Source of the DNA: Bacteroidales bacterium
GTDB taxonomy: Bacteria; Bacteroidota; Bacteroidia; Bacteroidales; 4484-276
DNA: 64,000 bases
NCBI GenBank assembly: GCA_036794825.1
Contig: DAIRGA010000022.1
Coordinates: 4,008-68,007 of the forward strand
Direction of reading: 5' to 3'
Shown: one piece after another, positions 1 through 64,000 of the stretch
Layout: each line of letters opens with the position of its first letter
How positions within the stretch are numbered: the first letter of the stretch is position 1
Translations under genes and position numbers: made by a program
Notes under the pieces: generated by a model
What the model was told of the DNA's origin: nothing
The model's input: only the letters and a program-made list of their open reading frames with translations
Database searches by the model: none

Positions 1-3000
1 GATACTGTTACCGAAACAATCTGGCTGCCATCTTCCAGGCCGTCATCAAGGGTATTGAACGGAACTGCTACAGAGGTAACACCTTCGGGCATGATTACCG
101 TTGACTGAACGGCTATCTCGTTTGGACCGTTATGAGCAATGTTTACAATAATTTCGCTGCCTCCGATAGTATTACGGGTAATGGTAAGCGTTCCGGCATT
201 AATAACATTTTCAGGAACTACAAACGGATTGACTGAAACTGATAACGCCGGTCCGTCGTTGTCGAGAATGGAGAGGGTTTGGGACGTGGCCCCGCCGGTT
301 CCCGATGGCGCTCCGCATCCGCATGAAGGAATAAATACGGCCGCCGAAATTTCTACATCGCGGTTTCCATCCTGGAGGGCATTATCCACAACGCCAATGA
401 TGAATTGACGCTGTACCTGTCCATTGGGAATGGTAACCTGAGTTGGGAAGATCAACTGGCCCGGAACATTGGCCGAAATCTGAATTACAATATTGCCAGC
501 GGCCGGCTGCGCCAATTGCACGGTTCCCCATGTGGCATTAGGGCCGCTGTTTTCTGTAATAACAGCGGGGTTAAGGCTTAGAGAAATTTGTGGAATATCA
601 TCGTCCAAAAGGGTTATGGCTGCCGAAACCTGACTATATCCCACCGCCGAAGCATGGATGGTAACCTCTTCCGTAATTTCGGGAATCGTGTTGTTTATTA
701 CGAGCAAATCAATGGTTTTTGAGGCTTCATTGGCTGGAATTTCTATACTCGCGGGCAAATCAACCTGGTTAGGCTTGCTGGCTGTCAACGTCACGGTCAG
801 AGGATTGGCCGACACAAAACTGCGCGTAAGCGTCATCTGAAACGTTTCGCCTTCGGTAGCTGAAGATTTGCTCAGGACCATTGTAAGTCCCGGAATTTCA
901 TCATCAATAACGGTAAGTAAGGCGTTTGAGTCAGGGTAACCAGCGCCTTCCGCCAAAATATTTACATCAATATTTCCTTCAAAAATGCTGTTGTTGATGG
1001 CTGAAATCTGGAACATGGCTCCTGACTGATTGGCCGGGATGTTAACCGATTCAGGGATGGCTATCCGTCCATCTTCTGAGGGAGTGAGGCTGACGGTGAG
1101 CGCCTGGGAACGGTTTCCGCTCCGGTAAATCATCGCCTGAATGGGTGAGGTGGCATTTTCTTGCATAGATTGTACCGGAAGGGTAACGAACATTCTTTTC
1201 TCCATCAGGTAAGTCTGATCCGATAAAGCAGTATTGTTGCCAGCTCCGTTGGGTTTTTCCATCAGACCGGAATTGGGGGTAAGCCTCACCTGCAGGAATA
1301 CCTCACCGTCAAAACCCGGGGATTGCGGAATGACAACAGTGGAGCTTTGCGAAATGATTCCGTTGGGTTCGAGTATGCCATTAAATGGAAGATATCCGAT
1401 GATGAAAACCTGTGAACCATTGATTATGGCGATCCTTTGGCTCCAGCCACCAACGGCTGCTGCATTTCCAGGGTTTTGAACATTCCAGCCAACGGTGAGG
1501 CTTTCACCGGGAATGATGTTTCCACTGAGCGACTGCACTCCGGTTACAGCAATATCCGGATAAGGCGGCAGAGTAACTGTGATGGTCTCCGGGGAACGCG
1601 AGATGTTATTGGTTTCGTCGGTTTCCTGTATTATGTTGTTGACATCCGTTCGTACATATACATAATATTCGCCTTCAATAAACTGCGGAACAATGATGTT
1701 CAGGTTATTCGTATAACTCTGTCCCGGCGCCAGCGCTGAAAGGTTGTTGGGCGAGGCAACCAGTATCGCCGATCCGGCATCGAATTCCGGTTGGGTGGAA
1801 AGGTAAACCGCATCCTTCCATGGGATAATACCGGTTCCCACACTTCCTGTATTAGTTACCGTAAAACTTACCGGAATGGTTGTCCCGGCTAAGGCATTTG
1901 CAGGCGAATTGACGTTTCCTGAGGTCAGATCAGTAAATACATAGAAGGAGAACAGGTGAACAGGACTTTCGCTTTGTGAACAGAGATTGCGGGCGGTTAC
2001 CTGCCAGTGGTAGATAAAGTTCTTGTTCAGATACTCCGTGTAGGTAAAGGTAGTAGCGGTAATTCCTGCTACCGTGGGCTGGGTGGGTTTCTGCTGGTTG
2101 GTTCTCCAGATATACAGATCGTAGGATGTGGCGTTTGCGGCTTGCGTCCATGAAAATGAAACCGGCTCCGAAACCCCGTAAGTACTGTCGGCAGGCGCCA
2201 CAAGACTTAAAGCGCCTGTCGGTAATGGAAAAGGCAAAACTGTAAATGAAGCCGTTCCGCTGCATCCAAAGCTATTCATCACGGTAACAGAGTAGGTTCC
2301 GGGCGAATTGACCGTGATACTCCGGGTTGTAGCCCCGGTGTTCCAAATCCATGAAACGCCATCGGAGGCGGTAAGCGTTGTGGAATTCCCTTCACAGAAC
2401 TGACTGGCTCCGGAAATTGTTACAACCGGCAATGGATTCACCGTTACCTGGATGCTGTTGGAAATCGCGGGATTTACTGCGCATGTAAGGCTGGATGACA
2501 TCTGAACGGTTACCACGTCAGCATTCTGCAGGCTGGATGTGGTGAATACCGGACTGTTGCCGCCGGTATTCTGGCCGTTCACTTTCCATTGGTAACTTGG
2601 ATCTCCGCCGTTTTGCGGAGTCGCTGTGAAAGTCACCGGTTCGCCAGCACAGATCTCAGTGGATGTCGCTACGATGGTTACTGAAGGAATTACAGGTTCA
2701 GGAACCGTGATAATAATTTCATTGGACAGGGCAAAATTGGGTGACGCACACTGTGCCGAAGTGGTAAGCACGACGGACACTACATCACCATTATTTAATG
2801 TGTTCACCGAAAACACTGAGCTGTTGCTGCCGGCGTTCTGGCCGTTTACTTTCCATTGATAGGAGGGAGAAACAGCATTACCGGGAGTTGCCGTAAAAAT
2901 AACCGCTTGTCCCTGGCAGGCGGTTGTTGTTGAAGCCGAAATTGTAACTGTGGGCGGTGTATCCGGATTCACTGTAATTGTCAGCGGATTGGAATTTACG

Positions 3001-6000
3001 GTAGCTGGATTGGCACAAAACAACGATGAGGTCATGGAAACAGTCACTACATCGCCATGAATCAATGAGTTATTTTCATAAATATTGCTGTTTTCCCCGA
3101 CATTCTGACCATTCAGTTTCCATTGGTAAACCGGAGTTCCTCCATTGGAAGGGAATGCAGTGAAAACCACATTATCACCCGGACAAATACTTGTTGATGA
3201 AGCGGTGATGAATACCGACGGAGTTACATTTGTATTCACCGTAACGGTAAAGGAACAGAAAATCAGCGGATTATTGGTCATCGTGTAGGTAACAGTTGTA
3301 ACCCCGGAATTGAAGGAAAATCCGCTTACCGAACCGCTTCCGCTTCCTGTGGTAGCTCCCGAAAGCGTGTAGGTATAAGGCTGTCCTTCGTCAATCACAG
3401 GATCGAGATTGAATACCTGCGCTGTACATTGCCCGGATGGTGCGGTTACTGTCCTGTTATTCGGGCAGGCGATGGTAGCTGTATTTTTTACGACCGAAAC
3501 GGTGGTCCCCGAAACCTGATAATTGAACCCGGCCGGCATATCGGTATCTGTAAAATTTCCGCTGATAGTGCCGGAAGACAATGAGATGATGATATAGGTT
3601 CCATCGGGAACATTTCCCGAATCCACTATTTTTAGGGTACCATTTAGTGTGAGGTTGCCGCTTCGCTGGAGTTGGGAATGACCCGTTCCCGGCCCTGAAT
3701 TATCCGACAGCTCTATCTCCAGGGTACTGCTAGCCGACAAAGGTTGCTGATTGTTGAAAATGAGAATGCCGGGAGAATTTCCCGGTTTGATAATGCCGTT
3801 ATTGGCAAAGGTGGTCGCACCCATTGCAATGGTACCAACCCCTTTCATATAAGCCGATGGCTGGTTGACAAAAGATGTCACTCCGTTGAATGTGGTGGTT
3901 CCTGTGCTGGTTTTGATAATGGTTCCGGCGTTAATGATATTGCCATTGGTAAACCAAGTTGTTGTAGTGCTGTTGCTGGTGATATTCCACAGTCCGTTGT
4001 TGGTAATTGTCGGGGTATTCGAAAAGGCAATGTTACCATCGGACCAGATTAGAGTACCATTATTGATAAGGCTGGCATTGAGGAGCTTATTGGTGCCGGA
4101 AGCCAGCGTAAAGGTTTTTCCGGCCAGCACGGTGACCGGCCTGTTTAGCTCACCGCCATTCCAGGTTGCATTTTCATTTATTTGAAGAAATCCACTGCCT
4201 CTTATCGTTCCAGAAAAGGAAAAGTCGTTATTCACGGTCAGATCACCATTTCCTTCAATTGTACCGGTATTATTGAAAATGAGAGAAGCAGGAAAAATCT
4301 GGTGAATGTTCAGTTTGAATGTTCCTGCATTATTGAAGTTGCCGGTTCCGCTGATTACCGATCCTGAGTTATGATTGAGAGTAGCGCTGTTACCTGTATT
4401 GAGTGTCCCGGTATTAAATAACAAGTTACCGGTATTGCTGTAAGTTCCGGTGTTGAAGACAATTGTACCTGCATTGAAATTTATGGTTCCGGAGTTTTCA
4501 AAGGAAACGATTCCGTTAAAGGTCGTAGTGCCTGCGCTGGTTTTGGTTAAGGTTCCGTTATTGATAATGTTCCCACTGGTAAACCACGTAGAGGTTTGGT
4601 TGTTTCCGCTGATGATCCAGCTTGCATTATTGGTAAAGGTAGGCGTATTGGAAAATGCTATCATACCGTCCTGCCAGATCAGGGTTCCATTATTGGTAAG
4701 ATTGGCATCCAGATTTTTTGTGCTTGTTCCGGCCAGGGTGAATGTTTTACCGGCCACAATCTGGGTAATACGGGCCAATGTGCCGCCATTCCAGGTTGCA
4801 TTTTCATTTAGTTGAAGAAATCCGCTTCCTCTTATGGTACCTGAAAAAGCAAAGTCGTTGTTAATTGTAAGATTGCCATTGCCTTCAACAGTGCCGGTAT
4901 TGCTGAAAACAAGAGAGGAAGGGAAATCCATATCGATGTTCAGTTTAAAGGTTCCTGCATTGGTAAAACTGCCGGTTCCATTAATCGCCGAACCTGAGTT
5001 ATGATTGATGATGGCGCTGTTTCCGGTCGTAAGTATTCCGGAATTGAATAGAAAGCTCCCGGTGTTGCTATAAGTTCCTGTATTGAACAAAACTGTACCG
5101 GCATTAAAATTTACTGTTCCTGTGTTTTCAAAGGATGTGATCCCGGCAAATGTGGTAGTACCAGTGCTGGTTTTTGTGATCGTTCCCGTATTCACAATAT
5201 TACCGTTGGTAAACCATGTAGTGGTGGTGTTATTGCTGCTTATGATCCATGTACCGTTATTGGTAATGGTAGGCGTATTGGAGAATGCTATGTTTCCACC
5301 CTGCCAGTCAAGGGTGCCATTATTGGTAAGAGAGGCATCCAGATTTTTAGTATTGCTGGTAGCGAGTATTAAAGTTTTACCGGCCACATTCTGGGTAATA
5401 CGGGCCAATGAGCCGCCATTCCAGGTTGCATTTTCATTCAACAGGAGAAATCCGTTTCCTTTAACGGTTCCTGAAAATGAAAAGTCGTTGTTCACGGTTA
5501 GATTGCCATTGCCGTCAATGGTGCCGGTATTGCTGAAATTCAGCGTGGGTGGAAGATTCAGATCAATGTTCAATTTTAAAGTTCCGCCATTGCTATAAAT
5601 CCCATTGCCACCAATTACCGAACCGGTATTGTGATTCAACACAAAACTGCTGGAGGTGCTCAGGGTACCACCGTTAAAGCTGATAATGCCTGAGTTGTTG
5701 AATGTCCCGGTATTGAACGACAGGATACCGCTGTTGAGCAAAAGGCTGCCGGTGTTTTCAAATGTGTTCAAACCCCCTAAAAGCGAAGTCCCGCTGCTGT
5801 TTTTGTGAATTGTTCCGCTGTTAACTACTGAACCCGTCGTAAACCAGGTCGAGGTATTGTAGTTTCCATTAATGTTCCAGTTTCCGTGGTTGGTAATCAC
5901 GGGGTTGGAGGAGAAGCTCACGGTTCCGTCGTTCCAGTTTATCACTCCGTGATTGGTAATGTTTGCCTCGATGATTTTGGAACTGGTTGTTATTATTGCC

Positions 6001-6392
6001 AGGATTCCTGTTGATCCGATAACCACATTTCCGGGGCCTATGATACTGCCCGACTGGAAGTTAAGTGTGCCATGAACCGTTAAATCATCCCCGGAGCCGT
6101 TTGCAAGAGTAAATGACGACGCTATGGAAAGAAAACCATCGCCTTCCACCTCTACCTGATCGGCAGAAACCGAACCGTTGACGGTAACAGTGTGTCCGTT
6201 ACGCACCGTAATCACTCCCGAAGCGCTGTTGGGCACTGTATTGGCGTTTACCCAGTTGCTGCCGTCGAAGGTTTCCCAGGTGCTGGCCGTATTCCAGTTG
6301 CCGTTGGTTTTACTCCTGAAATCAGAAAGGTTCTGAGCTGATCCGGTTAAGGCGGTCATTAGGAGAAAAAATGGTATGCATTTGATTTTCAT
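1..6392 (-). CDS. Giant secreted cell-surface/adhesin-like protein, 3'-partial (C-terminus lies beyond position 1)
   Basis: Absent from the ORF track because it has no in-window stop. The reverse strand is open from the ATG at 6392 (MKIKCIPFFLLMTALTGSAQN, signal-peptide-like) to position 1. Hand translation shows, in order: G/N/T-rich beta-helix-type repeats (NTGT.EGNGNLT.NNDF.FSGT..G.GFL..NENATWNGG); a Cys-containing HYR-like module (ATIACPNNRTVTAPSGQCTAQV); three Ig-like modules with YQWK.NGQN.G; a CARDB-like module; and at least four Calx-beta-like modules (DDEIPGL, LLDDDIPQISL, ILDNDGPALSV). The short + strand ORFs at 3865-5598 are antisense shadows of the repeats. Confidence 0.8.
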   Translation of the reverse strand, partial: MKIKCIPFFLLMTALTGSAQNLSDFRSKTNGNWNTASTWETFDGSNWVNANTVPNSASGVITVRNGHTVTVNGSVSADQVEVEGDGFLSIASSFTLANGSGDDLTVHGTLNFQSGSIIGPGNVVIGSTGILAIITTSSKIIEANITNHGVINWNDGTVSFSSNPVITNHGNWNINGNYNTSTWFTTGSVVNSGTIHKNSSGTSLLGGLNTFENTGSLLLNSGILSFNTGTFNNSGIISFNGGTLSTSSSFVLNHNTGSVIGGNGIYSNGGTLKLNIDLNLPPTLNFSNTGTIDGNGNLTVNNDFSFSGTVKGNGFLLLNENATWNGGSLARITQNVAGKTLILATSNTKNLDASLTNNGTLDWQGGNIAFSNTPTITNNGTWIISSNNTTTTWFTNGNIVNTGTITKTSTGTTTFAGITSFENTGTVNFNAGTVLFNTGTYSNTGSFLFNSGILTTGNSAIINHNSGSAINGTGSFTNAGTFKLNIDMDFPSSLVFSNTGTVEGNGNLTINNDFAFSGTIRGSGFLQLNENATWNGGTLARITQIVAGKTFTLAGTSTKNLDANLTNNGTLIWQDGMIAFSNTPTFTNNASWIISGNNQTSTWFTSGNIINNGTLTKTSAGTTTFNGIVSFENSGTINFNAGTIVFNTGTYSNTGNLLFNTGTLNTGNSATLNHNSGSVISGTGNFNNAGTFKLNIHQIFPASLIFNNTGTIEGNGDLTVNNDFSFSGTIRGSGFLQINENATWNGGELNRPVTVLAGKTFTLASGTNKLLNASLINNGTLIWSDGNIAFSNTPTITNNGLWNITSNSTTTTWFTNGNIINAGTIIKTSTGTTTFNGVTSFVNQPSAYMKGVGTIAMGATTFANNGIIKPGNSPGILIFNNQQPLSASSTLEIELSDNSGPGTGHSQLQRSGNLTLNGTLKIVDSGNVPDGTYIIISLSSGTISGNFTDTDMPAGFNYQVSGTTVSVVKNTATIACPNNRTVTAPSGQCTAQVFNLDPVIDEGQPYTYTLSGATTGSGSGSVSGFSFNSGVTTVTYTMTNNPLIFCSFTVTVNTNVTPSVFITASSTSICPGDNVVFTAFPSNGGTPVYQWKLNGQNVGENSNIYENNSLIHGDVVTVSMTSSLFCANPATVNSNPLTITVNPDTPPTVTISASTTTACQGQAVIFTATPGNAVSPSYQWKVNGQNAGSNSSVFSVNTLNNGDVVSVVLTTSAQCASPNFALSNEIIITVPEPVIPSVTIVATSTEICAGEPVTFTATPQNGGDPSYQWKVNGQNTGGNSPVFTTSSLQNADVVTVQMSSSLTCAVNPAISNSIQVTVNPLPVVTISGASQFCEGNSTTLTASDGVSWIWNTGATTRSITVNSPGTYSVTVMNSFGCSGTASFTVLPFPLPTGALSLVAPADSTYGVSEPVSFSWTQAANATSYDLYIWRTNQQKPTQPTVAGITATTFTYTEYLNKNFIYHWQVTARNLCSQSESPVHLFSFYVFTDLTSGNVNSPANALAGTTIPVSFTVTNTGSVGTGIIPWKDAVYLSTQPEFDAGSAILVASPNNLSALAPGQSYTNNLNIIVPQFIEGEYYVYVRTDVNNIIQETDETNNISRSPETITVTLPPYPDIAVTGVQSLSGNIIPGESLTVGWNVQNPGNAAAVGGWSQRIAIINGSQVFIIGYLPFNGILEPNGIISQSSTVVIPQSPGFDGEVFLQVRLTPNSGLMEKPNGAGNNTALSDQTYLMEKRMFVTLPVQSMQENATSPIQAMIYRSGNRSQALTVSLTPSEDGRIAIPESVNIPANQSGAMFQISAINNSIFEGNIDVNILAEGAGYPDSNALLTVIDDEIPGLTMVLSKSSATEGETFQMTLTRSFVSANPLTVTLTASKPNQVDLPASIEIPANEASKTIDLLVINNTIPEITEEVTIHASAVGYSQVSAAITLLDDDIPQISLSLNPAVITENSGPNATWGTVQLAQPAAGNIVIQISANVPGQLIFPTQVTIPNGQVQRQFIIGVVDNALQDGNRDVEISAAVFIPSCGCGAPSGTGGATSQTLSILDNDGPALSVSVNPFVVPENVINAGTLTITRNTIGGSEIIVNIAHNGPNEIAVQSTVIMPEGVTSVAVPFNTLDDGLEDGSQIVSVTV
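2480..3250 (-). repeat. Three tandem ~267-bp (89-codon) Ig-like module repeats inside the giant surface-protein gene
   Basis: The motif ttccattg(g/a)ta (reverse complement of the YQWK codons) recurs at about 2584, 2851 and 3118, an exact 267-bp spacing. Flanking translated sequence is similar between copies (C.G..V.FTA.P.NGG..P.YQWK.NGQN.G.NS). Confidence 0.75.
3700..5650 (-). repeat. Three tandem ~630-bp (210-codon) repeats, plus a degenerate fourth toward 6300, inside the giant surface-protein gene
   Basis: The anchor string ccgccattccaggttgcattttcatt occurs at 4153, 4783 and 5413, an exact 630-bp period. Neighbouring sequence is roughly 80% identical by eye between copies. The antisense ORFs at 3865, 4450 and 5083 have near-identical translations. 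Confidence 0.85.
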
Positions 6393-6464
6393 GATATTGG
6401 TGTAGAATTTGATCATAAACTTTTGGGTTTTGGTTAATGAAAAAAAAATAAAGGTAAAAAGGTG

Positions 6465-6472
6465 CAAAAATA
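6465..6472 (-). promoter_or_regulatory. Candidate Bacteroidota -7 promoter box (TAnnTTTG) upstream of the giant surface-protein gene
   Basis: The reverse complement of caaaaata is TATTTTTG, 73 nt upstream of the ATG at 6392. This is a motif match only. Confidence 0.3.
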
Positions 6473-6621
6473 CACATGCAAGACCCCTGACAAACAGGTG
6501 ATCTTTTAAAGAATTAAAAAACATGTTAATGATTTGTTAAAAGCAGTGGCTGAGCTTGAAAAAGTACAGCAAATCCGGAACTTCCATCATCAAGCCTGGG
6601 ATAAAATCCTCCTCAAATCGC

Positions 6622-6960
6622 CTAATCCTCCTGAAAAGCAATAGTGTAAATCCTCTCCAGGTCATAACCCAACTGGCTGATGGAGATATACTTGCTATAG
6701 CGTTGAAATTCACGTCCTTCAAAGAAAACCAGTATGCATGGGTTGGCAAAAACCCCGTAATGAGCTGCAATGGCAGGGTGGTTTTCGGCGTTGATGAAAA
6801 CAAGTTTCAATTTTGGAAAGTCCTCACTTACCATCTGCTGAACTTTTGGTCTGAGACTGATACAGGGTGCGCAGCGGTCGCTGTAAAAGTAAACCAGCAT
6901 GCCTTTTTCGTCGGTGAGTAATTGCTGAAACGATTCGAAAGAGTAAGTTCCGTTATTCAT
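6622..6960 (-). CDS. Thioredoxin-family protein
   Basis: 112 aa with a CxxC redox motif in the typical context (VYFYSDRCAPCISLRPKV). Size is typical of a thioredoxin fold. The overlapping + strand ORF 6556-6921 is judged spurious. Confidence 0.7.
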   Translation of the reverse strand: MNNGTYSFESFQQLLTDEKGMLVYFYSDRCAPCISLRPKVQQMVSEDFPKLKLVFINAENHPAIAAHYGVFANPCILVFFEGREFQRYSKYISISQLGYDLERIYTIAFQED

Positions 6961-7219
6961 CTGATGTGATTTTTATGATTATAAACCCTAATCCCCGGGG
7001 TTAGTTCAGGGATTTGACTCACCAGGGTAGGCTTTTCACCCGGAAAACATTTCTGATGACTATCAGGATAAGGTAAATCAGCTGTTAATGAGACATCTTT
7101 TGGATCATTTTTACAGTTAAATGGTAAACATTTTAAAAACAACACGGTAAGATTACCCGCCTATACTTCACAGAGACAGAAGAATTTTTTTTACCGATTC
7201 TCAGATCCATCGAAAAAAT

Positions 7220-7227
7220 TACATTTG
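7220..7227 (+). promoter_or_regulatory. Candidate -7 promoter box (TACATTTG = TAnnTTTG)
   Basis: Exact match to the Bacteroidota -7 consensus, 30 nt upstream of the ATG at 7257. Confidence 0.35.
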
Positions 7228-7256
7228 TAACTATTGAACTAAAAACAAAGGGCAAG

Positions 7257-9443
7257 ATGAAAAAAGTATTCTGGTTTTATTTTTTGACATTCTCTGGTCT
7301 AATTACATTGTTTATTGGTAGTTGTAAAAAAGATAAAGATGACAATCCACCTGCTATCACTCAGGAACAAATTCAGGCGATAAAAACCGGATACACTGAA
7401 GTTGCAGTTACCCTCGATGAAGCCCTGCTTTCGGATGATCCTGTAACGGCTTTTTATCAATCATTGGATGCAATTAAGACCAAAACCGCAGTTGAAAATG
7501 CCTGGAATGACAGCACCTCTTTTTTTGTAAAATTTGAGCATGGCGGAATTGTTGGCTGGACTATAGTGACCGATATTTATACGCCTGAATCAGAAAGTAG
7601 TCCGAAAGAAAATCCCGGAGTGCTAAAAGGTAAAGGAAATCCGGTGTTGGTGGGCAACAAGGACGTTTGCCTGATAAACCAGCAATACGGTGACGAATCC
7701 CGGCCACATAACCTGGAACTCATCGAACACCTAAGCCAGTCATTTTCAGATAAAGGCTTTTTAGTTACAGTGAGAAATGGCGAGGAAGCGAGCATTGACT
7801 ACATCAAAAAGAATTTAAGTGACTTTGGAACTATTTTCTACATCAGCCATGGCGGTTACGACCACCTCTTGGACCTGACATGGATCCTAACAGGAGAGGT
7901 TGCCGGATCATTACCCATTGATTCAATAATTCACAAGTATTACAATGATTGGATTGAAAACAAATTAGCCATTATTTCATGTAAAGAAGAAATAAACGGG
8001 AAAGAAGTAATAGTTCCTTTTTACTCGTTTTCAGAAGAGTTTATCAATGCTGAATTTCCTGACGGGATTTTTCCAAAATCGATGATTTACCTGGTTGCCT
8101 GTCAGGGTTTGATGGACGCTGACAGAGAAATTGCAGGAAGCCTGGTAAAAAAAGGAGCCGGTGTGGTGATAGGGTGGACTTATTCCAACTGCAAAGGTCA
8201 AAGTACAGGCCGGAGCATGTTTGATTACCTTCTTGATGGCTTTACATGCATTGAAACCATAAATGAACTGTTGACCATGGAGCAGATTGTAGATAATTGC
8301 ACGGGGTACGAAGCCTATCTCACCTGGTGGCCACTTGACACAGGAGGCGACTACTGCCTGATAAATAACAGGCCTGAAATAGTAACTACTCCCGCATTTC
8401 AAATCACAGAAACATCGGCTACAACTGGTGGAAATATTATCTCAGACGCAGGATTGCCGGTACTTGCCAGAGGCGTTTGCTATAGCAGGGCCCCAAATCC
8501 GACCATCTTCAATAATGACACTACATTAAACGGGTCAGGCACAGGCGAATTCAGGAGCTATCTCAAAGGTCTTGATCCTTTGACAGATTATTATGTAAGA
8601 GCCTACGCAACCAATTCCAAGATGACATCTTACGGCGATGAAATAATTTTCAAAACAAAGGAGAGCTTCCTTGCATCAGTTACAACCTATGCCGTTTCCG
8701 AAAGTAATGTGTATAAAAACTTTGCTTTATGTGGCGGAAATGTTACAAATACCGGAGGTGCGCCGGTTACGGAAAGAGGAATTTGCTGGGACACGCAACC
8801 CAACCCTACGATTTTTAACAATAAACTTCCAATGGGAACTGGCCAGGGGGGATTTTGGGATACAATTTCAGGTTTACTGCCGCTGACAACTTATCACATC
8901 AGAGCCTACGCAGTGAACTTTTCCGGCGTTTCTTACGGAGCCGACGTTGAATTTACCACCAAACAACATGCACTGGGCGACACTTATGGTGGTGGAATCA
9001 TCGCTTACTTCTGGACAGAAATGGACCCGGGATATGTTCCCGGTGAACAACACGGTCTTATTGTGGCTCCTTCCGACCAGGCTTCAGATGCTCTTTGGGG
9101 ATGTTATGGAACCCCGATTCATGGTACTTCGCCCGACAATGCAGCAGGTCCCGCAAACACTTTGGCTATCGTTACGGCCTGCAATGAACCCGGCATTGCT
9201 GCCCGGCTTTGCCACGACCTGGTTTTAAATGGTTATGATGACTGGTTCTTACCAAGTTCCTATGCTCTCGCAGGTATTTGTGCTTTTAAGGATATCATTG
9301 GAGGATTTTCAGCAGGTAATTACTGGACATCTACCAACTACGCCGCGAATATGGCTGAGACAATAGATTTCCCGAGTGGATGTCTCATAGAGGAAATTCC
9401 AAAAAACGCTGCATGTTTTGTCAGGGCTGCAAGAGAGTTCTAA
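7257..9443 (+). CDS. Multidomain lipoprotein: N-terminal clan-CD (C25/caspase-like) candidate domain, two ~95-aa beta-sandwich repeats, C-terminal DUF1566 (Lcl C-terminal)-like domain
   Basis: Lipobox LFIGSCKKD. His/Cys dyad-like motifs IFYISHGGYD (H codon near 7845) and MIYLVACQGL (C codon 8100-8102), followed by LVKKGAGVVIGWT. Two internal repeats (RG.CY/W...PNPTIFNN.....G.G.F......L.PLT.Y..RAYA.N....YG.E..F.T). C-terminus reads GDTYGGGIIAYFW...GLIVAPSDQ...WGC...DWFLPS, typical of DUF1566. Confidence 0.6.
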   Translation: MKKVFWFYFLTFSGLITLFIGSCKKDKDDNPPAITQEQIQAIKTGYTEVAVTLDEALLSDDPVTAFYQSLDAIKTKTAVENAWNDSTSFFVKFEHGGIVGWTIVTDIYTPESESSPKENPGVLKGKGNPVLVGNKDVCLINQQYGDESRPHNLELIEHLSQSFSDKGFLVTVRNGEEASIDYIKKNLSDFGTIFYISHGGYDHLLDLTWILTGEVAGSLPIDSIIHKYYNDWIENKLAIISCKEEINGKEVIVPFYSFSEEFINAEFPDGIFPKSMIYLVACQGLMDADREIAGSLVKKGAGVVIGWTYSNCKGQSTGRSMFDYLLDGFTCIETINELLTMEQIVDNCTGYEAYLTWWPLDTGGDYCLINNRPEIVTTPAFQITETSATTGGNIISDAGLPVLARGVCYSRAPNPTIFNNDTTLNGSGTGEFRSYLKGLDPLTDYYVRAYATNSKMTSYGDEIIFKTKESFLASVTTYAVSESNVYKNFALCGGNVTNTGGAPVTERGICWDTQPNPTIFNNKLPMGTGQGGFWDTISGLLPLTTYHIRAYAVNFSGVSYGADVEFTTKQHALGDTYGGGIIAYFWTEMDPGYVPGEQHGLIVAPSDQASDALWGCYGTPIHGTSPDNAAGPANTLAIVTACNEPGIAARLCHDLVLNGYDDWFLPSSYALAGICAFKDIIGGFSAGNYWTSTNYAANMAETIDFPSGCLIEEIPKNAACFVRAAREF

Positions 9444-9716
9444 AAGTTGACTATCGGTATCAGTCAGTAAAAAAGCAGGTTGTCAATCAATTGAGAGGGA
9501 ACTGTTTTTTTGGGTCTCAATTTACAATCGAATCATAATGACGCAAGTTAACAGGGTCTCGGGCGCGCGTAAATCGCCTTGTGTTTTGAAAGTTTTTTTA
9601 CTCCCTATAAGGAATTCCCAATCATTATCATTAGATTATTGTTTGTCAAGAGTTTATGTCATTTTCCACAAGCTATGATTGGATGCAGAGGCCAGACGAT
9701 ATACCCGAAAATAATA

Positions 9717-9743
9717 AGCTCCAACCTGAAACAGGCTGGAGCT
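9717..9743 (-). terminator. Candidate intrinsic terminator for the 9770-10855 gene
   Basis: A 7-bp stem, agctcca (9717-9723) with tggagct (9737-9743). On the minus strand it is followed by TATTATTTTC, 27 nt after the stop codon. Confidence 0.4.
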
Positions 9744-9769
9744 AAAATTTTATTGTCTGATTGGAAATC

Positions 9770-10855
9770 TTACGGCATCAGTTCGGCCAGTTTGGCTTCC
9801 AGTTGCTCGCCGCGCAGGTTTTTGGCGATGATAATCCCGTTGGGGTCAAGCAGGAAGTTGGCTGGAATGGAGCTGACGCTATACAATCTGGAAGCTTCGT
9901 TGTTCCAGTATTGCAGGTCGGAAACCTGCGGCCAGGTCAGTTTATCGTCGGCAACGCCTTTTAGCCATGCGTCCCTGTCGCGGTCGAGCGAAACGCCGAA
10001 GATTTCGAAACCTTTCGGGTTGTATTTGGCATAAGCAGCAACCAGGCTGGGATTCTCAATCCGGCAGGGCTGACACCATGAAGCCCAGAAATCAATGAGC
10101 ACATATTTTCCCCTGAACGAATCAAGCGAAATCGGGTTGCCATCCGGATCGTTTTGCGAAAATACCGGAGCTTCGCGCCCAATGGCGAGCTGAAGCAGCT
10201 TTTCCAGTTCCTCGTTCAGCATAGTATAATAAATTGATGTATGAACCGAAGCATCAAGTTTGTTTCTTAATTCATCAACTTTTTCTGCTTCAAAGGATTG
10301 CAGGTTTGTATAAAGCAGGAATGGGGCGACAACGCTGCTGGTGTTGGCCTCAACAAAGCTGAGAATATGGCTGTTCCTTTCGGCTTCAATCACCACAGCG
10401 CGTTCTTCAATAGCTTTTTTGGTGGCTTCGTCACCACGTGCGGAGGCTTCGCGGTACTGGTTCGAAATAATCTCAAACTCATCGTCCCAGGCATGCAGTT
10501 CGTTCTGAAGCTTGTCGTACAAAGCCTGCGTTGGCAAACCATCATAAACGGGTTGGTCAAAGGTTCCTGTAATGCTGAGTTTGCCCGGCTCAACGAAAAA
10601 TCCGAGGTACTTGTTATCGGCTTTAAAGTGCAGATAGTACATCTCGGGAATTTCAACGATACCCTTGAAGTCGAATTTCCCCTTTTTCACCTGCATCGAA
10701 TCAACAGGAAGAAGGTCGTTGTCCACAAACCTGGCAAGAACTACCCAATCTTCGGTGGCCTGGGGTATGTTTCCGGATATTTCGAACTGGTTTTTGGGCT
10801 GGCTGCACGAAAAAAGCAACAACCCTGCAAAAAGAACTAAAATGAAATTTCTCAT
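9770..10855 (-). CDS. TlpA/ResA-like thiol:disulfide oxidoreductase lipoprotein (N-terminal DUF4369-like domain plus redoxin domain)
   Basis: Lipobox LLLFSCSQ. Redoxin motif YVLIDFWASWCQPCRIENP. 361 aa, the usual architecture for Bacteroidota TlpA-family proteins. Confidence 0.75.
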   Translation of the reverse strand: MRNFILVLFAGLLLFSCSQPKNQFEISGNIPQATEDWVVLARFVDNDLLPVDSMQVKKGKFDFKGIVEIPEMYYLHFKADNKYLGFFVEPGKLSITGTFDQPVYDGLPTQALYDKLQNELHAWDDEFEIISNQYREASARGDEATKKAIEERAVVIEAERNSHILSFVEANTSSVVAPFLLYTNLQSFEAEKVDELRNKLDASVHTSIYYTMLNEELEKLLQLAIGREAPVFSQNDPDGNPISLDSFRGKYVLIDFWASWCQPCRIENPSLVAAYAKYNPKGFEIFGVSLDRDRDAWLKGVADDKLTWPQVSDLQYWNNEASRLYSVSSIPANFLLDPNGIIIAKNLRGEQLEAKLAELMP

Positions 10856-10898
10856 GACAATAGTTTTGGTTTTTGATTATTAATGAAAGAATTGAATT

Positions 10899-11405
10899 TC
10901 AATGTTTTTCTGGTTTGTAAAAGAGAAACTGCCCGGTTAAGACCAGGAAAAGGGTGGCCAGTGAGCTAAAAAGAACCCTGAGCAAAGTTTGGCTGAACTC
11001 TGCAAAACTGAATGATTCGAGGAAAAAGAGCAGAGTATGATGTATTAAGATCAGGATTGCCGAGTAAAACATAAACCAGGAAAACCCGGAAGTTTTAATA
11101 CCGGGGGATTGCAGAATTTCGTAATCTTTTCCTGATGTCAGCAGCCGGATAACCAGGGGGCGCAAAAAGGCCATGCTCACTGCTGCGGCAGCGTGTAAGC
11201 CAAGCGAGTTGGAGAAAAAATCCACCCCCAGCCCGAGCAAAAAGGAAGAGAGCAGCAAAACCCAGCCTTTGGTTTCGTAAGGAAGAAGAAGAATGAAATA
11301 GACATAAATGGCCGGATAGATGTAAGCGCCCACCGAAACGTGGTTAAATACCAGTCCCTGAAGCAGCAATACAACAACAAACCTGATAGCATTTTGCAAA
11401 ACCAT
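10899..11405 (-). CDS. mreD: Rod shape-determining protein MreD
   Basis: 168-aa polytopic membrane protein immediately downstream of mreC, the conserved mreBCD order. Confidence 0.7.
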   Translation of the reverse strand: MVLQNAIRFVVVLLLQGLVFNHVSVGAYIYPAIYVYFILLLPYETKGWVLLLSSFLLGLGVDFFSNSLGLHAAAAVSMAFLRPLVIRLLTSGKDYEILQSPGIKTSGFSWFMFYSAILILIHHTLLFFLESFSFAEFSQTLLRVLFSSLATLFLVLTGQFLFYKPEKH

Positions 11406-11413
11406 CTCTTTCC

Positions 11414-12316
11414 TTATTGCGTTTGACTTTGTGATTCCTGTAATCTCATTAACTCGCTCCTCATGAGGTTGTTCACCACATACACATAAGACAGTTTGTT
11501 GAAATCGGCTGAAAATCTGACCGTAACCTGGTAAAAACTGGCGCCTGATTCGAGTTTGGCTTCTTCCACGGTACCAATTAAAACACCCTCTGGATACACA
11601 TGAGAGTAACCGCTGGATACAATCGAGTCGCCGGGAAATATCTGCACATGCGATGGAATATCAACCAATTTTCCCATACGATAGCTTGTTCCATCCCAAA
11701 GCAGCGAACCAACCTGGTTGGAGGATTTATGCTTTGAACTCACGCGCGAATTACGGTTGAGCACCGACATCACCGAACTAAAATTGCTTGAAACCTCCAC
11801 CACCTGCCCCACAAGGCCATTGGGAGCGATTACCGCCATGTTTGGCCTTACACCCTGAAGACTTCCTTTGTTGAGCTTCAGATAGTTATTCCGCCGGTTC
11901 ACCGAGTTGCTGATTACCTTGGCTGCAATAAACTCAAATTGCCTTATTAACTTGCTGGTGTCGGTAAGTGTGGAATTTTCCGGGAAGTTTTGCCCGGTAG
12001 CGTAATAACCTGTGATGACACCGCTGTCGGGTGGAGGCACATTTTCAATACCTGTATTGAGATAAAGATACTTCGCCCGTGAAAGCAGTCTGGCATTCTC
12101 CTCGGCAAGAGCCTTATTGGCGCTTTTGAGTTTCAGGTAATCCGAAAAATTACTGGTTAATGATAGCAAACCGCCTGTAAATCCGTTGGTTGTATTGATT
12201 AAGATAGTTCGCTGATAATAATTGTTTTGCGACATCAGCATCAGCGAAACGATTATCAGTATCAGGTAAAGGAAGTAAAACGAATTCCTCCAGATAAATG
12301 CGAAAAGATTTTGCAT
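11414..12316 (-). CDS. mreC: Rod shape-determining protein MreC
   Basis: 300 aa with an N-terminal TM segment, a coiled-coil region (LKSANKALAEENARLL) and a beta-rich C-terminal part (GLVGQVVEVS, GD.IVSSG). It lies directly downstream of mreB. Confidence 0.8.
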   Translation of the reverse strand: MQNLFAFIWRNSFYFLYLILIIVSLMLMSQNNYYQRTILINTTNGFTGGLLSLTSNFSDYLKLKSANKALAEENARLLSRAKYLYLNTGIENVPPPDSGVITGYYATGQNFPENSTLTDTSKLIRQFEFIAAKVISNSVNRRNNYLKLNKGSLQGVRPNMAVIAPNGLVGQVVEVSSNFSSVMSVLNRNSRVSSKHKSSNQVGSLLWDGTSYRMGKLVDIPSHVQIFPGDSIVSSGYSHVYPEGVLIGTVEEAKLESGASFYQVTVRFSADFNKLSYVYVVNNLMRSELMRLQESQSQTQ

Positions 12317-12341
12317 TTGTGCAGCTTAGTGAACGGCAGAG

Positions 12342-13364
12342 TTACTTTATTAAGAAGGTAAACTTGTCGAAATTCTTGAGTGCGATACCGGTTCCGCGTG
12401 CCACTGCTCTCAGTGGATCTTCAGCTACGTGAATGGGCAATTTGGTTTTCAGGTGCAAACGTTTGTCGAGGCCGCGCAGCATCGAGCCGCCGCCGGCCAG
12501 GTAAATGCCTGTGCGGAAGATATCAGCCGACAACTCTGGTGGAGTCATCTCAAGAGCCTGCAGCACAGCGGTTTCTATTTTTGAAATGGATTTGTCGAGG
12601 CAATGAGCAATTTCGGTATAATTGACCACGATCTCTTTGGGAATACCGGTAAGCATATCGCGTCCGTGAACAGCAAAATCATCAGGTGGATTATCAAGCT
12701 CGGGCAGTGCAGCGCCGACCTCTATTTTGATGCGTTCGGCAGTGCGTTCACCAATGTTGATGTTGTGCTGCTTGCGCATGTAGTCCTCGATGTCGGCATT
12801 GAAGTCGTCGCCGGCAATGCGGATGGATTTGTTGTTTACAATACCGCCGAGCGCAATAACGGCAATCTCGCTTGTACCGCCACCTATATCAATAATCATG
12901 TTCCCGGTGGGTTCCAGCACATCTATTCCGATTCCGATAGCGGCAGCCATAGGTTCGTGGATCAGTTTTACCTCTTTGGCTCCAGCCTGTTCGGCGGAGT
13001 CCTTTACGGCACGCTCTTCAACCTCTGTGATCCCGGAAGGGATGCAGATAACCATTTTCAATGCCGGTGGAAATAATGATCCCCGGATACCGATCATTTT
13101 TATCATCTCCCTTATCATGAATTCGGCGGCCTGAAAGTCGGCAATTACACCATCGCGCAAAGGCCGGATGGTCTTTATGTTTTCGTGGGTTTTGCCATGC
13201 ATCATCTGCGCGCGCTTGCCCACAGCGATTATTTTGCCCGAGCTTCGCTCAATGGCTACTATAGAGGGTTCATCAACAACTACTTTGTCGTTATATATTA
13301 TGATTGTATTGGCCGTGCCAAGATCAATCGCAATTTCTTTGGTAAAAAATGAAAACAAGCCCAT
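12342..13364 (-). CDS. mreB: Rod shape-determining protein MreB (actin-like ATPase)
   Basis: 340 aa with actin-fold motifs IAIDLGTANT, DIGGGTSEIAVI and IYLAGGGSMLRGLD. Confidence 0.95.
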   Translation of the reverse strand: MGLFSFFTKEIAIDLGTANTIIIYNDKVVVDEPSIVAIERSSGKIIAVGKRAQMMHGKTHENIKTIRPLRDGVIADFQAAEFMIREMIKMIGIRGSLFPPALKMVICIPSGITEVEERAVKDSAEQAGAKEVKLIHEPMAAAIGIGIDVLEPTGNMIIDIGGGTSEIAVIALGGIVNNKSIRIAGDDFNADIEDYMRKQHNINIGERTAERIKIEVGAALPELDNPPDDFAVHGRDMLTGIPKEIVVNYTEIAHCLDKSISKIETAVLQALEMTPPELSADIFRTGIYLAGGGSMLRGLDKRLHLKTKLPIHVAEDPLRAVARGTGIALKNFDKFTFLIK

Positions 13365-13425
13365 ATTTTCTGGTTATAAAATCTTCAATTCATGTTTGGT
13401 AAAATCAAACGCAAAACTACTCTTT

Positions 13426-14958
13426 TTAATGTTTAAAATGTCGTATCCCGGTAAATACCATTGAAATACCTTTATTGTTGCAAAACTCAACCGAGTCGCT
13501 GTCTTTCACTGACCCACCCGGCTGAATCACTGCTGTGATACCCTCTTTTTGTGCAATTTCCACTGAGTCGGCAAATGGGAAAAACGCATCCGACGCCATT
13601 ACTGCCCCATGCAGGTCAAATCCGAATGATTTCGCCTTCTCGATGGCGTGCTTCACTGCATCAACCCTTGATGTCTGGCCTATTCCGCTGCCGATGAGCT
13701 GCTTGTTTTTTGCCAGGACGATGGCGTTGGATTTGGTATGCTTCACAATTTTGTTGGCAAAAAGGAGGTCTTCAATCTCAGCCTCCGTTGGTTTGGCATC
13801 GGTAACGAAATTCAACGATGCCTGAGTCTCCTGCACCAGGTCTTTGTCTTGTAAAAGTACGCCGTTGAGCAGTGATTTAAACTGCTTTTCAGGTAGTTGG
13901 AAATCTTTTCTTCGAAGGATTATCCTGTTTTTCTTTTGCTTGAGCAGCTCCAGTGCGGTTTGTTCGAAATCCGGAGCAATAAGCACTTCGAAAAAGAGCT
14001 CGCTGATTCCCGAAGCAGTATCATAATCTACTGGTCTGTTTGTAATTATCACTCCTCCGAATGCTGACAACGGATCGCCGGCCAGCGCTGCGTTCCAGGC
14101 TTCGGAGAGATTGTTGCGGCAGGCAAGTCCGCAGGCATTGTTGTGCTTGAGGATGGCTACAACGGTTTCATCAAATTCTTCGGCGAGGCTTATGGCGGCA
14201 TCAATGTCGTTCAGGTTGTTGTAAGAAATGGCTTTCCCGTTGAGCTGTTCGAAAAGCCCGGTAAGGTTTCCAAAGAAATTTCCTTCCTGATGCGGATTTT
14301 CGCCATAACGCATTGGACTTACATCAACAATACTCTGCTTGAAGACCGGCAACTTCGCCTCTCGGTTAAACCAGTTGAAAATAGCGGTATCGTAATGCGT
14401 CGAAACATTGAAAGCGTGTGCGGCAAAGAGTTTCCTCTCTTCGAAGGTAGTGCTGCCATTGTTCTTTTCATAAACCTCAAGAAATCCGGCATAATGCTCA
14501 ATGGAAGGCACGATTACGACATCACGGAAATTTTTAGCTGCTGCTCTGATAAGACTGATACCGCCAATGTCAATTTTTTCGATGATTTCCTGCTCGTTAT
14601 CAGTGCTTTGGAGCGTTGTTTCGAACGGGTAGAGGTCAACAATCACGAGGTCAATGGAGGGAATGCTGTATTGCTCGAACTCCTGTTGATCGGTTTCATG
14701 GTCGCGGCGGCCAAGAATTCCGCCGAAAATCAGCGGATGCAGCGTTTTCACCCTGCCGCCCAGAATGGAAGGGTAGGAGGTAATATCTTCCACCTTTTGG
14801 GCCGGAAAGCCTTGCTTTACAAGGTAATCGTAGGTTCCACCGGTGGAGATGATCTGCACTCCATGGCTCAGCAGCGATTTAACGATGGCGTCAATCCCGC
14901 TTTTGTAGTAAACCGATATTAGTGCAGTGGATATTTTATTGGAGGATAATGTGCTCAC
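13426..14958 (-). CDS. purH: Bifunctional AICAR formyltransferase / IMP cyclohydrolase PurH
   Basis: 510 aa. N-terminal MGS-like domain (ALISVYYKSG...IISTGGT, GRVKTLHP). The AICARFT domain ends ...GISMVFTGIRHFKH, the characteristic PurH C-terminus. Confidence 0.95.
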   Translation of the reverse strand: MSTLSSNKISTALISVYYKSGIDAIVKSLLSHGVQIISTGGTYDYLVKQGFPAQKVEDITSYPSILGGRVKTLHPLIFGGILGRRDHETDQQEFEQYSIPSIDLVIVDLYPFETTLQSTDNEQEIIEKIDIGGISLIRAAAKNFRDVVIVPSIEHYAGFLEVYEKNNGSTTFEERKLFAAHAFNVSTHYDTAIFNWFNREAKLPVFKQSIVDVSPMRYGENPHQEGNFFGNLTGLFEQLNGKAISYNNLNDIDAAISLAEEFDETVVAILKHNNACGLACRNNLSEAWNAALAGDPLSAFGGVIITNRPVDYDTASGISELFFEVLIAPDFEQTALELLKQKKNRIILRRKDFQLPEKQFKSLLNGVLLQDKDLVQETQASLNFVTDAKPTEAEIEDLLFANKIVKHTKSNAIVLAKNKQLIGSGIGQTSRVDAVKHAIEKAKSFGFDLHGAVMASDAFFPFADSVEIAQKEGITAVIQPGGSVKDSDSVEFCNNKGISMVFTGIRHFKH

Positions 14959-15358
14959 TATCTGGTGATTTAGCTTCTTTTTGTTTGCGAAAAACGCGCT
15001 GCAAAAATATAGAAAAATGGACAGGAAGATGCTAATGGTTCTCTTTAGATGATAATTTATTAGGGATGACGGTAAATGCCTACCAGAATGTAGAAATTTC
15101 TTGTACCCAAGTCAAATCATTTACTAAAACAATTGAAAATCAGGGCAGGAATCTGTAAAAGAAATGACTTGCATACCTGGTATTTGTAAAAGCTGGTAAT
15201 AAGTTTGATTGCAGCAGGAAAAGCTCAATATTAGGTTTTCGATTTTGATAAAGCAGGTCAAATTATTCCTTACGCTGGCAATTGAAAGAAAAATAGTACG
15301 TTTGACTCGAAGTTTACTGGAACGGATTTGAGATCAAAACCAAAAACGCTGTCTTTTC

Positions 15359-16606
15359 ATGCTTGTGCTGATAAAATTGATCCGTGAGAGTCTGGTTTTT
15401 GCCCTGGGGGCTATAGTTGTGAACAAAGTCAGGACGCTGCTTTCTTTGCTTGGAATTACCATCGGGATATTTTCGGTTATCTCCGTTCTGTCGGTTTTCG
15501 ACTCGCTGGAGCGAAGTATTCGTGAGAGCCTCGATGACCTGGGGTCCAACGTTCTCTTCGTTCAGAAATGGCCCTGGATGATGGGTGGCGGCGATTATCC
15601 CTGGTGGAAATATGTGAATCGCCCCGAACCATCGGTGCATGAGATGGAAGAGATACATCGCCGGAGCAATGTTTCAGATGCCTCAGCCATAATGTTCGAC
15701 TTCAGCCGCCCGCTGAGTTTCAGGAATAATACCTACAACGAAGTTACCATCATGGCGGTTTCGCATGAGTACGACAAAGTGATGTCGGTGGACATTCAGT
15801 ATGGAAGATACTTCACCCGACTCGAATCATCCGGAGGGCGCAATGTAGCTATTATCGGGGCGAAGATTGCCGAAGAACTGTTCCCCGGGGCCGATCCTCT
15901 GGGGCAGACCTTCAAAATAGCAGGCCAGAAGGCTGATGTTATTGGTATTTTAAAACCCCAGGGCGCCGGAGCATTTGGCAATACAAGTGACGAACAGGTT
16001 ATCATACCGGTCAATTTTGCCAGGAACTTCGTCAACATACGCGATATGGGCACCACGATCCTTGTGAAGGGGAAGCCCAACGTTTCCAACGAGCAGCTGA
16101 TGGACGAGATAACCGGAATTATGCGCTCGTTGCGAAAGCTGAAACCCGGCCAGGAGAGCAATTTTGCTCTCAATGAGGTGAGTGTCATCAACCAGGGGCT
16201 GCAGGCTTTTTTCAGCGGGCTGGCGCTCATCGGCTGGATTATCGGGGGTTTTTCTTTACTGGTTGGTGGTTTTGGAATTGCCAACATCATGTTCGTTTCG
16301 GTGCGAGAACGAACCAATATCATAGGAATTCAGAAAGCCATAGGAGCCAAAAACTATTTTATCCTCCTTCAGTTTCTTTTCGAAGCCGTATTCCTGTCGC
16401 TGCTTGGAGGTATCATCGGCCTGCTGCTGATTTACATCGGTACGCTTGCTTTTCAGGATGCCATGTCGTTCCCGTTGATCCTCTCCTCCAAAAATCTAAC
16501 CATCGGGCTGGTCATTTCAACCATCATAGGACTTGTATCAGGGTTTGTACCGGCATGGGTGGCAGCCCGTCTCGATCCGGTGGAGGCTATCCGTTTTGGC
16601 GTTTGA
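15359..16606 (+). CDS. ABC transporter permease, FtsX/MacB-like
   Basis: 415 aa. N-terminal TM (NKVRTLLSLLGITIGIFSVISV), a large periplasmic domain, and a C-terminal FtsX-type 3-TM bundle (ERTNIIGIQKAIGAKN). No adjacent ATPase gene. Confidence 0.8.
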   Translation: MLVLIKLIRESLVFALGAIVVNKVRTLLSLLGITIGIFSVISVLSVFDSLERSIRESLDDLGSNVLFVQKWPWMMGGGDYPWWKYVNRPEPSVHEMEEIHRRSNVSDASAIMFDFSRPLSFRNNTYNEVTIMAVSHEYDKVMSVDIQYGRYFTRLESSGGRNVAIIGAKIAEELFPGADPLGQTFKIAGQKADVIGILKPQGAGAFGNTSDEQVIIPVNFARNFVNIRDMGTTILVKGKPNVSNEQLMDEITGIMRSLRKLKPGQESNFALNEVSVINQGLQAFFSGLALIGWIIGGFSLLVGGFGIANIMFVSVRERTNIIGIQKAIGAKNYFILLQFLFEAVFLSLLGGIIGLLLIYIGTLAFQDAMSFPLILSSKNLTIGLVISTIIGLVSGFVPAWVAARLDPVEAIRFGV

Positions 16607-16772
16607 TGTTTTAACGTATCCGGCATAGTGTTACGGTTCTAAATTTTCTGTCAACTCAATTATTTGATTAAAAACAGGTTAGAATCTGGTGTGGCGAATT
16701 TGGTTGTAATTTGAAGAAAAATAATCCGTGGGTTAGCCTGATTATTTCTATTTTTACGAAAAAAATTAATTA

Positions 16773-18551
16773 ATGGATAAGCGATGGATTCTCAAAGAAA
16801 GAGGTGACCCGGAAATAGTACAGCAGCTCTCCCGCGAATTGAATATCAATACTTTACTTGCGACCCTCCTCTACCAGAGAGATGTACACACGTTCGAGGA
16901 TGCACGTTCGTTTTTCAGGCCAAAACTCTTGCAACTGCATGATCCTTTCCTGCTGAAGGATATGGACAGGGCTGTTCACCGGATTGAGAACGCGATCCGG
17001 CACCACGAAAAAATTCTGGTTTATGGCGATTATGACGTTGATGGTACGACCGCCGTGGCCTTGGTGTACACTTTCCTCAAATCACTATACCGCGAAGTTG
17101 ACTTTTATATCCCCGACCGTTATTCGGAAGGGTATGGCGTTTCAAAAGCCGGTATTGATTATGCCCATGAAAACAAATTCAGCCTTATTATTGCGCTGGA
17201 TTGCGGCATTAAAGCAGTGGAGAATATCGCTTATGCCGGTGATTATGGAATAGATTTTATTGTTTGCGATCATCACCGTCCCGGGGATGAACTACCTGAT
17301 GCCTATGCCATTATTGATCCCAAACGTAACGACTGCTACTACCCTTACGACGAGCTTTCAGGCTGTGGTCTCGGGTTTAAGCTGGTGCAGGCATTCTCCA
17401 AAAAAAATCATATGCCTTTCAAAAGGCTGGAGAAATATCTTGACCTTGTAGTGGTGAGCATTGCTGCTGATATCGTTCCGATAACCGGCGAAAACCGGAT
17501 ACTTGCCTATTACGGGCTGAAGTTGATGAACTCCAACCCGCGACCGGCTTTCACTGCAATACTGCACTACAGCAACATCAAGAAAAAGAATGAATTTCAG
17601 TATGTTGAGGAGGAATTTGCTTTTAACCGTAAACTCACTATCAGCGACCTGGTGTTTCTGATCGGTCCGAGGATCAATGCTGCCGGACGCATGGAGAGTG
17701 GCCGAAACTCAGTGGAGTTGCTCATCAGCAACACCATCGAATCGGCAGTCGAAAAAGCCGAGCAGATAAACCAGTTCAACACCGAACGGCGTAACCTCGA
17801 TACGCAGATCACCCAGCAGGCAATGGATTTGATATCCCGCGACCCGGATTTTCATAAAAAGCGCGCTACCATCGTTTACAACCCCGACTGGCACAAAGGC
17901 GTTCTGGGTATAGTGGCCTCAAGGCTTACCGAGCATTTTTACCGCCCCACCATCATCCTTACCAAGGCCAACGGGTTGATTACCGGCTCGGCCAGATCGG
18001 TTAAGGACTTTGATATTTACAATGCCATTGATCAGTGCTACGATCTTCTGGAACATTTCGGTGGCCATAAATATGCGGCTGGTTTGTCCATCAGACCAGA
18101 GAATTTCGACACTTTTAAGGAGCGGTTCGAAAACATAGTGGCTAATACCATCGAAGAAAGAATGAGGGTACCGGAGATTGAAATTGATGCCAAAGTCAGA
18201 CTGACCAGCATATCCACCAAGTTTTACAAAATACTGAAACAATTTGCCCCGTTCGGTCCTGAAAATATGGCGCCCATCTTCATGACCGAAGGCGTGGTGG
18301 ATACCGGTTTTGCCTGTGTAGTTGGCAAAAATCACTTGAAGTTGAGTGTTATCCATCCCGATATTTCAGGGTTTCCACTGGCTGCTATAGCTTTTCAGCA
18401 GGGTGATAAACTGGGGATTGTGCAGAGTGGCCGCCCGTTTTCGATTTGCTACCACATCGAAGAGAATGAGTGGAACGGGCATGTTTCGTTGCAGTTGAAT
18501 ATCAAGGACATCAAACCACTTGCACCCGATTGGGAAAGGATGGATTATTAA
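16773..18551 (+). CDS. recJ: Single-stranded-DNA-specific exonuclease RecJ
   Basis: 592 aa with DHH-family motifs ILVYGDYDVDGTT, LIIALDCG, FIVCDHHRP and GGHKYAAGLS. Confidence 0.9.
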   Translation: MDKRWILKERGDPEIVQQLSRELNINTLLATLLYQRDVHTFEDARSFFRPKLLQLHDPFLLKDMDRAVHRIENAIRHHEKILVYGDYDVDGTTAVALVYTFLKSLYREVDFYIPDRYSEGYGVSKAGIDYAHENKFSLIIALDCGIKAVENIAYAGDYGIDFIVCDHHRPGDELPDAYAIIDPKRNDCYYPYDELSGCGLGFKLVQAFSKKNHMPFKRLEKYLDLVVVSIAADIVPITGENRILAYYGLKLMNSNPRPAFTAILHYSNIKKKNEFQYVEEEFAFNRKLTISDLVFLIGPRINAAGRMESGRNSVELLISNTIESAVEKAEQINQFNTERRNLDTQITQQAMDLISRDPDFHKKRATIVYNPDWHKGVLGIVASRLTEHFYRPTIILTKANGLITGSARSVKDFDIYNAIDQCYDLLEHFGGHKYAAGLSIRPENFDTFKERFENIVANTIEERMRVPEIEIDAKVRLTSISTKFYKILKQFAPFGPENMAPIFMTEGVVDTGFACVVGKNHLKLSVIHPDISGFPLAAIAFQQGDKLGIVQSGRPFSICYHIEENEWNGHVSLQLNIKDIKPLAPDWERMDY

Positions 18552-18670
18552 CCGAATTGAATTGTTCGGCGTTTGACGCTAACGAATTAATTCGGCCTTC
18601 AACTTATACCCTTCAACCTTCAGCCTCAGACTTCCAGCGCCCACCTGACTTTTACCCGCTGCCTGCCTCA

Positions 18671-19306
18671 CTAAAGTAGCATGTAATAGTTCATCAGCGT
18701 GCGGATCATCAGCACAACTCCGAATCCAATCAGCAGCACACCAACAAAATGGTTGAGTCTGCGGATAATAACAGGCTTCATATAGTTTTTAATTCCTTTG
18801 GCAATCAGTACTTTAACTACATCGGTGAATAATATTGCGAACAATGTTCCGCTGAAAAATAAAGTGGCAGCACCAGTTTCTTCTCCGTAATTGGACGTTA
18901 CCCCCACGGTAAGACCCATCCAGAAAAGCCACACAAACGGATTGGTGATATTCAGAAAAAAGCCTTTTAAAAGGTATTTGAAACGATTGGATTCAACCGT
19001 AATTACCGGATCCCCGTTTTCGGTTGTTTTGACTTTGCGGGTGAATGCAACAATTCCATAGCTTATCAGGATCATGCCGCTGACAAAGCCAAAAACCAGG
19101 CGATGACTGTCATCGTTAAGGATTTTAATTGCCCCGAGAAAACTCATAAAAACCAAGGCAAGGTCGCTGAGAAAAATCCCTACAGCTAGCATGGTTCCCG
19201 ATCTGAAACCGTTGTGAATACTGGTTTGGATAAGCGCAAACAGAGCCGGGCCAAGCAACACTGCCAGGGTTAATCCAACTATTGAGCCTTCGATGAATGG
19301 GTTCAT
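18671..19306 (-). CDS. LysE-family amino-acid translocator
   Basis: 211 aa, six predicted TM segments, N-terminus GLTLAVLLGPALFALIQTSI typical of LysE/RhtB. Confidence 0.7.
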   Translation of the reverse strand: MNPFIEGSIVGLTLAVLLGPALFALIQTSIHNGFRSGTMLAVGIFLSDLALVFMSFLGAIKILNDDSHRLVFGFVSGMILISYGIVAFTRKVKTTENGDPVITVESNRFKYLLKGFFLNITNPFVWLFWMGLTVGVTSNYGEETGAATLFFSGTLFAILFTDVVKVLIAKGIKNYMKPVIIRRLNHFVGVLLIGFGVVLMIRTLMNYYMLL

Positions 19307-19333
19307 TTTCGGTTAGCCTGGTTTAAGCCGGAT

Positions 19334-20881
19334 TTAGTGCGACGAGAAGTTTTGGATATAGCTTTCCCACTCTTCGAGCTGCTTTGCCCTGATCACACGC
19401 GGGAACTTGTTTTGCGCTCCCTCTTTGCCATGATCGCGCATCCACTGGTAAAATACTTTGGTGGGCAAAACCTCCACAAAGATCTCCTTGATTGCTTCTA
19501 TGCGTTCAACCCGGTAGTCGTCGTTCAGGATTTTGAGGTTGTTGTCTATAATATCGCGGGCGGTTTCTGGATTCAGTACATCATCGGTACCGATAAACCA
19601 TTTGTGCGCGAACATTGAGCTATGTTTAATCCCGGCAACGGTAAACTCTCTGACGGTGATGTTCAGTTCATGGCTCATCATCTCCACCGCCCGGTTCATA
19701 TTTTCCACCGAAAGATGCTCTCCACAAAGGCTCAGGTAATGTTTTGTGCGTCCGGTGATGCGGATCTCGCTGAGTTTTTTTGAAGTGAATTTTATCGTGT
19801 CGCCAATCAGGTAACGCCATGCGCCGGCGTTGGAACTAATCAGAAGTGCGTATTCTTTTTCCTCTTCTATCTGGTTGAGCGTTAGTGCTTCGGGATGGCT
19901 CCTGAGGTTACCTTCATCATCGAAGTTGTTGTTGTTGAAGGGGATAAATTCGAAGAAAAGACCTGTATCCAGCGACATCTGCATCGAGTCAACATGCGGG
20001 CGTTTCTGGTAGGCGATGAATCCTTCGGAGGCGAGATAGGTCTCCATGTAGATCAGCGGCTTGCCCAAAAGTCGTTCGAAACCTTTAACGTAAGGGGCAA
20101 ACGAAACGCCGCCATGCACGTAAATACTCAGGTTAGGCCAGATTTCATGAATGTTTTTCAGACTGTAGCGCTCGATGACCTTTTCCAGAAGAATTTGCAG
20201 CCAGGCCGGCACCCCAACTATCACCCCGATGTCCCAATCCTTTGCACGCCTTACAATCTCTTCCAGTTTAACCGTCCAGTCGCGCTCCTTGGAAATACGC
20301 CGGCCGGGTTTGTAAAAAAACTGGAACCAGAAAGGAATATTTCCTGTGGTAATTCCCGAAAGATCACCGGCATAATAACTCCCGTTGAATTGCAGGTGCG
20401 TGCTTCCGCCAAGCATCAGAATACCTTTTCCTTTTTCGAAAAATTCGGGAGGGAAATTGTACTGCGCCAACGAAAGCAACTGCCTGACGCTCGTTCGCTG
20501 AATTGACCGCAGCACGTCGCCGGTAACCGGTATGTATTTGCTGGAGGCTTCCGAAGTACCCGAGCTGAGAGCGAAATATTTGACTTTCCCCGGCCACGTA
20601 ACGTATGGCTCGCCATTTTGCGAGCGGTACCACCAATTGCTGAATATCGAATTGTAATCAAATACCGGAACCTGCTGCTGAAAAGCCTTAACCATGTCGC
20701 CCGACCGGATGATTTCGGGGAAGTTATGAGCTTCACCAAAATGAGTAAACTGTGCTTTGCGGAGCAGACTATTTAGAACTGCCTGTTGTGCTTTCCAGCC
20801 ATCGAAACTCTTCTGGTTCTCGCTCACACTCAGGCTTCTGAGCTCGATGGCGCGTTTTATGATAGATCCTATGATTGGCAA
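19334..20881 (-). CDS. GH3 (auxin-responsive promoter) family adenylate-forming enzyme homologue
   Basis: 515 aa. The motif YFALSSGTSEASSKYIPVT and overall length match bacterial GH3-family proteins. Confidence 0.7.
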   Translation of the reverse strand: MPIIGSIIKRAIELRSLSVSENQKSFDGWKAQQAVLNSLLRKAQFTHFGEAHNFPEIIRSGDMVKAFQQQVPVFDYNSIFSNWWYRSQNGEPYVTWPGKVKYFALSSGTSEASSKYIPVTGDVLRSIQRTSVRQLLSLAQYNFPPEFFEKGKGILMLGGSTHLQFNGSYYAGDLSGITTGNIPFWFQFFYKPGRRISKERDWTVKLEEIVRRAKDWDIGVIVGVPAWLQILLEKVIERYSLKNIHEIWPNLSIYVHGGVSFAPYVKGFERLLGKPLIYMETYLASEGFIAYQKRPHVDSMQMSLDTGLFFEFIPFNNNNFDDEGNLRSHPEALTLNQIEEEKEYALLISSNAGAWRYLIGDTIKFTSKKLSEIRITGRTKHYLSLCGEHLSVENMNRAVEMMSHELNITVREFTVAGIKHSSMFAHKWFIGTDDVLNPETARDIIDNNLKILNDDYRVERIEAIKEIFVEVLPTKVFYQWMRDHGKEGAQNKFPRVIRAKQLEEWESYIQNFSSH

Positions 20882-21016
20882 TGCGGTTAGGTATTGATTA
20901 TTTTTGCAAACGTAAACAAAAACCTGATATTTCGATCAGATTAATGTTGTCTAAGAAGCTTTTTCTACCCAAAATGGCATGTTTGTTGAACTATTGCTCT
21001 ATCAAATTTTCTGATT

Positions 21017-21832
21017 ATGAAAACTTTAAACATCTTGTACTTTTTTCTCCTTCTGCTTGTAGCTCCGCAGGTTATCAATGCACAGGATCAGATCATCAAA
21101 CGCAACCAGGAGGTAATTTCCTGTAAAATCAAGGAGATCGGGTCGGCTGAAATCAAATACACAATGACAGATTATTCACCCGATGTCATCTTTTCGATCG
21201 AAAAAGACAAAGTGAGCAAAGTCATTTTTGAAGATGGCAAAGAGTTGACATTCAATGTGTCTATGACCGACCCGGGAAATTATGAAGGTCAGCATAAAAA
21301 TGCAGTTAAGGCGGATTTTATCGCACCGCTTACAGGAAATTTCACCATTAGCTACGAGCGCAGCCTGAAGGTGAGCCGGAGCATCGAAGCCACTTTGGGC
21401 ATAATCGGACTGGGCATTGACCCCAACGACAATAACCCGGCGGGTGTTTTCACCAAATTTGGCTATAAATTCATTAAAGATCCCGATTTTTATCTTCAGG
21501 GAATGCGCTATGCACACATCCTCAAAGGTGGCTATTTTAAACCTGAAATAGCCATTGCTGCTTACTCCCGTGATTTCGAAGAGTACGACTATACCAAGCC
21601 TCCGGGACAGGAATACTTTGTGGAAAGAAAGGACATCTTTTCGGTAGCTTTGCTCCTGAATTTTGGTAAGCAGTGGGTGGTTGACAACTCCTTCCTGGTT
21701 GACTTTTACAGCGGAATAGGATATGGTTTCGACAACAATGACGGCGGCTACCACTATGGATATTCCACAGCCAGCAGCACAGTCCCTATAACCTTCTCAG
21801 CCGGTTTGAAAGTCGGCTGGCTTTTCAAATAG
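21017..21832 (+). CDS. Secreted hypothetical protein, probable outer-membrane beta-barrel
   Basis: Signal peptide MKTLNILYFFLLLLVAPQVINAQ. Alternating hydrophobic/aromatic beta-strand pattern through the C-terminal two-thirds. No recognisable catalytic motif. Confidence 0.45.
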   Translation: MKTLNILYFFLLLLVAPQVINAQDQIIKRNQEVISCKIKEIGSAEIKYTMTDYSPDVIFSIEKDKVSKVIFEDGKELTFNVSMTDPGNYEGQHKNAVKADFIAPLTGNFTISYERSLKVSRSIEATLGIIGLGIDPNDNNPAGVFTKFGYKFIKDPDFYLQGMRYAHILKGGYFKPEIAIAAYSRDFEEYDYTKPPGQEYFVERKDIFSVALLLNFGKQWVVDNSFLVDFYSGIGYGFDNNDGGYHYGYSTASSTVPITFSAGLKVGWLFK

Positions 21833-21929
21833 TTTAATCCCTGTAAACAGACCCATCCCGGTGACTTGTATGCCCTCATTGATCTTGATGAAATTTGGGT
21901 GATGATTATCAATCACTCCTTTTATTTGC

Positions 21930-21937
21930 TACTTTTG
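21930..21937 (+). promoter_or_regulatory. Candidate -7 promoter box (TACTTTTG)
   Basis: Exact TAnnTTTG match, 22 nt upstream of the rfbC ATG at 21959. Confidence 0.35.
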
Positions 21938-21958
21938 AAGCCTTAAATTTTGCTTACT

Positions 21959-22504
21959 ATGGAAATAATTAAGACCGAAATTCAGGATTTGCTCATCATT
22001 AAACCCCGCGTATTTGAAGATGACCGGGGATATTTTTTTGAGTCTTACAACCGGCAGAACTTTTTAGCGCAAGGCATTGAAGCTACGTTTGTTCAGGACA
22101 ACGAATCGCGTTCGATGAAAAGCGTACTGCGCGGATTGCATTTTCAAAAGCCTCCGTTCAGCCAGGGAAAACTGGTTAGAGTGATGCGTGGTTCGGTGCT
22201 TGACGTGGCAGTGGATTTGCGCCGCAATTCACCTACTTTCGGTAAATGGGCATCCATTGTGCTCACCGACAAGAACAAATGGATGTACTGGATACCGGAA
22301 GGATTTGCCCACGGATTTCTCACCCTCGAAGACAACACCGTCTTTTTTTACAAATGTACCAGTGTTTACAATCGTGATGCTGAGGGCAGCATCCGCTGGG
22401 ACGACCCTACGCTTAATATTGACTGGGGAAAGTTTGAAAAGCCCATCCTGTCAGACAAAGACATGAATGCGCCCCTGTTTTCAGATTTTGTAAGCCCTTT
22501 CTGA
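21959..22504 (+). CDS. rfbC: dTDP-4-dehydrorhamnose 3,5-epimerase
   Basis: MEIIKTEIQDLLIIKPRVFEDDRGYFFESY...LRGLHFQ...GKLVRV..G.V.DVAVDLR matches the RmlC cupin signature. The track ORF starts at a TTG (21950); the ATG at 21959 is the more likely start. Confidence 0.9.
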   Translation: MEIIKTEIQDLLIIKPRVFEDDRGYFFESYNRQNFLAQGIEATFVQDNESRSMKSVLRGLHFQKPPFSQGKLVRVMRGSVLDVAVDLRRNSPTFGKWASIVLTDKNKWMYWIPEGFAHGFLTLEDNTVFFYKCTSVYNRDAEGSIRWDDPTLNIDWGKFEKPILSDKDMNAPLFSDFVSPF

Positions 22505-22568
22505 AAGTTTACAAATATTAATTCACCTCCCTGCGTTATCAGTTTATCCTAACCCCAATTTAAACTGT

Positions 22569-23534
22569 ATGTCAATCTTAAAAACTCTCTGGATTGTTAT
22601 TGGTCTGATGACCATTGTTCTGCTTAATGTTTTTCTTTTTCAGGCATTTAGCGAAAAAGAAATCCATCCTGACGAAACCATCAAGCCATTTGAAAAAATG
22701 CAGATGCCGCCGGTTTACAATGTAGTTATTCCCGAAAAGATGGCCTTTTGCAATGAGCCGGTTCCCATTGATATGTTCCTGGTGAGGGAGTTTCTGGATC
22801 GTGAACTCACCTCCAACACCTATTTTCACTCCTCCACGATCATGCTTTTTAAGCGCGCAAATCGCTGGTTTCCCATTATTGAACCAATCCTTGCCGAGCA
22901 AAAGATTCCTAACGATTTCAAGTACCTCGCCCTGATAGAGAGCAGCCTCGAAAATACGGTTTCTCCGGCCGGTGCTGCCGGGGTTTGGCAAATACTGGCT
23001 GTCACAGCCCGTGAATACGGCCTTGAGGTGAACGATGGCATTGACGAGCGCTATCACCTCGAAAAAGCTACCGTGGCTGCCTGCAAATACCTCAGGAGTT
23101 CCTATGAGAAATTTGGAAGTTGGACGCTGGCTGCTGCCGCCTACAACACTGGCAATGCACGCATCACCAAATCACTGTCGGAGCAGCGTGTTGACAATTA
23201 TTACGATCTGTTTCTCAACCAGGAAACGGCCCGTTACATCTTCAGGATACTGGCTGTTAAGACGATTTTCGAAAATCCGCAGCAATATGGCTATTATATG
23301 GATAGGAGAGAGTTTTTCCCGCCAATTCCCACCCGCACGGTCGAAGTGACCCAAACCATCCCAAGCCTGGTTGATTTTGCCGGGGACCACAAAATTACCT
23401 ACAAAGTGCTCAAATATTTCAACCCCTGGCTGAGACAGGAAACTCTCCCCAATGCTTCAAAACGAACCTACCAAATCAAAATCCCGCTCGAGGGTTATAC
23501 CAATTACTCAAAGCTTTGGGAAACAGAGCAGTAG
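22569..23534 (+). CDS. Lytic transglycosylase (SLT domain, MltD-like)
   Basis: N-terminal TM/signal anchor. SLT catalytic motif LALIESSLENTVSPAGAAGVWQI, followed by AAAYNTG. Confidence 0.8.
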   Translation: MSILKTLWIVIGLMTIVLLNVFLFQAFSEKEIHPDETIKPFEKMQMPPVYNVVIPEKMAFCNEPVPIDMFLVREFLDRELTSNTYFHSSTIMLFKRANRWFPIIEPILAEQKIPNDFKYLALIESSLENTVSPAGAAGVWQILAVTAREYGLEVNDGIDERYHLEKATVAACKYLRSSYEKFGSWTLAAAAYNTGNARITKSLSEQRVDNYYDLFLNQETARYIFRILAVKTIFENPQQYGYYMDRREFFPPIPTRTVEVTQTIPSLVDFAGDHKITYKVLKYFNPWLRQETLPNASKRTYQIKIPLEGYTNYSKLWETEQ

Positions 23535-23547
23535 GATAAGTGTGATT

Positions 23548-26112
23548 TCAATTTTCTAAAAGATAATCACCCAGATTCTTTACCTTCAGTTGCCTTGTGA
23601 ATTCTTCAGGGCTCAGATTGCTCTCAACTTGCACTGAAATAGTTTCACCTGGCAGCAGATGAAAAAAGTTATTGCTGAAAACTGCATGACTCTCCGTTAT
23701 CCACAAGTGAACAAACGCGGCAAACCCATCTGCAGTAAGTTTGACCTCAAAGCCGCCTTCCTTTGCGTTGATTTCGGGTGATATACTACTTGCCGGTAAG
23801 GTAAGATCGCCATAACGGGCAAAGAAGAAATTACTTTGATAAGTCCGAAGGGAGTCGCTGAAAGTAGCAGTCAGAAAGCATTTTGCCGGGTCGAAACCTC
23901 CGGGAATGGTGGTCTTGCTGAACGATAACAGCTCGTTGCTGCTGTTGGCAGGGATGGTGGTCATTTTCTCATAGTTCCAGAGTTGCTTACCCTTGAAATC
24001 TTTAAGTGTTAGCTCAAATTTCCCACTAACAGCCGCCATCCTGTCAGAAACCAGGAAGACCGAACCGGAGTCCTCCTTCATCACCACCGAAACCAGGACG
24101 TCGTCATAACCCTCTCTCACAGCATATTGCAGCGCTTTCCGGTTGCCATGGAAATCGGTTCCCGACCAGCTTGTTACAGGCCAGCAGTCGTTGAGCTGCC
24201 AGTACAAAGTTCCCATGCAGCGGGGTTTTGCGCGCCGGTGAGCATCAATTGCCATACGGATTCCTTTTGCCTGCACAATCTGACCGAAATAAATCAACTC
24301 CTCCAGTGTTTTCGGGAACAGCCTCTCTCTTTCGAGGTAGATGCTTATGCTTTCGTAGCCTACGGGATGTTTCTGGTGACAGCGCAATTCGGGAGAGTAA
24401 AGGGTATCGGCCTCTTCAGGCTGAAATGACCGTATGGTGGAAAGGGCCGGCGGCGCCTGGAAACCGTATTCACTCATAAAGCGAGGAACTTTTTCGAGGT
24501 AGATTTCAAAGGGCTGCCTTCCCCACCAAACTCCCCAGTAGTGGGCATTTCCGTCAGAAAGGCTCTCCTTGCGCCCCCAGCCGTGAACCGGCGAAGTGGA
24601 GAGATAGAACCGTTGTGGGTCATGAGTTGTAATGGCGCCGGGTAACACCTGGTGAAAGATCTTTTTATATCCTTCCCAGATCGCTGCGGAATCTTCTGCC
24701 GACATATTGTATTGCTTTTGCCAGCCCCAGTTGTGCCAGCCTTCATCCGACTCATTGTTGCCACACCATAGCGCCAGGCTCGTGTGATTGCGCAACCTCC
24801 TGACCTGCTGAATAGCTTCCTGCTTTACATTTTCCACAAAAGACTCATCGCCGGGATACATGGCGCAGGCAAACATAAAATCCTGCCACACCATGATCCC
24901 ATGCTCGTCGCAGAGCCTGTAAAAATCGTCTTCTTTATAGATGCCGCCTCCCCACACCCTCAGCATATTCATGTTCGATTCCACCGCAAGCATGACAAGC
25001 TTTTCATAGTCAGCATACTGCACTTCCGTTACAAAGCTGTGCGGAGGGATGATGTTGGCGCCTTTTGCAAAAACATTTTTACCATTCAGCCTGATATAGA
25101 GCGATTTGCCAAATTCATCCTCTTCTCTCACCACCTCCAGCGTGCGGATACCAAAATCCATATTTTTTGTCCATAAATAACCGGAGGCGGTTTTTAATTC
25201 AATTTCCAGCTGGTAAAGATGTGCATCACCAAGCCCATTGCACCACCATAATTCCGGATCTTCAATTGCGAACCAAAACGCATACTCGCCCGTAATGGTT
25301 GACAATTGTAAATACTGTTTCAGATATCGCTCCCCGGTTTCGCGGTCGGTGATGGTAAGCGTGGCTTTTTCGTCAACAGCTGAGCTAACCGTCAGATTTA
25401 GCATCAGTTCGGCTTTTTCATTATTGACTGAGCTGGTAAACAAATGTAAATCGCTGATCAGATGATTTTTCCAGGATTTAAGATAAACCGGTTTCCAGAT
25501 GCCTGCGGTAACGAATTTTGGCCCCCAGTCCCACCCGAAGTGATAAGCCGCTTTGCGGGCAAATACCCACCTTCCACCTGGAATAGGGTAGGGGTAAGCG
25601 GCAGAATCAGCAAGGAAACGGTTTTCGGCTGAAGAGAATTTAACTTCGAGTAGATTTTCCCCATCCAAAAGCAGCGATTTACAATCCACCTCCCACCTGC
25701 GAAACATATTACTGGCCACCAGTATGGACTTCCCGTTCAGCAGGACTTCGGCATAAGTGTCAAGTCCTTCAAAAACCAGGAGAATGTGCTCGTTGGAAAG
25801 TAACGCTTCATCAACTTTGAAAGATTTCCTGTAAATCCAGTCAGAAGCACCGATCCATTGCAGCTCCTTTTCGTTGCAACCATAATACGGGTCGGCAATC
25901 GCACCGTTTTTCAGCAGATCGGTGTGAACGGTACCCGGAACCTTTGCAGGCAGCCACTCCTGTTCCTGCGCATCCAATTTTTTAAACTCCCACCCATCGT
26001 TGAGAAGGATCGTCTCATCCATTGGTTTTTCCAAGGTCGAGCAGGAAATCAGGAAAGTCAATAGAAGGTAAAACAGATTTTTCATGACAGAAAATTTACA
26101 ATTGTTATTCAT
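23548..26112 (-). CDS. Glycoside hydrolase family 2 beta-mannosidase
   Basis: 854 aa with a lipoprotein-like leader (LTFLISCS). GH2 sugar-binding, Ig and TIM-barrel order, with WWCNGLGDAHLY and SLALWCGNNE motifs typical of beta-mannosidases. The true start may be the internal Met (MKNLFYLL) at about 26085. Confidence 0.75.
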   Translation of the reverse strand: MNNNCKFSVMKNLFYLLLTFLISCSTLEKPMDETILLNDGWEFKKLDAQEQEWLPAKVPGTVHTDLLKNGAIADPYYGCNEKELQWIGASDWIYRKSFKVDEALLSNEHILLVFEGLDTYAEVLLNGKSILVASNMFRRWEVDCKSLLLDGENLLEVKFSSAENRFLADSAAYPYPIPGGRWVFARKAAYHFGWDWGPKFVTAGIWKPVYLKSWKNHLISDLHLFTSSVNNEKAELMLNLTVSSAVDEKATLTITDRETGERYLKQYLQLSTITGEYAFWFAIEDPELWWCNGLGDAHLYQLEIELKTASGYLWTKNMDFGIRTLEVVREEDEFGKSLYIRLNGKNVFAKGANIIPPHSFVTEVQYADYEKLVMLAVESNMNMLRVWGGGIYKEDDFYRLCDEHGIMVWQDFMFACAMYPGDESFVENVKQEAIQQVRRLRNHTSLALWCGNNESDEGWHNWGWQKQYNMSAEDSAAIWEGYKKIFHQVLPGAITTHDPQRFYLSTSPVHGWGRKESLSDGNAHYWGVWWGRQPFEIYLEKVPRFMSEYGFQAPPALSTIRSFQPEEADTLYSPELRCHQKHPVGYESISIYLERERLFPKTLEELIYFGQIVQAKGIRMAIDAHRRAKPRCMGTLYWQLNDCWPVTSWSGTDFHGNRKALQYAVREGYDDVLVSVVMKEDSGSVFLVSDRMAAVSGKFELTLKDFKGKQLWNYEKMTTIPANSSNELLSFSKTTIPGGFDPAKCFLTATFSDSLRTYQSNFFFARYGDLTLPASSISPEINAKEGGFEVKLTADGFAAFVHLWITESHAVFSNNFFHLLPGETISVQVESNLSPEEFTRQLKVKNLGDYLLEN

Positions 26113-26362
26113 CTAATTAACGCCAACATGACGAAGAAAATAAAATGCAATCATAGCAGGGCAAATCGGTGTTCTTTGGTGACCTGGGAAAATATTGAGT
26201 GAAGATCATTTTCAATTAAAAATTAATCCGGGTACACTCTACTGTGTCCTATTGTGTCTATTGTGGTGAAAAAAGCAGAAACAAAAATATCTATTTTTCA
26301 AACGACCGGCAATTCCAAACCCGAAAGGTTTGTAGGAATCGTTTGGGTTAAATGATTTCCGC

Positions 26363-26370
26363 TACTTTTG
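26363..26370 (+). promoter_or_regulatory. Candidate -7 promoter box (TACTTTTG)
   Basis: Exact TAnnTTTG match, 56 nt upstream of the ATG at 26426. Confidence 0.3.
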
Positions 26371-26425
26371 CTGAAAACCCTTTCCGTAGGGTGTAAAAGT
26401 ATCCATTCTGATTAAAAAACGTGCA

Positions 26426-28930
26426 ATGTCAAAAAAGATACTCCCGCTCGTTCATGCATTGTTGATCGCTGGCCAAATGGCCATTGGGCAGCAAACCGGC
26501 AACATTGTTGCCTATTTCGGCCAGGAAAAGATCGAAACTACCAGCGAAGGCACTGTAATTCATCATTTTAAAAAAGGTTATGCACTGAAGGATGTTTTCC
26601 CGGGGGGAATGCTCTTTACCGGCCGTGATTTCATTGCCTGGCAACTGGCTTCCGGGAATTTTAAATCACCGGAAATAAGGCCTGAACAAATTATGAATGT
26701 GGATGGCAAAGACCTTTTGCTGAGCTGGCAACCTATCGAGGCCGATTCGTCAGGCAAATTCACCGGCGGAATGCAGAGCGCTTACTTATACACAAGCTTT
26801 TTTACTGAAGATGAAATGACCGTTCTGCTTGATGCTACCGGCCATACAAGGGTTTTTATCAATGGCTTACCGCATGAAGGCGACCACTACGATTACGGTT
26901 ACACCCTGATTCCTGTAACACTCAGGAAGGGACTGAACGAGTTCATTTTCACCCCCGGCAGGTTTGGCAGGGTAAAGGCAAAGCTGGTCAAACCAGGCAA
27001 AGCGGCGATTTTTTCAAAAAGAGACATGACCCTACCCGGTATCATCATTGGCGAAACCGAAGAAAAATGGGCTGCCATAAGGGTGCTGAATACCACCGGA
27101 AATGACCTCACCGGACTCTCCATCACCTGCCTTCTCGAAACAGGCGAAAAGGCTGATTTTGAAACCGGTAACATCATCTCTCTTATCACACGCAAATGCC
27201 GTTTCAAAATTCCGTCACCCACCTCAGTTCCAACTTCCGACACCATAGTTGCCCGGCTTTTGTTGAGCGACAAGGATGGTAATCTGCTCGATTCCACAAC
27301 CATCACACTCAAAAATCAGCGCCCTGACCGGCGCCACGAACGAACCTTCGTCAGCAACATTGATGGCAGTGTGCAGTATTACAGCGTTGCTCCATCGCTC
27401 TCCACCGAAAAGGGACAGGCCTTTGTACTTTCGACACACGGTGCTTCGGTGGAAGCAACCAGCCAAACCCGCGCTTACAAGCAGAAAGACTGGGCGCATA
27501 TTGTGGCGCCCACCAACCGCCGGCCTTTTGGTTTCAACTGGGAAGAGTGGGGCAGGATGGATGCCCTGGAGGTGATGATTGACGCCCTGAGGTACTACGA
27601 CACCGACCCACACCGCCGCTACCTCACCGGTCACTCTATGGGTGGGCATGGCTCGTGGTTCCTCGGCGCTACCTATCCCGACCTCTTTGCCGCCATCGGT
27701 CCGTGCGCAGGCTACCCCGATATCATCACCTACCGGCGGGGTTCTGATTCTACATCTCTCTCCAGCCCGCACTTTGCCATGATCCGGAGAGGAGCTGCCG
27801 CCGGACGTACTGAAACGCTGGCACGCAACTACCTCCAGTCCGGTGTTTATGTGCTGCACGGAAGCGCCGATGAAGTGGTTTCGCCGCAGTTTGCAAGAGG
27901 AATGCGCAACCTGTTAGGCGGATTTCACAACAATTTTTGCTATTATGAGTACCCCGGCGGTTCGCACTGGTATGGCGACCACAGCATGGACTGGCCGCCG
28001 CTGTTCGACTTCCTGCGTCAAAATAAAATCCCGAAAACCACCGAAGTCAGGCAATTAGAATTCACCACAGCATCGCCCGGCGTTTCTGCCACCAACTATT
28101 GGATCAGGATCAACCGGCAACAAAAATGCTATCAACTTTCTTCGGTCAGTTTCCAACGCTCCGGCGATACCATCAGCGGAACCGCAACCAATGTTGAGTC
28201 TCTCACCTTGTTGCTTTCAAAGCTTGATTTTGAAGGGAATCCTGTGGTTAAGTTGGATGGCAAATTCTTTTCTGGCAAAAAAGGCAACGACCTGATCCTT
28301 GAAAAGGATGCTATTGGCTGGAAAGAGGTTCCTGCTCTTGACCTCAAAGCTAAACACCCAGCACGCTACGGCGGTTTCAAGCTGGCTTTCGACAGGCAGA
28401 TGCTTTTCGTATTTGCCACCGGTGGATCGCCGGAAATAAATGAATGGTATAAAAACAAAGCCCGTTTCGACGCCGAAACCTTCCTTTACCGTGGGAACGG
28501 CTCGGTGGACCTCATTCCCGACACCCTGTTTTCGCCTGAAAAGTTCCCTCAGAGGAACATCATTATCTACGGAAATGCCGACAATAACATGGCGTGGAGT
28601 AAATTGCTGCAACATTCTCCGGTACAGGTTTTCAACAACAGAATAGAATTTGGAGATGATACCCTGGAAGGTGAAAATCTGGGTACTTATTTTCTTTATC
28701 CCCGCTCTGACAGTGATTTTGCCAGTGTTGGCGTGGTGGCTGGCACCGGCCCGCATGGGATGAAAGCCGCCTTCGCCAACGACTACTTCTCCGGAATTAC
28801 CGGTTTTCCCGATCTGTTGATCTTTAACATCTCCTTGCTGAGCGAAGGTCTTGAGGGAATGATCGTTTCCGGATTTTTTGGAAATCAATGGGATGTTGAA
28901 ACTGGTGAATTTGTCAGAACCTGGCCATAG
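26426..28930 (+). CDS. Secreted alpha/beta-fold serine hydrolase (prolyl-oligopeptidase/esterase-like) with large flanking domains
   Basis: 834 aa with a signal peptide. Nucleophile elbow YLTGHSMGGHGSW, later VLHGSADEVV and GGSHWY, consistent with a Ser-Asp-His triad. Confidence 0.6.
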   Translation: MSKKILPLVHALLIAGQMAIGQQTGNIVAYFGQEKIETTSEGTVIHHFKKGYALKDVFPGGMLFTGRDFIAWQLASGNFKSPEIRPEQIMNVDGKDLLLSWQPIEADSSGKFTGGMQSAYLYTSFFTEDEMTVLLDATGHTRVFINGLPHEGDHYDYGYTLIPVTLRKGLNEFIFTPGRFGRVKAKLVKPGKAAIFSKRDMTLPGIIIGETEEKWAAIRVLNTTGNDLTGLSITCLLETGEKADFETGNIISLITRKCRFKIPSPTSVPTSDTIVARLLLSDKDGNLLDSTTITLKNQRPDRRHERTFVSNIDGSVQYYSVAPSLSTEKGQAFVLSTHGASVEATSQTRAYKQKDWAHIVAPTNRRPFGFNWEEWGRMDALEVMIDALRYYDTDPHRRYLTGHSMGGHGSWFLGATYPDLFAAIGPCAGYPDIITYRRGSDSTSLSSPHFAMIRRGAAAGRTETLARNYLQSGVYVLHGSADEVVSPQFARGMRNLLGGFHNNFCYYEYPGGSHWYGDHSMDWPPLFDFLRQNKIPKTTEVRQLEFTTASPGVSATNYWIRINRQQKCYQLSSVSFQRSGDTISGTATNVESLTLLLSKLDFEGNPVVKLDGKFFSGKKGNDLILEKDAIGWKEVPALDLKAKHPARYGGFKLAFDRQMLFVFATGGSPEINEWYKNKARFDAETFLYRGNGSVDLIPDTLFSPEKFPQRNIIIYGNADNNMAWSKLLQHSPVQVFNNRIEFGDDTLEGENLGTYFLYPRSDSDFASVGVVAGTGPHGMKAAFANDYFSGITGFPDLLIFNISLLSEGLEGMIVSGFFGNQWDVETGEFVRTWP

Positions 28931-29040
28931 TCTTTAATCTCTCAGTCCCGCAGTCTCCCTGTCTCTGATTCTCTAAGTACCCAGGCGCCCAATTATCCCG
29001 AATATCAATCCCAGTGGGAGTTAGTTATAACCCTGATCGC

Positions 29041-29793
29041 CTATAGCGAACTGGTGCGAAACCAGGTGGCTTCCTGCAGAATAACACTATATTTGTAGCC
29101 AGCGCCGAAGTCTTTGTCTGTGCTCAATATACCCTCAAAAGTCAAAACATCTCCAACCTCGAAATCTACCGGCATGGCCGATGTCACCGTCAGGTCAAAA
29201 TCACCACCGCTTTCGGTTCCATCCTGAATATGTATCCAGTTAAGATTCATAATACCTGTGTTGATCTTTACCACCTGACCACTCAAAATTACTTTTTTGC
29301 CGTTGAGAGTTGATTTGTTACTGAAAATTTCTGCAATCGTTTTTCCGTTTTTGGCAGGCTCAACACGAATGCCTTGCTGCGATTGTGTTTTAGCGTGGTT
29401 ATGCGAAGCGGAAGCGTCGGCAGTGTTTTGGCTACCTCCGGGTTTGATATCACCAAAATCCTGGATAAACATCACCGAATCGAAAACGCGGCCTAATTGC
29501 TCGCTTTCGAAATCCTTCATTACCATTCCCGTCACGTAAGCATAGGTTTTGCCAATTTCGACAGGTCTGGCAGTGATGGCTGCCCAGAATACCTTGCCCT
29601 CATTGTCAAGTTTTACATAGGTGTATGTGCCTGCATGCATAAATTCAAGCACTTTAGCTATGTGTTTGTTGGCCATATCCATTTGCTTCATGATTTCGTC
29701 AAGTTTTTGCTCTTTATCAGATGTAGTGCTGGTTTGGTTATTGCAGGCCGATAAAATTGCCACTATCAGCATAATCAGGAATGTAAGTCTCAT
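29041..29793 (-). CDS. Hypothetical lipoprotein with two OB-fold-like halves
   Basis: The track ORF extends to 29871. The Met at 29793 gives a clean lipoprotein leader, MRLTFLIMLIVAILSACNNQ. No catalytic motif recognised. Confidence 0.5.
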   Translation of the reverse strand: MRLTFLIMLIVAILSACNNQTSTTSDKEQKLDEIMKQMDMANKHIAKVLEFMHAGTYTYVKLDNEGKVFWAAITARPVEIGKTYAYVTGMVMKDFESEQLGRVFDSVMFIQDFGDIKPGGSQNTADASASHNHAKTQSQQGIRVEPAKNGKTIAEIFSNKSTLNGKKVILSGQVVKINTGIMNLNWIHIQDGTESGGDFDLTVTSAMPVDFEVGDVLTFEGILSTDKDFGAGYKYSVILQEATWFRTSSL

Positions 29794-29947
29794 AATTTTT
29801 AAATTTGGCAATAGTAACAACTCAATGTTACTTTTGTCATTGCCAGAGACTTTTTTCTTTGGATACAGCAAACGAAATTTCAGCCACTAATCCCACATAT
29901 CTCCATAATCTTGCGGCTGAGCCAAAGGCCTAACCGGTGGCTTCGAC

Positions 29948-30039
29948 AAGCTCAGCCACCGTTGATTGGCAAGCTCAGCCACCGTTGATTGGCAAGCTCA
30001 GCCACTCTTGATTGGCAGGTTCAGCCACCGTTGATTGGC
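29948..30039. repeat. Four perfect-to-near-perfect tandem copies of a 23-bp unit (aagctcagccaccgttgattggc)
   Basis: Units at 29948-29970, 29971-29993, 29994-30016 (1 substitution) and 30017-30039 (2 substitutions). Each contains the dyad GCCA-N8-TGGC. The array is intergenic, between divergent genes starting at 29793 (-) and 30228 (+). Confidence 0.9.
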
Positions 30040-30227
30040 ATTCCCTCGTTCAAAGGTATTCCTTCGGAATGGACTGGCTTCCCCTTCAACTCCTCAACCC
30101 TTGCCCCTGCGTGCGAAGCGACGCAGCCTCCCCCCATTTCTCCTCTTAACCTAAACTTAACACAAGATTAACACTACCTTAAATACCCGGTAGTGGGGTA
30201 CAGGCTATTTTTGCCAAAATTTAAATC

Positions 30228-30587
30228 ATGAAAAAAATACTTTTCCTCATAAGCCTATTTGTTGCTGGAACACTTGCAGCCAATCTTCCCGGTGAAAAAA
30301 CAGCCAGTGCTGATTCAGGAAACCTTAACGCTCCGGCTATGACAATCTCCCTGACGGGCAGTGTCCTCGATAAGGAAACCGGCGAAAGCCTTGCCGGCGC
30401 CAGAATCGAAATTATTGAAACAGGTGACGAAATTTTCACGGACATTCTGGGCAATTTCACCATTGCAGCTCCTGCATCCGGAGCCTATACGCTCAAGGTG
30501 AGTTACATTTCCTACCAGGAGCAGGAATTAACCTGCAAGCCGGAAAAAAATGTAGAGGAACGGGTCATTTCCCTGCTTCCCCTTTAA
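30228..30587 (+). CDS. Small secreted protein with a carboxypeptidase-regulatory-like (CarboxypepD_reg) domain; possibly the 5' part of a decayed T9SS cargo gene
   Basis: Signal peptide MKKILFLISLFVAGTLAA. LTGSVLDKETGESLAGARIEIIETG...TDILGNFTI...YTLKVSYISY is the classical CarboxypepD_reg pattern. Confidence 0.6.
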   Translation: MKKILFLISLFVAGTLAANLPGEKTASADSGNLNAPAMTISLTGSVLDKETGESLAGARIEIIETGDEIFTDILGNFTIAAPASGAYTLKVSYISYQEQELTCKPEKNVEERVISLLPL

Positions 30588-30621
30588 TCAGCGTCACATC
30601 ATTCAGACTTTATATCCCTTA

Positions 30622-30649
30622 GCCGGCGCTTCGAAAGCCCGGTTTTTTT
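30622..30649 (+). terminator. Candidate intrinsic terminator
   Basis: CCGGcGC-ttcgaaa-GCcCCGG hairpin (one C-C mismatch) followed by T7, 35 nt after the stop at 30587. Confidence 0.4.
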
Positions 30650-30662
30650 ATGTATGCTGAAA

Positions 30663-30914
30663 TTAGGATATCCCCCTTTCAAACCTGCCTCTGCAAATTT
30701 GAAACTCTCCTTTGAGCTCTAATCATCGTCGGCTTTATATGTGGCTATCTTCAACCTGATCGGAACATAGGTCAGCGAGGTTACCTGTTCGCAATTTTTA
30801 CAAGGAGAAAATCAGCTTGAGTTTCCGGCCGATGATCTTTCGGAAGGGAATTACTTTGTGCGGATAACATTTGCCGGAGGTGTGGCAACCCAAAAGCTCG
30901 TTATTGTCAGATAG
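30663..30914 (+). pseudogene. Remnant of a T9SS (Por) C-terminal sorting domain with two internal in-frame stops
   Basis: Hand translation reads LGYPPFKPASANLKLSFEL*SSSALYVAIFNLIGT*VSEVTCSQFLQGENQLEFPADDLSEGNYFVRITFAGGVATQKLVIVR*. It fits the CTD pattern (YPNPa...l.i..., V.I.N..G..V, L..G.Y.V.I.....K.V). Stops are at 30720-30722 (TAA) and 30768-30770 (TAG). The reading frame is the same as the 30228-30587 ORF. Confidence 0.65.
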
Positions 30915-31198
30915 CAAGCGAAGATTTTCAAAAACGTTGATCTGCTTCTTTGGATTAAATCAAAGAAAAAAGCAGAAAAGAAATTGTGTAGAATCGCATG
31001 TTCAATGGATAAACAGGATTTTATCGGTAAAACCTGACCCAGGTGTAAAAAATTCATGTAATGCCGCCCTCCCATCGCCTGGGAAGTAAAATCAGATAGG
31101 AATTTTAGCCCTGTAAGCTTCAGGACTGCCTCTTTTTTAGAAAGAGGTTCCATCCGGCTCAATCCGGCCGGATGAGGAGGGTTATGGAGAGGGGAGGT

Positions 31199-32512
31199 TT
31201 AAAAGGTTTCCGTTCCTGAGAGGTAGAAGCCTTTGGATTTGGCGCCGATAGCGAAATCAATGGTGATGTTGGTGCGGAAATGTTTGTTGAGCATAAGGCG
31301 CAAGCCAACGCCGGCGCCGGGTTTCACATAGTCGAAGAGCGAAACACCGCGGCTGTTGTTGGAGGCTGTGGTAGCATTTACAAAGACAACCCCGCCAAGC
31401 GTTTTGGAACACGACAGAATGGGAAACCGGTACTCTGCTTCGCCATACATCAGGTTTTCGCCCCTGAATCTGCCGGCAATATAGCCTCTTCCCGAACGCG
31501 ACCGCTGATCTTCGCCCAAAGCCATCAGCGTCATGTAGGGCAGCCGGCCACTAACCATAAAATTGCCCAGGAACCAGAATCCCAACAGGTGCCTTGGAGT
31601 CTTTGCGGATAACGGCAGGAAGGTCCGGTATTCAAGCCAGAGTGTGGTGGAGTTGCTGCTGCTTCCCAGAAACTTTGGGTTCATCCGGTAGTTGATATTT
31701 ACATAGCTCCCTTTGTAAGGGTTCATCAGGTTGTCGCGCGAATCGTACACCAGGTTGAGGCTTACACCCGAAAGTATGTATTCTGTTTCATCGAATCCGT
31801 AGAGTTTCGAATAAATATAATGCGGTGTAAGCTCGTAAGGTTCGGTTTCGAGTTGCAGTTTCTTGTCTTCTATTTTGTTGTACCAGTCGAGGTGATAGCC
31901 AATTCCGATGTATTTGGATTCGGCCACTTTGTAGTTCAGGATTTCATGAAATTTCAGGTAATTGAACGACATTGGGAACCCATCTTCGGTCTCTCCCAGG
32001 CCGGCGCCCTGCCAGTTGAGGTTGTCCGATACCTCGATGGAGTCGGGAGCGTTGGTTCCCAATCCCCAGGTGGGCGCATTATAAATGTAATACCTCCAGT
32101 CGCCCTGCAGAAAGAAACGGTCGCCCCTGGTATAAATGTTCGATTTGGCAAAGGAGAGGAACTGGTTCTTCGTGGTATAAGCGACATTAAAGCCAATGGC
32201 CGACACATGTGTTGATTCCCTGTTTCCGAGGTAAAAGCCTGTTGAGCCGGCAATTCCGTAAAGGAGTCCATTGGCCGGGTTGGAGGATATGTTCGGCATA
32301 ACAAGGAGCATGGTTTTGCGGGGAGCACGTTCGCGGGGCCGGTCTCCTCTGAGAAAATCGCCAAGGTCCTGCTGGGTGCAGTCGTTCCGGTTTTCACCGG
32401 TAACTCCCTCTTTTGCCTGGCTAAAGGCCTCAGTGTTCATAATCAGCTCTGCAAGCAACAATATGGCTGATAGGAAAATTAACTTGAATTTACCGGGAGT
32501 TAATAGATTCAT
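31199..32512 (-). CDS. Omp85/BamA-family outer-membrane beta-barrel protein (no POTRA domains)
   Basis: 437 aa with a signal peptide. DSRDN..NPYKG, RGY..G.F.G and a terminal aromatic residue (...GTETF) are typical of bacterial surface antigen (D15) barrels. Confidence 0.65.
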   Translation of the reverse strand: MNLLTPGKFKLIFLSAILLLAELIMNTEAFSQAKEGVTGENRNDCTQQDLGDFLRGDRPRERAPRKTMLLVMPNISSNPANGLLYGIAGSTGFYLGNRESTHVSAIGFNVAYTTKNQFLSFAKSNIYTRGDRFFLQGDWRYYIYNAPTWGLGTNAPDSIEVSDNLNWQGAGLGETEDGFPMSFNYLKFHEILNYKVAESKYIGIGYHLDWYNKIEDKKLQLETEPYELTPHYIYSKLYGFDETEYILSGVSLNLVYDSRDNLMNPYKGSYVNINYRMNPKFLGSSSNSTTLWLEYRTFLPLSAKTPRHLLGFWFLGNFMVSGRLPYMTLMALGEDQRSRSGRGYIAGRFRGENLMYGEAEYRFPILSCSKTLGGVVFVNATTASNNSRGVSLFDYVKPGAGVGLRLMLNKHFRTNITIDFAIGAKSKGFYLSGTETF

Positions 32513-32592
32513 AATTGGTCGTCATTATTGGTTATCAGTGTTTATATGGTTGGGTAAATGATTCAGGCAGGAAGTTTCTTATGCATATGTTT

Positions 32593-33261
32593 TTAATTAC
32601 CGGCTATGTCGTTTTCCTCCTCCGGTTCAGATTTTTGCCAGTGTAAAAATTTACCTATGATGATTCCGATTACAAATACAGTATAAAAATTACCCAACAA
32701 CCCCAACAGCACGACCATCTTCTTGGCTGTTTCGGTAACCGGCGTTATATCGCCGTAGCCAATGGTGAGCAGGGTTACAAAGCTGAAATAAAGGTAGTCG
32801 GAGCTGGGAACAACTCCTTCGGGACCTTTAAAAGCTCCGGAGGCCCCCATGGTAATGAACAGGAGGCTAAAAACCATGCCCAGCATAATGTAGCCGCTGA
32901 ATGCAGCAGAAATCGTTTCAAAACCCCATTCTTTGTTGAATAAAAGATCAATGTAAATCCGGAAACTTACCATGAGAAAGTAAACCATGTAAATCAACAG
33001 GAATACATATCCCGTGAAATCAGGGTGAATCTGCTGGTAAATCCTTGAAAACGCTGCCAGTAATATCAAAACGGATATAATGAGCGCCTTGATTCTGTGC
33101 TTGTTTCTGAAAAGCAGCAGACTGAAAAGCATGTTCTGAAGGATTAGTGCGGTTTGCATAGCATACCCTCCCGCCGGTTTGATAACAATGTCGCCGAAGA
33201 GCATCAGTATAAAACTGAAAAGAAAAAGTGAGTATCTCCGCTGATGCAGCTTTGCATTCAT
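32593..33261 (-). CDS. Potassium-channel-family membrane protein
   Basis: 222 aa, multi-TM, with the canonical K+ selectivity filter TLLTIGYGD between two TM helices. Its start codon lies 1 nt after the RND pump stop codon. Confidence 0.75.
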   Translation of the reverse strand: MNAKLHQRRYSLFLFSFILMLFGDIVIKPAGGYAMQTALILQNMLFSLLLFRNKHRIKALIISVLILLAAFSRIYQQIHPDFTGYVFLLIYMVYFLMVSFRIYIDLLFNKEWGFETISAAFSGYIMLGMVFSLLFITMGASGAFKGPEGVVPSSDYLYFSFVTLLTIGYGDITPVTETAKKMVVLLGLLGNFYTVFVIGIIIGKFLHWQKSEPEEENDIAGN

Positions 33262-33262
33262 A

Positions 33263-36200
33263 TCAATCCATTAGTTCATCATTAAAAACATACCCTTTAT
33301 AGTTGACTTTGTAAAGTACACTGTAAAAGGAGGGGATGAAAACCAGCGTGATAACGGTTCCGAACAGCAGTCCGATCATGATGGTAACGGCCATTGGTTC
33401 CCATATTTCGCCGCCACCAAGGTACAGGGGGATCAATCCGAGTACGGTGGTGAAGGTAGCCAGCAGGATGGGGCGGAAGCGCTGCAGACAGGCTCCGATT
33501 ATGGCATCCTGTGGCTTGCGTTTCATTTCATTCTCCTCAATTTCTATCCTGTCAATCAGTACGATAGCATTGTTGATTACGATTCCGGCCAGAGAAATAA
33601 CCCCAAGAAATGCCATAAAGCCGAATGGAGTGCTAAAGACAAAGAGTCCCAGCACCATCCCGATTACGCCAAGCGGTATAGTGGCGACGGTCATGGTCAT
33701 TTTGCGGAACGAATTGAACTGAATGATAAGCAGCAACACGATGATGAAAATAGACAAGGGAAGGAATTTAAACACCGCCCCCATGTTGTCGGCGGTCTTT
33801 TCTGCATCGCCGCCCACGGTATAGGTATAGCCTTCGCCCCACGTTTTTTTCTGTTCATCGAGCCAGGGTACCATCATGGCCATGATGGCCGATGTGTTGG
33901 CATCTTCGGATATCTGCGAGGAAATGGTGACGGTTTTCCTCAGGTCAAGCCGTTTAATCTTGAGGTATTGCCATTGAGGAATCACACTGGCAACCTGCAG
34001 GAAAGGAACGCTTTTGCCGGAATTTTGGGCATACACATTCAGGCTTTCGAGCGATTCGAGGGTCTGTTGTTCATTGTCCTCGCTCCTCATGATGATGGGG
34101 ATGGATTCGTCGCCTTCGCGGAACTCACCGGTGTTGAACCCATCGAGCACCGTCTGCAGCGAAATGGCAATATCGCTGTTTGTTACCCCCGCCAGTTGTG
34201 CACGGCTCTGGTCAATTTTGATGATGAATTTTTTGCCTTTTGGCCCCCAGTCGTCCTTTATGTTCTTGGTGCCTTCCAGTGAGAAGAGTTTGGTCTTGAT
34301 TTCGGAGGCAATCGCTGAAAGCTTGTCCGGATCGTTTCCCGAAACCTTAACTTCGATAGGAGCGCCTCCGCCGGTTGACCCGAGCCTGGCAACTTTCACA
34401 TCGGCGTTGGGCAGATGGGTGTAGCAATATTCATCCAGCTTTTTAATCAGCTCGCCGTTGATTTCGAAAGAAGTGGTATTGACCAGTATGTGGGCATAAT
34501 TTGAATTGGGTTCGTCCGGGTTGTAGCCCAGATCGTAGGATGAAGGCCCTTCACCGATAAACGCTGACCAGTCCACAATGCCCTCTTCCCTGTCCTGGTT
34601 TATCAGTAACTCCTGCTCCATAAAGGCTTCTATGGAACTGACCACCTGCTCCGTGGCAGTTAGTCTTGTTCCTTCGGGAAGGTTTATATCCACCGTAATC
34701 ATGTTTCTGTCGCTGTCGGGGAAAAATACAAATGCCAGTTTGGTAAACCCGAAAAGTGACAGAAAGAACAGCAGCACAATCCCCACAAGCACGCTTCTTT
34801 TCCAGGCCAGCGACCATAGTATCAGGGTTTTGTACCTCTTTTTCAGGATGTTGATGATTTTGTTTACGAAGCTCTCCTTTTCGTCTTTTCCTTTCATTTT
34901 CAGGAAAAATACGGCAAGCAGGGGGATGATGGTAAGCGAAATTATCCACGAAGAGATCAGGGCAATGGTGATGACCACAAACAACGGCCCCATGATGTCG
35001 CCCATGACCGACTTAGCCAGGTAAAAGGAGAGGAAAGCTGCCGAAGTGGTTAATGTTGAAATGAGCAGCGGAACAAAGAGTTCCGACCCCGATTCAATCG
35101 CCGCCTGCGCTACCGGAGTCCCCTTTTCCATTTTCACCATAATTGATTCTGCCACTACGATTCCGTTGTCAACCATCATCCCGAGCGCCATGATAAGCGC
35201 TGCTAGGGTGATCTGGTTCAATCCCATGTCAATTACGCCCATCAGGAGCAGGGTGGTAATGGTTACAAATGGGATAAGACTGGCCACTACAAAACCAGTC
35301 CGGAATCCGAGGAAAATGAACATCACGGCGAGCACGATTACTACCGACTGAAGCAGGTTGGATACGAAATCACTGATCTTTGCATCAATATAATAGTCCA
35401 GAGACGATATCCTGAAAGCATCGAGGCCAATGGGCAATCTTTGCTGCCACTCCTGCAGCAGGGCGTCAATATCCTGTCCCAGTTTGATGATATTTGCCCC
35501 TTCCTTAAGCGAAACATGGAGCGATAGCGCTTTCTCTCCATTGATTTTTATGATCTGTTTGGGCGGGTCAACATAACCCCTTTTGATGGTGGTGATGTCT
35601 TCGAGTTTGAGCACCTGCCCGCTTTGTCCGAGCGGGACAAGCATATTGCGTATATCATCCAGCGTGTTGAAATTTCCGGTGGGTTCCAGAATAATCCGCT
35701 CGTCGTCTACCAGTATCTCTCCTCCTGAGTTCAAAATATTGGTACTCGTTATGATGTTCTTCAACCCCACCGAGGTAATTCCATAAGATTTCAGTTTAAC
35801 GTTGTCGAATTCGATGAAGATCCGTTCGTCCTGTTCGCCGTTGATTTCAACCTTTGCCGCATCGTCGAGCCTGATCAGATCATTCCTCAGCTCATCCGCA
35901 AATTCCTTCATTTCGGCAAAGCTGTATCCATCGCTGGTTAGCCCCACAGCGACGCCAAATACTTCCCCGATCCCGTCGTCTTTAAGCTGCCAGCGTGCTT
36001 CGGCAGGCAAATCGGAGATAGCGCCGAGTTTTCTGCGCAAGCGGTCCCAAACCTGCTGCAATTTATCCGGAGCAACGTCCATCCTTAGTTCTACCTGAAC
36101 CACCGATAAGCCGGTTCTTGAGGTGCTTTTTACCAGTTTCAGCTCTGGGAGTTCCTGGGCTACCTTTTCGATCCTGTCGGTAACCAGTTGTTCTACACGT

Positions 36201-36370
36201 TCGGGGCTGGCGCCGGGAAATGAGGTAACAATGCTGGCAACCCGCACTGTGTAGGGAGGCATGCTGTTTCTTGACAGCGACTGGTACATCACCAGGCCCA
36301 TCACCACGGCGACAACCAGTAAACTCAGGATGACGCGGTTTTTTTCTATCGAGTATTTTGTGAGATTCAT
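33263..36370 (-). CDS. RND efflux transporter permease (AcrB/HAE1-like)
   Basis: 1035 aa with 12-TM topology and two large periplasmic loops. Typical motifs LSRNSMPPYTVRVASI..FPGASPE and ALGMMVDNGIVV. Confidence 0.9.
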   Translation of the reverse strand: MNLTKYSIEKNRVILSLLVVAVVMGLVMYQSLSRNSMPPYTVRVASIVTSFPGASPERVEQLVTDRIEKVAQELPELKLVKSTSRTGLSVVQVELRMDVAPDKLQQVWDRLRRKLGAISDLPAEARWQLKDDGIGEVFGVAVGLTSDGYSFAEMKEFADELRNDLIRLDDAAKVEINGEQDERIFIEFDNVKLKSYGITSVGLKNIITSTNILNSGGEILVDDERIILEPTGNFNTLDDIRNMLVPLGQSGQVLKLEDITTIKRGYVDPPKQIIKINGEKALSLHVSLKEGANIIKLGQDIDALLQEWQQRLPIGLDAFRISSLDYYIDAKISDFVSNLLQSVVIVLAVMFIFLGFRTGFVVASLIPFVTITTLLLMGVIDMGLNQITLAALIMALGMMVDNGIVVAESIMVKMEKGTPVAQAAIESGSELFVPLLISTLTTSAAFLSFYLAKSVMGDIMGPLFVVITIALISSWIISLTIIPLLAVFFLKMKGKDEKESFVNKIINILKKRYKTLILWSLAWKRSVLVGIVLLFFLSLFGFTKLAFVFFPDSDRNMITVDINLPEGTRLTATEQVVSSIEAFMEQELLINQDREEGIVDWSAFIGEGPSSYDLGYNPDEPNSNYAHILVNTTSFEINGELIKKLDEYCYTHLPNADVKVARLGSTGGGAPIEVKVSGNDPDKLSAIASEIKTKLFSLEGTKNIKDDWGPKGKKFIIKIDQSRAQLAGVTNSDIAISLQTVLDGFNTGEFREGDESIPIIMRSEDNEQQTLESLESLNVYAQNSGKSVPFLQVASVIPQWQYLKIKRLDLRKTVTISSQISEDANTSAIMAMMVPWLDEQKKTWGEGYTYTVGGDAEKTADNMGAVFKFLPLSIFIIVLLLIIQFNSFRKMTMTVATIPLGVIGMVLGLFVFSTPFGFMAFLGVISLAGIVINNAIVLIDRIEIEENEMKRKPQDAIIGACLQRFRPILLATFTTVLGLIPLYLGGGEIWEPMAVTIMIGLLFGTVITLVFIPSFYSVLYKVNYKGYVFNDELMD

Positions 36371-36382
36371 GTTCGTCAGGGT

Positions 36383-37495
36383 TTACTGAAGTCTTACTTT
36401 TTGACCGTCAAGAAGGGTTTGTAGCCCCGCTGTAACTATTTTTTCGCCGTTTGACAAGCCGCTGATTATTTCAAATCCTTCGGTGGTCAGCCTTCCGATT
36501 TTTACTTTCCGCTTTTGTACGGTTCCAATGCTTTCGTTATCACTAAGAACCACAAACACAAAGTTTCCTCCGGCATCTTCACCGACCGTTTTTACAGGAA
36601 TTACGATATGGCCGTCTCCTTCGGGATTTTCATCCGTGAAATCGAAGATGACGTTGGCTGCCATCCCGGGTTTTATCTCGCTGGTAGGATCAATTATCGC
36701 AATATCAACCGGGTAAGTGGCCGATTCTTCCGAAACGTCAGGTGATATTTCGACAACTTCACCTTTGAAAGTCGTTCCGGGGATGACCGGAAATTTGATC
36801 CCAACCGGCATTTTTAACACAATCTGGTTGATGACCGATTCCGGAAGGTTTACCTTCACTTCCATCTTACCGTCGGAAACATTCAACACCACAAATTTAT
36901 GACCGGCGTCAACCCTTTCGTTCACCCCTCCATCGGTTTTAAGTACGATCCCGTTCATGGGGGCATAAATGAAACCATAATCCAGTTGCGTTTTCTGGAT
37001 ATCCCTGTTCCTGAGCGCCGTCTGATACTGCGATGATGCGCTGGTAAAGAGGTTGCGCGCATTTTCGTATTCGATCAGCGGCTTGGCGCCCTGTTCGAAG
37101 AGGTATTTGATCCGGTTGAAGCTGGTTTCGGAAGTATTCATCTCCGATTTTGCCCTCTCCACCTCCGAAAGCGCCTTCTCATAGGCCAGCTGCGCTTCAA
37201 CGTTGTCGAGCCGGCCAAGCAGCGCCCCCTTCTTCACAAATTGGCCTTTCGACACATTTTTTTCCATGATGATTCCTGAAGTTCTGAAACTTAGGGTTAC
37301 ATCACTGCCAACCGTCGCCCAGCCGCTGAATGTTCTTACCTGCCTGCTGTCGGACGAGCCGGCAACCATATACCTGACAGGCTTTAAGATTTCCTCTTTT
37401 TCCACTTTTTGCTGTTTGCATGCCCCCAGTATTATCAGTTGAATGAGAGCAAAAATTACTATCCGGTAATACTGATTATTCATTGGAATTAACAT
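36383..37495 (-). CDS. RND efflux periplasmic adaptor (membrane-fusion protein) lipoprotein
   Basis: Lipobox LIILGACKQ. Biotinyl-lipoyl/hairpin/beta-barrel order (G.V....V..G..VKKG..L..LD). Positioned between the TolC-like and RND genes. The start may be the Met at 37483. Confidence 0.85.
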   Translation of the reverse strand: MLIPMNNQYYRIVIFALIQLIILGACKQQKVEKEEILKPVRYMVAGSSDSRQVRTFSGWATVGSDVTLSFRTSGIIMEKNVSKGQFVKKGALLGRLDNVEAQLAYEKALSEVERAKSEMNTSETSFNRIKYLFEQGAKPLIEYENARNLFTSASSQYQTALRNRDIQKTQLDYGFIYAPMNGIVLKTDGGVNERVDAGHKFVVLNVSDGKMEVKVNLPESVINQIVLKMPVGIKFPVIPGTTFKGEVVEISPDVSEESATYPVDIAIIDPTSEIKPGMAANVIFDFTDENPEGDGHIVIPVKTVGEDAGGNFVFVVLSDNESIGTVQKRKVKIGRLTTEGFEIISGLSNGEKIVTAGLQTLLDGQKVRLQ

Positions 37496-39815
37496 TTTGA
37501 TATTGTAAAAACCTGGTTCTTAAATCTTCAATTTTTTCTTCGGGCGAAAGCATCGGAAAGAACCCAACCGCATATTGGATGTTGAGCTGGCTCCTGATGT
37601 AATCATAGATCGAAACGGCAAAGCGCAGTTTTGCCTGTGTTGAGTTACGCTGTGCGTCAATCAGCTGGGTGATGTCAATGTCGCCTTCGCTGTAACGTAT
37701 TTGCATGAGTTTAAAATTGTTTTCGGCGTTTTCAGCAGCAATTCTGCTGAAGTCAATGTTTGTGGAGGCTGCGATGGTTCCGAGTACCGATGTCCTGACA
37801 GCGAGTTCAAGCTCCTGGTCGAGCTGCATCATCGAATTGTTCAGCTGGTCCAGTTGTATGATGGAAGTCCTGAGATCCGTTTTCCTGGTAAGCTGTGAAA
37901 ATAGCGGGTACCTCAACCCTACGCCAACACTCCATGTGTTATCAATAAAATCGCGGCCCTCGGTAGGTACCGAACCCTCTCCGCCCCTGGCAAAAATCTG
38001 TGTGGTACCAGCCTGAAGCGCTATATCAGGGGAGTAGAACATCCGTTTATCCTGTTTGCGTTTCCTGTCGAGCGCATTGATTTGTTCGACGATGAACTTT
38101 TTATTGGGATTTACGCTAATTGCTTCATCCACCAGGAAGCTGATCAGGAGGGTCACGTCCTGCACGTTTTTGACGTACTGACCTATGATTCCGTTGCGAA
38201 ACTGCTGGTAAAGTTCACCATCTACGGAAATATCCTCAATGTCGTACTCTTTCCCGAGAGTATAAGCCAGCTTGCTGTTGAGGCTTGCTTTCAACTCAAG
38301 CAGGTTGGTTGATGCCTCCACAACCTCCTGCCTGGCCAGTGCTACCTCACTTTCCCACCTGTAAAGTTCGCTGCGGCCTGCAGCGCCTGACTCAACCTGC
38401 AATTTTGCCAGATTAAGGTTGATCTCCAGGTTTTCAAGATTTTCCTGTTCTATGGTTAATACAGATTTTGCTGCAAGCACATTCAGGTAATCGTTAAAGA
38501 TGTTCAGAATAACCTCAAGGATTTCGGCTTCGGTAAGGTATTCCTGTGCTTTTTGATAATACTTGGCGATTTTGATTCCCGCTACAGCCTTTTGCGACCA
38601 GATCACCTGGTCGAGTTGCAATTGTCCGTTCAGAAGTCGCTGAGGTTCGCTCATACTGGCACTTTCGGCGCTGATTTGCCGGCCGTTAACAGTCAGATCA
38701 AGGTTGGGCAACACCGACGACCTGGCGGCTTTAACATCCTGTATTGCCAGTTGGATATCCTGATTGGAAATGGCAATATTCAGGTTGTTTTTAAAAGCCA
38801 GCTCGATGATGTCAGCCAGCGAATGAACCGGTAATCCTTCATCATCCTTCACCGATTTTGCCGTGAATAATACGTCGAAAGGCAGTAAAAGGTTGATGGC
38901 TTTGGCAGTTTTTTCGTTGATAAAAAGGCTCTCGGGATACAATGTTTTCACATCCATCTCCTCCAGCGCTTTACCTGACAACGCCTCATCCACCATTACG
39001 CCAAGTTTACGGCTAATCTGGGCAAAACTGTTATCACCGGCAAAGCAGGCCAGTATGCCCTGATTGACATGCCATTTGTACCCGCTGAAGGATGGCAAAC
39101 CTTTCTCGCTCAAACGATCGGCAAGTTGCCGGATTTCCTCTGTTGAACGGACACCCAGGTCGGCAACATATACGGCATCTGTTTCAGGATTCAATTGGCC
39201 GGTTGAAGCAAGGATATCTTCTCTCACTTCAAGGATGTTGATTCTCGTTTTCAGCTTCTGTTCCAGCAGCCTTAACCCCTGGTTCTGATCTGCCGAAATC
39301 AGCGACAATGCCGTACCCGGGCTTACAAGCAGGGTAAGATTCTGATAGGGAAATATTTTACGGAACTCTGCCAGGTCAACTTCCAGTCCGTTTGTTGACC
39401 AGATGTAGGTAAAATTCGGAATCCCTGATTTTCCATCCTGGTAGGGGATTTCCTGAATGACGGGATCAATCACACCCAATCCAAACGTGGGTACCGGTAA
39501 GCGTGCCAGGCCGGAAACTCCTTTTACACTGATGCCACCAATTAAAATGGCAAGGTCGGTTTTTGCGGCCAGGCGGGAATAATTTCCGGCAGCCTCTTCA
39601 AGGCTGATGTTGTTGAAGGATACATCTGCCGGCGAAACTGTTACTGTTTTCCCTGAGCCGATGGTCTGGTCAATCTGGTTCACCATCACCCTGAGAATCG
39701 AATCCATTTCGGGCGACTGCCGGAAATCAGTAACTATTCCGATTTTGTAATCCTGTGCTTTGGCCGGCAGCAGGAAGATCATGAAAAGAAGGACAATTGC
39801 AATTGTATTACGCAT
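37476..39815 (-). CDS. TolC-family outer-membrane efflux protein fused to an N-terminal ~310-aa periplasmic-binding-protein (ABC_sub_bind)-like domain
   Basis: 779 aa, against about 450 for a typical TolC-family protein. Residues from about 331 onward (LADIIELAFKNNLNIAISNQDIQLA...) show the two-repeat TolC pattern. Residues 21-330 (YKIGIVTDF...DLAILIGG...PVPTFGLGVIDP...DAVYV...LPSF...INEKTAKAINLLLPFDVL) follow the type-I PBP / ABC_sub_bind pattern. Confidence 0.75.
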   Translation of the reverse strand: MRNTIAIVLLFMIFLLPAKAQDYKIGIVTDFRQSPEMDSILRVMVNQIDQTIGSGKTVTVSPADVSFNNISLEEAAGNYSRLAAKTDLAILIGGISVKGVSGLARLPVPTFGLGVIDPVIQEIPYQDGKSGIPNFTYIWSTNGLEVDLAEFRKIFPYQNLTLLVSPGTALSLISADQNQGLRLLEQKLKTRINILEVREDILASTGQLNPETDAVYVADLGVRSTEEIRQLADRLSEKGLPSFSGYKWHVNQGILACFAGDNSFAQISRKLGVMVDEALSGKALEEMDVKTLYPESLFINEKTAKAINLLLPFDVLFTAKSVKDDEGLPVHSLADIIELAFKNNLNIAISNQDIQLAIQDVKAARSSVLPNLDLTVNGRQISAESASMSEPQRLLNGQLQLDQVIWSQKAVAGIKIAKYYQKAQEYLTEAEILEVILNIFNDYLNVLAAKSVLTIEQENLENLEINLNLAKLQVESGAAGRSELYRWESEVALARQEVVEASTNLLELKASLNSKLAYTLGKEYDIEDISVDGELYQQFRNGIIGQYVKNVQDVTLLISFLVDEAISVNPNKKFIVEQINALDRKRKQDKRMFYSPDIALQAGTTQIFARGGEGSVPTEGRDFIDNTWSVGVGLRYPLFSQLTRKTDLRTSIIQLDQLNNSMMQLDQELELAVRTSVLGTIAASTNIDFSRIAAENAENNFKLMQIRYSEGDIDITQLIDAQRNSTQAKLRFAVSIYDYIRSQLNIQYAVGFFPMLSPEEKIEDLRTRFLQYQNVNSNE

Positions 39816-39880
39816 TTTGATTGATATGTAAGTTAAGTAGCAAAGGCGATTCGAAATTTCGATTTGAGTTGTTTAACGCA

Positions 39881-40654
39881 TTAATCTATAGTCTGGATAC
39901 CACCACCATTTACAATCAAGAACTGTCCGCTTACCCATTTCGAAACAGGTGAGGCAAAGTACAAAACAGCCCCTGCAATATCATCCACTTCACCAATTCG
40001 TTTGATTGACGTATGTGCCAGCAGTTTTTCTTCTGTATCACTGGTAAGTACCGAAGCAGGAGAGGATGGTCTGGTAGCTCCGGGCTCAATTGCGTTCACA
40101 CGGATATTGGCCGGCTCGTAATCCTTTGCAAGATTAGCAGTCCAGTGTTTTATGGCTGCTTTGGATGCCCCGAAAGCGCTATTGGGCTGACTAGTATTGA
40201 TGCTGCTAACCGAAGTAATGTTTATGATGGAACCGTAACCTGCCCTTTTCATATGCGGTGCGCACAGCTGTGAAAGCCTCCATGCGCTGAAAATGTTCAT
40301 GTCATAACGCAAACCAGAATCGTGAGAAGAATTATTTCCTTGATTCCCTGGTCCAAATGAAGCACCAGCATTATTAACAAGGATATTTATGCTGCCAAAT
40401 TCAATTGCAGTCATTTCAACAAGACCCACAAGATCCTCTTCTTTGTTCACATCGCAAAACATCCCGATGGCTTTTCCCCCGTTCTGCTTTATCTCTGAAG
40501 CTACAGCAATTGCATCCTCAACATTCAGATCACTTACTGCAACGGCAGCGCCAGCTCTGGCCAGCATCAGACTACAGGCCTTGCCAATATAATTGCCACC
40601 TCCTGTGACAATTGCAACTTTACCGTCCAGTTTAAAAAGGTTACAAAGTTCCAT
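39881..40654 (-). CDS. Short-chain dehydrogenase/reductase (FabG-like) with an atypical active site
   Basis: TGGGNYIGKA (cofactor motif), NNAG and ITSVSS are present. The YxxxK motif reads FGASK: codon TTC at the Tyr position. Confidence 0.8.
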   Translation of the reverse strand: MELCNLFKLDGKVAIVTGGGNYIGKACSLMLARAGAAVAVSDLNVEDAIAVASEIKQNGGKAIGMFCDVNKEEDLVGLVEMTAIEFGSINILVNNAGASFGPGNQGNNSSHDSGLRYDMNIFSAWRLSQLCAPHMKRAGYGSIINITSVSSINTSQPNSAFGASKAAIKHWTANLAKDYEPANIRVNAIEPGATRPSSPASVLTSDTEEKLLAHTSIKRIGEVDDIAGAVLYFASPVSKWVSGQFLIVNGGGIQTID

Positions 40655-41020
40655 GATTTTACATTTGAAAAAGGTTGTTATGATTGATAAATCCGTGCTT
40701 TAATTACATTTTTAGTCTGGTGATTAATTATATCTGCAACCCAACCGGCTTTGATTTTATGAAGGCTGGTCGCGGAGGAGGGTGAAAACGCTGACGACTC
40801 TCCAATCCGCGGCAACAGGAAGTATTGCATGGTTAGCTTGTCTGACGCGTAAAAGTCATTGTTGAAGTTGATCCACCAACCTCGCTGAAAGCATGATGTT
40901 TCGATTGTGTTAATCTGTCCTGATAACCTACTTTTCATATTATTGCCTAACGGTACATCTTTACTCATTTTCCGAAGAAAAACTGTTTTGAAAATCCACA
41001 CGATGTTTTGTTTAAACTCC

Positions 41021-41057
41021 GCAAAGAAACAAAAAAAATATTTTTTTGTTTCTTTGC
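41021..41057. promoter_or_regulatory. Perfect 17-bp inverted repeat (3-nt spacer), candidate TetR operator or promoter element
   Basis: gcaaagaaacaaaaaaa-ata-tttttttgtttctttgc ends 28 nt upstream of the TetR start at 41085. It sits in the divergent region toward the SDR/efflux operon. Confidence 0.45.
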
Positions 41058-41084
41058 AGCAGAAAAAAGAAATAAAAACTTTGT

Positions 41085-41732
41085 ATGACAGGTTACAACA
41101 AGGGGAAACAGTCTCGAAATGAGATCATTAACAGTGCGCGGGAGATTTTTAATACGTACGGGATTCAGATCACTCTGGCAAAACTGGCTGAATTGATGAA
41201 TACAACGCTGGGTCGTTTAACCCATCATTTTAAAAATAAGGATCTGCTCTTTATCGCCATCGCGCAGGATTATGAAATGCAATTGGCGGAATTGAGAAAA
41301 CAAAAGAGTCACCATCAGATTACCATGGATACTTTTGTAGACCGGGCTTCTGCTGTCATGGATCTCCAGTACGATTACAGGTGTGCTGTGAGGTACATCG
41401 TTTCGTCGCTGATGACCAGGGATGAGATAAAAATTCACCTCCAGGAGACCTACATGAATAATCGGAACAACATTAAAAAATTGATCGAAGCTCTTGTGCA
41501 TGTGGGTATGTTGCAACCGAGGGTTCTTGACGACGACATCTATGAGATATTCCTCTTTCAGCTTACCAATTTGTTCACTAACTGGGTAATCAACCTCGAG
41601 CTGTATGACGTGAATAAGGAGTATGCTGAAGCAAAGCCGGTTTACCTGAAAGGCATAGTTTTTATTTTTCTGCCTTTCCTCACCGAACAGGGAAAGCAGG
41701 AATTGGAGGACAATGGCATTTTAAAAACCTGA
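41085..41732 (+). CDS. TetR/AcrR-family transcriptional regulator
   Basis: 215 aa. N-terminal HTH SRNEIINSAREIFNTYGIQITLAKLAELMNTTLGRLTHHFKNKDLL matches the TetR_N pattern. Confidence 0.85.
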   Translation: MTGYNKGKQSRNEIINSAREIFNTYGIQITLAKLAELMNTTLGRLTHHFKNKDLLFIAIAQDYEMQLAELRKQKSHHQITMDTFVDRASAVMDLQYDYRCAVRYIVSSLMTRDEIKIHLQETYMNNRNNIKKLIEALVHVGMLQPRVLDDDIYEIFLFQLTNLFTNWVINLELYDVNKEYAEAKPVYLKGIVFIFLPFLTEQGKQELEDNGILKT

Positions 41733-41889
41733 AAATTTTCATTTTCAGACGCAGCTATCGGGGATGGGAAGGTAAATGCGTCAGAAAGTATCCGAAATCA
41801 GGGATTAAACAAATAGTATGCAGTTCAATTTTAAAAATTTTCGATGAAAATGTACGGTTTGAATTTTTACTCAATTAAATCAAATAGCT

Positions 41890-42621
41890 ATGCTGAAAGT
41901 TAAACCACTCTGCTTATGCCTGACATTAAGTCTTTTGACTTATCATGCCTTTTCACAAGACGACAATTCAAAGAGGTATCATGGGGCCGACATCGAAGTG
42001 AACACCAATAAGGGAGATTTCATGATTGGTGGCACTTTAGGTCTTGATCTCAAAGAAGCTGAAAATCAAAATCAATTGCTCAGAACCGCCATCAACGAAA
42101 ACAGTGACAAGTTCAATCTTCGCATTGATGGCGCCTATGCGTTGAAAGACGACTGGTTCGCTGGCATGGGATTTTTATGGGGTGTCAGCAATAGCGAAGG
42201 AGATTATGAAGACCCCAATACTGGTGATATTTCAAATATCAGATATCATGGCACGACCTATTCTCTCAGGCCATTCATCAAAAACCTCCTGCCTCTGAGC
42301 GCAAACCGGCGATTTAATCTGATGGTGCAAACAGAGCTTGGATTTGGTATAGATCAATCCATCGAAGAGACAACAACCAACGAAATTGTTACCCGTAAGC
42401 TTACCAGGGAGTGGGGAATGGGGTTAGGAGTGAGGCCTGGCCTGCTGGCTTTTGTCATGAAGAACTTTGCCGTCGAAGCCTCAGTAAATGTTGCCGGCGC
42501 CAAATATACCATCACTGAGATCAATAGCACCAATGCACCGGATACGAAGGTGCAATCCGGCAGTCTCGACCTCAAAATTGATTTGTTGCAGTTAAACCTC
42601 GGTTTTATAGGATATTTTTAA
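41890..42621 (+). CDS. Outer-membrane beta-barrel protein (porin-family/OmpA-barrel-like)
   Basis: Signal peptide, alternating beta-strand pattern, C-terminal ...LGFIGYF. Confidence 0.55.
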   Translation: MLKVKPLCLCLTLSLLTYHAFSQDDNSKRYHGADIEVNTNKGDFMIGGTLGLDLKEAENQNQLLRTAINENSDKFNLRIDGAYALKDDWFAGMGFLWGVSNSEGDYEDPNTGDISNIRYHGTTYSLRPFIKNLLPLSANRRFNLMVQTELGFGIDQSIEETTTNEIVTRKLTREWGMGLGVRPGLLAFVMKNFAVEASVNVAGAKYTITEINSTNAPDTKVQSGSLDLKIDLLQLNLGFIGYF

Positions 42622-42627
42622 GAAGCT

Positions 42628-43677
42628 ATGAAGAAGTCAATCGTTTTTTCAATCGCAGCTATTCTTTTAGTAAGTTCCTGCATTAATGAGGATTACTTTG
42701 GGAAATCGCCCTATAAAAGAATCAACAGTTTTACGTTGCCACAGCAGCTTGGCGCCAGTGTTATTAAGCACGACAGCCTGATTGTAAGGATTACGGTTTC
42801 CGAAAAGCAGGATATAACAGCCATGCAGCCCACGGCGCTTACTATTTCAAATTTTGCCACCGTCAATCCTGGTATAGATCGGGTGAGGGATTTTTCTGAG
42901 CCCGTAGTTTATACAGTTACTGCTGAGAATGGTTCGCAGGCCGATTACGTTGTTTATGTTGATACAGATGCGCCGGAAATACAAATTCCCAATTCAGGCT
43001 TCAACAACTGGTATCTTACCAATGCCGGCTATTACCAGATTGGCAGCGGGCCGAACGATACCGTGTGGTGCACCGGAAATGAAGGGGTGGTTACCATGGG
43101 ACAGGCGAATACACTTCCACTTTTTACAGGTAATGATACCGTTGCAGAGCTTACAACCCTTAAACTGGGTTTCCTGGCTCAGCTTGTCGGACAGGGTATC
43201 GCAGCCGGATCCTTGTTCACCGGCACCTTTGAGTTAAACCTGGCTAACCCGCCTGAGAGTCCCCGGTTCGGAACACCGTTCATCGCCCGGCCCAAATCAT
43301 TCAGCGTGATGTTCCGTTACATTCCCGGAGAGCAATTGACCAATGGCTTCGGAAATCCGATAGCTGGAAAAGACTCCGTGGATATCGCTGTGCTGTTGGA
43401 AGACCGGAGCAGTTTACCCTGGAAACGAATAGCCACAGCCTGGTACCGCACCGATGAAGCCACTCCAGAGTGGACAGAACTGAAGCTTCCTCTGTTTTAC
43501 GGCCAGCCCGGAAATCCTGCTTATTACGAAATCCCTGTGAATGGCACCTGGGGTAATGGTGATGAAACACCAACTCACATATCGGTCATTTTTTCGAGCA
43601 GCGCACGTGGGGCATTTTTCGAAGGAGCACCAGGCAGTGAGTTGCTGTTGAACAATTTTCAACTCTATTATGATTAA
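42628..43677 (+). CDS. Lipoprotein, PCMD (putative carbohydrate metabolism domain)-like
   Basis: Lipobox LLVSSCINED. IPNSGFNNWY...WCTGNEG...TGTF... resembles PCMD-domain lipoproteins of Bacteroidota. Assigned from memory of the family pattern only. Confidence 0.45.
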   Translation: MKKSIVFSIAAILLVSSCINEDYFGKSPYKRINSFTLPQQLGASVIKHDSLIVRITVSEKQDITAMQPTALTISNFATVNPGIDRVRDFSEPVVYTVTAENGSQADYVVYVDTDAPEIQIPNSGFNNWYLTNAGYYQIGSGPNDTVWCTGNEGVVTMGQANTLPLFTGNDTVAELTTLKLGFLAQLVGQGIAAGSLFTGTFELNLANPPESPRFGTPFIARPKSFSVMFRYIPGEQLTNGFGNPIAGKDSVDIAVLLEDRSSLPWKRIATAWYRTDEATPEWTELKLPLFYGQPGNPAYYEIPVNGTWGNGDETPTHISVIFSSSARGAFFEGAPGSELLLNNFQLYYD

Positions 43678-44884
43678 CAGATTGCGCATAGATCCTTACT
43701 TCCCTTTGCACAAATTGGTCAACAGTAGTTCTGACTTTGGACAAAAAAGCAGGAGCCTGCTCGCTGTGGGTTTATTAATTGCCGTTTGTGTTTCCGGAAT
43801 GGGGTTTACCTTTGGTCAGACGGCACCTGATAAATACCGTTTCATCGAGATAAAGGGACATAGCGGCAGACATCTTTACACAGGTGAACAACTCAACAGC
43901 ACGGTTGACAACGGATATGGAGCTGTTGAAGTGCGTTATGCCTGGAAATCAAACCGGCAAAAATGGGCTCCTGTTTATAATTACCCGGCATACGGCGTGG
44001 GATGGTATGCGGGATTCATTGGCAATCCTGACATTTTGGGTCAACCCAATGCACTTTACGGTTTTGTAAGTTTTAATCTCTCAAAACCAAAAAAAGCACA
44101 ATGGATGATTGAGCCGGCCGTGGGGCTCACCTACGATCTTAAGCCATACCAGCAATCCGACAACCCAACAAATGATGCAATCGGTGGTGTTTTGGCGGTT
44201 TATTTTAATCTTAACATGGGGGGAAGTCTGTTTCTGACGAGAGAATTGGATCTGACCTATGGTTTTGATATTACACATTTCAGCAATGGCCGGTCAAAGC
44301 AACCCAATTTTGGACTGAATATGGTTGGGTTGAACCTTGGCGCCCGATACCATTTCAATAACATGCAGCGCAGGATAGACAACAGCATCATACCTGTAAA
44401 CATTGTTAATGCCAGGCCGGAACAAAAGCCGGCAAAGCCCGATTCACTCATCAAAAAGGGTATTGTTCAGGTTTATTTTGCAGGTGGGACATCCCAGAAT
44501 AAGGAAGACATGGGTACTTCAAAAAGGTATTTTAATGGTACCATGCTGCTGGAATATTCACGAAGAATTTCGTTGATGCATGGTGTCACAGGAGGCCTGG
44601 ACCTTTTATATGATGCCAGTTTAAAACAGTATTATCCTGATATGAAAGATTATTTTATTCCGGCGATTCATACAGGATATGATTTTTATTTCTGGAAACT
44701 TGCCGTAAGAATGCAGTTTGGTTATTACCTGGAAGAAATAGATACCAAAGGAGCATGGTTTTTACGGCCTGCACTTATGTACAATTGGAGCGACAGGTGG
44801 TTTGCCCAGGTAGGCCTGAAAACGCTGGACGGCGGTGCTGCAGACTGGATTGAATGGGGTGTGGGTGTTAAGTTTCGCAATTAA
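43670..44884 (+). CDS. Acyloxyacyl hydrolase / PagL-like outer-membrane protein
   Basis: 404 aa. The motif DITHFSNGRSKQPNFGLNMVGLNLGARYHF resembles the H-x-S-N-G catalytic region of the lipid A deacylase (PagL) family. Overlaps the upstream gene by 8 nt. Confidence 0.45.
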   Translation: MINRLRIDPYFPLHKLVNSSSDFGQKSRSLLAVGLLIAVCVSGMGFTFGQTAPDKYRFIEIKGHSGRHLYTGEQLNSTVDNGYGAVEVRYAWKSNRQKWAPVYNYPAYGVGWYAGFIGNPDILGQPNALYGFVSFNLSKPKKAQWMIEPAVGLTYDLKPYQQSDNPTNDAIGGVLAVYFNLNMGGSLFLTRELDLTYGFDITHFSNGRSKQPNFGLNMVGLNLGARYHFNNMQRRIDNSIIPVNIVNARPEQKPAKPDSLIKKGIVQVYFAGGTSQNKEDMGTSKRYFNGTMLLEYSRRISLMHGVTGGLDLLYDASLKQYYPDMKDYFIPAIHTGYDFYFWKLAVRMQFGYYLEEIDTKGAWFLRPALMYNWSDRWFAQVGLKTLDGGAADWIEWGVGVKFRN

Positions 44885-45211
44885 TTGTTTTGCAAGCGCC
44901 CTGAAAATAGCACATGATCCTGAGAGCCAATTACCGGCTGGCCAAAATCATCTGTCTGGGTAAATGATGTAAGGAGAATCTTTATTGGTTGGCCAATCCT
45001 GAGATTCTGCCCGAATGTCCATTTTTTAGATTTTTCAATCTTTATTTGAAGCCTGATTAATTCCCAAAAGGCATCAATCCCTCTCCCCTCCAGCTAATTC
45101 CCCGCTCCAGGCAGATTGTAAAGAATCGGCAAAATGAACAAACCTTGCTGACCAGGCGCAATCCTTCCGGGCATTTCTTATGTTTGCATCCGGAATACAT
45201 TCTGACAGATC

Positions 45212-45835
45212 ATGGAACATACGCACAATCATGAACGGAAGACGCTTTGGGTAGTTGTCATTACAGCGGTAACGATGGTGGTGGAGATTTTTTTTGGTCT
45301 CACCACAAAATCCATGGCGCTGCTTGCCGATGGCATTCACATGGGGTCGCATGTACTGGCTATCGGGTTGAGCTGGATCGCCTATGTGATCGTTCGCAGG
45401 ATTTCGGCCAACGAGCAGTATAAGGGCGATAAGAACAGGATTCTTTCGTTGTCGGGTTACAGCAGCGGTCTGATGTTACTGGTTTTTTCGCTGGTTATAC
45501 TTTACGAAGCCATTGAGCGCATATTGAACCCGGCTGATATTCAGTACAAAGAAGCCATCCTGGTGGCGTCAATCGGGCTGATGGTAAATATTGCCAGTGC
45601 GTTTATACTGCATCACAAGCACGAAGAGGCCGATCACAATATCAGAGCGGCTTATCTGCATGTAATCGCCGATGCTTTAACCAGCGTTACGGCCATCGTG
45701 GCGCTGACAGGCGCAATGTTCTGGAACATCCTTTGGCTCGATGCTTTGGGTGCTATCATCAGCTCGTTTGTCATCATGAAATGGTCAGCCGGGCTGCTGA
45801 AAGACTCAGGAAAAGTGCTGCTCGGTTTGGATTGA
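45212..45835 (+). CDS. Cation diffusion facilitator (CDF) transporter, membrane domain only
   Basis: 207 aa. Six TM segments with CDF metal-site motifs (LLADGIHMGSH in TM2; HVIADALTSV in TM5). There is no C-terminal cytoplasmic domain. Confidence 0.7.
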   Translation: MEHTHNHERKTLWVVVITAVTMVVEIFFGLTTKSMALLADGIHMGSHVLAIGLSWIAYVIVRRISANEQYKGDKNRILSLSGYSSGLMLLVFSLVILYEAIERILNPADIQYKEAILVASIGLMVNIASAFILHHKHEEADHNIRAAYLHVIADALTSVTAIVALTGAMFWNILWLDALGAIISSFVIMKWSAGLLKDSGKVLLGLD

Positions 45836-46212
45836 GAGAAACCACGATTGTTCTTTTGGTGAATGTGATTAAACGCCTGGTCTTTATAATATGTTGAAAA
45901 TCTCCAGTGCTATCTGAGTGAACGCTAATCCATTGATAAGTAAACAATTCCTAAGAACTGGATTCATCAAGATGAAGGCCTCTTTTGATAACAGCTACAA
46001 ATTCACCGCATAAAATATTTTCTGGTAGCCCGGATAATCTTTTGATTTATCAAAACTAACTGAATTGTAGTTGCACTTACGGCTACCACAAAGCCACTTT
46101 CAGACAGAAAAACAACCCTTTCAGCAACTCTTATTTTTAATCCGGTATAACCCGACCCTACTTTTGTTCCGTGAATTTTCACGAATTATAAATCATTTAA
46201 AAAGTTAAAGTC

Positions 46213-46800
46213 ATGAGAACAAAAGTAATGTTAAGCATCGCACTCAGTCTTCTGGTAACGGTAATAACCTTTGGCCAGGAAAAAGAAAATCGTTTTGGAA
46301 TCGAAATCAACGGTGAGGTTTCGTTTGTGTCATCTGACCTTTCAGGCGCCAGTCTGAACACCGGTATGGGCTTTGAAACCATTTTACAGTACCGATTCAT
46401 GCCTTACACCAGCGTTTATGGCGGATGGGGCTGGATCAACTTTAACGCCGATGAATCGTTCGCCGGCCCGGATATGGATTTTGAACAAACCGGTTACATC
46501 CTTGGATTGCAGTTTATGCGTCAGATTGGAAGCTCGCCGGTTTCCTATTTCGCAAGAGCAGGCCTTTTATATTCTCACATCGAAACCGAAAATAATGACG
46601 GTGATATTATCAGCGACACGGGACATGGTGTTGGTTATCAGGTAGCCGGCGGTATCGAAGTGGCTATGGGTAAAAACTGGAGTCTGGCGCCAGGATTAAA
46701 ATTTAATTCTCTATCAGGAGAAACCGAAATAGAAGGCGTGAATTACCAGCTTGATCACCGCTATGTTTCAGCAAGGATAGGTGTTGTCAAAAGATTCTAA
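46213..46800 (+). CDS. Outer-membrane beta-barrel protein (OmpA-barrel/porin-family)
   Basis: Signal peptide MRTKVMLSIALSLLVTVITFGQ, an 8-strand-like pattern, C-terminal ...ARIGVVKRF. Confidence 0.6.
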   Translation: MRTKVMLSIALSLLVTVITFGQEKENRFGIEINGEVSFVSSDLSGASLNTGMGFETILQYRFMPYTSVYGGWGWINFNADESFAGPDMDFEQTGYILGLQFMRQIGSSPVSYFARAGLLYSHIETENNDGDIISDTGHGVGYQVAGGIEVAMGKNWSLAPGLKFNSLSGETEIEGVNYQLDHRYVSARIGVVKRF

Positions 46801-46816
46801 AAAAATGAACCCAGGT

Positions 46817-46851
46817 CGGGAAGTGGATTTTTCCTCTTCCCGGCTTTTTTT
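46817..46851 (+). terminator. Intrinsic terminator
   Basis: A 7-bp GC-rich stem, cgggaag (46817-46823) with cttcccg (46836-46842), followed by a T7 run, 17 nt after the stop at 46800. Confidence 0.7.
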
Positions 46852-46870
46852 ATCGCATCCGTAAATAATC

Positions 46871-48040
46871 ATGAGGCAACCTAAGTCCAAAGAAATGAAA
46901 CCAATTGAAAGTTTTACTCTTAAAAATGGAACTAAAATGATTTCGCTTGCACTAATAATAATGCTTGGAATATTTTTCCTTTTGTTTGCCATTCTCTTGA
47001 TTATCAGCCCGGGCAAGGTTGAAACTTTTAGAGATGAAAAGGGGAACACCCTGCCAGGAAGCATCTCGGAAAAAATCTTTATCAATATTGGGGGAGTGAA
47101 GCAGGGAATGATTATCAGAGGCAAAAGTAAGGATAACCCGGTTTTGCTCTTTCTTCATGGTGGTCCGGGCTTTCCGAATTATTTCCTGTTCGAAAAATTC
47201 AATCCGGGGCTTGAGGATTACTTTACGGTTTGCTACTGGGAACAACGCGGTGGCGGACTTTCTTACACACCTGAAGTAACCATCGAAAGCATGACCCTCG
47301 AACAGCTTGTTTCCGATGCCATTGAAGTAACCAAATACCTGCGGGAGCGATTTGAAAAGGATAAGATTTACATGATGGCATGGTCAGGCGGAACAACCAT
47401 TGCTTTGCCTGCAGTTTCAAAGGCGCCGGAGCTTTTCCGCGCATACGTCGCAATGGGACAGATCACCAGGCAGCGCGAATCGGAAAGAATTGCCTTCGAA
47501 TTTATGTTGAAAAAGTTCACCGAACTGAACAACCAACAATCAATAAAGGAGTTGAAGAAGTTTAGAAATTTGGAATCGGAATCAGATTTGATCTCTTTTT
47601 ACAACTCCGGCGCCCGCGACAAATTGATGCACAAGCTGGGCATTGGAACCATGCGAAGCATGAAGTCGGTTTTCTGGGATATTTTTCTGCCAGTATGGAC
47701 ATGTCGGGCTTACACGCTCAGGGAGAAATATAATATCTGGAAATCGAAGATGGTGTTTCTGCCCAAAACAAACCTGAAAAACGAAACCCTGACCACCGAT
47801 TTTTCCGGAGCTTTTCCCGAAATCGCAATTCCCATATACTTTGTAAGCGGAAGGTACGACTTAACGGTGAATGTTGATTTGTCAACGGATTATTACTACC
47901 GTATTAATGCTCCGATGAAAGGGTTTTACACCTTTGAAAATTCGGCTCACGGCCCCCTTTTTGAAGAACCCGATAGAATGAAGGAAATTTTAATCACTGA
48001 TGTACTGCATGGAAGAAACGATCTTGCTGACAATGATTAG
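46871..48040 (+). CDS. Alpha/beta hydrolase (proline-iminopeptidase-like)
   Basis: N-terminal TM anchor, oxyanion motif LLFLHGGPG and nucleophile elbow MMAWSGGT. Confidence 0.7.
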   Translation: MRQPKSKEMKPIESFTLKNGTKMISLALIIMLGIFFLLFAILLIISPGKVETFRDEKGNTLPGSISEKIFINIGGVKQGMIIRGKSKDNPVLLFLHGGPGFPNYFLFEKFNPGLEDYFTVCYWEQRGGGLSYTPEVTIESMTLEQLVSDAIEVTKYLRERFEKDKIYMMAWSGGTTIALPAVSKAPELFRAYVAMGQITRQRESERIAFEFMLKKFTELNNQQSIKELKKFRNLESESDLISFYNSGARDKLMHKLGIGTMRSMKSVFWDIFLPVWTCRAYTLREKYNIWKSKMVFLPKTNLKNETLTTDFSGAFPEIAIPIYFVSGRYDLTVNVDLSTDYYYRINAPMKGFYTFENSAHGPLFEEPDRMKEILITDVLHGRNDLADND

Positions 48041-48298
48041 TGCCAGTCCATAAACCTGGCCTGCTGAAAATCAGCGTTTGCCCCATCCCTAAAGGGAGCA
48101 CAGATTTTCAACAGCTTACTCCCGGAATTTATCCCGGCAAAGTTGGGAGGGACGGGGTAAATAAGCGGTTGAAAATCAATCAGGGGAAATTGTGGTCAGG
48201 CACTAGAGAACATGTTTTAGCAGAAAACATATTCAAGTAACAGCGTGCGCGTGGCAATATTCCTGTAAATTTGAATATTATTTTTTAGATAAATCAAG

Positions 48299-50425
48299 AT
48301 GGACGACAAAATTCTGATAGAGCGTATCCCGCTGTTGAGGATCATTAAAGTGCTGATATTATTAGCATTAGGCATGCAGTTGATTGTCATCTCACAAATG
48401 TACTTCTTCAGGGCAGATTTGTTTGCCGATCCTTACTATCTGTTTATCCGGTTGTTTCGGGGTACTGTTTTAACATTTGTTGCCGGTATGTTCCTGGTGT
48501 ATCCTGGAGTATTTGTAATCAAAAAATTGAACCGGAAATGGCCCTGGAAAAGAAATCCTATGAAACGCTTCTTCATTCAGTTTCCTTTTGCTGTTCTGGG
48601 TGGGTTACTTATCACACCGGTTATTATCCTGCCGGCCACCCTGTTTTTTGGTTTGGAGAGCGATTTTCAAACTCTGCTCAACAATGCCTATTATCTGGTG
48701 ATCTTAAATCTCTTCCTGATGTTGGTCCTTGAAGCAAGAATTTACTTTGATGAAAATGACAAATCGAAACGCGCAGCCGAAAGTTTTCAACAGAAACTGA
48801 TTATGGAAGCGGCAAATCGTGCAAAGGTTGAGGCACAAATTCATATTGAAGAGGAGAAAAACAAATATGCCCAAAAGCTGATCGAACAGGAAAAAGAGCT
48901 AAACAAGCAACTGGAGGAAGAGATCAGAGCACGAACGGTCGTTACCCGGCAACTCAACGAGAGTCGCGACCAGCTCAACAGCATACTTTCCAACCTGGCC
49001 GGAGCGGCTTACCGTTGCCATTTCGACGAGCATTATACCATGAAATATATCAGCGAAAAAATCTTCGACATTTCGGGCTTTCATGCGGCCGAACTAATCG
49101 AAAACTCATCCGTCCCTTTTGCAACCATCATTCATCCCGACGATCTGGAGTTCTGCAGGAAAAACATTGAGGATGCTGCTGTACAAAAATCCCACTACGA
49201 ATTTGAGTACAGGATCTTGCACAAAAGCGGAGAAACTGTCTGGATAAACGAAAATGGAAAGGCCATTTACAATGCGTTGGACGAGGTTGAATACTTGGAT
49301 GGAATCATTACTGACATCACCAGAAGGAAACATGCGGAGCTTGCCGCTGCCGAGAGCGAACGAAATTACAAGGAGATGATGGATTTCCTGCCGCAACCCA
49401 TATTCGAGCTGGATATCAACGGTAATATCCTCTTCAACAACAAAGCCGGACAGAAATTTTTCAATCTGCCTGATCCCGATGAGTCAGAAGAAAAAATATC
49501 GGCCCTGAATTTCTTTATTGAAGAGGATATCCCCAGGGTTATTCAGAACATTAAAAAATCAATTGAAAATCACGAAACCAGTCCTAATGAGTACACTGTA
49601 AAAAAGCCTGATGGAAGCCTTTGTCCCGTATTGATTTACGGATCTCCGATTGTTCGAGATAATCAGGTTGTGGGGCGCCGGGGAATTATCATTGATATTT
49701 CGGAACGTAAAAAGCAGGAGCTAAAACTGTTACAAGCCAAGGAAGAACTTGAACGGATCAACAATACCCTGGAGCAAAGCGTTACCGAGCGCACAAAGCA
49801 GCTTACCGAAGCCAATACGCAATTGCTTAAAATGCAAAAGGAAAACCTTCAGTCGCAGTTTGAAGTGCTGAAACAGCAGGTCAACCCACACTTCCTGTTT
49901 AACAGTTTGAATGTGCTGACCTCTCTCATCAAAATTGACCCCGACCTGGCCGAGTCGTTCACCGAAAGACTCTCAAAGGTTTATCGCTATGTGCTCGAAA
50001 ACAAAGAGAAAGATGTGGTGAGTCTGAGCACTGAGCTGGAGTTTTTAAATTCTTACATTTTCCTCCTGGAAATCAGGTTTATGAAAAAGCTTTTCATCCA
50101 AATCAATATTGACAAGTTATACTACGACTACCAGATTCTACCCATTGCCATTCAACTGATCATCGAAAATGCGATCAAACACAACACTTTTTCCAAGGTT
50201 CAACCTTTGAAAATTGAGATTTTTGTTGATGACAAGCAGCGGTTAAATATCATCAACAACCTCAATTTGAGAGAGACCAAGCTGGTTTCGACCGGTGTTG
50301 GTTTGGAAAACATCAATCGCCGGTATGCGCTTGTCTCCGATCATAAACCCGAATTCATCAAAACCAACGACCAATTTATAGCAAAGCTACCTTTGCTGAT
50401 GCCTGACAAAATTGAAACTAAATAA
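48299..50425 (+). CDS. Sensor histidine kinase, LytS/YehU-type (His_kinase domain) with TM region, coiled coil and two PAS domains
   Basis: 708 aa. NPHFLFNSLNVL (the PF06580-type H-box) and an HATPase region (IENAIKHN...GVGLENI). PAS-like segments lie between residues 220 and 480. Confidence 0.85.
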   Translation: MDDKILIERIPLLRIIKVLILLALGMQLIVISQMYFFRADLFADPYYLFIRLFRGTVLTFVAGMFLVYPGVFVIKKLNRKWPWKRNPMKRFFIQFPFAVLGGLLITPVIILPATLFFGLESDFQTLLNNAYYLVILNLFLMLVLEARIYFDENDKSKRAAESFQQKLIMEAANRAKVEAQIHIEEEKNKYAQKLIEQEKELNKQLEEEIRARTVVTRQLNESRDQLNSILSNLAGAAYRCHFDEHYTMKYISEKIFDISGFHAAELIENSSVPFATIIHPDDLEFCRKNIEDAAVQKSHYEFEYRILHKSGETVWINENGKAIYNALDEVEYLDGIITDITRRKHAELAAAESERNYKEMMDFLPQPIFELDINGNILFNNKAGQKFFNLPDPDESEEKISALNFFIEEDIPRVIQNIKKSIENHETSPNEYTVKKPDGSLCPVLIYGSPIVRDNQVVGRRGIIIDISERKKQELKLLQAKEELERINNTLEQSVTERTKQLTEANTQLLKMQKENLQSQFEVLKQQVNPHFLFNSLNVLTSLIKIDPDLAESFTERLSKVYRYVLENKEKDVVSLSTELEFLNSYIFLLEIRFMKKLFIQINIDKLYYDYQILPIAIQLIIENAIKHNTFSKVQPLKIEIFVDDKQRLNIINNLNLRETKLVSTGVGLENINRRYALVSDHKPEFIKTNDQFIAKLPLLMPDKIETK

Positions 50426-50435
50426 AGCAACTAAA

Positions 50436-51200
50436 ATGAAAGTCGTAATTATTGAAGATGAGGCATTTGCCACTTTGCGTTTGAAAAAGATGATCCTGGA
50501 TTATGATCCTGAAATAAAGATCATGGCAGAGCTTGAATCGGTGGCTGAATCAGTCAGATGGTTCAAAGCGAACCCCGAACCCGATCTGATTTTCCTTGAC
50601 ATCCATCTTGAGGATGATCTCAGCTTCGCCATTTTCGACCAGGTAAACATCTCCAGTCCGGTAATTTTTACCACAGCATTTGATGAATATGCCATCAAGG
50701 CATTTAAGCTCAAAAGCATTGACTACCTGCTGAAACCGATCGTTCACGAGGAACTTGCTGCTGCACTGAAAAAGTACGAGCAATTCAGCGGACTTCACCA
50801 CAGTTCGGTTGATTTGCAGTCGCTTTACAACCTGCTAACCGGAAAGGAAAAGAAGTACAAAGAACGGCTTTCCATTTCTATTGGTTCGAAGATTAAGATG
50901 GTGGAAGTGACTGATATTGCTTATGTTTATGTCATGGAAAAGGGTGTTTATCTGCGCACTTTCCAGGGGAATACCTACAGTATTGATTTTCCTCTCGATA
51001 AGCTGGAAGAGATGCTTGATCCCGGAAAATTTTTCAGAATTAACCGGAAATACCTGGTTAACATTTCATCAATCAATGATATGGTGGCTTACTCGCGCAG
51101 TCGTGTTAAACTGGAGCTCAAACCCAGAGCCGATGATGAGTTTGAAACGATTGTCAGCATTGACCGTTCGGCGGAGTTTAAAAAGTGGCTGAATCAGTAG
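50436..51200 (+). CDS. LytTR-family response regulator
   Basis: MKVVIIEDE...DLIFLDIHL (receiver domain) and a C-terminal LytTR DNA-binding domain (FFRINRKYLVN). The track ORF begins at a TTG (50412); the ATG at 50436 is the more likely start. Confidence 0.85.
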   Translation: MKVVIIEDEAFATLRLKKMILDYDPEIKIMAELESVAESVRWFKANPEPDLIFLDIHLEDDLSFAIFDQVNISSPVIFTTAFDEYAIKAFKLKSIDYLLKPIVHEELAAALKKYEQFSGLHHSSVDLQSLYNLLTGKEKKYKERLSISIGSKIKMVEVTDIAYVYVMEKGVYLRTFQGNTYSIDFPLDKLEEMLDPGKFFRINRKYLVNISSINDMVAYSRSRVKLELKPRADDEFETIVSIDRSAEFKKWLNQ

Positions 51201-51225
51201 AATTTTCAAATTAAAACAGCTGATC

Positions 51226-51558
51226 CTATGAGAATTGGCGGGCATTTTCCAGCAATTCGAATCCTGTCCTTTTTATTTCAACAACAAAAGGAATATCAGA
51301 TTGAAAATCCTCAAGAGAAATTGGATGTGGTTCAATCCGGCTATCAATTTGAGAAGCAAGCAGCATTAATTGAACCTGGGTATCAAAACGGTCAGAATCA
51401 GCTAGGTTTTTAAAAACTAATGCCAGATCAATATCGCTATCCTGATTATAGTTCCCCCTGGCATATGATCCAAAAAGATACACAGACTCAACATCAAGAT
51501 ACTTTCCCTTTATCAGTTTTACGAATTCTGTGATTGCTCTATCAACTGTTTTATCCAT
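51226..51558 (-). CDS. Nucleotidyltransferase-domain protein (MNT partner of a HEPN/MNT toxin-antitoxin pair)
   Basis: 110 aa with the pol-beta-type NTase motif LFGSYARGNYNQDSDIDLALV. Overlaps the upstream HEPN ORF by 40 nt. Confidence 0.8.
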   Translation of the reverse strand: MDKTVDRAITEFVKLIKGKYLDVESVYLFGSYARGNYNQDSDIDLALVFKNLADSDRFDTQVQLMLLASQIDSRIEPHPISLEDFQSDIPFVVEIKRTGFELLENARQFS

Positions 51559-51863
51559 TTTCTTAAATCTATTAGTTTCTCAATCCACTCAGTTGTAAAT
51601 TGCGAAGTACATCGCTGTTTAAAACTCAATTTATAATCATCATATCGGGCATTGATATTAAAAGCCGTAATAGTCACGAGTTGTTCTTTTATTATTTCAT
51701 CGCATTCCAAATCAGCTTTCTCAGCAAGCCTCAATAAATTATGAATGTAAGGTGGATAATCTGATTTTGCCTGTAAAAAATAGGCCTTCAGCAACTTCTC
51801 AAGCATTAAATGTCCGATGAATAGTGCCCAACTGTATCTTTTTGAATTGAACATATCCATCAT
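51519..51863 (-). CDS. HEPN-domain protein, 5'-truncated (missing about 25 N-terminal codons, which lie 9.1 kb upstream)
   Basis: MMDMFNSKRYSWALFIGHLMLEKLLKAYF...AFNINARYDDYK matches the Bacteroidota HEPN (PF05168-like) pattern, but begins inside helix 1. Homology continues 2 codons upstream (GAT ACT, to 51869) and then stops. Confidence 0.7.
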   Translation of the reverse strand: MMDMFNSKRYSWALFIGHLMLEKLLKAYFLQAKSDYPPYIHNLLRLAEKADLECDEIIKEQLVTITAFNINARYDDYKLSFKQRCTSQFTTEWIEKLIDLRKWIKQLIEQSQNS

Positions 51864-52248
51864 AGTATCGTTTTTGCGCTTGGCATTCGTGCGGGATTTC
51901 GGAGGACAAAACTGTCAACACAGCACTAAAGCCAAATTGAAAAACTGAACTTGAATTTAAGCACGTCACCCCGCATGACGCCAAACGCATGTTACCAGCT
52001 GGCGTTATTGTCCACCGTGTCTGTAAACCATTTTCGTTGTTGAGTTTCACTGTCATGTCGTGTTGGTCTTTGCGGTTGCGTCTATTAATTTTTTTTTAAA
52101 AGGGTTGGAAAAATTTTTTTGAATTTCTTTTCTGGGTGGCAAAGGTGGAAGCTCAGTTCGGTAAGCTCACTGCACCGCTTTTGCAATCCTTTGGTTTTAG
52201 CGCTGGCTTGTACGAATTATAAATGTGCTACACCCATGCGATGGCTTT

Positions 52249-55200
52249 TTATTTCGTCATTTCGTATGCTATCATTTCAGCTTGTTTTAAAACAGTCTCA
52301 GTCGCTAACATTTGCATATCGGGCGGATAACCATATTTTCTTAAAAGCCTTTTTACGGCAACTTTCAATTTTGCTTTTACACTCTCTTTGATTGTCCAAT
52401 CTATGGATGCATTTTGTCTAATAGTTTCTGTCAGCACAATGGCAAGTTCTCTTAGTTTGTCTTGTTGCATGAGTTCTCTTGCACTGTCGTTGTTGGCTAC
52501 TGCTGTGTAAAAAGCATATTCAAAGTCTGTCAAACCCATGTGCCTGGCTTCACTGTCCATGTCAACAATTTCTTTGCTCAGGTTGATGAGTTCTTCAATT
52601 ACTTCGGCTGCTGTCAGAATCTTGTTGTGGTATTTTTTAATGGCATTTTCCAGCATTTCCATCAAAGACTTGCTTTTTACAAGATTCTTTTTGGCTCTCG
52701 ATTTTATTTCATCATTCAGGAGTTTTTTCAAAACTTCCAAGGCAATATTTTTATGTTCCATTCCTTTCAGCTCCAATAAGAATTCTTCTGAAAGAATTGA
52801 AATATCAGGTTTCTTTATTCCAGCTGCATCGAAAACGTCAATCACTTGTTCAGAAACCAATGCTTTGTCAATGACTTGCCGAATTGTGGTTTCAATTTCT
52901 TCGTCTGTTCTGCCTGAACCTGTTCCGTCAAATTTTGCCAATCGTGCTTTCACTGCCTGGAAAAACGAAACTTCATCTTTTGCATCCATTGCCTGGTCAT
53001 GAGGAATGGCAATGGCAAAGGCTTTTGAAAGTGCTGTTACTTCGTTGATGTAACGTTTCTTTCCATCTTCTAAACCTAAAATGTGTTCTTCTGCTGCAAG
53101 TATCAGCGACAATTTTTTTGAAGTGTCGGCTTCAAAATAGGTTTCATATTCAAAGCCATGATACATTTGAGAAACAACTTCCAACTTCTCTAACATCAAT
53201 TGAACGGCTTGCTCTTGTAAAATAGTTGGGTCGCCTTTGCCTCCGGAATCCGAATAAAATGCCAAGGCCTTTTTCAAGTCGGCTGCAATTCCTAAATAAT
53301 CTACAATCAAACCACCTGGCTTGTCTTTGTAAACCCTGTTTACACGGGCAATAGCCTGCATCAGATTATGTCCTTTCATTGGTTTATCAATGTATAGGGT
53401 GTGGAGGCATGGTGCGTCAAAACCTGTGAGCCACATATCCCGGACTATAACCAATTGCAGTTCGTCATCAGGATTTTTCATTCTTTCGGCAAGCGTTCTT
53501 CTTTGTTCTTTAGTGGTATGATGTTTTGAAATTTTCGGACCATCAGAAGAAGCGGAAGTCATGACCACTTTTATCACTCCTTTATTCAAATCGTCTGAAT
53601 GCCATTCAGGTTTCAGGTCAATAATTGCCTGATACAAATCCGCTGCAATTCTGCGGCTCATGGAAACAATCATTCCTTTTCCTTCAAACACCTCCTGTCT
53701 TTTGCTAAAATGTGCAATAATGTCTTTGGCAATATTCTTTATCCGATTCTCACTACCAACCAGGGCTTCCAATTGTGTCCATTTGGCTTTTGCCTTTTGT
53801 GTGTTGGTTAAATCTTCCTGTTCCAATTCACCATCCAGTTCCTCAACTAACCTTTTGCCCTCTTCGCTTAGGTTGACCTTTGCCAAGCGACTTTCGTAAT
53901 AAATGCGGACTGTTGCACCATCTTCAACGGCTTGGGCTATATCGTAAATGTCCACATAGTTTCCGAAAACCGCTGGCGTGTTTACATCTGTATTTTCAAT
54001 GGGTGTTCCTGTAAAGCCCAGATAGGTTGCATTTGGCAAAGCATCCCGCATATACTTGGCAAAACCGTAAACGATTTTTTTTCCAATTAAATTGCCGGCA
54101 TAATCTTTAGAATCAATGGTTTTGGCCTTAAAACCATATTGTGTTCTGTGTGCTTCGTCTGCAATAACAACTATGTTATTCCGATTAGAAAGCATTTCAT
54201 AAACATTGCCTTCTTCAGGTTGAAATTTTTGAATGGTGGTAAATACAACACCGCCCGAAGCTACTTTCAATAAGTCTTTTAATTGGTTTCTATCGTCTGC
54301 TTGAACTGGTTCTTGTCTTAGCAATTGTTTTGATGCTGCAAACGTATCAAACAGTTGGTCGTCCAAATCATTACGGTCTGTAATTACAAGTATGGTCGGA
54401 TTGTCTAAAACCAAAACGATTTTTCCTGTGTAGAAAACCATTGACAATGATTTTCCGCTTCCTTGTGTATGCCAGACTACTCCACCTTTTCTGTCGCCTA
54501 TAGGTTGATTTTTTACTCCGGGCACTCCATAGCTTTCAGGAGACTCCTGCACTAAATTCCCCTCCTCTGGAGCTGTACCCGATAGAGTGTGATGCTCCAT
54601 TCCCCTCCCCTGGAGGGGTGCCCGAAGGGCGGGGTGGTCAAAAAGCCTTTGCATTGTACTATATAGTTGATTCATCACATGTTCAACAGGAATATGAATT
54701 ACTGTCAAACCCAATGACTCCAGGTAGGCATCCCTCTGAGCATCATACTCTTCTTTGTCATCATGGCTGCTTCCATCTATTTCAATAACCACTTGACAAT
54801 TGCTGCAATAGAAATCTACAATGTAGTTTCCTATGATTTTTTGCCGGTCAAAATCAAATCCTTTGAATTGCTTATTCTTTACTTGATTCCAAAAAAGCAC
54901 TTCGGAGAGATTGCCTGCTTGGCGAAGTTTTCTTGCTCGTTCTTTGAGTTTGGGATTGTAAGGAAGTTCGAAGTAGTTTCTGCTGGCTCTTTTTACCACC
55001 CCGTCAGACTTCGTCTGCCACCCCTCCAATGGAGGGGAATTGAACCCCGATGCTCTCAAAGTGGATTCAACGGCTCGGTTTACAGCATAATATTGATGAT
55101 AAGCCGCCAATTTTTTTACTGTAGAAATGGTGGTAATACCCGTTACCGTATCTTCCTTTTTCGATTTTTCAAAAACAATAAAATGCCTGATTAAGTCAAT

Positions 55201-55965
55201 CAGGGTTTCTTTGTTCAACATGCCTTGAATTAACGTTTCTAACTGACTTACCAAATGCGATGCTTCAGCTTTACCGTCTGCCGATTTCCAAGCCATAAAG
55301 CGGCTAAATCCCGCAGAGATTGAACCTGCTTTGGCTTCCAGTCCATCAGAAATAACCACAAATCCGTTGTAAGTGAACAGACCTGGAATGATGGCTTTAT
55401 AGGTTTCTACTTGTTTGAAAGCAGAATTGATTGTGGTGTTCTCGTCCGCAGCATTTTTTAACTCAATAACCACCAACGGAATTCCATTGACAAATAAAAT
55501 TACATCAGGACGTTTGTTATTGCCGTTTTCAATGATGGTAAATTGGTTGGTTACGACAAATTCGTTGTTGTGTGGATTCTTAAAATCTATCAGCCAAACA
55601 CGGTCGCCCCTGTCGTCTCCATCAACACGTTTTGAAACAGGGATACCTTCGGTTAATAAACGATGAAAGATTTCATTGTTGGCAAGCAATTCAGGCGAAG
55701 CAATGCGTTGAATTTCTTTGATGGCTTCTGCCTGTGCATCGGATGGAATACTGCGATTAATTCTTTTGACGGCAGTTTGCAACCTGTTTACCAGCAAAAC
55801 CTGGGCGTAGCTCTCTCGGGTATCCTGACCACCCTGGCCTTCAGTCGCCAATCCCTGGGAGGTGAATTCGGGGGCAATATCGGGGGCATAGATGTACTCA
55901 TAGCCAAGTTGAGCGAGCAACTCAATGGCAAAGGTTTCTATTGTATGTTCAGTTATGGGTTTCAA
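52249..55965 (-). CDS. hsdR: Type I restriction enzyme R subunit (HsdR) with an in-frame DUF559 endonuclease-domain insertion
   Basis: 1238 aa. N-terminal PD-(D/E)xK region (PDVILFVNGIPLVVIELKN). Helicase motifs GGVVWHTQGSGKSLSM, VVIADEAHRTQYG, LGFTGTP and MQAIARVNR. C-terminal DUF3387-like tail. About 177 extra residues sit between TLRASG and GDRKGGVVWHTQ. Confidence 0.9.
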   Translation of the reverse strand: MKPITEHTIETFAIELLAQLGYEYIYAPDIAPEFTSQGLATEGQGGQDTRESYAQVLLVNRLQTAVKRINRSIPSDAQAEAIKEIQRIASPELLANNEIFHRLLTEGIPVSKRVDGDDRGDRVWLIDFKNPHNNEFVVTNQFTIIENGNNKRPDVILFVNGIPLVVIELKNAADENTTINSAFKQVETYKAIIPGLFTYNGFVVISDGLEAKAGSISAGFSRFMAWKSADGKAEASHLVSQLETLIQGMLNKETLIDLIRHFIVFEKSKKEDTVTGITTISTVKKLAAYHQYYAVNRAVESTLRASGFNSPPLEGWQTKSDGVVKRASRNYFELPYNPKLKERARKLRQAGNLSEVLFWNQVKNKQFKGFDFDRQKIIGNYIVDFYCSNCQVVIEIDGSSHDDKEEYDAQRDAYLESLGLTVIHIPVEHVMNQLYSTMQRLFDHPALRAPLQGRGMEHHTLSGTAPEEGNLVQESPESYGVPGVKNQPIGDRKGGVVWHTQGSGKSLSMVFYTGKIVLVLDNPTILVITDRNDLDDQLFDTFAASKQLLRQEPVQADDRNQLKDLLKVASGGVVFTTIQKFQPEEGNVYEMLSNRNNIVVIADEAHRTQYGFKAKTIDSKDYAGNLIGKKIVYGFAKYMRDALPNATYLGFTGTPIENTDVNTPAVFGNYVDIYDIAQAVEDGATVRIYYESRLAKVNLSEEGKRLVEELDGELEQEDLTNTQKAKAKWTQLEALVGSENRIKNIAKDIIAHFSKRQEVFEGKGMIVSMSRRIAADLYQAIIDLKPEWHSDDLNKGVIKVVMTSASSDGPKISKHHTTKEQRRTLAERMKNPDDELQLVIVRDMWLTGFDAPCLHTLYIDKPMKGHNLMQAIARVNRVYKDKPGGLIVDYLGIAADLKKALAFYSDSGGKGDPTILQEQAVQLMLEKLEVVSQMYHGFEYETYFEADTSKKLSLILAAEEHILGLEDGKKRYINEVTALSKAFAIAIPHDQAMDAKDEVSFFQAVKARLAKFDGTGSGRTDEEIETTIRQVIDKALVSEQVIDVFDAAGIKKPDISILSEEFLLELKGMEHKNIALEVLKKLLNDEIKSRAKKNLVKSKSLMEMLENAIKKYHNKILTAAEVIEELINLSKEIVDMDSEARHMGLTDFEYAFYTAVANNDSARELMQQDKLRELAIVLTETIRQNASIDWTIKESVKAKLKVAVKRLLRKYGYPPDMQMLATETVLKQAEMIAYEMTK
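54520..55050 (-). mobile_element. DUF559 (Vsr-like PD-(D/E)xK endonuclease) cassette with ~50-bp double-hairpin terminal inverted repeats, inserted in frame in hsdR
   Basis: Encoded segment: LPYNPKLKERARKLRQAGNLSEVLFWNQVKNKQFKGFDFDRQKIIGNYIVDFYCSNCQVVIEIDGSSHDD...RDAYLESLGLTVIHIP, the DUF559 pattern. TIRs are at 54599-54645 (attcccctcccctggaggggtgcccgaagggcggggtggtcaaaaag) and 54989-55040 (reverse complement attcccctccattggaggggtggcagacgaagtctgacggggtggtaaaaag). An extra half copy lies at 54555-54572. Confidence 0.75.
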
Positions 55966-56579
55966 TTACTGTTTACTATATCTGTGATTCCTTGCCAGAA
56001 AATTTGAAAACTTGTTGATCTGTTTCTTAATGGTTCCATGTAAACAGATATGTTTCTGGCTAGTTCGGTTTTTCTTATTCCATGCTTGTAATAACCTTTA
56101 GACTTCAATAGTCTTTCAAATGCTTCACATGTTCCTCCTTCAATTTGATCGGGAACACGAAATTGTGCTTTTTTATGAAAGTTAGCAGAAACTCTTGGGT
56201 ATGCTGCACTGACTGCTTCGGGGTCGCCAAAATACCACGATTCGAGTTCTTCTATGGCAATCCTGTTCATAACTGTAAAAGTCATCTCGCCTTCTGCTTC
56301 TGATTTTGTTATTAAGCCTGCTCCATTTGCACAACTTTCAAGATATTTCTTCAGTTCGTGGCAGTCCTGATTATCCCGGTCAACGAGCACAACTATTTTA
56401 AAATCTTGCGTTATCCAATTTTTATAGGCACGAAGCTCCATTTTCAGCTTCTTTAATAAATCCTGTTTACCCTGAAAGGTAATAATCTTATAAGTATGCT
56501 CGCCGGTGATGAGTTTTGGCAGCAAATTGTGCAATGCCATTTCTGCAGAAAGTTCTTCAACCAAAAATTCCAGATGCAT
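55962..56579 (-). CDS. DUF4276-family protein (Toprim-like fold suspected), partner of the upstream ATPase
   Basis: 205 aa. MHLEFLVEELSAE (N-terminal acidic E motif), KIVVLVDRDNQD (DxD-type motif) and RIAIEELESWYFGD match my recollection of the DUF4276 pattern. The start is 1 nt after the ATPase stop; the stop overlaps the hsdR ATG by 4 nt. Confidence 0.65.
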   Translation of the reverse strand: MHLEFLVEELSAEMALHNLLPKLITGEHTYKIITFQGKQDLLKKLKMELRAYKNWITQDFKIVVLVDRDNQDCHELKKYLESCANGAGLITKSEAEGEMTFTVMNRIAIEELESWYFGDPEAVSAAYPRVSANFHKKAQFRVPDQIEGGTCEAFERLLKSKGYYKHGIRKTELARNISVYMEPLRNRSTSFQIFWQGITDIVNSN

Positions 56580-56580
56580 T

Positions 56581-57804
56581 TTATCTCTTTTTGGGATTAA
56601 ATTTTAAACTACCCTGATTAACAAGCGGATCGCCTACCTCGAAGTGCCCTTCTACCCACAAATTTCCCAATACAGCTCCCTCACTCACAAAATCATTGAT
56701 CCCACTCATAGCTGCCGCACATTTTGCGTTTGTATAACCCTTCTCATCCCTGTATAAAACCCAAAGTTCATCAGGCTTCAATCCATTTACAAAAAAAGGA
56801 GAGTGCGTTGTAACCATGAGTTGTGAAGTCTCTGCTGATGCTCTGCATTCTTCTGATAATTCAGGCAATAAACGTGGGTGAAGTTGATTTTCCGGTTCTT
56901 CAATTCCTATTAATTGGGGTGGCTCAGGATCATACAAAACAGTGAGGTAAGCCAACAATTTTAAGGTTCCATCTGAAGCAAATTTTGACAAGACCGGACG
57001 CTCAAATGGAGCATCCTTTAATTGCAACAGCAGTCTTCCATCCTGCATAAGCTCTGTTTCAACTCTTTCGAGACGGGGTACTCTTTCGGCAAGAATCCTC
57101 AGGATTTTCCCCAAACGTTCAGGATGTTGTTCTTTAAGGAATTGGATCACATTCGGAAGGTTATCGCCCGTTGCGGAAAGACGTTCCTGCGGGCCGGCTT
57201 CAGTGATTCCACGTGTTTGATCGGCGGTGAGGTACGACAAGTACCAGCCTGTAATAAATCTACGAAGCGCAATCACCCTCGGATGCTTTGATAGTTGCCC
57301 AAGCGTGTTTACTGCCAACATCTCGGAACTGTCAAGCGATTCCTCTATTCTTTGGTCTGAAATATCGGGAGATTCCCCCGTGATTACTCTTCCGACACCT
57401 TTTGCAAAGTCCAGAAATGCGAAAGGTCTCCCTGCCGGGCTTCTTTTCCACAATAATCTTTCGCTTGCTACAAATGGCCCTTTGTTGTTTTCATCAATCT
57501 TAAGCTCATAGGTAATAAGCGGTGATTTTGGGGTTTCCCTGTATTTTATCTCAAACTCAATGGGGCCGGTGCATCCGCGTGTGCGCAATTCTTTAAAACG
57601 GCCCCGCTTATCCCATGCTTTACGCAAGCCTACGGAGAAGCACTCGCTTAGGAATGCGAAAACATCAAACACCGTTGATTTTCCACTGCCGTTCGGTCCT
57701 AAAAAAACCGTAAGCGGCTTGATATTTTTAAGTTCAAGGTTTTGAAGCGCCCTGTAATTCTGGACGCGCAAATACTCAATTCTGGGAACAGCTTTTTCTC
57801 TCAT
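56581..57804 (-). CDS. ABC/SMC-type AAA ATPase (AAA_21/AAA_15-like) of OLD/AriA/RloA-like defence ATPases
   Basis: 407 aa. Walker [12 protein letters not shown], signature-like [11 protein letters not shown], Walker [16 protein letters not shown]-loop VTTHSP. No fused nuclease domain. Confidence 0.8.
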
Positions 57805-57832
57805 GTCAAAATCATTTGTTTACAAAAGTACA

Positions 57833-58972
57833 TTAACTATTCATTTCCACCCTCACCTCCCCACTCATCAACTTCGGCAACAAGTTATCACGCAATGATG
57901 TGAGGGTGCGGATTTGGGTTTGGTTGGATTTGATTTTTTTCAAAGTTGCCTCACACCAATCAATGGTATTATTTAATATTTTTTCTGATGGCACGCTGAT
58001 TTTCAAATCTTTTATTTGGTCAAAAGTTATCTGAGGAAAAGTACCACTTCTTGACTCAGCTATCATTTGCAACCAATCTACTGTAGATGAATTTGTTAAA
58101 TAGAAATATACGAACGCTTGGCTAACTACTTTTTTTGACCTTAATACCATTAGTTTTGTTGACACTACATAATTATCAGCATCAAACTCAATATAAGCCC
58201 ATCTTCCATTTGCTGGTCTAATTTCACTAAATAAAATGTCGTCTTTTTGAATGGATTTCTTTGCTTGACCAGGTAATCCCTTTACATCCGAAGGATTGTG
58301 CTCAAGAACATTTCCTAAGTAAATATCAGAAGTATTTAAAAATACTATTGTTGGATAGGGAAACTTGTGGGTAATAGAAACGGTTTCTATCAAGTCTCCT
58401 AAATTAAGTTGATATTCCCACTCCTCCTTCGCTTCCTCCACAAACCACTGCCTAAACAGGGTTTCGGCCATTTTTTCCAAGGTGGCGTTTTGGCGGTGCA
58501 GCAGGTCTATTTTGTCGTCTAAACTGCTGAGGACGGAGGCAATAGCGGTTTGTTCTTTTTCATTAGAAGGAAGAAAAAAGGGAATAGATGTCAGTGCTGC
58601 TTTATTTAACTTTGGCTGAACAGCACCCGTTAAAAATGGATTCAAATCAAGATTTTGCATATAATAAACTATCAATTTATTATGAAAATCTTTCTTCCCT
58701 TTAACAATATGAGCATGATTGTTTACCCAAAATTGACCACTTGCAACGAAGGCAATTGGTGTATTTCTGGATTTTAAATTCTCTCCATCTTCCGAGATTA
58801 ATACATGATCTCCATCAAAAATATAATCGTTTACATAATCAATAATGCCTGAGGCACCATAATATGGAAAGTCACCCTTTTTCTTTGCTCTCTCCATTGA
58901 GCTGAGAGGAATTCTTCTGTGATTAAGAATTTCCGCAAAATCTTCGATTGAATATTCCTTCCACTCACTCAT
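57833..58972 (-). CDS. hsdS: Type I restriction enzyme specificity subunit (HsdS)
   Basis: 379 aa. Two target-recognition halves separated by conserved helices ([40 protein letters not shown] and C-terminal [22 protein letters not shown]). Confidence 0.9.
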
Positions 58973-59107
58973 TAACTTTAATCTTTAAAAGGTTAGCGGA
59001 AATGACTTCATTGAGTTGGGCTTCTTCTTTCAATTGTGCTTCCAACTCTGCTTTTAAACTGGCAAAGCGTTCCGCAAAATTGAAGTCGTCTTCTTCATCG
59101 AGTAAAA
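58965..59107 (-). pseudogene. hsdM: Out-of-frame C-terminal tail of hsdM (44 codons) created by a +1 frameshift in a T4 (A4 on + strand) run
   Basis: In the -1-shifted frame the sequence reads (G)[46 protein letters not shown], the normal acidic/coiled-coil HsdM tail. Its stop (58967-58965) overlaps the hsdS ATG (58972-58970) in the usual coupled arrangement. Deleting one A from aaaa at 59104-59107 restores a 525-aa HsdM. Confidence 0.75.
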
Positions 59108-60543
59108 CCTACATATCTACCCGGTGTAAGCACATAGTCCAATTCTTTTACTTTGCTAAGAGGGGCAGAAGCACAAAAGCCCGCAACGTCTTCATACTTG
59201 CCATCAAGGTTTCTCCAATTGTGGTAAGTGCTGGTAATTTTATCAATGTCTTCCTGAGAAAGTTCACGGGTTCTGCGGTTTATCAAATGCCCTAAGTTTC
59301 GGGCATCAATAAATAATATTTCGTTGCTGCGGTCTCTATGACCACCCCGCCCTGCGGGCACCCCTCCAGTGGAGGGGAATTGGGAGCCCTTGCGGTTACG
59401 GCTCATAAACCATAAGGCAGCAGGAATTTGTGTATTTAAAAACAACTTGGCAGGCAGGTTTACAATGCAATCAATCAAGCCATTTTCAACCAAAGCTTTT
59501 CTTATGTCGCCTTCGCCTGAGGTTTTAGAAGTCAATGCACCTTTTGCCAATACCACACCTGCTTGTCCGCTAGGTGCTAAATGGTAAATGAAATGTTGCA
59601 TCCAGGCAAAGTTGGCGTTGCCTGTTGGTGGAGTTCCGTATTGCCAACGACCATCGGTTCGCATTAAGTCACCGCCCCAATCACTCACATTGAACGGTGG
59701 ATTGGCAATGATGTAATCGGCTTTCAGGTCTTTGTGTGCATCGTTTAAAAAAGAACCTTCGTTGTTCCATTTCACTTGTGAGCTGTCAATACCACGAATA
59801 GCCAGGTTCATTTTAGCCAATCGCCAGGTGGTTTGGTTGCTCTCTTGTCCGTAAATGGAAATGTCGTTTACTTTTCCCTGGTGTTCGGTTACAAATTTTT
59901 CGGAGTGAACAAACATACCACCCGAACCGCAACAAGGGTCAAATACCCGTCCTTTATATGGCTCCAGCATTTCAACCAATAATTCCACAACGCTTCTTGG
60001 CGTATAGAACTGTCCGCCTTTCTTGCCTTCTGCAAGGGCAAACTCACCCAGGAAATATTCAAAAACGTGTCCGAGCACATCGGCACTTCTTGCTTTGGCA
60101 TCGCCTAAGGCAATGTTTCCAACCAGGTCAATGAGTTCACCCAAACTGGTCGGGTCCAGATTTTGTCGGGCAAATACTTTGGGTAGAACACCTTTTAGGG
60201 AATTGTTTTCTACTTCAATAGCATCCATTGCGGCATCAACTGTGATGCCTATTGTAGGTTGTTTTGCATGTGATTGCAGAAACTTCCAGCGGGCAGATGG
60301 CGGAACAAAGAATACATTTTCAGCTTTGTATTCGTCTTTGTCTTCGGGGTCAGCTCCGTTTTCTTCGTCTGCTTTTAGTCTTGCATACAATTCTTCAAAA
60401 GCATCAGAGATGTATTTCAGGAAGATTAACCCCAAAACAATATGCTTGTATTCGGCAGCATCTATGTTCTTGCGGAGTTTGTCCGCAGCTTTCCAGAGTT
60501 GTTTTTCTAAAGGTTCTTCTGTTGTTGCTTTTTGTTTAGCCAT
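59095..60543 (-). CDS. hsdM: Type I restriction enzyme methyltransferase subunit (HsdM), C-terminally truncated by frameshift and carrying a 47-nt in-frame repeat insertion
   Basis: 482 aa. N-terminal HsdM_N (LWKAADKLR...[13 protein letters not shown]), AdoMet motif [11 protein letters not shown], catalytic IIANPPFN. Ends abruptly at PGRYVGFTR*. Confidence 0.9.
59334..59380 (-). repeat. Solo copy of the double-hairpin element that flanks the DUF559 cassette, translated in frame within hsdM (…[14 protein letters not shown]…)
   Basis: The reverse complement, attcccctccactggaggggtgcccgcagggcggggtggtcatagag, matches the 54599-54645 repeat at 43 of 47 positions. Hairpins are CCCCTCC-ac-TGGAGGGG and GCCC-gca-GGGC. 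Confidence 0.8.
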
Positions 60544-60964
60544 TATGTTCTATTAAATTTTAATTCGTTTTTAGTCTGCTAATTTATGTTTTTAATGCCC
60601 ATTAATGTCATTTGGTGCGGTGGCAAGAAATGGCTTCCCGAAAAATCGGGACAGGCTTTTTGGTTTTGCGAAGGGTCGGCTTGTGTGTCGGGCAAAACCA
60701 AATGTGCCATTTGCGGGCTGGCATAGAATTTACTCACAGAACTTTTGTTTTCAATGGTGTTCGTGAATACTTCGTATTTCAAAATATTTTGTGCGGTGGG
60801 GAAAAAAATAAAACACAGAAGGGTAGGCAATGAGTGTCGGTTTACTCGTGGTCCGTTTGATGTATCGTTTTTATGTCTGTGTTCACCTGTCAAAATGGTT
60901 TACTTTTTCTCGTTTAAGTTCTTGTCTGTTTGCTGTGTTGTGTCGTCCTACGCTTGCTGGTAAC

Positions 60965-61033
60965 ATAGTCATCGTTGGAGCTGTCAACCCAGTATTTGAT
61001 TAATTTTTCCTTCTGAAATATTTTACTATCCAT
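60965..61033 (-). pseudogene. Orphan 5' fragment (23 codons) of the HEPN gene, separated from its body by the 9.1-kb island
   Basis: The ATG at 61033 gives MDSKIFQKEKLIKYWVDSSNDDY, the usual HEPN helix-1 start (..YW...S..DY.T..(M/L)F..KRY). It then reads into unrelated sequence and stops at 60914. Joined to 51869-51519 it gives ...WVDSSNDDY-DTMMDMFNSKRYSWALFIGH..., about 139 aa. Confidence 0.6.
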
Positions 61034-61136
61034 TTGCACAAAAATAAGAAAAGTAATAAACATGGATTAATCATTCTGGTGCAAGTTGATTAGAAGCCAG
61101 GATGTTATCCTGCAAAAAAATCTTATAGCCAACTTT

Positions 61137-62777
61137 TTATAATTTCGATGCCCTGTAACGACTAATTAAACTATTTGTTGAGGTATCGTGATTTAGCGCA
61201 GGTTCCACTTCACTTTCAAGCTCAGGCATAATGCGCTGGGCAAGCACTTTTCCGAGTTCCACGCCCCATTGGTCAAATGACCCGACATTCCATACAGCGC
61301 CCTGGGTGAATACAATATGTTCGTAGAGTGCGACAAGTTTTCCCAATACTTCCGGAGTCAGTCGCTGAGCAAGAATGGTGTTGGATGGCCGGTTGCCTTC
61401 AAAAACCTTATGCGGCGCCAGCCAATCGGGTACGCCCTCAGCTTTGACCTGTTCAATCGTTTTGCCAAAAGCAAGCGCTTCGGCCTGGGCAAACATGTTG
61501 GCCATCAGAATGTCATGGTGATTACCCAATGGATGTTGCGGCTCAATAAAAGCTATAAAATCACAGGGAATCAGTCGCGTACCCTGGTGAATGAGCTGGT
61601 AAAAAGAGTGTTGTCCGTTGGTGCCGGGCTCGCCCCAGTAAATCGGGCTGGTTTGGTAGTCAACCTCTTTACCATCCAGCGTTACCCGCTTTCCGTTGCT
61701 TTCCATCGTTAGCTGCTGCAGGTAAGCCGGAAAACGTTTCAGGTATTGCTCATAAGGTAAAACGGCAATGGTTTCGGCGCCCAGAAAATTGACATTCCAG
61801 ATCGAAAGCAAAGCCATAAGCACCGGCAGATTTTGTTTAAATGGCGCACTGCGGAAATGTTCATCCATCAGGTGGAAACCCCTGAGCATAGCCCTAAAAT
61901 TATCCGGTCCGATAGCGATCATGGTCGAAAGCCCGATGGCTGAATCCATCGAGTAGCGGCCGCCAACCCAATCCCAGAATCCGAACATATTTCCGGTGTC
62001 AATTCCGAATTTGGCTACTGCAGAAGCATTGGTGGAAACGGCAACAAAATGGCTGGCAATGGCAGTTTCATTTCCGCCCGTTTTACTGAGAAACCATTGC
62101 CGTGCAGTGTGTGCATTGGTCATGGTTTCGAGGGTGGTGAATGTTTTTGAGGATATGATGAAAAGGGTTTCGGATGCGTCGAGATCAATCACCGCTTCGG
62201 CAAAATCGGTTCCATCAACATTTGACAAATACCGGAAAGTCATCGAGCGGTCGCTGTAATGCTTCAGCGCTTCGTAAGCCATTACTGGTCCAAGGTCAGA
62301 ACCTCCGATACCAATGTTGACTATATTTTTTATCCGCCGACCGGTATAACCCTTCCACGCTCCTGAACGCACCTTGTCTGCAAACAGAGTCATTTTTTCT
62401 AAAACATTATGTACTCCGGGTACTACATTTTGGCCATCAACCATAACGACAGCATCTTTGGGCGCACGCAAAGCCACGTGCAAAACAGCACGGTTCTCGG
62501 TAAGGTTGATCCTTTCTCCGCTGAACATGGCATCAATTTTTTCGCGAAGCCCTGTATCTTCAGCCAGTTTTAACAATAAAGCAAGGGTTTCATCAGTAAT
62601 CCGGTTTTTGGAATAATCAAGAAAAAGGCCTTCTGCTTCAAGAGACATTTTTCCAGCGCGGTGATCATTTCCCTGAAAAAGTTCGCGGAGATGGGGGATT
62701 CCATTGTTCAGATGATTCTTAAGTGCCTTCCACGCAGGCTGGTTGGTAAGTTCCTGTATTTTTTGTGTCATATTCAT
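61137..62777 (-). CDS. pgi: Glucose-6-phosphate isomerase
   Basis: Motifs [35 protein letters not shown] and [18 protein letters not shown]. The track ORF extends to 62822; the Met at 62777 ([11 protein letters not shown]) or 62771 is the more plausible start. Confidence 0.95.
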
Positions 62778-62875
62778 CACTCTAAATATTTGATAAATAA
62801 AATTTCTTTTTGATAAATGCAATCAACATGGTTTGTTGATGGAAAACAAATACGTTTTCAGGGCTGCAAAAATTA

Positions 62876-63961
62876 TTATCCTTCAGCCGCTTCCTGTGTA
62901 TCATCATTAGATTCAATCCATGAAATAAACAGCATGTATCCCAGCGACAAAACGATGGCGCCGGTAAAAAGCCCGATGAAGCCGCTGAAAATAAAGCCGC
63001 CGATCACACCGATAAAAATGACCAGCATCGGCACAGGGGCGCCTTTTGCCAGTAAAACCGGCCTTAGAATATTGTCAGATAACCCAATCAGAACAAGCAC
63101 AATTGTCCATATAATCGCTGCAAACACCGATTTGGTGACAAATATAAAAATGATGACGGGCAGGGTGATGATGAACAACGGGATTTGCAACACGGCAAGG
63201 ATAAAGACAAAAAATGTCCATACGGCAGCATACGGGACGCCGGCCACGGTGAAGGCAATGCCGTGTAGAAGAGCTAAAATCAGCGCTACACCCAGGATGC
63301 CTTTTACAACATTTCCAACGGTTTTTAAGGTTACGGCTGCGAATTCATCTCCCCGGTCGCCGGCCAGTTTCCTGAAAAACCTTTTTACAGGTTCATTTAC
63401 CCGCTCAAAAACCAGGATAATACAGGCAATTACAAAGGCAACAACCAACTGCACCACGCTTCCGGCTGCATTGAAAATCCCTTTGGCCACTTTTCCCGCA
63501 AGCGTTGTCAACTGATCCTGGTACTTGATCACAAGATTAGCAATATTGACCGACGCAGTTTTCCATAATCCATACAGCTGCTCTCCGATTATCGGCCAGG
63601 ATTTTACATCTTCTGAAGGAGGGGGGATTCTCAGCAATCCGCTGTCATACGCTGCTTTTAGTTCCTTTACTTCATGAATCAGCGAATCAATCAGCAACCA
63701 GATGGGGAGTATGATTACGATCAGCGCTGCTAAAATGATAATGGCCGAAGCCAGCTTAGGTTTACCACCCAGTTTTTTCGAAATTCCGTTATGAAGCGGA
63801 TAAAAAGCCATTGATAAAATTATACTCCATAAAATGATATTGGCAAACGGTAACATAATCATCAGGCACCATGTGATAATTAGCAAAAGCACCAAAAGGC
63901 GGATCGTTGTGTCATAAACCGAGGGTTGACTAAGTTGAGTTTTCATTGCAGATGTAATCAA
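62876..63961 (-). CDS. AI-2E family (PerM/UPF0118) transporter
   Basis: 361 aa with about 8 TM segments. The central and C-terminal pattern (...GVPYAAVWTFFVFILAVLQIP..., LLAKGAPVPMLVIFIGVIGG) is typical of AI-2E family permeases. Confidence 0.7.
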   Translation of the reverse strand: MITSAMKTQLSQPSVYDTTIRLLVLLLIITWCLMIMLPFANIILWSIILSMAFYPLHNGISKKLGGKPKLASAIIILAALIVIILPIWLLIDSLIHEVKELKAAYDSGLLRIPPPSEDVKSWPIIGEQLYGLWKTASVNIANLVIKYQDQLTTLAGKVAKGIFNAAGSVVQLVVAFVIACIILVFERVNEPVKRFFRKLAGDRGDEFAAVTLKTVGNVVKGILGVALILALLHGIAFTVAGVPYAAVWTFFVFILAVLQIPLFIITLPVIIFIFVTKSVFAAIIWTIVLVLIGLSDNILRPVLLAKGAPVPMLVIFIGVIGGFIFSGFIGLFTGAIVLSLGYMLFISWIESNDDTQEAAEG

Positions 63962-64000
63962 ATTTTGTACTGAAGATTTGTTTGCAATATTACAGATTTT

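Follow-up and report, generated by a model that had tools for sequence, protein, structure and literature searches.

The window analyzed here is a 64,000-nucleotide stretch of a Bacteroidales bacterium (GCA_036794825.1, DAIRGA010000022.1:4008-68007), and the locus of interest lies on its minus strand, downstream of pgi. It comprises, in the order of reading, a HEPN 5' fragment (60965..61033), a 9,095-bp insert with five genes, the HEPN 3' part (51519..51868), and a gene for a minimal nucleotidyltransferase (MNT; 51226..51558) that lies downstream of hsdR in the same orientation and overlaps HEPN by 40 nt. The genes of the insert proved to be those named in the initial annotation: hsdM, hsdS, an ABC ATPase, DUF4276, and hsdR, all co-oriented and all recognized by Pfam. 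The type I methyltransferase gene hsdM (59095..60543, minus strand) matched N6_Mtase with 355 bits and HsdM_N with 93 bits, and the specificity subunit gene hsdS (57833..58972, minus strand) encodes two target-recognition domains, seen as two stretches of Methylase_S. They are followed by the ABC/AAA_21 ATPase gene (56581..57804, minus strand; Pfam AAA_21), which corresponds to PADLOC HEC-01A (559 bits), and by the DUF4276 gene (55962..56579, minus strand), which corresponds to HEC-01B (284 bits) and for which the Toprim assignment is taken from PMC12065111. These two genes adjoin and are nested within a defence system, as expected of HEC-01. The last gene, hsdR (52249..55965, minus strand), encodes 1,238 aa with HSDR_N, DUF559, SWI2_SNF2, and T1RH-like_C domains. 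According to Pfam, NCBIfam, and PADLOC, the subunits of a type I restriction-modification (R-M) system are present, full length and co-oriented: HsdM, HsdS with its two target-recognition domains, and HsdR with nuclease and SF2 helicase domains. On sequence grounds, the R-M and ATPase/Toprim-like systems are predicted to be active.

The DUF559 endonuclease module sits in frame in hsdR (nucleotides 54541-55060), between the nuclease and helicase domains, and is missing from otherwise similar HsdR proteins, whose alignments cover 62-66% of the query at ~90-94% identity. Additionally, hsdM carries a ~45-nt GC-rich palindromic repeat, also in frame (59334-59381), and GC-rich palindromic repeats are restricted to the island. 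The noncoding leader 5' of hsdM (60544..60949, minus strand) presumably holds the operon's own promoter. It contains a 104-aa ORF without a PADLOC match, and neither of two flank ORFs compared with PADLOC matched a defence family. The single Rfam match of the leader was far under threshold and thus unconvincing, and the leader showed no conservation in the closest R-M operons. Scans for sigma-70 promoters and terminators, a procedure ill-suited to Bacteroidota, returned counts equal to chance expectation.

The arrangement had been read as a HEPN gene split by the R-M operon, and the homologues bear this out, as they continuously span the join between the two halves (61033-60965 and 51869-51519, minus strand). 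The 5' fragment holds codons 1-23, translates to MDSKIFQKEKLIKYWVDSSNDDY, and diverges after that; its identity follows from the N termini of 135-aa homologues, which it resembles, and from its collinearity with positions 3392-3460 of the related contig L081. On the other side of the insert, an in-frame GAT ACT (D T) lies directly 5' of the ORF at 51863-51519, and the HEPN 3' part, from codon 24 onward, matches Pfam HEPN and shares 98% nucleotide identity with L081. The homologues, 68-81% identical, are mostly 135 aa long and start with MDNKKIDKEKLIKYWIDSSDDDYDTMIDMF, and no full-length homologue has its natural start at MMDMF. In the alignment they read ..DDY|DTM.. over the join, with zero residues lost or duplicated. 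Against the PF05168 profile, the joined product scored 60.3 bits over positions 2-115, compared with 51.2 bits over positions 17-116 for the truncated ORF. The joined protein has the proposed length of 139 aa only through the loss of the canonical HEPN stop in the window (TAG to TCA), which adds four residues.

The uninterrupted pgi-HEPN-MNT locus that such a history predicts for relatives was found in L081 and L082, two metagenome contigs ~95% identical to the window. Their empty site reads ...GATGACTAT|GATACTATGATGG, with the junction sequence GATGACTATGATACTATG, and the filled site in the window reads ...GATGACTAT|GTTACC...[9,095 bp]...CAAAAAC|GATACTATG. This comparison sets the junctions to the base, and the DNA between the HEPN halves measures exactly 9,095 bp, as had been stated. 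In the integron register, from the T of G|TT to the final G, the inserted unit absent from both contigs occupies 51869..60963 on the minus strand, which is equivalent to 51870-60964 because a single G is common to both junctions. The scar is as clean as initially described, the target having lost or gained no nucleotide. No target-site duplication was seen between the window and L081/L082, whose junctions have one G only in common; a likeness to AACGAT at the junctions was considered as a duplication and rejected, as it stems from an internal repeat of the target.

The insert is also compositionally foreign. Its GC content is 41.1%, compared with 45.6% in the rest of the window, in tetranucleotide composition it lies at a distance of 0.242, the background value being 0.129 ± 0.021, and it is more atypical than every 9.1-kb background window. 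The island genes include no integrases or transposases, and no tRNA was found, both as first claimed. Searches for terminal inverted repeats or subterminal hairpins showed that the extreme ends share GTT only and that the end folds have unremarkable z-scores; IS200/IS605- or MITE-type ends were rejected on these grounds. The flank sequences have no other copies elsewhere in the window, and Rfam gave no meaningful match over positions 51000-61300. Between the flanks there are also two more short inverted repeats and a direct AAAAACGATAC repeat, which the cassette reading proposed below leaves unaccounted for.

The initial annotation offered no mechanism for the insertion and overlooked an attC-like recombination site of ~136 nt at the 3' end of the insert (51869..52005, minus strand). 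The site was recognized by homologous plasmid sites and by two covariance models, R1 and R2, which were made in this analysis and are not IntegronFinder's attC model; Rfam contains no family for attC. It consists of an R'' core TGGTAAC (51997-51991), an L'' element GCGTTTGGC (51988-51980), an L' element GCCAAGCGC (51884-51876), a spacer AAAAAC (51875-51870), and the crossover G (51869), and its reconstituted R' is GTTACCA. Model R1 scored 99.8 bits on the site; R2, built without the window sequence, scored 66.1 bits (E = 1e-14), the sole match in 64 kb. The last 117 nt of the insert match Myroides and Flavobacterium plasmid sequences, and AAC...CG|TT is invariant in alignments of 11 and of 14 elements. 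Furthermore, the 11-element alignment shows compensatory changes at 13 of 19 pairs. Pairing extends to 85.6% of cells, compared with 31-46% after sliding the partner columns, and the covariation score is 0.52, compared with 0.04-0.15 for the slid controls, with none of 500 shuffles equaling the observed value. These results place the 3'-terminal element of the insert in a structured family with covariation support whose members form arrays of cassettes.

The opposite end of the insert, 9 kb away, is complementary to this element. The cassette start TTACCAGCAAGCGT, which is the R' remainder after the G (G|TTACCAGCAAGCGT; 60950..60963, minus strand), is the inverted complement of the attC-like inner core ACGCCAGCTGGTAAC on the R'' side. 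Aligned with the reverse complement of 51989-52005, ATGTTACCAGCAAGCGT matches at 15 of 17 positions, and the corresponding figure for the cassette start and R'' is 13/15. The reconstituted circular junction folds into a single long hairpin. The folded attC-like site has an asymmetric spacer (AT versus AAAAAC) and bulges, and the degenerate RYYYAAC/GTTRRRY positions fit the window site (TGGTAAC) poorly. Integron sites have only GTT in common, and a change of the second base in this triplet is tolerated (PMC2811028). A weak, short attC-like hairpin also lies over the 3' end of pgi (61118..61191, minus strand), with 21.8 bits from R1 (E ~5e-4 to 3e-3) and no recovery by R2; tentatively, G|TTGGCTATAAG just after it may mark the original entry point of the HEPN-MNT cassette.

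We propose, with a probability of roughly 0.7, that a single, very large gene cassette of the integron type makes up the insert and that an integrase inserted it at a secondary site, G|AT, within HEPN. The cassette would comprise a 421-nt leader, five co-oriented defence genes (a type I hsdM-hsdS...hsdR operon with the embedded ABC-ATPase/Toprim-like pair), and, 3'-terminally, a single attC-like site of ~136 nt. We infer a circular form of it with the junction ...CAAAAACG|TTACCAGC... (also CAAAAACG|TTACCAGCAAGCG), which an integron-type tyrosine recombinase acting in trans would have recombined with its partner, the secondary site G|AT between HEPN codons 23 and 24, which is neither attI nor attC. 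Such a crossover would produce zero target duplication and one G per junction; the insert would begin with the R' remainder (TTACCAGC...) and end with the rest of the attC, which agrees exactly with the observed sequence. The attC-like 3' site would thus account both for the clean, duplication-free insertion and for the lack of a recombinase gene in the unit. The hybrid right-hand site, G|ATACTA instead of G|TTACCA, probably locks the cassette in place. Cassette integration at secondary chromosomal sites is documented, and the largest known cassettes were put at ~2 kb by a 2016 survey (PMC4889954). At about four times that figure, and in fact more than four, the 9.1-kb unit counts against being read as a cassette.

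A rival account is that a double-strand break in HEPN captured foreign R-M DNA through end-joining or another kind of illegitimate recombination, and that the attC-like element came along at one end only as a passenger. Such an event agrees with the junction homology of just 0-1 nt and with the fact that neither the island nor the window was found to hold a recombinase, and the insertion of R-M units that lack mobility genes is documented (PMC2853133). It is nonetheless unlikely: with random breakage, one end would not coincide exactly with the conserved ...AAAAC-G boundary of the element and the other with the sequence complementary to its R'', and the target neither lost nor gained a nucleotide. 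A comparison of two lineages alone gives no direction of change, and the island might be ancestral and lost from the L081/L082 lineage by precise excision. This is quite improbable given that 54 of 82 homologue loci hold a contiguous full-length HEPN (the rest show point lesions, divergent N termini, or tandem copies), that none of the 82 has an insertion at the same position, that the island is foreign in composition, and that precise excision would need the same site-specific chemistry. Rolling-circle transposition of the IS91/ISCR type, which works without inverted ends and causes no duplication, was suggested by the Myroides neighbourhood, where 242 nt separate the terminal element from a pair of genes for a tyrosine recombinase and an IS91 transposase; the insertion without duplication would suit it as well. 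The idea was dropped because element arrays occur without IS91 nearby, as around the copies in Flavobacterium, L001, L006, and others, and we now give it very little weight. The island has no Y2 transposase and none was found in the window regions scanned, the Myroides IS91 unit lies between two sites and resembles an IS that landed within a cassette, the target has neither GTTC nor CTTG, and IS91 has neither an array structure nor G|TT phasing. A metagenome assembly chimera, to which the ~8x coverage of the source contig and the breaks of Logan contigs within the island might point, has a negligible probability, as each junction recurs at 100% identity in independent Logan assemblies of two runs, both gene halves end at one and the same codon boundary where they meet the insert, an outcome that a chimera would not give, and the Logan breaks sit in conserved hsd motifs and the conserved attC core.

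Related attC-like sites occur beyond this locus. Among 90 loci we counted 40 attC-like sites, and 12 are co-oriented within 20 kb of L001. Sites lie immediately 3' of MNT in L006, L013, L014, L017, L018, L020, L025, L028, and L050. For several L001 and L006 cassettes, the start matches its own R'' at 6-7 of 8 positions beyond GTT, compared with a mean of 2.5/8 for noncognate pairs. At L028, an Xer/IntI-like recombinase pseudogene is oriented divergently to a HEPN-MNT cassette, whose start, G|TTGTGCTT, is ~100 nt away; a search with this fragment retrieved only truncated relatives, of 86-223 aa, and no intact integrase. No tyrosine recombinase or integron integrase was found among the window ORFs of 150 aa or more, and an integron platform (intI with its integron-specific domain, attI, and Pc beside the array) was not recognized. 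A RefSeq survey reported almost no integrons in Bacteroidota (PMC9024848). It also counts against the cassette reading that only one copy of the R-M cassette is known and that the closest R-M operons, at 84-89% nucleotide identity, sit outside cassettes. The similarity of the R-M islands of L089-L094 and L134-L136 extends precisely from the start codon of hsdM to the stop codon of hsdR, without the flanks. Exact matching of three end-derived 20-21-mers to viral contigs left two without matches and gave a chance match for the third, in an unrelated GC-rich phage gene. The broader proposition, that Bacteroidota hold a widespread ~140-nt attC family in arrays rich in HEPN-MNT and toxin-antitoxin genes and that the whole 9.1-kb five-gene island moves as one cassette via integron-type recombination, is in our estimate evenly balanced. 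As far as we found, this Bacteroidota family of ~140-nt attC sites has no earlier description.

The unit resembles integron cassettes at secondary sites, such as aadB in RSF1010 (Recchia and Hall 1995, as presented in PMC4889954), in having one 3' attC-type site and co-oriented genes, a crossover after G with no duplication, no recombinase in the unit, a start that complements its own R'', and an insertion off the attI/attC platform. Unlike typical cassettes, of ~1 kb with a quoted maximum of ~2 kb, it spans 9.1 kb and five genes; it also differs from known cassettes in its Bacteroidota host, in its target triplet (GAT, not GTT), and in having no cognate IntI among the window ORFs. As described by Darracq et al. 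(bioRxiv 10.1101/2024.07.02.601686), sedentary chromosomal integrons likewise carry phage-defence cassettes, with frequent toxin-antitoxin cassettes in the same arrays. Their systems are small and streamlined, with type II and IV restriction dominant and long loci of many genes, such as CRISPR-Cas or BREX, absent, whereas here a complete type I R-M system with an embedded two-gene candidate system would form one cassette. A 9-kb cassette is not predicted by that work, because the compactness of defence cassettes is attributed there to size constraints on recombination. Mobile R-M units (Furuta, Abe, and Kobayashi 2010, PMC2853133) share with the island an empty site in a relative and no linked integrase or transposase. 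The cases we cite from that study involve allelic substitution, long duplications of the target, or terminal inverted repeats accompanied by 8-bp duplications; in contrast, the insert lacks any duplication and bears an attC-like site at one end. The HEC-01 pair of Payne et al. (bioRxiv 10.1101/2024.01.29.577857) is similarly nested in another defence system, and both proteins of the insert strongly match the HEC-01A and HEC-01B models, but the pair of that study was embedded in methylase/helicase systems (Hma), and the host in our case is a classical type I R-M system. HEC-01 gave no protection against the phages tested in that study.

The origin of defence islands without visible mobility genes is usually unknown; for this one, the states before and after insertion are known to the base, and the insert ends point to the chemistry of a crossover between attC and a secondary site. 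If the cassette reading is right, the known range of cassettes, ~1-2 kb and mostly one or two genes, would grow to include an operon of five genes and 9 kb, and the presumed small-size limit on integron cassettes would not be absolute. One way for recombinase-less defence islands to arise would then be the entry of a lone large cassette at a secondary site, and cassette arrays would exist in Bacteroidota, where complete-genome surveys saw almost none. The locus is also a natural case in which one addiction or defence module (R-M) wrecks the putative toxin of another (HEPN/MNT) and the partner gene survives.

This surviving partner, initially described as kept, is intact: MNT overlaps HEPN, matches Pfam Polbeta and NTP_transf_2, and retains the GSX10DXD motif (GSYARGNYNQDSDID). 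The HEPN protein has lost about three-quarters of helix alpha-1, as AlphaFold places this helix at residues 8-31 and the gene breaks after residue 23, with the first three-quarters of the helix left in the 5' fragment. HEPN is most likely inactive in this form, and a restart of its 3' part at the ATG ATG at 51863 is possible. Regarding the initial claim of an inactivated HEPN toxin, the truncation is confirmed, but the word toxin should be read as putative for a class II pair without an RNase motif. Here a PF05168 HEPN without RX4HXY adjoins a PF01909-type MNT with GSX10DXD, and PF05168/PF01909 pairs are termed class II HEPN/MNT, a class without the RX4HXY RNase motif (PMC7641770). The same adjacent, overlapping pair is described in Yao et al. 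2020 (PMC7641770) and, as HEPN-T, in Anantharaman et al. 2013 (PMC3710099), and its clustering with R-M operons has been noted before. Here, the adjacency to R-M reflects an insertion that breaks HEPN, not an operon partnership. Assignment to type VII HepT/MntA was rejected, as Rx4-6H is absent and the conserved stretch NINARYDDYK has no His; the NCBIfam MntA equivalog scored 48.9 bits on MNT, under its cutoff of 60.

Of 81 related loci, 11 carry a HEPN disrupted by premature stops or frameshifts, and the adjacent MNT is disrupted at 0 of 80 (Fisher p = 0.0007). As judged from these gene sequences, the counts fit a putative toxin under counter-selection, and they are, to our knowledge, the first evidence, if indirect, for toxin-like counter-selection of class II HEPN. 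Between the window and L081, the C-terminal part of HEPN has 2 nonsynonymous and 0 synonymous changes, and dN/dS is 0.33 for MNT and 0.16 for pgi; HEPN-MNT holds too few substitutions for its values to be informative. Searching PDB sequences with HEPN gave no matches, and its structural relatives come from a fold search alone, in which the predicted fold resembled the classical HEPN structures 1ufb, 4nqf, 1wol, 3o10, 1o3u, and 2hsb.

The HEPN gene downstream of pgi is split in the window, and the initial annotation had both observed and interpreted this correctly. On the minus strand, 61033-60965 reads ATG GAT AGT ... GAC TAT (MDSKIFQKEKLIKYWVDSSNDDY) and then runs into unrelated sequence with a stop 16 codons on, while the ORF at 51863-51519 encodes a HEPN domain protein and has the in-frame codons GAT ACT immediately 5' of it. 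Among over 1,100 homologues retrieved from a large protein collection, the best (68-81% identical) are 135 aa long in nearly all cases and start with MDNKKIDKEKLIKYWIDSSDDDYDTMIDMF. Homologues align through the join with no residue gained or lost, which identifies the two pieces as halves of one gene. The Pfam HEPN profile (PF05168) also scored the conceptually joined protein (60.3 bits, profile positions 2-115) above the truncated ORF (51.2 bits, positions 17-116). When the joined protein was modelled with AlphaFold (pLDDT 83.9), its closest solved folds were classical HEPN structures (1ufb, 4nqf, 1wol, 3o10 [sacsin HEPN domain], 1o3u, and 2hsb), and helix alpha-1 comprised residues 8-31. Thus, the break after residue 23 costs most of this helix, leaving the N-terminally truncated HEPN that had been proposed. 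At the other end of the gene (51534-51519), the canonical stop is lost (TAG to TCA, via two neighbouring substitutions), which adds 4 aa to HEPN and changes MNT Ala10 to Thr.

An uninterrupted pgi-HEPN-MNT locus was found in a close relative: two metagenome contigs from JGI, L081 and L082, carry it and encode a 110-aa protein (P0007) that matches the C-terminal part of HEPN at 98% identity. Identity of these contigs to the window is approximately 95% over pgi and the AI-2E transporter gene, rising to 98% over HEPN-MNT, and they read ...AACGATGACTAT GATACTATGATGG... across the site. The window junctions, written here with a slash, lie at 60965/60964 on the 5' side (...GATGACTAT/GTTACCAGC...) and at 51870/51869 on the 3' side (...GCGCAAAAAC/GATACTATG). 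Compared with the uninterrupted locus, the insert thus measures exactly 9,095 bp; the target site is not duplicated, and one G can be assigned to either side. Three more blocks of the window are missing from L081/L082: 46111-51198 (histidine kinase, LytTR regulator, hydrolase, and outer-membrane protein), which meets the MNT stop codon at a 4-nt microhomology (TTCT); 42657-44743; and 32439-42067 (RND efflux system, short-chain dehydrogenase, and TetR regulator). No mobility genes were seen in these three blocks.

The island is foreign DNA. Its GC content (41.1% versus 45.6% in the rest of the window) falls below that of every 9.1-kb background window, and its tetranucleotide distance of 0.242 lies above all of them (background, 0.129 +/- 0.021; maximum, 0.206). 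A GC-rich palindromic repeat, CCCCTCCNNNGGAGGGG, has four copies in the island (54555-54645, 55004-55043, 55826-55871, and 59334-59381) and zero elsewhere in the 64 kb. In principle, the L081 lineage could have lost the island precisely; however, this is not parsimonious, since the island is compositionally foreign and a HEPN insertion occurs in 0 of the 82 homologue loci.

Profile matches agreed with the annotated operon of hsdM (60543-59095), hsdS (58972-57833), an AAA_21/ABC ATPase gene (57804-56581; PADLOC HEC-01A, 559 bits), a DUF4276 gene (56579-55962; PADLOC HEC-01B, 284 bits), and hsdR (55965-52249), all on the minus strand. The reported lack of mobility functions also held, with no integrase or transposase among the island genes and no tRNA in the island; Rfam gave no convincing family there either. 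DUF4276 is a domain of the Toprim superfamily (PMC12065111), and ABC-ATPase/Toprim pairs are related to the PARIS and OLD systems (PMC11464382); HEC-01 gave zero protection in its sole published test (bioRxiv 10.1101/2024.01.29.577857). HsdR contains a DUF559 module (Vsr-like endonuclease; 54541-55060) in the linker between the nuclease and helicase domains, and this module looks like a mobile in-frame insertion. The palindromic repeats flanking it translate as NSPPLEGW.. and ..GTPPEEGN, and hsdM has one solo in-frame copy. Module-bearing HsdR proteins of about 1,215-1,460 aa are present in Bacteroidota, in Nostoc, and in Gammaproteobacteria, and a module-free HsdR of 1,074 aa is listed at 94% identity over 62% of the query (the aligned part).

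Short inverted repeats shared between the two non-coding flanks of the island are in excess of chance, as only 2 of 3,000 dinucleotide shuffles equalled them. The strongest links the very start of the insert, ATGTTACCAGCAAGCGT (60966-60950), with 51989-52005 at 15 of 17 positions, and this partner lies 119 nt from the opposite insert end. In a distant-similarity search, the last ~117 nt of the insert matched a Myroides odoratimimus plasmid (75%) and a Flavobacterium plasmid (73%), and more copies of the element were present in three loci fetched for their HEPN homologues (L006, L038, and L001). The aligned elements (minus strand 52005-51869 in the window) have little sequence in common except an invariant 5' AAC, a 3' CG-TT, and a CCGAAA motif, and their long basal stem is kept via compensatory changes, with double changes in 13 of the 19 consensus pairs. 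Paired cells make up 85.6% of the alignment versus 31-46% with slid partner columns, and the covariation score of 0.52 (0.04-0.15 in slid controls) was reached by none of 500 shuffles. A covariance model of these elements (R1) identified 40 sites at E < 0.01 in the 90 loci scanned, including sites directly 3' of MNT in L006, L013, L014, L017, L018 (a Geofilum isolate), L020, L025, L028, and L050. A second model (R2), built without the window, Myroides, and Flavobacterium sequences, recovered 52005-51850 as its sole match in the window (66.1 bits, E = 1e-14). Two extra inverted repeats between the island flanks (CAACACAGCA, 60940-60931 and 51925-51916; GTAAACCATTTT, 60903-60892 and 52034-52023) and a direct repeat (AAAAACGATAC, 60873-60863 and 51875-51865, the latter across the 3' junction) are not accounted for by the attC model.

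The order of parts in the element, R'' (...AAC), short spacer, L'', variable loop, L', spacer, and R' (G/TT...), is that of integron attC sites; the window site conforms poorly to the RYYY/RRRY parts of the consensus. The diagnostic feature of cassettes is likewise present: with strand exchange between G and TT, each cassette opens with the TT... part of its R', and this opening complements the R'' in the site at the cassette's 3' end. The window cassette start, G/TTACCAGCAAGCGT, is complementary to ACGCCAGCTGGTAAC at 13 of 15 positions, and the HEPN-MNT cassettes of L006 and L001 start with G/TTGTGCTTAA, which pairs with ..TAAGCACAAC. Other L001 cassettes pair G/TTAGCG with CGCTAAC, GTTATGGCC with GGCCATAAC, and GTTATGCTGC with GCAGCATAAC. 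In cleanly parsed cognate pairs, 6-7 of the 8 positions after GTT match (non-cognate mean, 2.5), and joining the island ends in silico yields a single continuous hairpin with the R and L boxes paired.

Elsewhere, such sites form arrays. L001, an uncultured Bacteroidales MAG (CAWAHF010000004.1), has twelve co-oriented attC-like sites within 20 kb (16-18189), with cassettes mostly of 0.4-1.1 kb and two HEPN-MNT cassettes in tandem among them. A RefSeq survey had reported nearly no integrons from the phylum in which this cassette array lies (PMC9024848). On a Cyclobacteriaceae chromosome (L028), an internally deleted pseudogene of a Xer/IntI-like tyrosine recombinase (9305-9817, minus strand) lies divergently ~100 nt from G/TTGTGCTTAATGGC, the start of the first (HEPN-MNT) cassette. 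A site and then a cassette of two small ORFs (10897-11536), which by eye look RelE-like and XRE-like, follow, in the classical intI-attI-cassettes arrangement. Searching the protein collection with this recombinase fragment returned relatives that were all fragments or truncated. In the window, a weak, short attC-like hairpin (61118-61191) overlaps the end of pgi; after it come G/TTGGCTATAAG (from 61125) and a leader similar to that of the L006 HEPN-MNT cassettes. Possibly, HEPN-MNT in the window also entered downstream of pgi as a single isolated cassette; an attC-like site 3' of MNT was found in neither the window nor L081.

We propose that the island is a giant attC-bearing cassette inserted at a secondary site in HEPN, with the crossover between G and TT and G/ATAC as the target, a mechanism that is new beyond the initial annotation and would set the island apart from ordinary recombinase-less islands. 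Between integron sites, conservation is limited to GTT, whose middle T tolerates change (PMC2811028); cassettes are able to integrate at secondary chromosomal sites (PMC4889954). No integrase was found among window ORFs of 150 aa or more. At 9.1 kb, the cassette would be far outside the typical L001 spacing and well beyond the ~2 kb given for the largest cassettes known (PMC4889954), and work on defence cassettes emphasises compaction, with long loci absent (bioRxiv 10.1101/2024.07.02.601686). The closest R-M operons (L134-L136; 84-89% nucleotide identity) have no associated attC-like sites, and their similarity to the window ends exactly at the hsdM start and hsdR stop; judging from these comparisons, the operon seems to have been recruited into the cassette. 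In L135 and L136 (Logan SRR21749618 and SRR21749614), the operon (HsdR 90% identical) adjoins a PhageMin_Tail (phage tail tape-measure) gene, and its embedded cargo differs from that of the window.

Movement by IS91-type rolling-circle transposition is suggested by the Myroides neighbourhood, where an IS91 lies near the element copy; however, it sits between two sites, resembling an IS landed in a cassette, and IS91 is missing near every other copy. Capture of the island at a break by an illegitimate event would not place both of its ends precisely where the phased boundaries of a single recombination site lie. A chimeric assembly is not credible because separate Logan assemblies from two sequencing runs cover the 5' (L139) and 3' (L084 and L085) junctions at 100% identity. 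Logan contigs break at 51978 (inside the attC-like site) and 55699 (in hsdR) in both runs (SRR6007444 and SRR6007447), with a break at 60490 (in hsdM) shown for SRR6007444; these breaks probably stem from k-mers common to other community members and not from structural variants.

The HEPN/MNT pair in the window is of the class II type (PF05168/PF01909), for which toxicity is stated as not validated (PMC7641770). HEPN carries NINARYDDYK at the position of the RX4HXY of class I toxins, and MNT, described earlier as kept, retains its GSX10DXD motif. Across the subfamily, HEPN is disrupted in 11 of 81 independent loci, by premature stops in nine lineages (codon 8 in two, and codons 19, 34, 47, 53, 68, 103, and 107; among them L019, L041, L043, L044, L057, L060, L068, and L080) and frameshifts in two (L066 and L076), whereas the adjoining, overlapping MNT is disrupted in 0 of 80 (Fisher p = 0.0007). 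This asymmetry is as expected of a toxin and its antidote and gives indirect support for toxin-like behaviour of HEPN. L081/L082 represent one of the 11 disrupted lineages: their uninterrupted HEPN (3392-3799 and 3386-3793, respectively) is interrupted by an in-frame stop, TAG, at codon 8, which is AAG in the window. Thus, the two lineages lost the HEPN N-terminus independently. HEPN-T proteins cluster with R-M operons (PMC3710099); in the window, the two are neighbours by chance of the insertion and not as partners in an operon. In L091, a relative of the R-M operon, another, intact HEPN-MNT pair lies 1.6 kb downstream of hsdR.

Follow-up and report, generated by a model that had tools for sequence, protein, structure and literature searches.

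The window, by which we mean the whole 64,000-nt stretch of Bacteroidales DNA analysed here, carries a Type I restriction-modification operon whose hsdR gene contains a DUF559/Vsr-like nuclease cassette (Table 1). Its product has the N-terminal PD-(D/E)xK nuclease, the SF2 motor and the C-terminal helical domain of a Type I HsdR and is encoded in one operon with hsdM and hsdS; in Pfam, HSDR_N covers aa 4-219, SWI2_SNF2 covers aa 490-717, and DUF559 lies between them at aa 339-440. The hsdM gene shares 91% identity with its counterpart (N6_Mtase) in L001, a locus whose hsdR is free of the insert. As the original prediction had it, the DUF559 domain is in frame and co-oriented with the rest of HsdR in a single 1238-aa ORF, and the profile search it had called for gave a strong match (PF04480, E 5.4e-30; 103.9 bits, the cut-off being 20.6; positions 2-103 of the 109-position profile). 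A sub-threshold Pfam match to MTES_1575 was seen in the insert beside DUF559.

Table 1. Features of the hsdR locus and its double-hairpin elements (EL), in positions of the window.
Feature	Position	Strand	Description	Basis
hsdR	52249-55965	-	1238-aa Type I restriction subunit; hosts the cassette	One ORF; Pfam HSDR_N, SWI2_SNF2, ResIII, T1R_D3-like, T1RH-like_C
hsdS	57833-58972		Same operon as hsdR	
hsdM	59095-60543		Same operon as hsdR	
Whole in-frame insert	54555-55041	-	487 nt replacing about 30 nt that encode TVEHETPLSM in insert-free HsdR alleles	DNA and protein alignments with insert-free L001, L002 and L125
Left (5') EL, "long" type	54995-55041	-	AATT-CCCCTCC-ATT-GGAGGGG-TGG-CAGAC-GAA-GTCTG-AC-GGGGTGGT; translated NSPPLEGWQTKSDGVV	Inverted repeat; consensus of 188 copies
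DUF559/Vsr-like nuclease coding segment	54639-54994	-	Lys at the start, where stand-alone copies have Met	Pfam E 5e-30 (domain 54646-54951)
Right inner EL, "short" type	54598-54638	+	Inverted relative to the left EL; CATT-CCCCTCC-CCT-GGAGGGG-T-GCCC-GAA-GGGC-GGGGTGGT (plus strand); 13-aa translation	Inverted repeat; motif match
Right outer EL	54555-54594	+	Decayed tandem copy, both hairpins broken, 1-nt indel; translated HHTLSGTAPEEGN	Direct repeats D1/D2; 2-mismatch match; alignment with L124
EL at HsdR aa 33-46	55828-55868	-	Decayed, in frame; EFTSQGLATEGQGG	Sequence and homologue alignment
Solo EL in hsdM	59341-59381	-	Intact, in frame; 15-aa translation	Motif match; alignment with insert-free allele

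Between RASGF and GDRKGG there are 181 aa here as against 28 aa in insert-free homologues, a net gain of 153 aa, with about 163 aa added and about 10 aa (TVEHETPLSM) replaced; the first estimate of about 177 extra residues was too high. Helicase motif I follows about 25 residues downstream of the insert, which has junctions at GF/NSPP and EEGN/LVQE and is bounded by an element of about 45 nt, here named EL, which is laid out as AATT, hairpin 1, hairpin 2 and GGGGTGGT. The inverted repeats described at the outset are real, with arms of 30 nt (54596-54625 and 55014-55043; 83% complementary) and of 14 nt (54630-54643 and 54990-55003; 93% complementary), each end folding as two hairpins. In each arm of the cassette hairpin 1 has a 7-bp CCCCTCC/GGAGGGG stem and a 3-nt loop, and hairpin 2 differs in sequence between the ends as had been stated (CAGAC-GAA-GTCTG on the left versus GCCC-GAA-GGGC in the right inner copy). 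The description of only two repeats had missed three further ELs, namely the right outer copy, with which the insert reaches 54555, one near the HsdR N-terminus and one in hsdM.

Across the window the hairpin-1 motif has 7 matches at 4 sites, compared with 0.11 expected from shuffles. The intact ELs fold as DNA with energies of -11.2 to -12.9 kcal/mol and z-scores of -2.1 to -3.5 (left, -11.2, z -3.5; right inner, -11.4; hsdM, -12.9, z -3.1); no significant DNA fold was found for the right outer EL at 54555-54594, whose tabulated reading is the usual frame in homologues and whose indel shifts the EL's own frame. The site at HsdR aa 33-46 is occupied in homologues by an intact EFPSxGGVPEGRGG or by tandem arrays, and in insert-free alleles by HDGENP. 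In hsdM, 50 nt stand in place of 11 nt of an insert-free allele (net +39 nt). No target-site duplication accompanies either the hsdM EL or the HsdR cassette, and the replacement of 11-30 nt of target in these two insertions fits no known transposition chemistry.

The DUF559 segment also matches PDB 3HRL, an "endonuclease-like protein", at E 8e-15. The D/E/D residues proposed as catalytic are intact, D384, E395 and D397 falling, together with G398 and H401, in columns at least 90% conserved (VDF... and the E-x-D-G-x-x-H motif; alignment of 33 rows, 3 of them without the insert), and the candidate catalytic columns are likewise kept in 100 HsdR-embedded and about 130 other DUF559 copies; the catalytic role of D384, E395, D397 and H401 is assumed from the family. 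Among HsdR alleles the segment has a pN/pS of about 0.15, and we conclude from this comparison that the cassette protein is under purifying selection. The HsdR flanks of the insert have a pN/pS of about 0.06 between cassette-bearing alleles; because HsdR remains under such strong purifying selection, the insertion is tolerated by its host. An AlphaFold model of HsdR residues 1-760, built on a shallow, uniform alignment and with a mean pLDDT of 45, can be used only to compare the DUF559 domain locally with its linkers: DUF559 alone is modelled with confidence (pLDDT 70-86), and its EL-coded flanks fall below 45. The DUF559 part is most likely an independently folded nuclease domain tethered by EL-encoded, Pro/Gly-rich linkers.

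Methionine is present at the start position in 11 of 14 stand-alone DUF559 copies versus 0 of 100 HsdR-embedded ones and, because the cassette lacks its own start codon, it is to be read as translated as part of HsdR. The alternative is a spliced element, removed from the mRNA in the manner of an intron through pairing of its inverted repeats, or from the protein in the manner of an intein. The inverted ends could indeed pair in RNA, and group I introns, inteins and fractured genes are all known to harbour homing endonucleases of the Vsr-like kind (PMC2677866, PMC3239194), but we find this reading hardly credible. Pfam detects DUF559 alone in the insert and no intein/Hint domain, the junctions are GF/NS and GN/LV and the downstream one offers no Cys, Ser or Thr, and Rfam covariance models run on 54300-55300 gave no significant match to an intron or structured RNA (best E 0.31, all scores far below gathering). 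Moreover, about 160 codons are kept open in frame, as are flanks of highly variable length in 100 homologues, and the cassette has lost the start codon it would use by itself; a segment that was removed would require neither.

The inverted repeats around the segment also bring to mind an invertible ON/OFF switch, in which recombination between the two ELs would flip the cassette, place stops in HsdR and make restriction phase-variable. A simulated inversion does produce a stop after about 330 aa, and "DUF559 domain-containing protein" is among the families most enriched as predicted targets of programmed inversion (PMC9881135). We nevertheless regard a switch as very improbable: no recombinase gene lies next to the restriction-modification island, every HsdR copy seen is sense-oriented, and the purifying selection on DUF559, the stand-alone cassettes and the solo ELs would be left unexplained. 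A metagenome scan for the cassette inverted in HsdR gave 0 inverted matches, with little power given just 5 in the forward control.

The expectation that close homologues would lack the insert was borne out in part. HsdR alleles of 1074 aa carry TVEHETPLSM at the site and no cassette, but most of the closest HsdR homologues listed have the cassette in the same place. Throughout one whole clade of HsdRs, down to about 75% identity, it occupies exactly the same site and the flanking repeats are always present, and all 100 cassette-bearing HsdRs examined share the single site, the sense orientation and the conserved catalytic motif. Among the HsdR homologues, P0051, P0038 and P0090 are from isolates of Flagellimonas, Paraflavitalea and Pleomorphovibrio marinus. 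Judged from these alignments, the HsdR cassette is not a recent private insertion. Insert-free alleles reach 98.7% core protein identity to cassette-bearing ones; no filled/empty pair nearly identical in DNA was found, and the closest, P0009/P0108, combines that protein identity with only about 90% DNA identity and so dates no recent event. In an HsdR core tree the insert-free alleles fall among the cassette-bearing ones. The sampling behind this tree, ranked by score, favours cassette-bearing proteins and leaves distant insert-free alleles absent, and on account of this bias and of a weak topology at 94-99% protein identity the tree was set aside as a guide to gain versus loss.

Synonymous divergence is more telling. 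Over six pairs among four close alleles, pS is 0.46-0.52 for HsdR versus 0.69-0.77 for DUF559, that is, near saturation in the cassette and not in the host gene, and in the three pairs formed by L124, L126 and the allele in the window, 2000 equally sized blocks of HsdR were resampled and none attained the pS of the cassette. Divergence decoupled in this way implies that cassette and host have had separate histories. A locally higher mutation rate could in principle also raise the pS of the cassette. Alleles whose core proteins diverge pairwise by less than 3% can be as much as 25% apart in DUF559, and close HsdR alleles vary in the number and reading frame of their flanking ELs. Presence or absence at a fixed site combined with a history separate from that of the host is the pattern by which homing-endonuclease-type elements are recognised, and the best explanation of these sequence comparisons is that the cassette at the HsdR site has been exchanged or re-acquired between alleles.

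The repeat is far from unique to this locus, as the original prediction had surmised. More than 120 genomic stretches, spread over Cyanobacteria, Firmicutes, Bacteroidota, Proteobacteria, Chlorobi, Planctomycetes, Fibrobacteres and other groups, contain ELs with at least 22 fixed bases, whether solo, in tandem arrays, as palindromic dimers or flanking DUF559. A DUF559 gene is present at 17 of 120 EL loci; it directly abuts the EL in the same relative orientation in 14 of the 15 checked, with ELs on both sides in 9. The ORF-less forms (solo ELs and pairs 30-50 nt apart) far outnumber the ORF-bearing form, and tandem EL peptides are present in HsdR homologues. Plasmid collections yielded only 8 distant matches, all below 40% identity, and 2.9 million viral contigs yielded 13 EL matches, so that the element is not mainly plasmid- or phage-borne.

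The proposal that selection acts on the structure of hairpin 2 and not on its sequence is confirmed by this larger set, in which 189 EL copies have 42 different stems and the stem is perfect over 4 bp or more in 157 of them (14 of 189 in shuffles). Among the 17 EL-/EL+ dimers, the hairpin-1 loops are exactly complementary in 7. C(GNA)G loops are confined to one EL strand, which lies on opposite DNA strands at the two ends of a cassette, and the ELs inside ORFs have no strand bias (21 in the same and 14 in the opposite orientation); these two observations together favour a role at the level of DNA over one at the level of mRNA. No long ORF spans 119 of 154 copies, the other 35 being inside long ORFs. 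The EL is G+C-rich and nearly stop-free in all six frames, and a cassette that lands in the sense orientation with a length of 3n therefore leaves a continuous frame.

Cassettes with the same EL or EL-coded peptides are found in frame in HsdS, in a Type III-like methylase and in Type ISP and IIG enzymes, and also in QueA, fumarase, Mur ligases, a class-V aminotransferase and iPGM. QueA has a decayed cassette. Stand-alone cassette copies and solo ELs are mostly intergenic. This distribution bears on a further alternative, namely that DUF559 is a domesticated accessory domain that usefully serves restriction-modification enzymes as a second nuclease or as a module for DNA recognition and is retained for improving or altering restriction, with the repeats as flexible linkers left from its origin. 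The single site in 100 of 100 HsdRs, the conservation of catalytic-type residues and the low pN/pS of the domain are what such a module might show, the embedded cassettes found by the exact EL pattern are all (6/6) in restriction-modification genes (Types I, ISP, IIG and III-like), and HsdS and HsdM carry these sequences too. We consider this alternative unlikely all the same, for the relatives in QueA and the other metabolic enzymes, which have the same peptides, place a nuclease where it has no obvious use, close HsdR alleles manage without the cassette, and its synonymous divergence is decoupled from that of the host gene. Furthermore, the hairpins are kept as DNA structures with compensatory changes that linker peptides would not need, and neither the free-standing copies and intergenic ELs nor the decay in QueA sits well with a useful module. 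A single fixed site and a conserved catalytic motif in HsdR are also compatible with a useful domain retained for a long time, and the domain may yet add an activity to HsdR, as the original prediction had allowed.

Among known repeats, the Rickettsia palindromic elements (RPEs) offer a parallel, and we compare them here by description. RPEs are about 100-150 bp long, confined to Rickettsia and encode no protein; they reportedly occur in intergenic DNA as well, and we know of no enzyme that mobilises them. Like them, the EL is inserted in frame and translated in host ORFs, for instance in hsdM; unlike them, it is about 45 nt long, spread over many phyla and, in its full form, has a nuclease gene between inverted copies. 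A second parallel is with REP/REPIN sequences, which are said to be short, G+C-rich dispersed hairpin repeats, often in inverted dimers, that flank a small enzyme gene (RAYT). RAYTs are HUH/Y1 enzymes related to the IS200/IS605 TnpA, and are usually single-copy and extragenic. ELs are similarly dispersed, mostly outside long ORFs, form inverted dimers and have an enzyme gene between inverted copies, but this gene encodes a PD-(D/E)xK DUF559 protein rather than an HUH/Y1 transposase, and the EL has two hairpins with fixed AATT and GGGGTGGT ends and is found inside reading frames as well. With MITEs and TIR transposons the EL shares terminal inverted repeats and an excess of short ORF-less derivatives; it differs from them in replacing target bases without duplicating the target site, and the cassette has no DDE or other known transposase.

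As in inteins that bear a homing endonuclease, an in-frame, co-oriented nuclease segment lies in a conserved protein and is sporadic among alleles; the cassette, however, has no Hint splicing domain and no splice-junction residues, and the product presumably retains the insert. Vsr, DUF559 and DUF2726 are grouped together in a published classification that cites PDB 1cw0, 3hrl and 3r3p (PMC3424549), and the Vsr-like (EDxHD) homing endonucleases, such as I-Bth0305I and the "fractured gene" types, belong to the same branch of the nuclease superfamily as the cassette (PMC3239194, PMC2677866). They too are selfish invaders of conserved genes, present or absent at fixed sites and with histories separate from those of their hosts. 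These enzymes sit in group I introns or inteins or between split-intein halves, where splicing restores the host product (PMC3239194, PMC2677866), whereas the cassette is read through, has inverted hairpin ends instead of an intron or intein, and is found at many unrelated sites.

Taken together, the insert in HsdR is probably one copy of a widespread family of selfish DUF559 cassettes, tolerated as a translated domain insertion. The selfish, RPE-like reading first put forward for this locus is thus strengthened by the spread of the repeat, the cassette-free alleles, the decoupled divergence and the unrelated hosts. The unit consists of an EL, a gene for a DUF559 (Vsr-like PD-(D/E)xK) nuclease and a second, inverted EL, and its gain, spread and loss at the HsdR site would resemble the cycle of a homing element. 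The nuclease may recognise or cut EL DNA that has adopted a hairpin or cruciform form; a second locus with an EL would then be copied to repair the break, the ELs providing homology arms or ends. By such repair the nuclease gene would pass from one EL site or allele to another, and new sites might occasionally arise when break repair replaces a few target bases. ELs would in addition spread independently, as solo copies, tandem arrays and palindromic dimers. We infer the mobility of the cassette from patterns of this kind; no near-identical copies at different loci were seen in the sequences compared. No published description of the cassette was found in the literature searched, whose coverage leaves out most subscription journals, and the family is apparently undescribed.

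This leads us to a bolder speculation, offered tentatively and with rather more doubt than conviction, that DUF559 nucleases are the mobilising enzymes of pan-bacterial, REP/RPE-like double-hairpin repeats, and that the two together form an unrecognised autonomous element, propagated as DNA by way of hairpin or cruciform ends, which would differ from introns, inteins and ordinary transposons in colonising restriction-modification and housekeeping genes by read-through as a domain insertion. To our knowledge RPEs, several MITE-like families and many other short palindromic repeats have no mobilising enzyme assigned to them; here, unlike in such orphan repeats, the repeat and its candidate enzyme are physically coupled. 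If the proposal is true, it would give a first assigned role to DUF559, a very large family of unknown function, and the cross-phylum link between DUF559 and a specific structured DNA repeat is a hypothesis that can be tested at the bench. Genes for HsdR, HsdS, methylases, QueA, fumarase and Mur ligases that are unusual in length or annotated as "fused Vsr" may contain this passenger, for which NSPPxEGW..GVV, FPSxGGV..RGG and HPALxGTPPxEGN serve as EL-coded marker peptides. Besides RNA splicing, as in introns, and protein splicing, as in inteins, a selfish nuclease gene could have a third route into essential genes, staying in frame as a tethered extra domain, and read-through insertion may be a route to new multidomain proteins.

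A Type I restriction-modification (RM) island occupies 51.2-60.6 kb of the window on the minus strand, with pgi on one side and a PAS histidine kinase/LytTR regulator pair on the other. The HsdR encoded there has the normal HsdR domains by Pfam and, between HSDR_N and the SF2 motor, an extra full-length DUF559 domain (residues 339-440, E 5.4e-30), whose nearest match of known structure is the Neisseria 'endonuclease-like protein' 3HRL (E 8e-15). On either side of this segment lies a copy of a ~45-nt double-hairpin element, here called EL, the two copies being inverted relative to each other; EL, the DUF559 nuclease gene and the inverted EL together form the cassette. Read on its own strand, EL consists of AATT, hairpin 1 (CCCCTCC-NNN-GGAGGGG), a T, hairpin 2 with a short G+C stem and a three-base loop, and then GGGGTGGT. 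Four sites in the window carry the hairpin-1 motif, as compared to 0.11 matches expected, and when folded as DNA the intact copies form both hairpins (-11 to -13 kcal/mol, z -2.1 to -3.5). Its translation varies with orientation and frame, giving NSPPxEGW....GVV or (E)FPSxGGV..RGG, and HPALxGTPPxEGN in reverse.

Positions in the window of the EL copies and of the genes of the RM island
Feature	Position	Strand or placement	Remarks
Left EL	54995-55041	5' end of cassette	intact
Right inner EL	54598-54638	inverted relative to left EL	intact
Right outer EL	54555-54594	just outside right arm	decayed tandem copy
Solo EL in hsdM	59341-59381	minus	intact, in frame, translated
Fifth EL	55828-55868	HsdR aa 33-46	decayed; outside the four hairpin-1 motif sites
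hsdM	59095-60543	minus	RM island
hsdS	57833-58972	minus	RM island
AAA_15/AAA_21 ATPase (407 aa) + DUF4276 protein (205 aa)	55962-57804	minus	candidate defence pair between hsdS and hsdR
hsdR	52249-55965	minus	single ORF, 1238 aa
HEPN/nucleotidyltransferase pair	51226-51863	minus	directly downstream of hsdR; genes overlap

The ATPase/DUF4276 pair matches the PADLOC candidate HEC-01A/B (E 1e-168 and 3e-85), and in other alleles of the operon the cargo between hsdS and hsdR differs (e.g., Abi_C, GmrSD, another ATPase). The MNT-like nucleotidyltransferase of the HEPN pair matches PADLOC PDC-S09, and the two genes probably form a toxin-antitoxin pair. We note that the 3' end of hsdM is apparently frameshifted by an extra base in a T run (GGTTTTACTCG versus GGCTTACCCG in the genomic stretch L001; 59095-59110, minus), such that the ORF stops at 482 aa and the last ~45 codons (ending KVNE) continue in another frame to the hsdS start (58973-59094, minus); either the extra base is a sequencing error or the system has begun to decay.

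Insert-free HsdR alleles (1074 aa; P0096, P0108 and others), whose DNA was taken from L001, L002 and L125, read RATGF-TVEHETPLSM-VMESPESYG, as compared to RASGF-(EL, DUF559, EL, decayed EL)-VQESPESYG in the window, where the insert (54555-55041, 487 nt) stands in place of ~30 nt and lengthens the protein by a net 153 aa. The solo EL of hsdM, missing from an HsdM with 91% identity, comprises 50 nt in place of 11 nt (net +39 nt relative to the insert-free allele). Alignment with the insert-free alleles revealed no target-site duplication at the HsdR insert or the hsdM EL, which sets the cassette apart from classical TIR transposons. Removal of the cassette by RNA or protein splicing is unlikely, as the insert has neither an intein domain and junction residues nor an Rfam match, so that it is classed with neither inteins nor introns, and the reading frame is open through highly variable flanks. 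We consider it reasonably probable that this is a selfish cassette read through in frame, which would be translated as a tethered extra domain of its host; in the AlphaFold model, poor overall, DUF559 is the sole confident part and the EL-coded flanks have low confidence.

DUF559 is present in most of the best 120 HsdR homologues (1214-1462 aa, 67-90% identity) and absent from the forms of 1074-1085 aa. The cassette site is identical in all 100 cassette-bearing HsdRs that could be anchored, and their flanks vary greatly, the number of tandem ELs being 1-10 upstream (in either of the forward frames) and 1-3 downstream; ELs or EL arrays also occur at other HsdR sites in homologues. In the homologues P0054-P0074 and P0099, DUF559 is preceded by as many as ten EL units arranged head to tail (NSPSLKGWHQPAADDGVV repeated), and arrays of FPSSGGVPAAGGRGGI stand at the N-terminus, with HsdR lengths up to 1462 aa. 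Insert-free and cassette-bearing alleles share up to 98.7% protein identity in the core (HsdR without the cassette) but only ~90% identity in DNA; the presence/absence events are not very recent. In a tree of the HsdR core the insert-free alleles fall among the cassette-bearing ones; because the tree was drawn from a hit list favouring cassette-bearing proteins, it does not decide between gain and loss. One homologue, P0104, carries in frame a second small nuclease, a GIY-YIG domain (PF01541) of ~90 aa, 8 residues after the DUF559 cassette (alignment columns 803-896) and in the same linker; more than one type of selfish nuclease gene seems able to settle in this part of HsdR.

The cassette and its host gene have diverged separately. 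When four close cassette-bearing alleles (the window, L124, L126 and L141) were aligned by codon, the proportion of synonymous differences (pS) came to 0.46-0.52 in HsdR, whereas the 118-codon DUF559 core was near saturation at 0.69-0.77, and none of 2000 random HsdR blocks of equal size reached the cassette pS in the three pairs among the window, L124 and L126. DUF559 differs by up to 25% between HsdR pairs with <3% core protein divergence, and core and cassette protein distances show only a moderate correlation (Spearman 0.43). The DUF559 of a Type III-like methylase (P0122, P0123, L076) is 82-83% identical to that of the window, which places methylase-embedded domains among HsdR-embedded ones. 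The simplest reading of these sequence comparisons is that cassettes at the HsdR site would have been gained or exchanged separately from the line of descent of the gene around them. A cassette pN/pS of ~0.15 (pN, nonsynonymous differences) and a conserved VDF...ExDGxxH motif show that the nuclease protein is maintained, and a pN/pS of ~0.06 in the flanking HsdR between cassette-bearing alleles shows that HsdR function is kept despite the insert. The HsdR protein is unusually conserved, at 94-99% across many contigs (homologues P0001-P0120) that are named as taxa as different as Bacteroidia, Vicingaceae, Saprospirales, Gammaproteobacteria and 'Nostoc'. Synonymous sites differ by ~50% despite this identity, which points to very strong purifying selection. 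The RM operon has probably spread horizontally and widely.

The cassette belongs to a family and is not peculiar to HsdR. A scan for the EL pattern in one genome per species returned at least 120 stretches; the matches listed come from Cyanobacteria, Firmicutes, Bacteroidota, alpha-, beta-, gamma- and deltaproteobacteria, Chlorobi, Planctomycetes, Fibrobacteres, Lentisphaerae, Armatimonadetes, Anaerolineae and further groups. Among the 120 listed loci, 17 have a DUF559 gene from the same subfamily, which nearly always abuts an EL in the order EL (forward), gene, EL (reverse), the right EL encoding the C-terminal HPAL...EGN tail of the protein. Stand-alone copies have a Met straight after the left EL (MRxxxNYxxLPYN) in 11/14 cases; embedded in HsdR, the start codon is lost (Met 0/100, Lys 61, Tyr 21). 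Most listed ELs occur singly or in pairs outside long ORFs, an ORF of at least 60 codons on both sides spanning 35/154 of them as compared to 334/590 random positions; these 35 are oriented with the ORF in 21 cases and against it in 14. EL-/EL+ dimers with adjoining hairpin-1 ends are common, and 7/17 are perfect long palindromes, loops included. Dimers are found, for instance, at L004 1478-1579, L011 5143-5234, L051, L079, L108 and L052 (three copies), and typically pair a 'long' hairpin-2 copy with a 'short' one. Such a dimer equals the right-end plus left-end junction of a cassette, and in L052 dimers lie on both sides of a DUF559 gene.

Searched against 1.8 billion representative proteins, the insert matched 114 at E <=1e-30 and 5129 at <=1e-10, the domain being embedded in many. 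By Pfam the hosts include HsdS, with the cassette in conserved regions between target-recognition domains, Type ISP and Type IIG enzymes, N6_N4 methylase, and the housekeeping proteins QueA, fumarase, Mur ligases, class-V aminotransferase and iPGM. EL-type peptides flank the embedded domain on both sides in these hosts, and the embedded cassettes located in DNA by the exact EL pattern are in RM genes in 6/6 cases. One QueA protein (P0126, 520 aa) carries two cassettes, the N-terminal one intact and the C-terminal one with an internal deletion that removes the GNYIVDFYC motif and so marks it as a decaying copy. A Type IIG-like protein (P0252, 1214 aa) contains a more distant DUF559 subfamily twice in frame, with another repeat family (ALRERGLGDH and LPSPREGVGEGSGVRAE units) on its flanks; on the strength of these flanks, DUF559 with flanking repeats may be a general theme involving several repeat families.

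A perfect hairpin-2 stem of at least 4 bp is kept in 157/189 ELs as compared to 14/189 shuffled, in 42 different stem sequences, which bears out the original prediction of selection on hairpin-2 structure. C(GAA)G, C(GTA)G, C(GCA)G and C(AAA)G account for most of the loops; according to work reported by Hirao and colleagues in the 1990s, a C(GNA)G triloop is the hallmark of unusually stable DNA mini-hairpins. The GNA loop is restricted to one EL strand and, since the ELs are inverted, this is the top strand at one cassette end and the bottom at the other; together with the unbiased orientation of intragenic ELs, this leads us to favour, from sequence patterns, hairpins that would act in DNA, as single strand or cruciform, over action in mRNA. 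Alternatively, DUF559 might be a domesticated accessory nuclease of RM enzymes, which would suit the fixed site, the conserved catalytic motif and the RM bias; we judge this unlikely, as it fits poorly with the housekeeping hosts, the insert-free close alleles, the decoupled divergence and the DNA-level conservation of the hairpins. Inversion between the ELs as an ON/OFF switch of HsdR appears improbable: a simulated inversion does truncate HsdR, and Milman et al. flagged DUF559 proteins as enriched among predicted inversion targets (PMC9881135), but metagenome scans of little power gave 0 inverted cassettes (the forward control gave only 5) and no recombinase gene was found beside the island in the window.

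Under the preferred reading of a selfish cassette, the DUF559 nuclease would act on EL DNA, and repair of the break would copy from another EL-bearing locus with the ELs as homology, thereby spreading the gene. New sites might arise by imprecise break repair, which would account for the 11-30 target bases that are replaced and for the lack of target duplications. We offer this mechanism of a nuclease acting on EL tentatively. Databases already label such HsdRs 'R subunit/very-short-patch-repair endonuclease', so the fusion has been seen before, though apparently not explained, and our literature searches turned up no account of hairpin-ended DUF559 cassettes or of such cassettes residing in frame in proteins.

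In function the cassette resembles the Rickettsia palindromic elements, which are in-frame, translated palindromic repeats, but the cassette carries a gene. In architecture it resembles REP/REPIN-RAYT, with an enzyme gene between inverted hairpin repeats that also disperse alone, and its EL-/EL+ dimers resemble REPINs; however, its enzyme is a PD-(D/E)xK nuclease rather than the HUH enzyme of RAYT, which places it outside the RAYT systems. In population behaviour it is akin to homing endonuclease genes, although the Vsr-like homing enzymes known so far are carried by introns, inteins or fractured genes (PMC3239194, PMC2677866), whereas the cassette sits directly in frame. There is an appreciable chance that it forms a class of its own in which DUF559 would be the mobilising enzyme. 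The cassette combines features of homing endonuclease genes, REP-type repeats and in-frame elements like those of Rickettsia.

Follow-up and report, generated by a model that had tools for sequence, protein, structure and literature searches.

The type I restriction-modification operon on the minus strand of this window (the whole stretch of DNA that was analysed, 64 kb) raises the question of how a short palindromic sequence, of a kind that also ends a DUF559 nuclease cassette in hsdR, came to lie within the reading frame of hsdM and to be translated there. The first-pass annotation had described a 47-nt sequence in hsdM that is identical at 43 of 47 positions to the cassette end, in the opposite orientation, and had suggested selection for frame-preserving insertions, the footprint of an excised DUF559 cassette, or a target preference of the element as possible reasons. 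Our repeat search of the window returned the same inverted match, with arms at 54599-54645 and 59334-59380 (~4.7 kb apart) that are 91% complementary (43/47).

The hsd operon and its repeat units

The operon comprises hsdM, hsdS, an AAA_21/DUF4276 gene pair, and hsdR. Given its HsdM_N and N6_Mtase domains, and the presence of hsdS and hsdR in the same operon, the hsdM product is a type I restriction-modification methylase; it shares 85–95% identity with its closest 120 HsdM homologues, the named ones of which are from Bacteroidota. The features relevant to the repeat are as follows.

59095..60543, minus strand: hsdM open reading frame (482 a.a; Pfam N6_Mtase, 5e-106, and HsdM_N), shortened by a +1 frameshift near the 3′ end
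59339..59381, minus strand: solo repeat unit in hsdM (covariance model score 56.4 bits; 43/47 match to 54599-54645; net +39 nt compared to the empty allele)
59361..59377: hairpin A of the solo unit (7-bp stem CCCCTCC/GGAGGGG, 3-nt loop)
59349..59359: hairpin B of the solo unit (G-CCC-GCA-GGG-C), the family-variable, covarying hairpin
57833-58972, minus strand: hsdS, a member of the type I operon
52249..55965, minus strand: hsdR open reading frame (1238 a.a; Pfam HSDR_N, SWI2_SNF2, T1RH-like_C, and DUF559), host of the cassette
55826..55868, minus strand: decayed unit near the HsdR N-terminus (10.8 bits, E 0.44; also found by the repeat search), read as ..PEFTSQGLATEGQGGQ..
54993..55041, minus strand: upstream unit of the hsdR cassette, as seen in gene orientation (50.9 bits), with a longer hairpin B (GGCAGAC-GAAG-TCTGAC), read as NSPPLEGWQTKSDGVV
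54646..54951, minus strand: DUF559 (Vsr-like PD-(D/E)XK) domain, in frame, HsdR a.a 339-440 (Pfam PF04480, 5.4e-30; closest solved structure 3HRL)
54598..54640, plus strand: inverted unit at the downstream end of the cassette (56.2 bits), into which the DUF559 frame continues
54555..54592, plus strand: partial extra unit directly beyond the cassette, found by the repeat search (palindrome with 2 mismatches), read as ..SGTAPEEGN..

Insertions are present in this operon as annotated, although their number is not two; besides three full units, there is a partial one (54555-54592) and a decayed one (55826-55868). The downstream cassette unit (54598..54640) is the copy with which the hsdM sequence had originally been compared. 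At the HsdR N-terminus, where the decayed unit of the window lies, loci L001, L099/L160, and L121 have an intact unit and loci L030 and L100 have none. We ruled out an intein or intron as the nature of the hsdR cassette, as no Hint/intein domain was detected via Pfam, no intron was detected via Rfam, and the open reading frame is continuous. The hsdR DUF559 cassette had no match in plasmids.

Structure of the solo unit

On the minus strand, the solo unit reads AATT-CCCCTCC-ACT-GGAGGGG-TG-CCC-GCA-GGG-C-GGGGTGGT-CA, and contributes 13 residues between Q and H. The general formula of the unit is (A)ATT-CCCCTCC-NNT-GGAGGGG-TG-[variable hairpin]-(C)GGGGTGGT, giving 43 bases with two hairpins. Using a covariance model (R1), which was built from unit copies of other organisms and then run over the window, the hsdM copy was recovered with E ~1e-16 (56.4 bits); the only other matches were the copies in hsdR, with none in the remaining ~55 kb. 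The core palindrome (CCCCTCCNNTGGAGGGG, ≤2 mismatches) gave seven strand-matches at four sites across the 64-kb window, all in the hsd operon, compared to a chance expectation of 0.11 matches, and seven were reached in 0 of 100 shuffles.

The 61-nt stretch around the hsdM unit is predicted to fold as DNA at −15.9 kcal/mol (z = −2.2) into two adjacent hairpins and a weak third stem in the flank. No stop codon occurs in any of the six frames of the window hsdM copy. A search of Rfam with positions 52000-61000 (E up to 1) returned nothing relevant, with no family for the unit and no intron, and the 71-nt stretch around the unit had no match in GenBank phages or complete E. coli genomes.

Insertion into the HsdM loop

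The unit lies in the HsdM loop between the LWF strand and the ILFIDA strand, a loop that is hypervariable and Gly/Pro/Ser-rich in many HsdM orthologues. Measured from anchor to anchor, the empty allele L002, which reads ..AAAAACGGGAAGTTCAGAGAC.. (DNA ..CGTAAAAACGGGAAGTTCAGAGACCGAAGC..), spans 78 nt and the window 117 nt, a net difference of 39 nt (13 a.a) in frame; the span is 111–117 nt in L001, L099, and the window, all three of which contain the unit. A short, repeat-free loop (..SRNRKNGKFRDRS..) was noted in 54 of the 121 aligned HsdM sequences (the window and its best 120 homologues), and the loop is without an insert in most of 80 metagenomic HsdM loci, such that repeat-less orthologues do not carry the inserted residues. 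The closest solved HsdM structure, 3KHK (E 3e-137), aligns with a 12-a.a gap exactly at the insert; this alignment was used in place of an AlphaFold model of HsdM (36-sequence alignment), which was unusable (mean pLDDT 42.7).

The covariance model score, the empty alleles, and the 3KHK gap support the annotated reading of the hsdM loop sequence as a solo copy of the DUF559-cassette-end element, inserted in frame into a variable loop. The size requires correction, with a net 13 residues (12 compared to 3KHK) rather than roughly 15, and 39 nt rather than the ~45 nt that an orthologue alignment had been anticipated to show. Comparison of the alleles resolved neither a target-site duplication nor the exact junction; the loop flanks differ, and AATT is itself palindromic. 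A search for a target-site motif between empty and filled alleles at four sites likewise returned no consensus beyond the (A)ATTC start of the element itself. The AATT tag could be part of the element or of the target.

Reuse of insertion sites in HsdM and HsdR

The same HsdM loop holds units in both orientations. Forward units in different orthologues carry a hairpin B of GCCC..GGGC or GGCT..AGCC, and reverse units, read as HPALKGTPPKEGN, carry GCCC-TTTA-GGGC or GCCAC-TT-GTGGC. In L133, a DUF559-less forward-plus-reverse doublet (GGGGTGGT-C-ACCACCCC) lies exactly at this site, and palindromes of unrelated sequence lie in the same loop in L183, L174, L197, L169, L135, and L136. In a neighbour-joining tree of HsdM, the unit carriers are scattered among the empty alleles. 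That hairpin B differs among the units at one site speaks for several independent acquisitions and, taken with both orientations and the unrelated palindromes, indicates a site that is repeatedly used or at least permissive. The unrelated palindromes are also what a purely selective filter would leave.

Three further sites behave alike, namely the HsdM WRN/LDG/KYED site (empty in the window), the HsdR N-terminus, and the HsdR site before helicase motif I. The latter holds the cassette in the window, L001, L099/L160, L140, L188, L192, and in Cloacimonadales (L030), Calditrichia (L100), and Balneola (L121), holds a collapsed mini-doublet in L136, and is empty in L135 and 35 other operons. Across these sites, the units are read as FPSxGGV..GRGG, NSPPxEGW..GVV, HPAL.., and ..PPxEGN, using at least two forward and at least two reverse frames at different sites, with every host open reading frame staying open. 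Given the different frames at different sites, frame choice is not part of the mechanism, and the common trait is an open host reading frame, which lends support to the initial suggestion of selection for frame-preserving insertions.

A repeat family across at least 15 phyla

An exact-pattern scan (CCCCTCCNNTGGAGGGGTG, then 8–22 free bases, then GGGGTGGT) matched 10 viral contigs and at least 120 genome stretches from at least 15 phyla. The matched taxa comprise Cyanobacteriota, Bacillota, Bacteroidota, Alpha-, Beta-, and Gammaproteobacteria, Desulfobacterota, Planctomycetota, Fibrobacterota, Chlorobiota, Spirochaetota, Cloacimonadota, Chloroflexota, Armatimonadota, Elusimicrobiota, and Calditrichota. 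Pseudanabaena ELA607, Ca. Porisulfidus, Clostridium CROMO_A_128, and Pseudomonadales Ast373_bin18 each contributed several of the listed stretches, indicating that the unit is multi-copy in these genomes. Two listed stretches (L112 and L113) are from a Rickettsiales MAG.

Among the matches listed, nearly all aligned copies have (A/G)ATT or AATT as their 5′ flank, and hairpin B is present as 110 distinct sequences, of which 75% form a perfect stem of at least 3 bp, compared to 17% of shuffles. In the gap-free alignment A1 (28 copies), helix 2 displayed compensatory changes in three of its five pairs, with 95.7% of cells paired and a covariation score of 0.214 (0.065 in shuffles; reached by 0 of 500). 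Hairpin A is an invariant 7 bp, and hairpin B is kept in structure and free in sequence. The hairpin B loops are mostly GNA, closed by C-G, a combination that makes an especially stable DNA mini-hairpin and suggests a DNA-level rather than an RNA structure. The commonest hairpin B type family-wide, among the matches listed, is GCCC-GAA-GGGC, which is also the type of the hsdM copy; the 43/47 match to the hsdR copy is therefore no proof of local copying.

The ~240 units in the 130 listed loci occur as ~92 solos, 27 forward>reverse doublets, ~21 reverse<>forward doublets (after the removal of ~10 artefacts of the self-complementary hairpin A), 13 tandem pairs, and 13 unit>DUF559<unit cassettes, solos being the commonest state among the matches listed. 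The doublet spacers are unrelated to one another, which points to the unit itself as the module. We rejected the idea that the units are strictly stop-free by design, as a stop codon occurs in some of the six frames in 47% of units compared to 82% of shuffles (i.e., depleted but present). Only about one unit in two lacks stops in every frame, so that strict adaptation to coding DNA is not a property of the family.

The repeat family is apparently undescribed. No description of the unit family or of the DUF559 cassettes was found in the literature, Rfam, or annotated phage, plasmid, and E. coli records, an absence that is no proof. One literature match to DUF559, in a S. suis preprint, proved to be DUF5590.

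Concentration in restriction genes

When R1 was run over 86 contigs of this hsd operon family (888 kb), we noted 23 units, all of which (23/23) lie inside hsdM or hsdR; these two genes account for 28% of the bases, and zero units were found in hsdS, accessory genes, or host flanks (counts uncorrected for ancestry). Across the 40 operons with both genes visible, hsdM units occur in three of the five operons with an hsdR cassette compared to one of the 35 without (Fisher 0.004, likewise uncorrected for ancestry). The window is an additional operon with both a cassette and a solo unit.

In the unbiased pattern scan, clear units within open reading frames (among the matches listed) were located in HsdR (4 loci), HsdM (1 locus), a type ISP enzyme, and two N6_N4 methylases, with others in an MFS transporter, MnmE, and a glycosidase. 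In-frame units in open reading frames that remain open were seen in HsdM, HsdR, a type III Mod-like methylase, a type ISP enzyme, an MFS transporter, MnmE, and a glycosidase. Restriction genes are strongly over-represented among the intragenic copies. The target preference that had been suggested at the outset is partly supported by the reuse of the same loops and by the 23/23 units in hsdM or hsdR, although a purely selective filter would fit these observations also.

Association with DUF559

The DUF559 domain of the window has 3354 homologous clusters at E ≤ 1e-20, mostly standalone proteins of 116–230 a.a, and many of them on contigs of <2 kb. In 100 of the best 120 of these 3354 clusters, the DUF559 core is followed by HP[AS][LFM], the translation of ACCACCCCGC.. 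at the start of the inverted unit, and unit-encoded peptides occur at the N-terminus in 41 of the best 120 homologues; the gene and its flanking units therefore physically overlap. With the units masked and all open reading frames at ≤1.5 kb clustered by single linkage (130 listed loci), the dominant neighbour cluster covered 25 of the 130 loci and joined DUF559-bearing frames with HsdR hosts, with DUF559 detected in 22. The next cluster comprised five loci, and no transposase recurred within 1.5 kb of the units in these 130 loci. DUF559 is thus the only protein family recurring beside the units there, and most units (~90 solos as well as doublets) have no DUF559 inside their 8-kb stretch.

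We know of no activity for DUF559, and 3HRL, the closest solved relative of the window domain, is a structural-genomics entry. A survey of the PD-(D/E)XK superfamily places DUF559 with Vsr and the homing endonuclease I-Bth0305I (PMC3424549). Predicted programmed-inversion targets are enriched in genes annotated as "DUF559 domain-containing protein" (PMC9881135), an enrichment that inverted units at DUF559 genes would explain.

Origin of the hsdM copy

Our preferred explanation, to which we give a probability of roughly 60%, is that a selfish structured repeat of REP/RPE-like character, linked to DUF559, entered the HsdM loop and survived owing to preservation of the frame and its position in a loop. 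Small DUF559 (Vsr-like nuclease) genes are bracketed by two inverted units, into which their reading frame extends, and on this view the solos, inverted doublets, and arrays are non-coding members or remnants of the same family. The DUF559 nuclease may recognise the tagged hairpins and drive their copying, either through REP/RAYT-like transposition or through homing-type break-induced copying, with the hsdR cassette of the same operon as a likely local source of the nuclease or the template. One unit entered the HsdM loop, adding 39 nt translated as 13 residues. Copies that are in frame, stop-free, and located in loops would be the ones that survive, and the hsdM unit probably persists thanks to a length divisible by three, the absence of a stop codon, and a loop that tolerates insertions. 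More tentatively, and with the odds somewhat against it, the units and their bracketed DUF559 genes may form an undescribed cross-phylum selfish system, resembling REPIN-RAYT, driven by a nuclease, largely intragenic, translated in frame, and preferring restriction-modification genes.

The solo unit might instead be what is left of a larger element in this loop (an inverted doublet or a complete DUF559 cassette) that lost one half or its interior. The L133 forward-plus-reverse doublet at exactly the HsdM loop site, the other orthologues with the forward or the reverse half alone, and the collapsed mini-doublet of L136 at the hsdR cassette site can all be read in this way, and singlets are regarded as decayed doublets in REPIN biology (PMC3337134). 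However, DUF559 is present at the HsdM loop site in 0 of the best 120 protein homologues and 0 of 80 metagenome loci, the forward half of the L133 doublet has a different hairpin B than the forward units of the window, L001, and L160, and solos are the commonest state among the listed loci. We consider this origin unlikely. The excised DUF559 cassette put forward in the first-pass annotation gained no direct support, as DUF559 was at the HsdM site in no orthologue examined, whereas the DUF559-less doublet of L133 keeps a doublet remnant in contention. An origin by copying from the end of the hsdR cassette, through ectopic gene conversion or template switching inside the operon and with no element-encoded enzyme, is improbable, even with the 43/47 match and identical hairpin B stem of the downstream cassette unit 4.7 kb away, the co-occurrence of hsdM units with hsdR cassettes, and the known promotion of template switching by palindromes. 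The flanks of the hsdM and hsdR copies share no homology able to prime conversion, unrelated phyla have this same unit type as the family consensus, and the HsdM-loop units of other operons differ from their own cassette ends.

A function for the host, with the unit serving as an inversion site paired with the inverted hsdR copy (phase variation) or as an RNA hairpin modulating hsdM expression, would draw on the 47-nt inverted repeats 4.7 kb apart, the stability of the hairpins, and the enrichment of the DUF559 annotation at predicted programmed inversions (PMC9881135). Against this, a Pfam search detected no recombinase gene in the operon, an inversion between the two copies would disrupt hsdM as well as hsdR, an insert is lacking altogether in about half of the close HsdM orthologues, and the unit has no Rfam match, making such a role very improbable. 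The loop is hypervariable and Gly/Pro/Ser-rich in many orthologues, as would be expected if there were no repeat element and the likeness were due to chance or convergence in a low-complexity loop, yet this is refuted to near certainty by the model E of ~1e-16, the seven palindrome matches against 0.11 expected, and the same 43-nt architecture in more than 120 unrelated loci.

Implications

Palindromic repeats within genes have been described in Rickettsia and a small number of REP-rich species, and have been treated as lineage-specific oddities. To our knowledge, RAYT-linked REPs are the only ones among them with a known mobilising enzyme. Here, a single 43-nt structured unit is found in at least 15 phyla and forms a physical fusion with a nuclease family without an assigned role. 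The operon also illustrates that selfish DNA can reside within the reading frames of a type I restriction system that is itself highly mobile. For annotation purposes, the units account for odd Gly/Pro-rich loops and length variation of restriction-modification proteins. If DUF559 acts on the hairpins, this would constitute a new enzyme-repeat partnership and a first function for DUF559, and would explain both the appearance of DUF559 genes as false "programmed inversion" targets and the fragmentation of metagenome assemblies at DUF559 genes; protein engineering would also gain positions in HsdM and HsdR that naturally tolerate insertions. The solo copy thus leads to a widespread, apparently unnamed partnership of repeat and nuclease that is directly testable.

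Comparison with known systems

By itself, the solo hsdM copy is a modest finding, being a variant of the known in-frame intragenic palindromic repeats. REPs tagged GTAG or CGTC have been found inside genes (Di Nocera et al. 2013, PMC3733652), and Rickettsia palindromic elements (RPEs) are in-frame palindromic repeats in genes (reviewed in PMC10969869). As in these cases, the palindromic repeat here sits in frame, leaves the gene open, and adds a short peptide, often in loops or linkers, with some genes hit repeatedly. The unit is 43 nt, compared to ~100–150 bp for long RPEs (a separation made by description, not by sequence), and, unlike RPEs and intragenic REPs, it has a candidate partner gene, is spread across phyla, and lies mostly in restriction-modification genes in the in-ORF cases observed.

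The closest parallel in organisation is with the REP/REPIN-RAYT systems, which likewise have short palindromic units in many dispersed copies (singlets, inverted doublets, and clusters), a single enzyme gene bracketed by two inverted units, and a short conserved tag at the hairpin end. The bracketed gene is DUF559 (Vsr-like PD-(D/E)XK) here and a Y1 (RAYT) transposase there, the tag is AATT instead of GTAG or CGTC, and each unit here has two hairpins. Furthermore, REPINs are lineage-specific and vertically inherited, whereas the unit here occurs in at least 15 phyla and is intragenic in the hsd operon family.

Vsr-like (EDxHD) homing endonucleases, such as I-Bth0305I (PMC3239194), have a nuclease in the same structural clade as DUF559, and the filling of the same hsdR position in Bacteroidales, Calditrichia, Balneola, and Cloacimonadales, with empty alleles also in existence, is homing-like. 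In contrast to homing endonucleases, the DUF559 cassette has no intron or intein around it, forms a translated portion of the host protein, has at both ends hairpin repeats that are also found alone, and occurs in several different host genes, such that no single long target explains it. The non-coding inverted doublets resemble non-autonomous derivatives of the cassette, as MITEs do of their parents; their spacers are, however, mutually unrelated, no transposase-bearing parent IS is known, and the solo copy lacks terminal inverted repeats of its own. Compared to the known in-frame intragenic repeats, the differences here are the AATT-tagged two-hairpin unit, its spread across phyla, the DUF559 partner in place of a tyrosine transposase, and the concentration in restriction genes.

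Hairpin DNA within HsdM

In several of the loci compared with the window (L183, L174, L197, L169, L135, and L136), the HsdM loop that in the window holds a solo copy of the AATT-tagged, 43-nt double-hairpin unit (site 1) instead carries palindromes from outside this unit family, such as CATTCCCGC-GCAG-GCGGGAATC, AATCCCGC-AATAA-GCGGGA, and CCTCCCC-TGTT-GGGGAGG. The same site contains tandem peptide repeats in the protein homologues P0044 and P0104 and in the loci L211 and L213. The site-1 loop is a collector of many kinds of hairpin DNA.

HsdM has a second insertion hotspot, which is unoccupied in the window:

~59190-59217, second HsdM insertion hotspot (WRN/LDG/KYED), empty in the window

A full unit is present at this position in the loci L133 and L192, with that of L133 in a different reading frame (NSPPSEGWQPEADGVV), while the unit in L136 has decayed. 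Among the protein homologues, inserts at the second hotspot were noted in P0005, P0006, P0013, and P0016, one of which is a double insert.

Arrays and heavily colonised loci

Several units lie head-to-tail as arrays in L079 (Ca. Haliotispira prima), L030, L087, and L100. The HsdR of L100 includes the translation of four units in tandem, upstream of its DUF559 domain. Of the loci seen, L019, from the MAG 'bacterium RXS1_metabat.bin.37', was the most heavily colonised: its type ISP/MmeI-like restriction-modification genes contain ~ten units and a DUF559 cassette (a Vsr-like nuclease gene bracketed by two inverted units), all of them in frame and spread over two large neighbouring ORFs of 952 and 593 aa. 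For many of the nearest homologues of DUF559 (P0121-P0240), contigs <2 kb are the only known source, which would fit short-read assemblies being broken up by cassettes present in multiple copies.

Frameshift at the 3′ end of hsdM

At the 3′ end of hsdM in the window (~59098-59118), we noted a +1 frameshift, with a T added in GGTTTTACTCGATGAAGAAGAC, owing to which the ORF stops at 482 aa. The last ~44 HsdM residues (ending KIKVNE) are preserved in the next frame (58975-59097), and the truncated 482-aa product is recorded from 3 contigs. Either the frameshift is real, making hsdM a pseudogene or placing it in one phase state, or it is a sequencing error in a homopolymer.

Operon setting and apparent mobility

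The hsd operon looks horizontally mobile. The G+C content of the hsd region is 39-42% (50001-60000), compared to 45-49% in most of 1-40000, and HsdM of the window shares 85-95% identity with homologues named as Saprospiraceae, Bacteroidales, Chitinophagales, Flexibacter, and Flavobacterium. At the orthologous locus L134, an IS66-family element (TnpB_IS66 and DDE_Tnp_IS66, 13018-14913) follows hsdM and a Bro-N gene, and no hsdS or hsdR was seen between hsdM and the contig end. In the window, AAA_21 ATPase and DUF4276 genes (55962-57804, minus strand) lie between hsdS and hsdR; this pair matches HEC-01A/B, listed in PADLOC as a candidate pair of defence genes (E 1e-168 and 3e-85, respectively), and is therefore a second defence module embedded in the type I operon.
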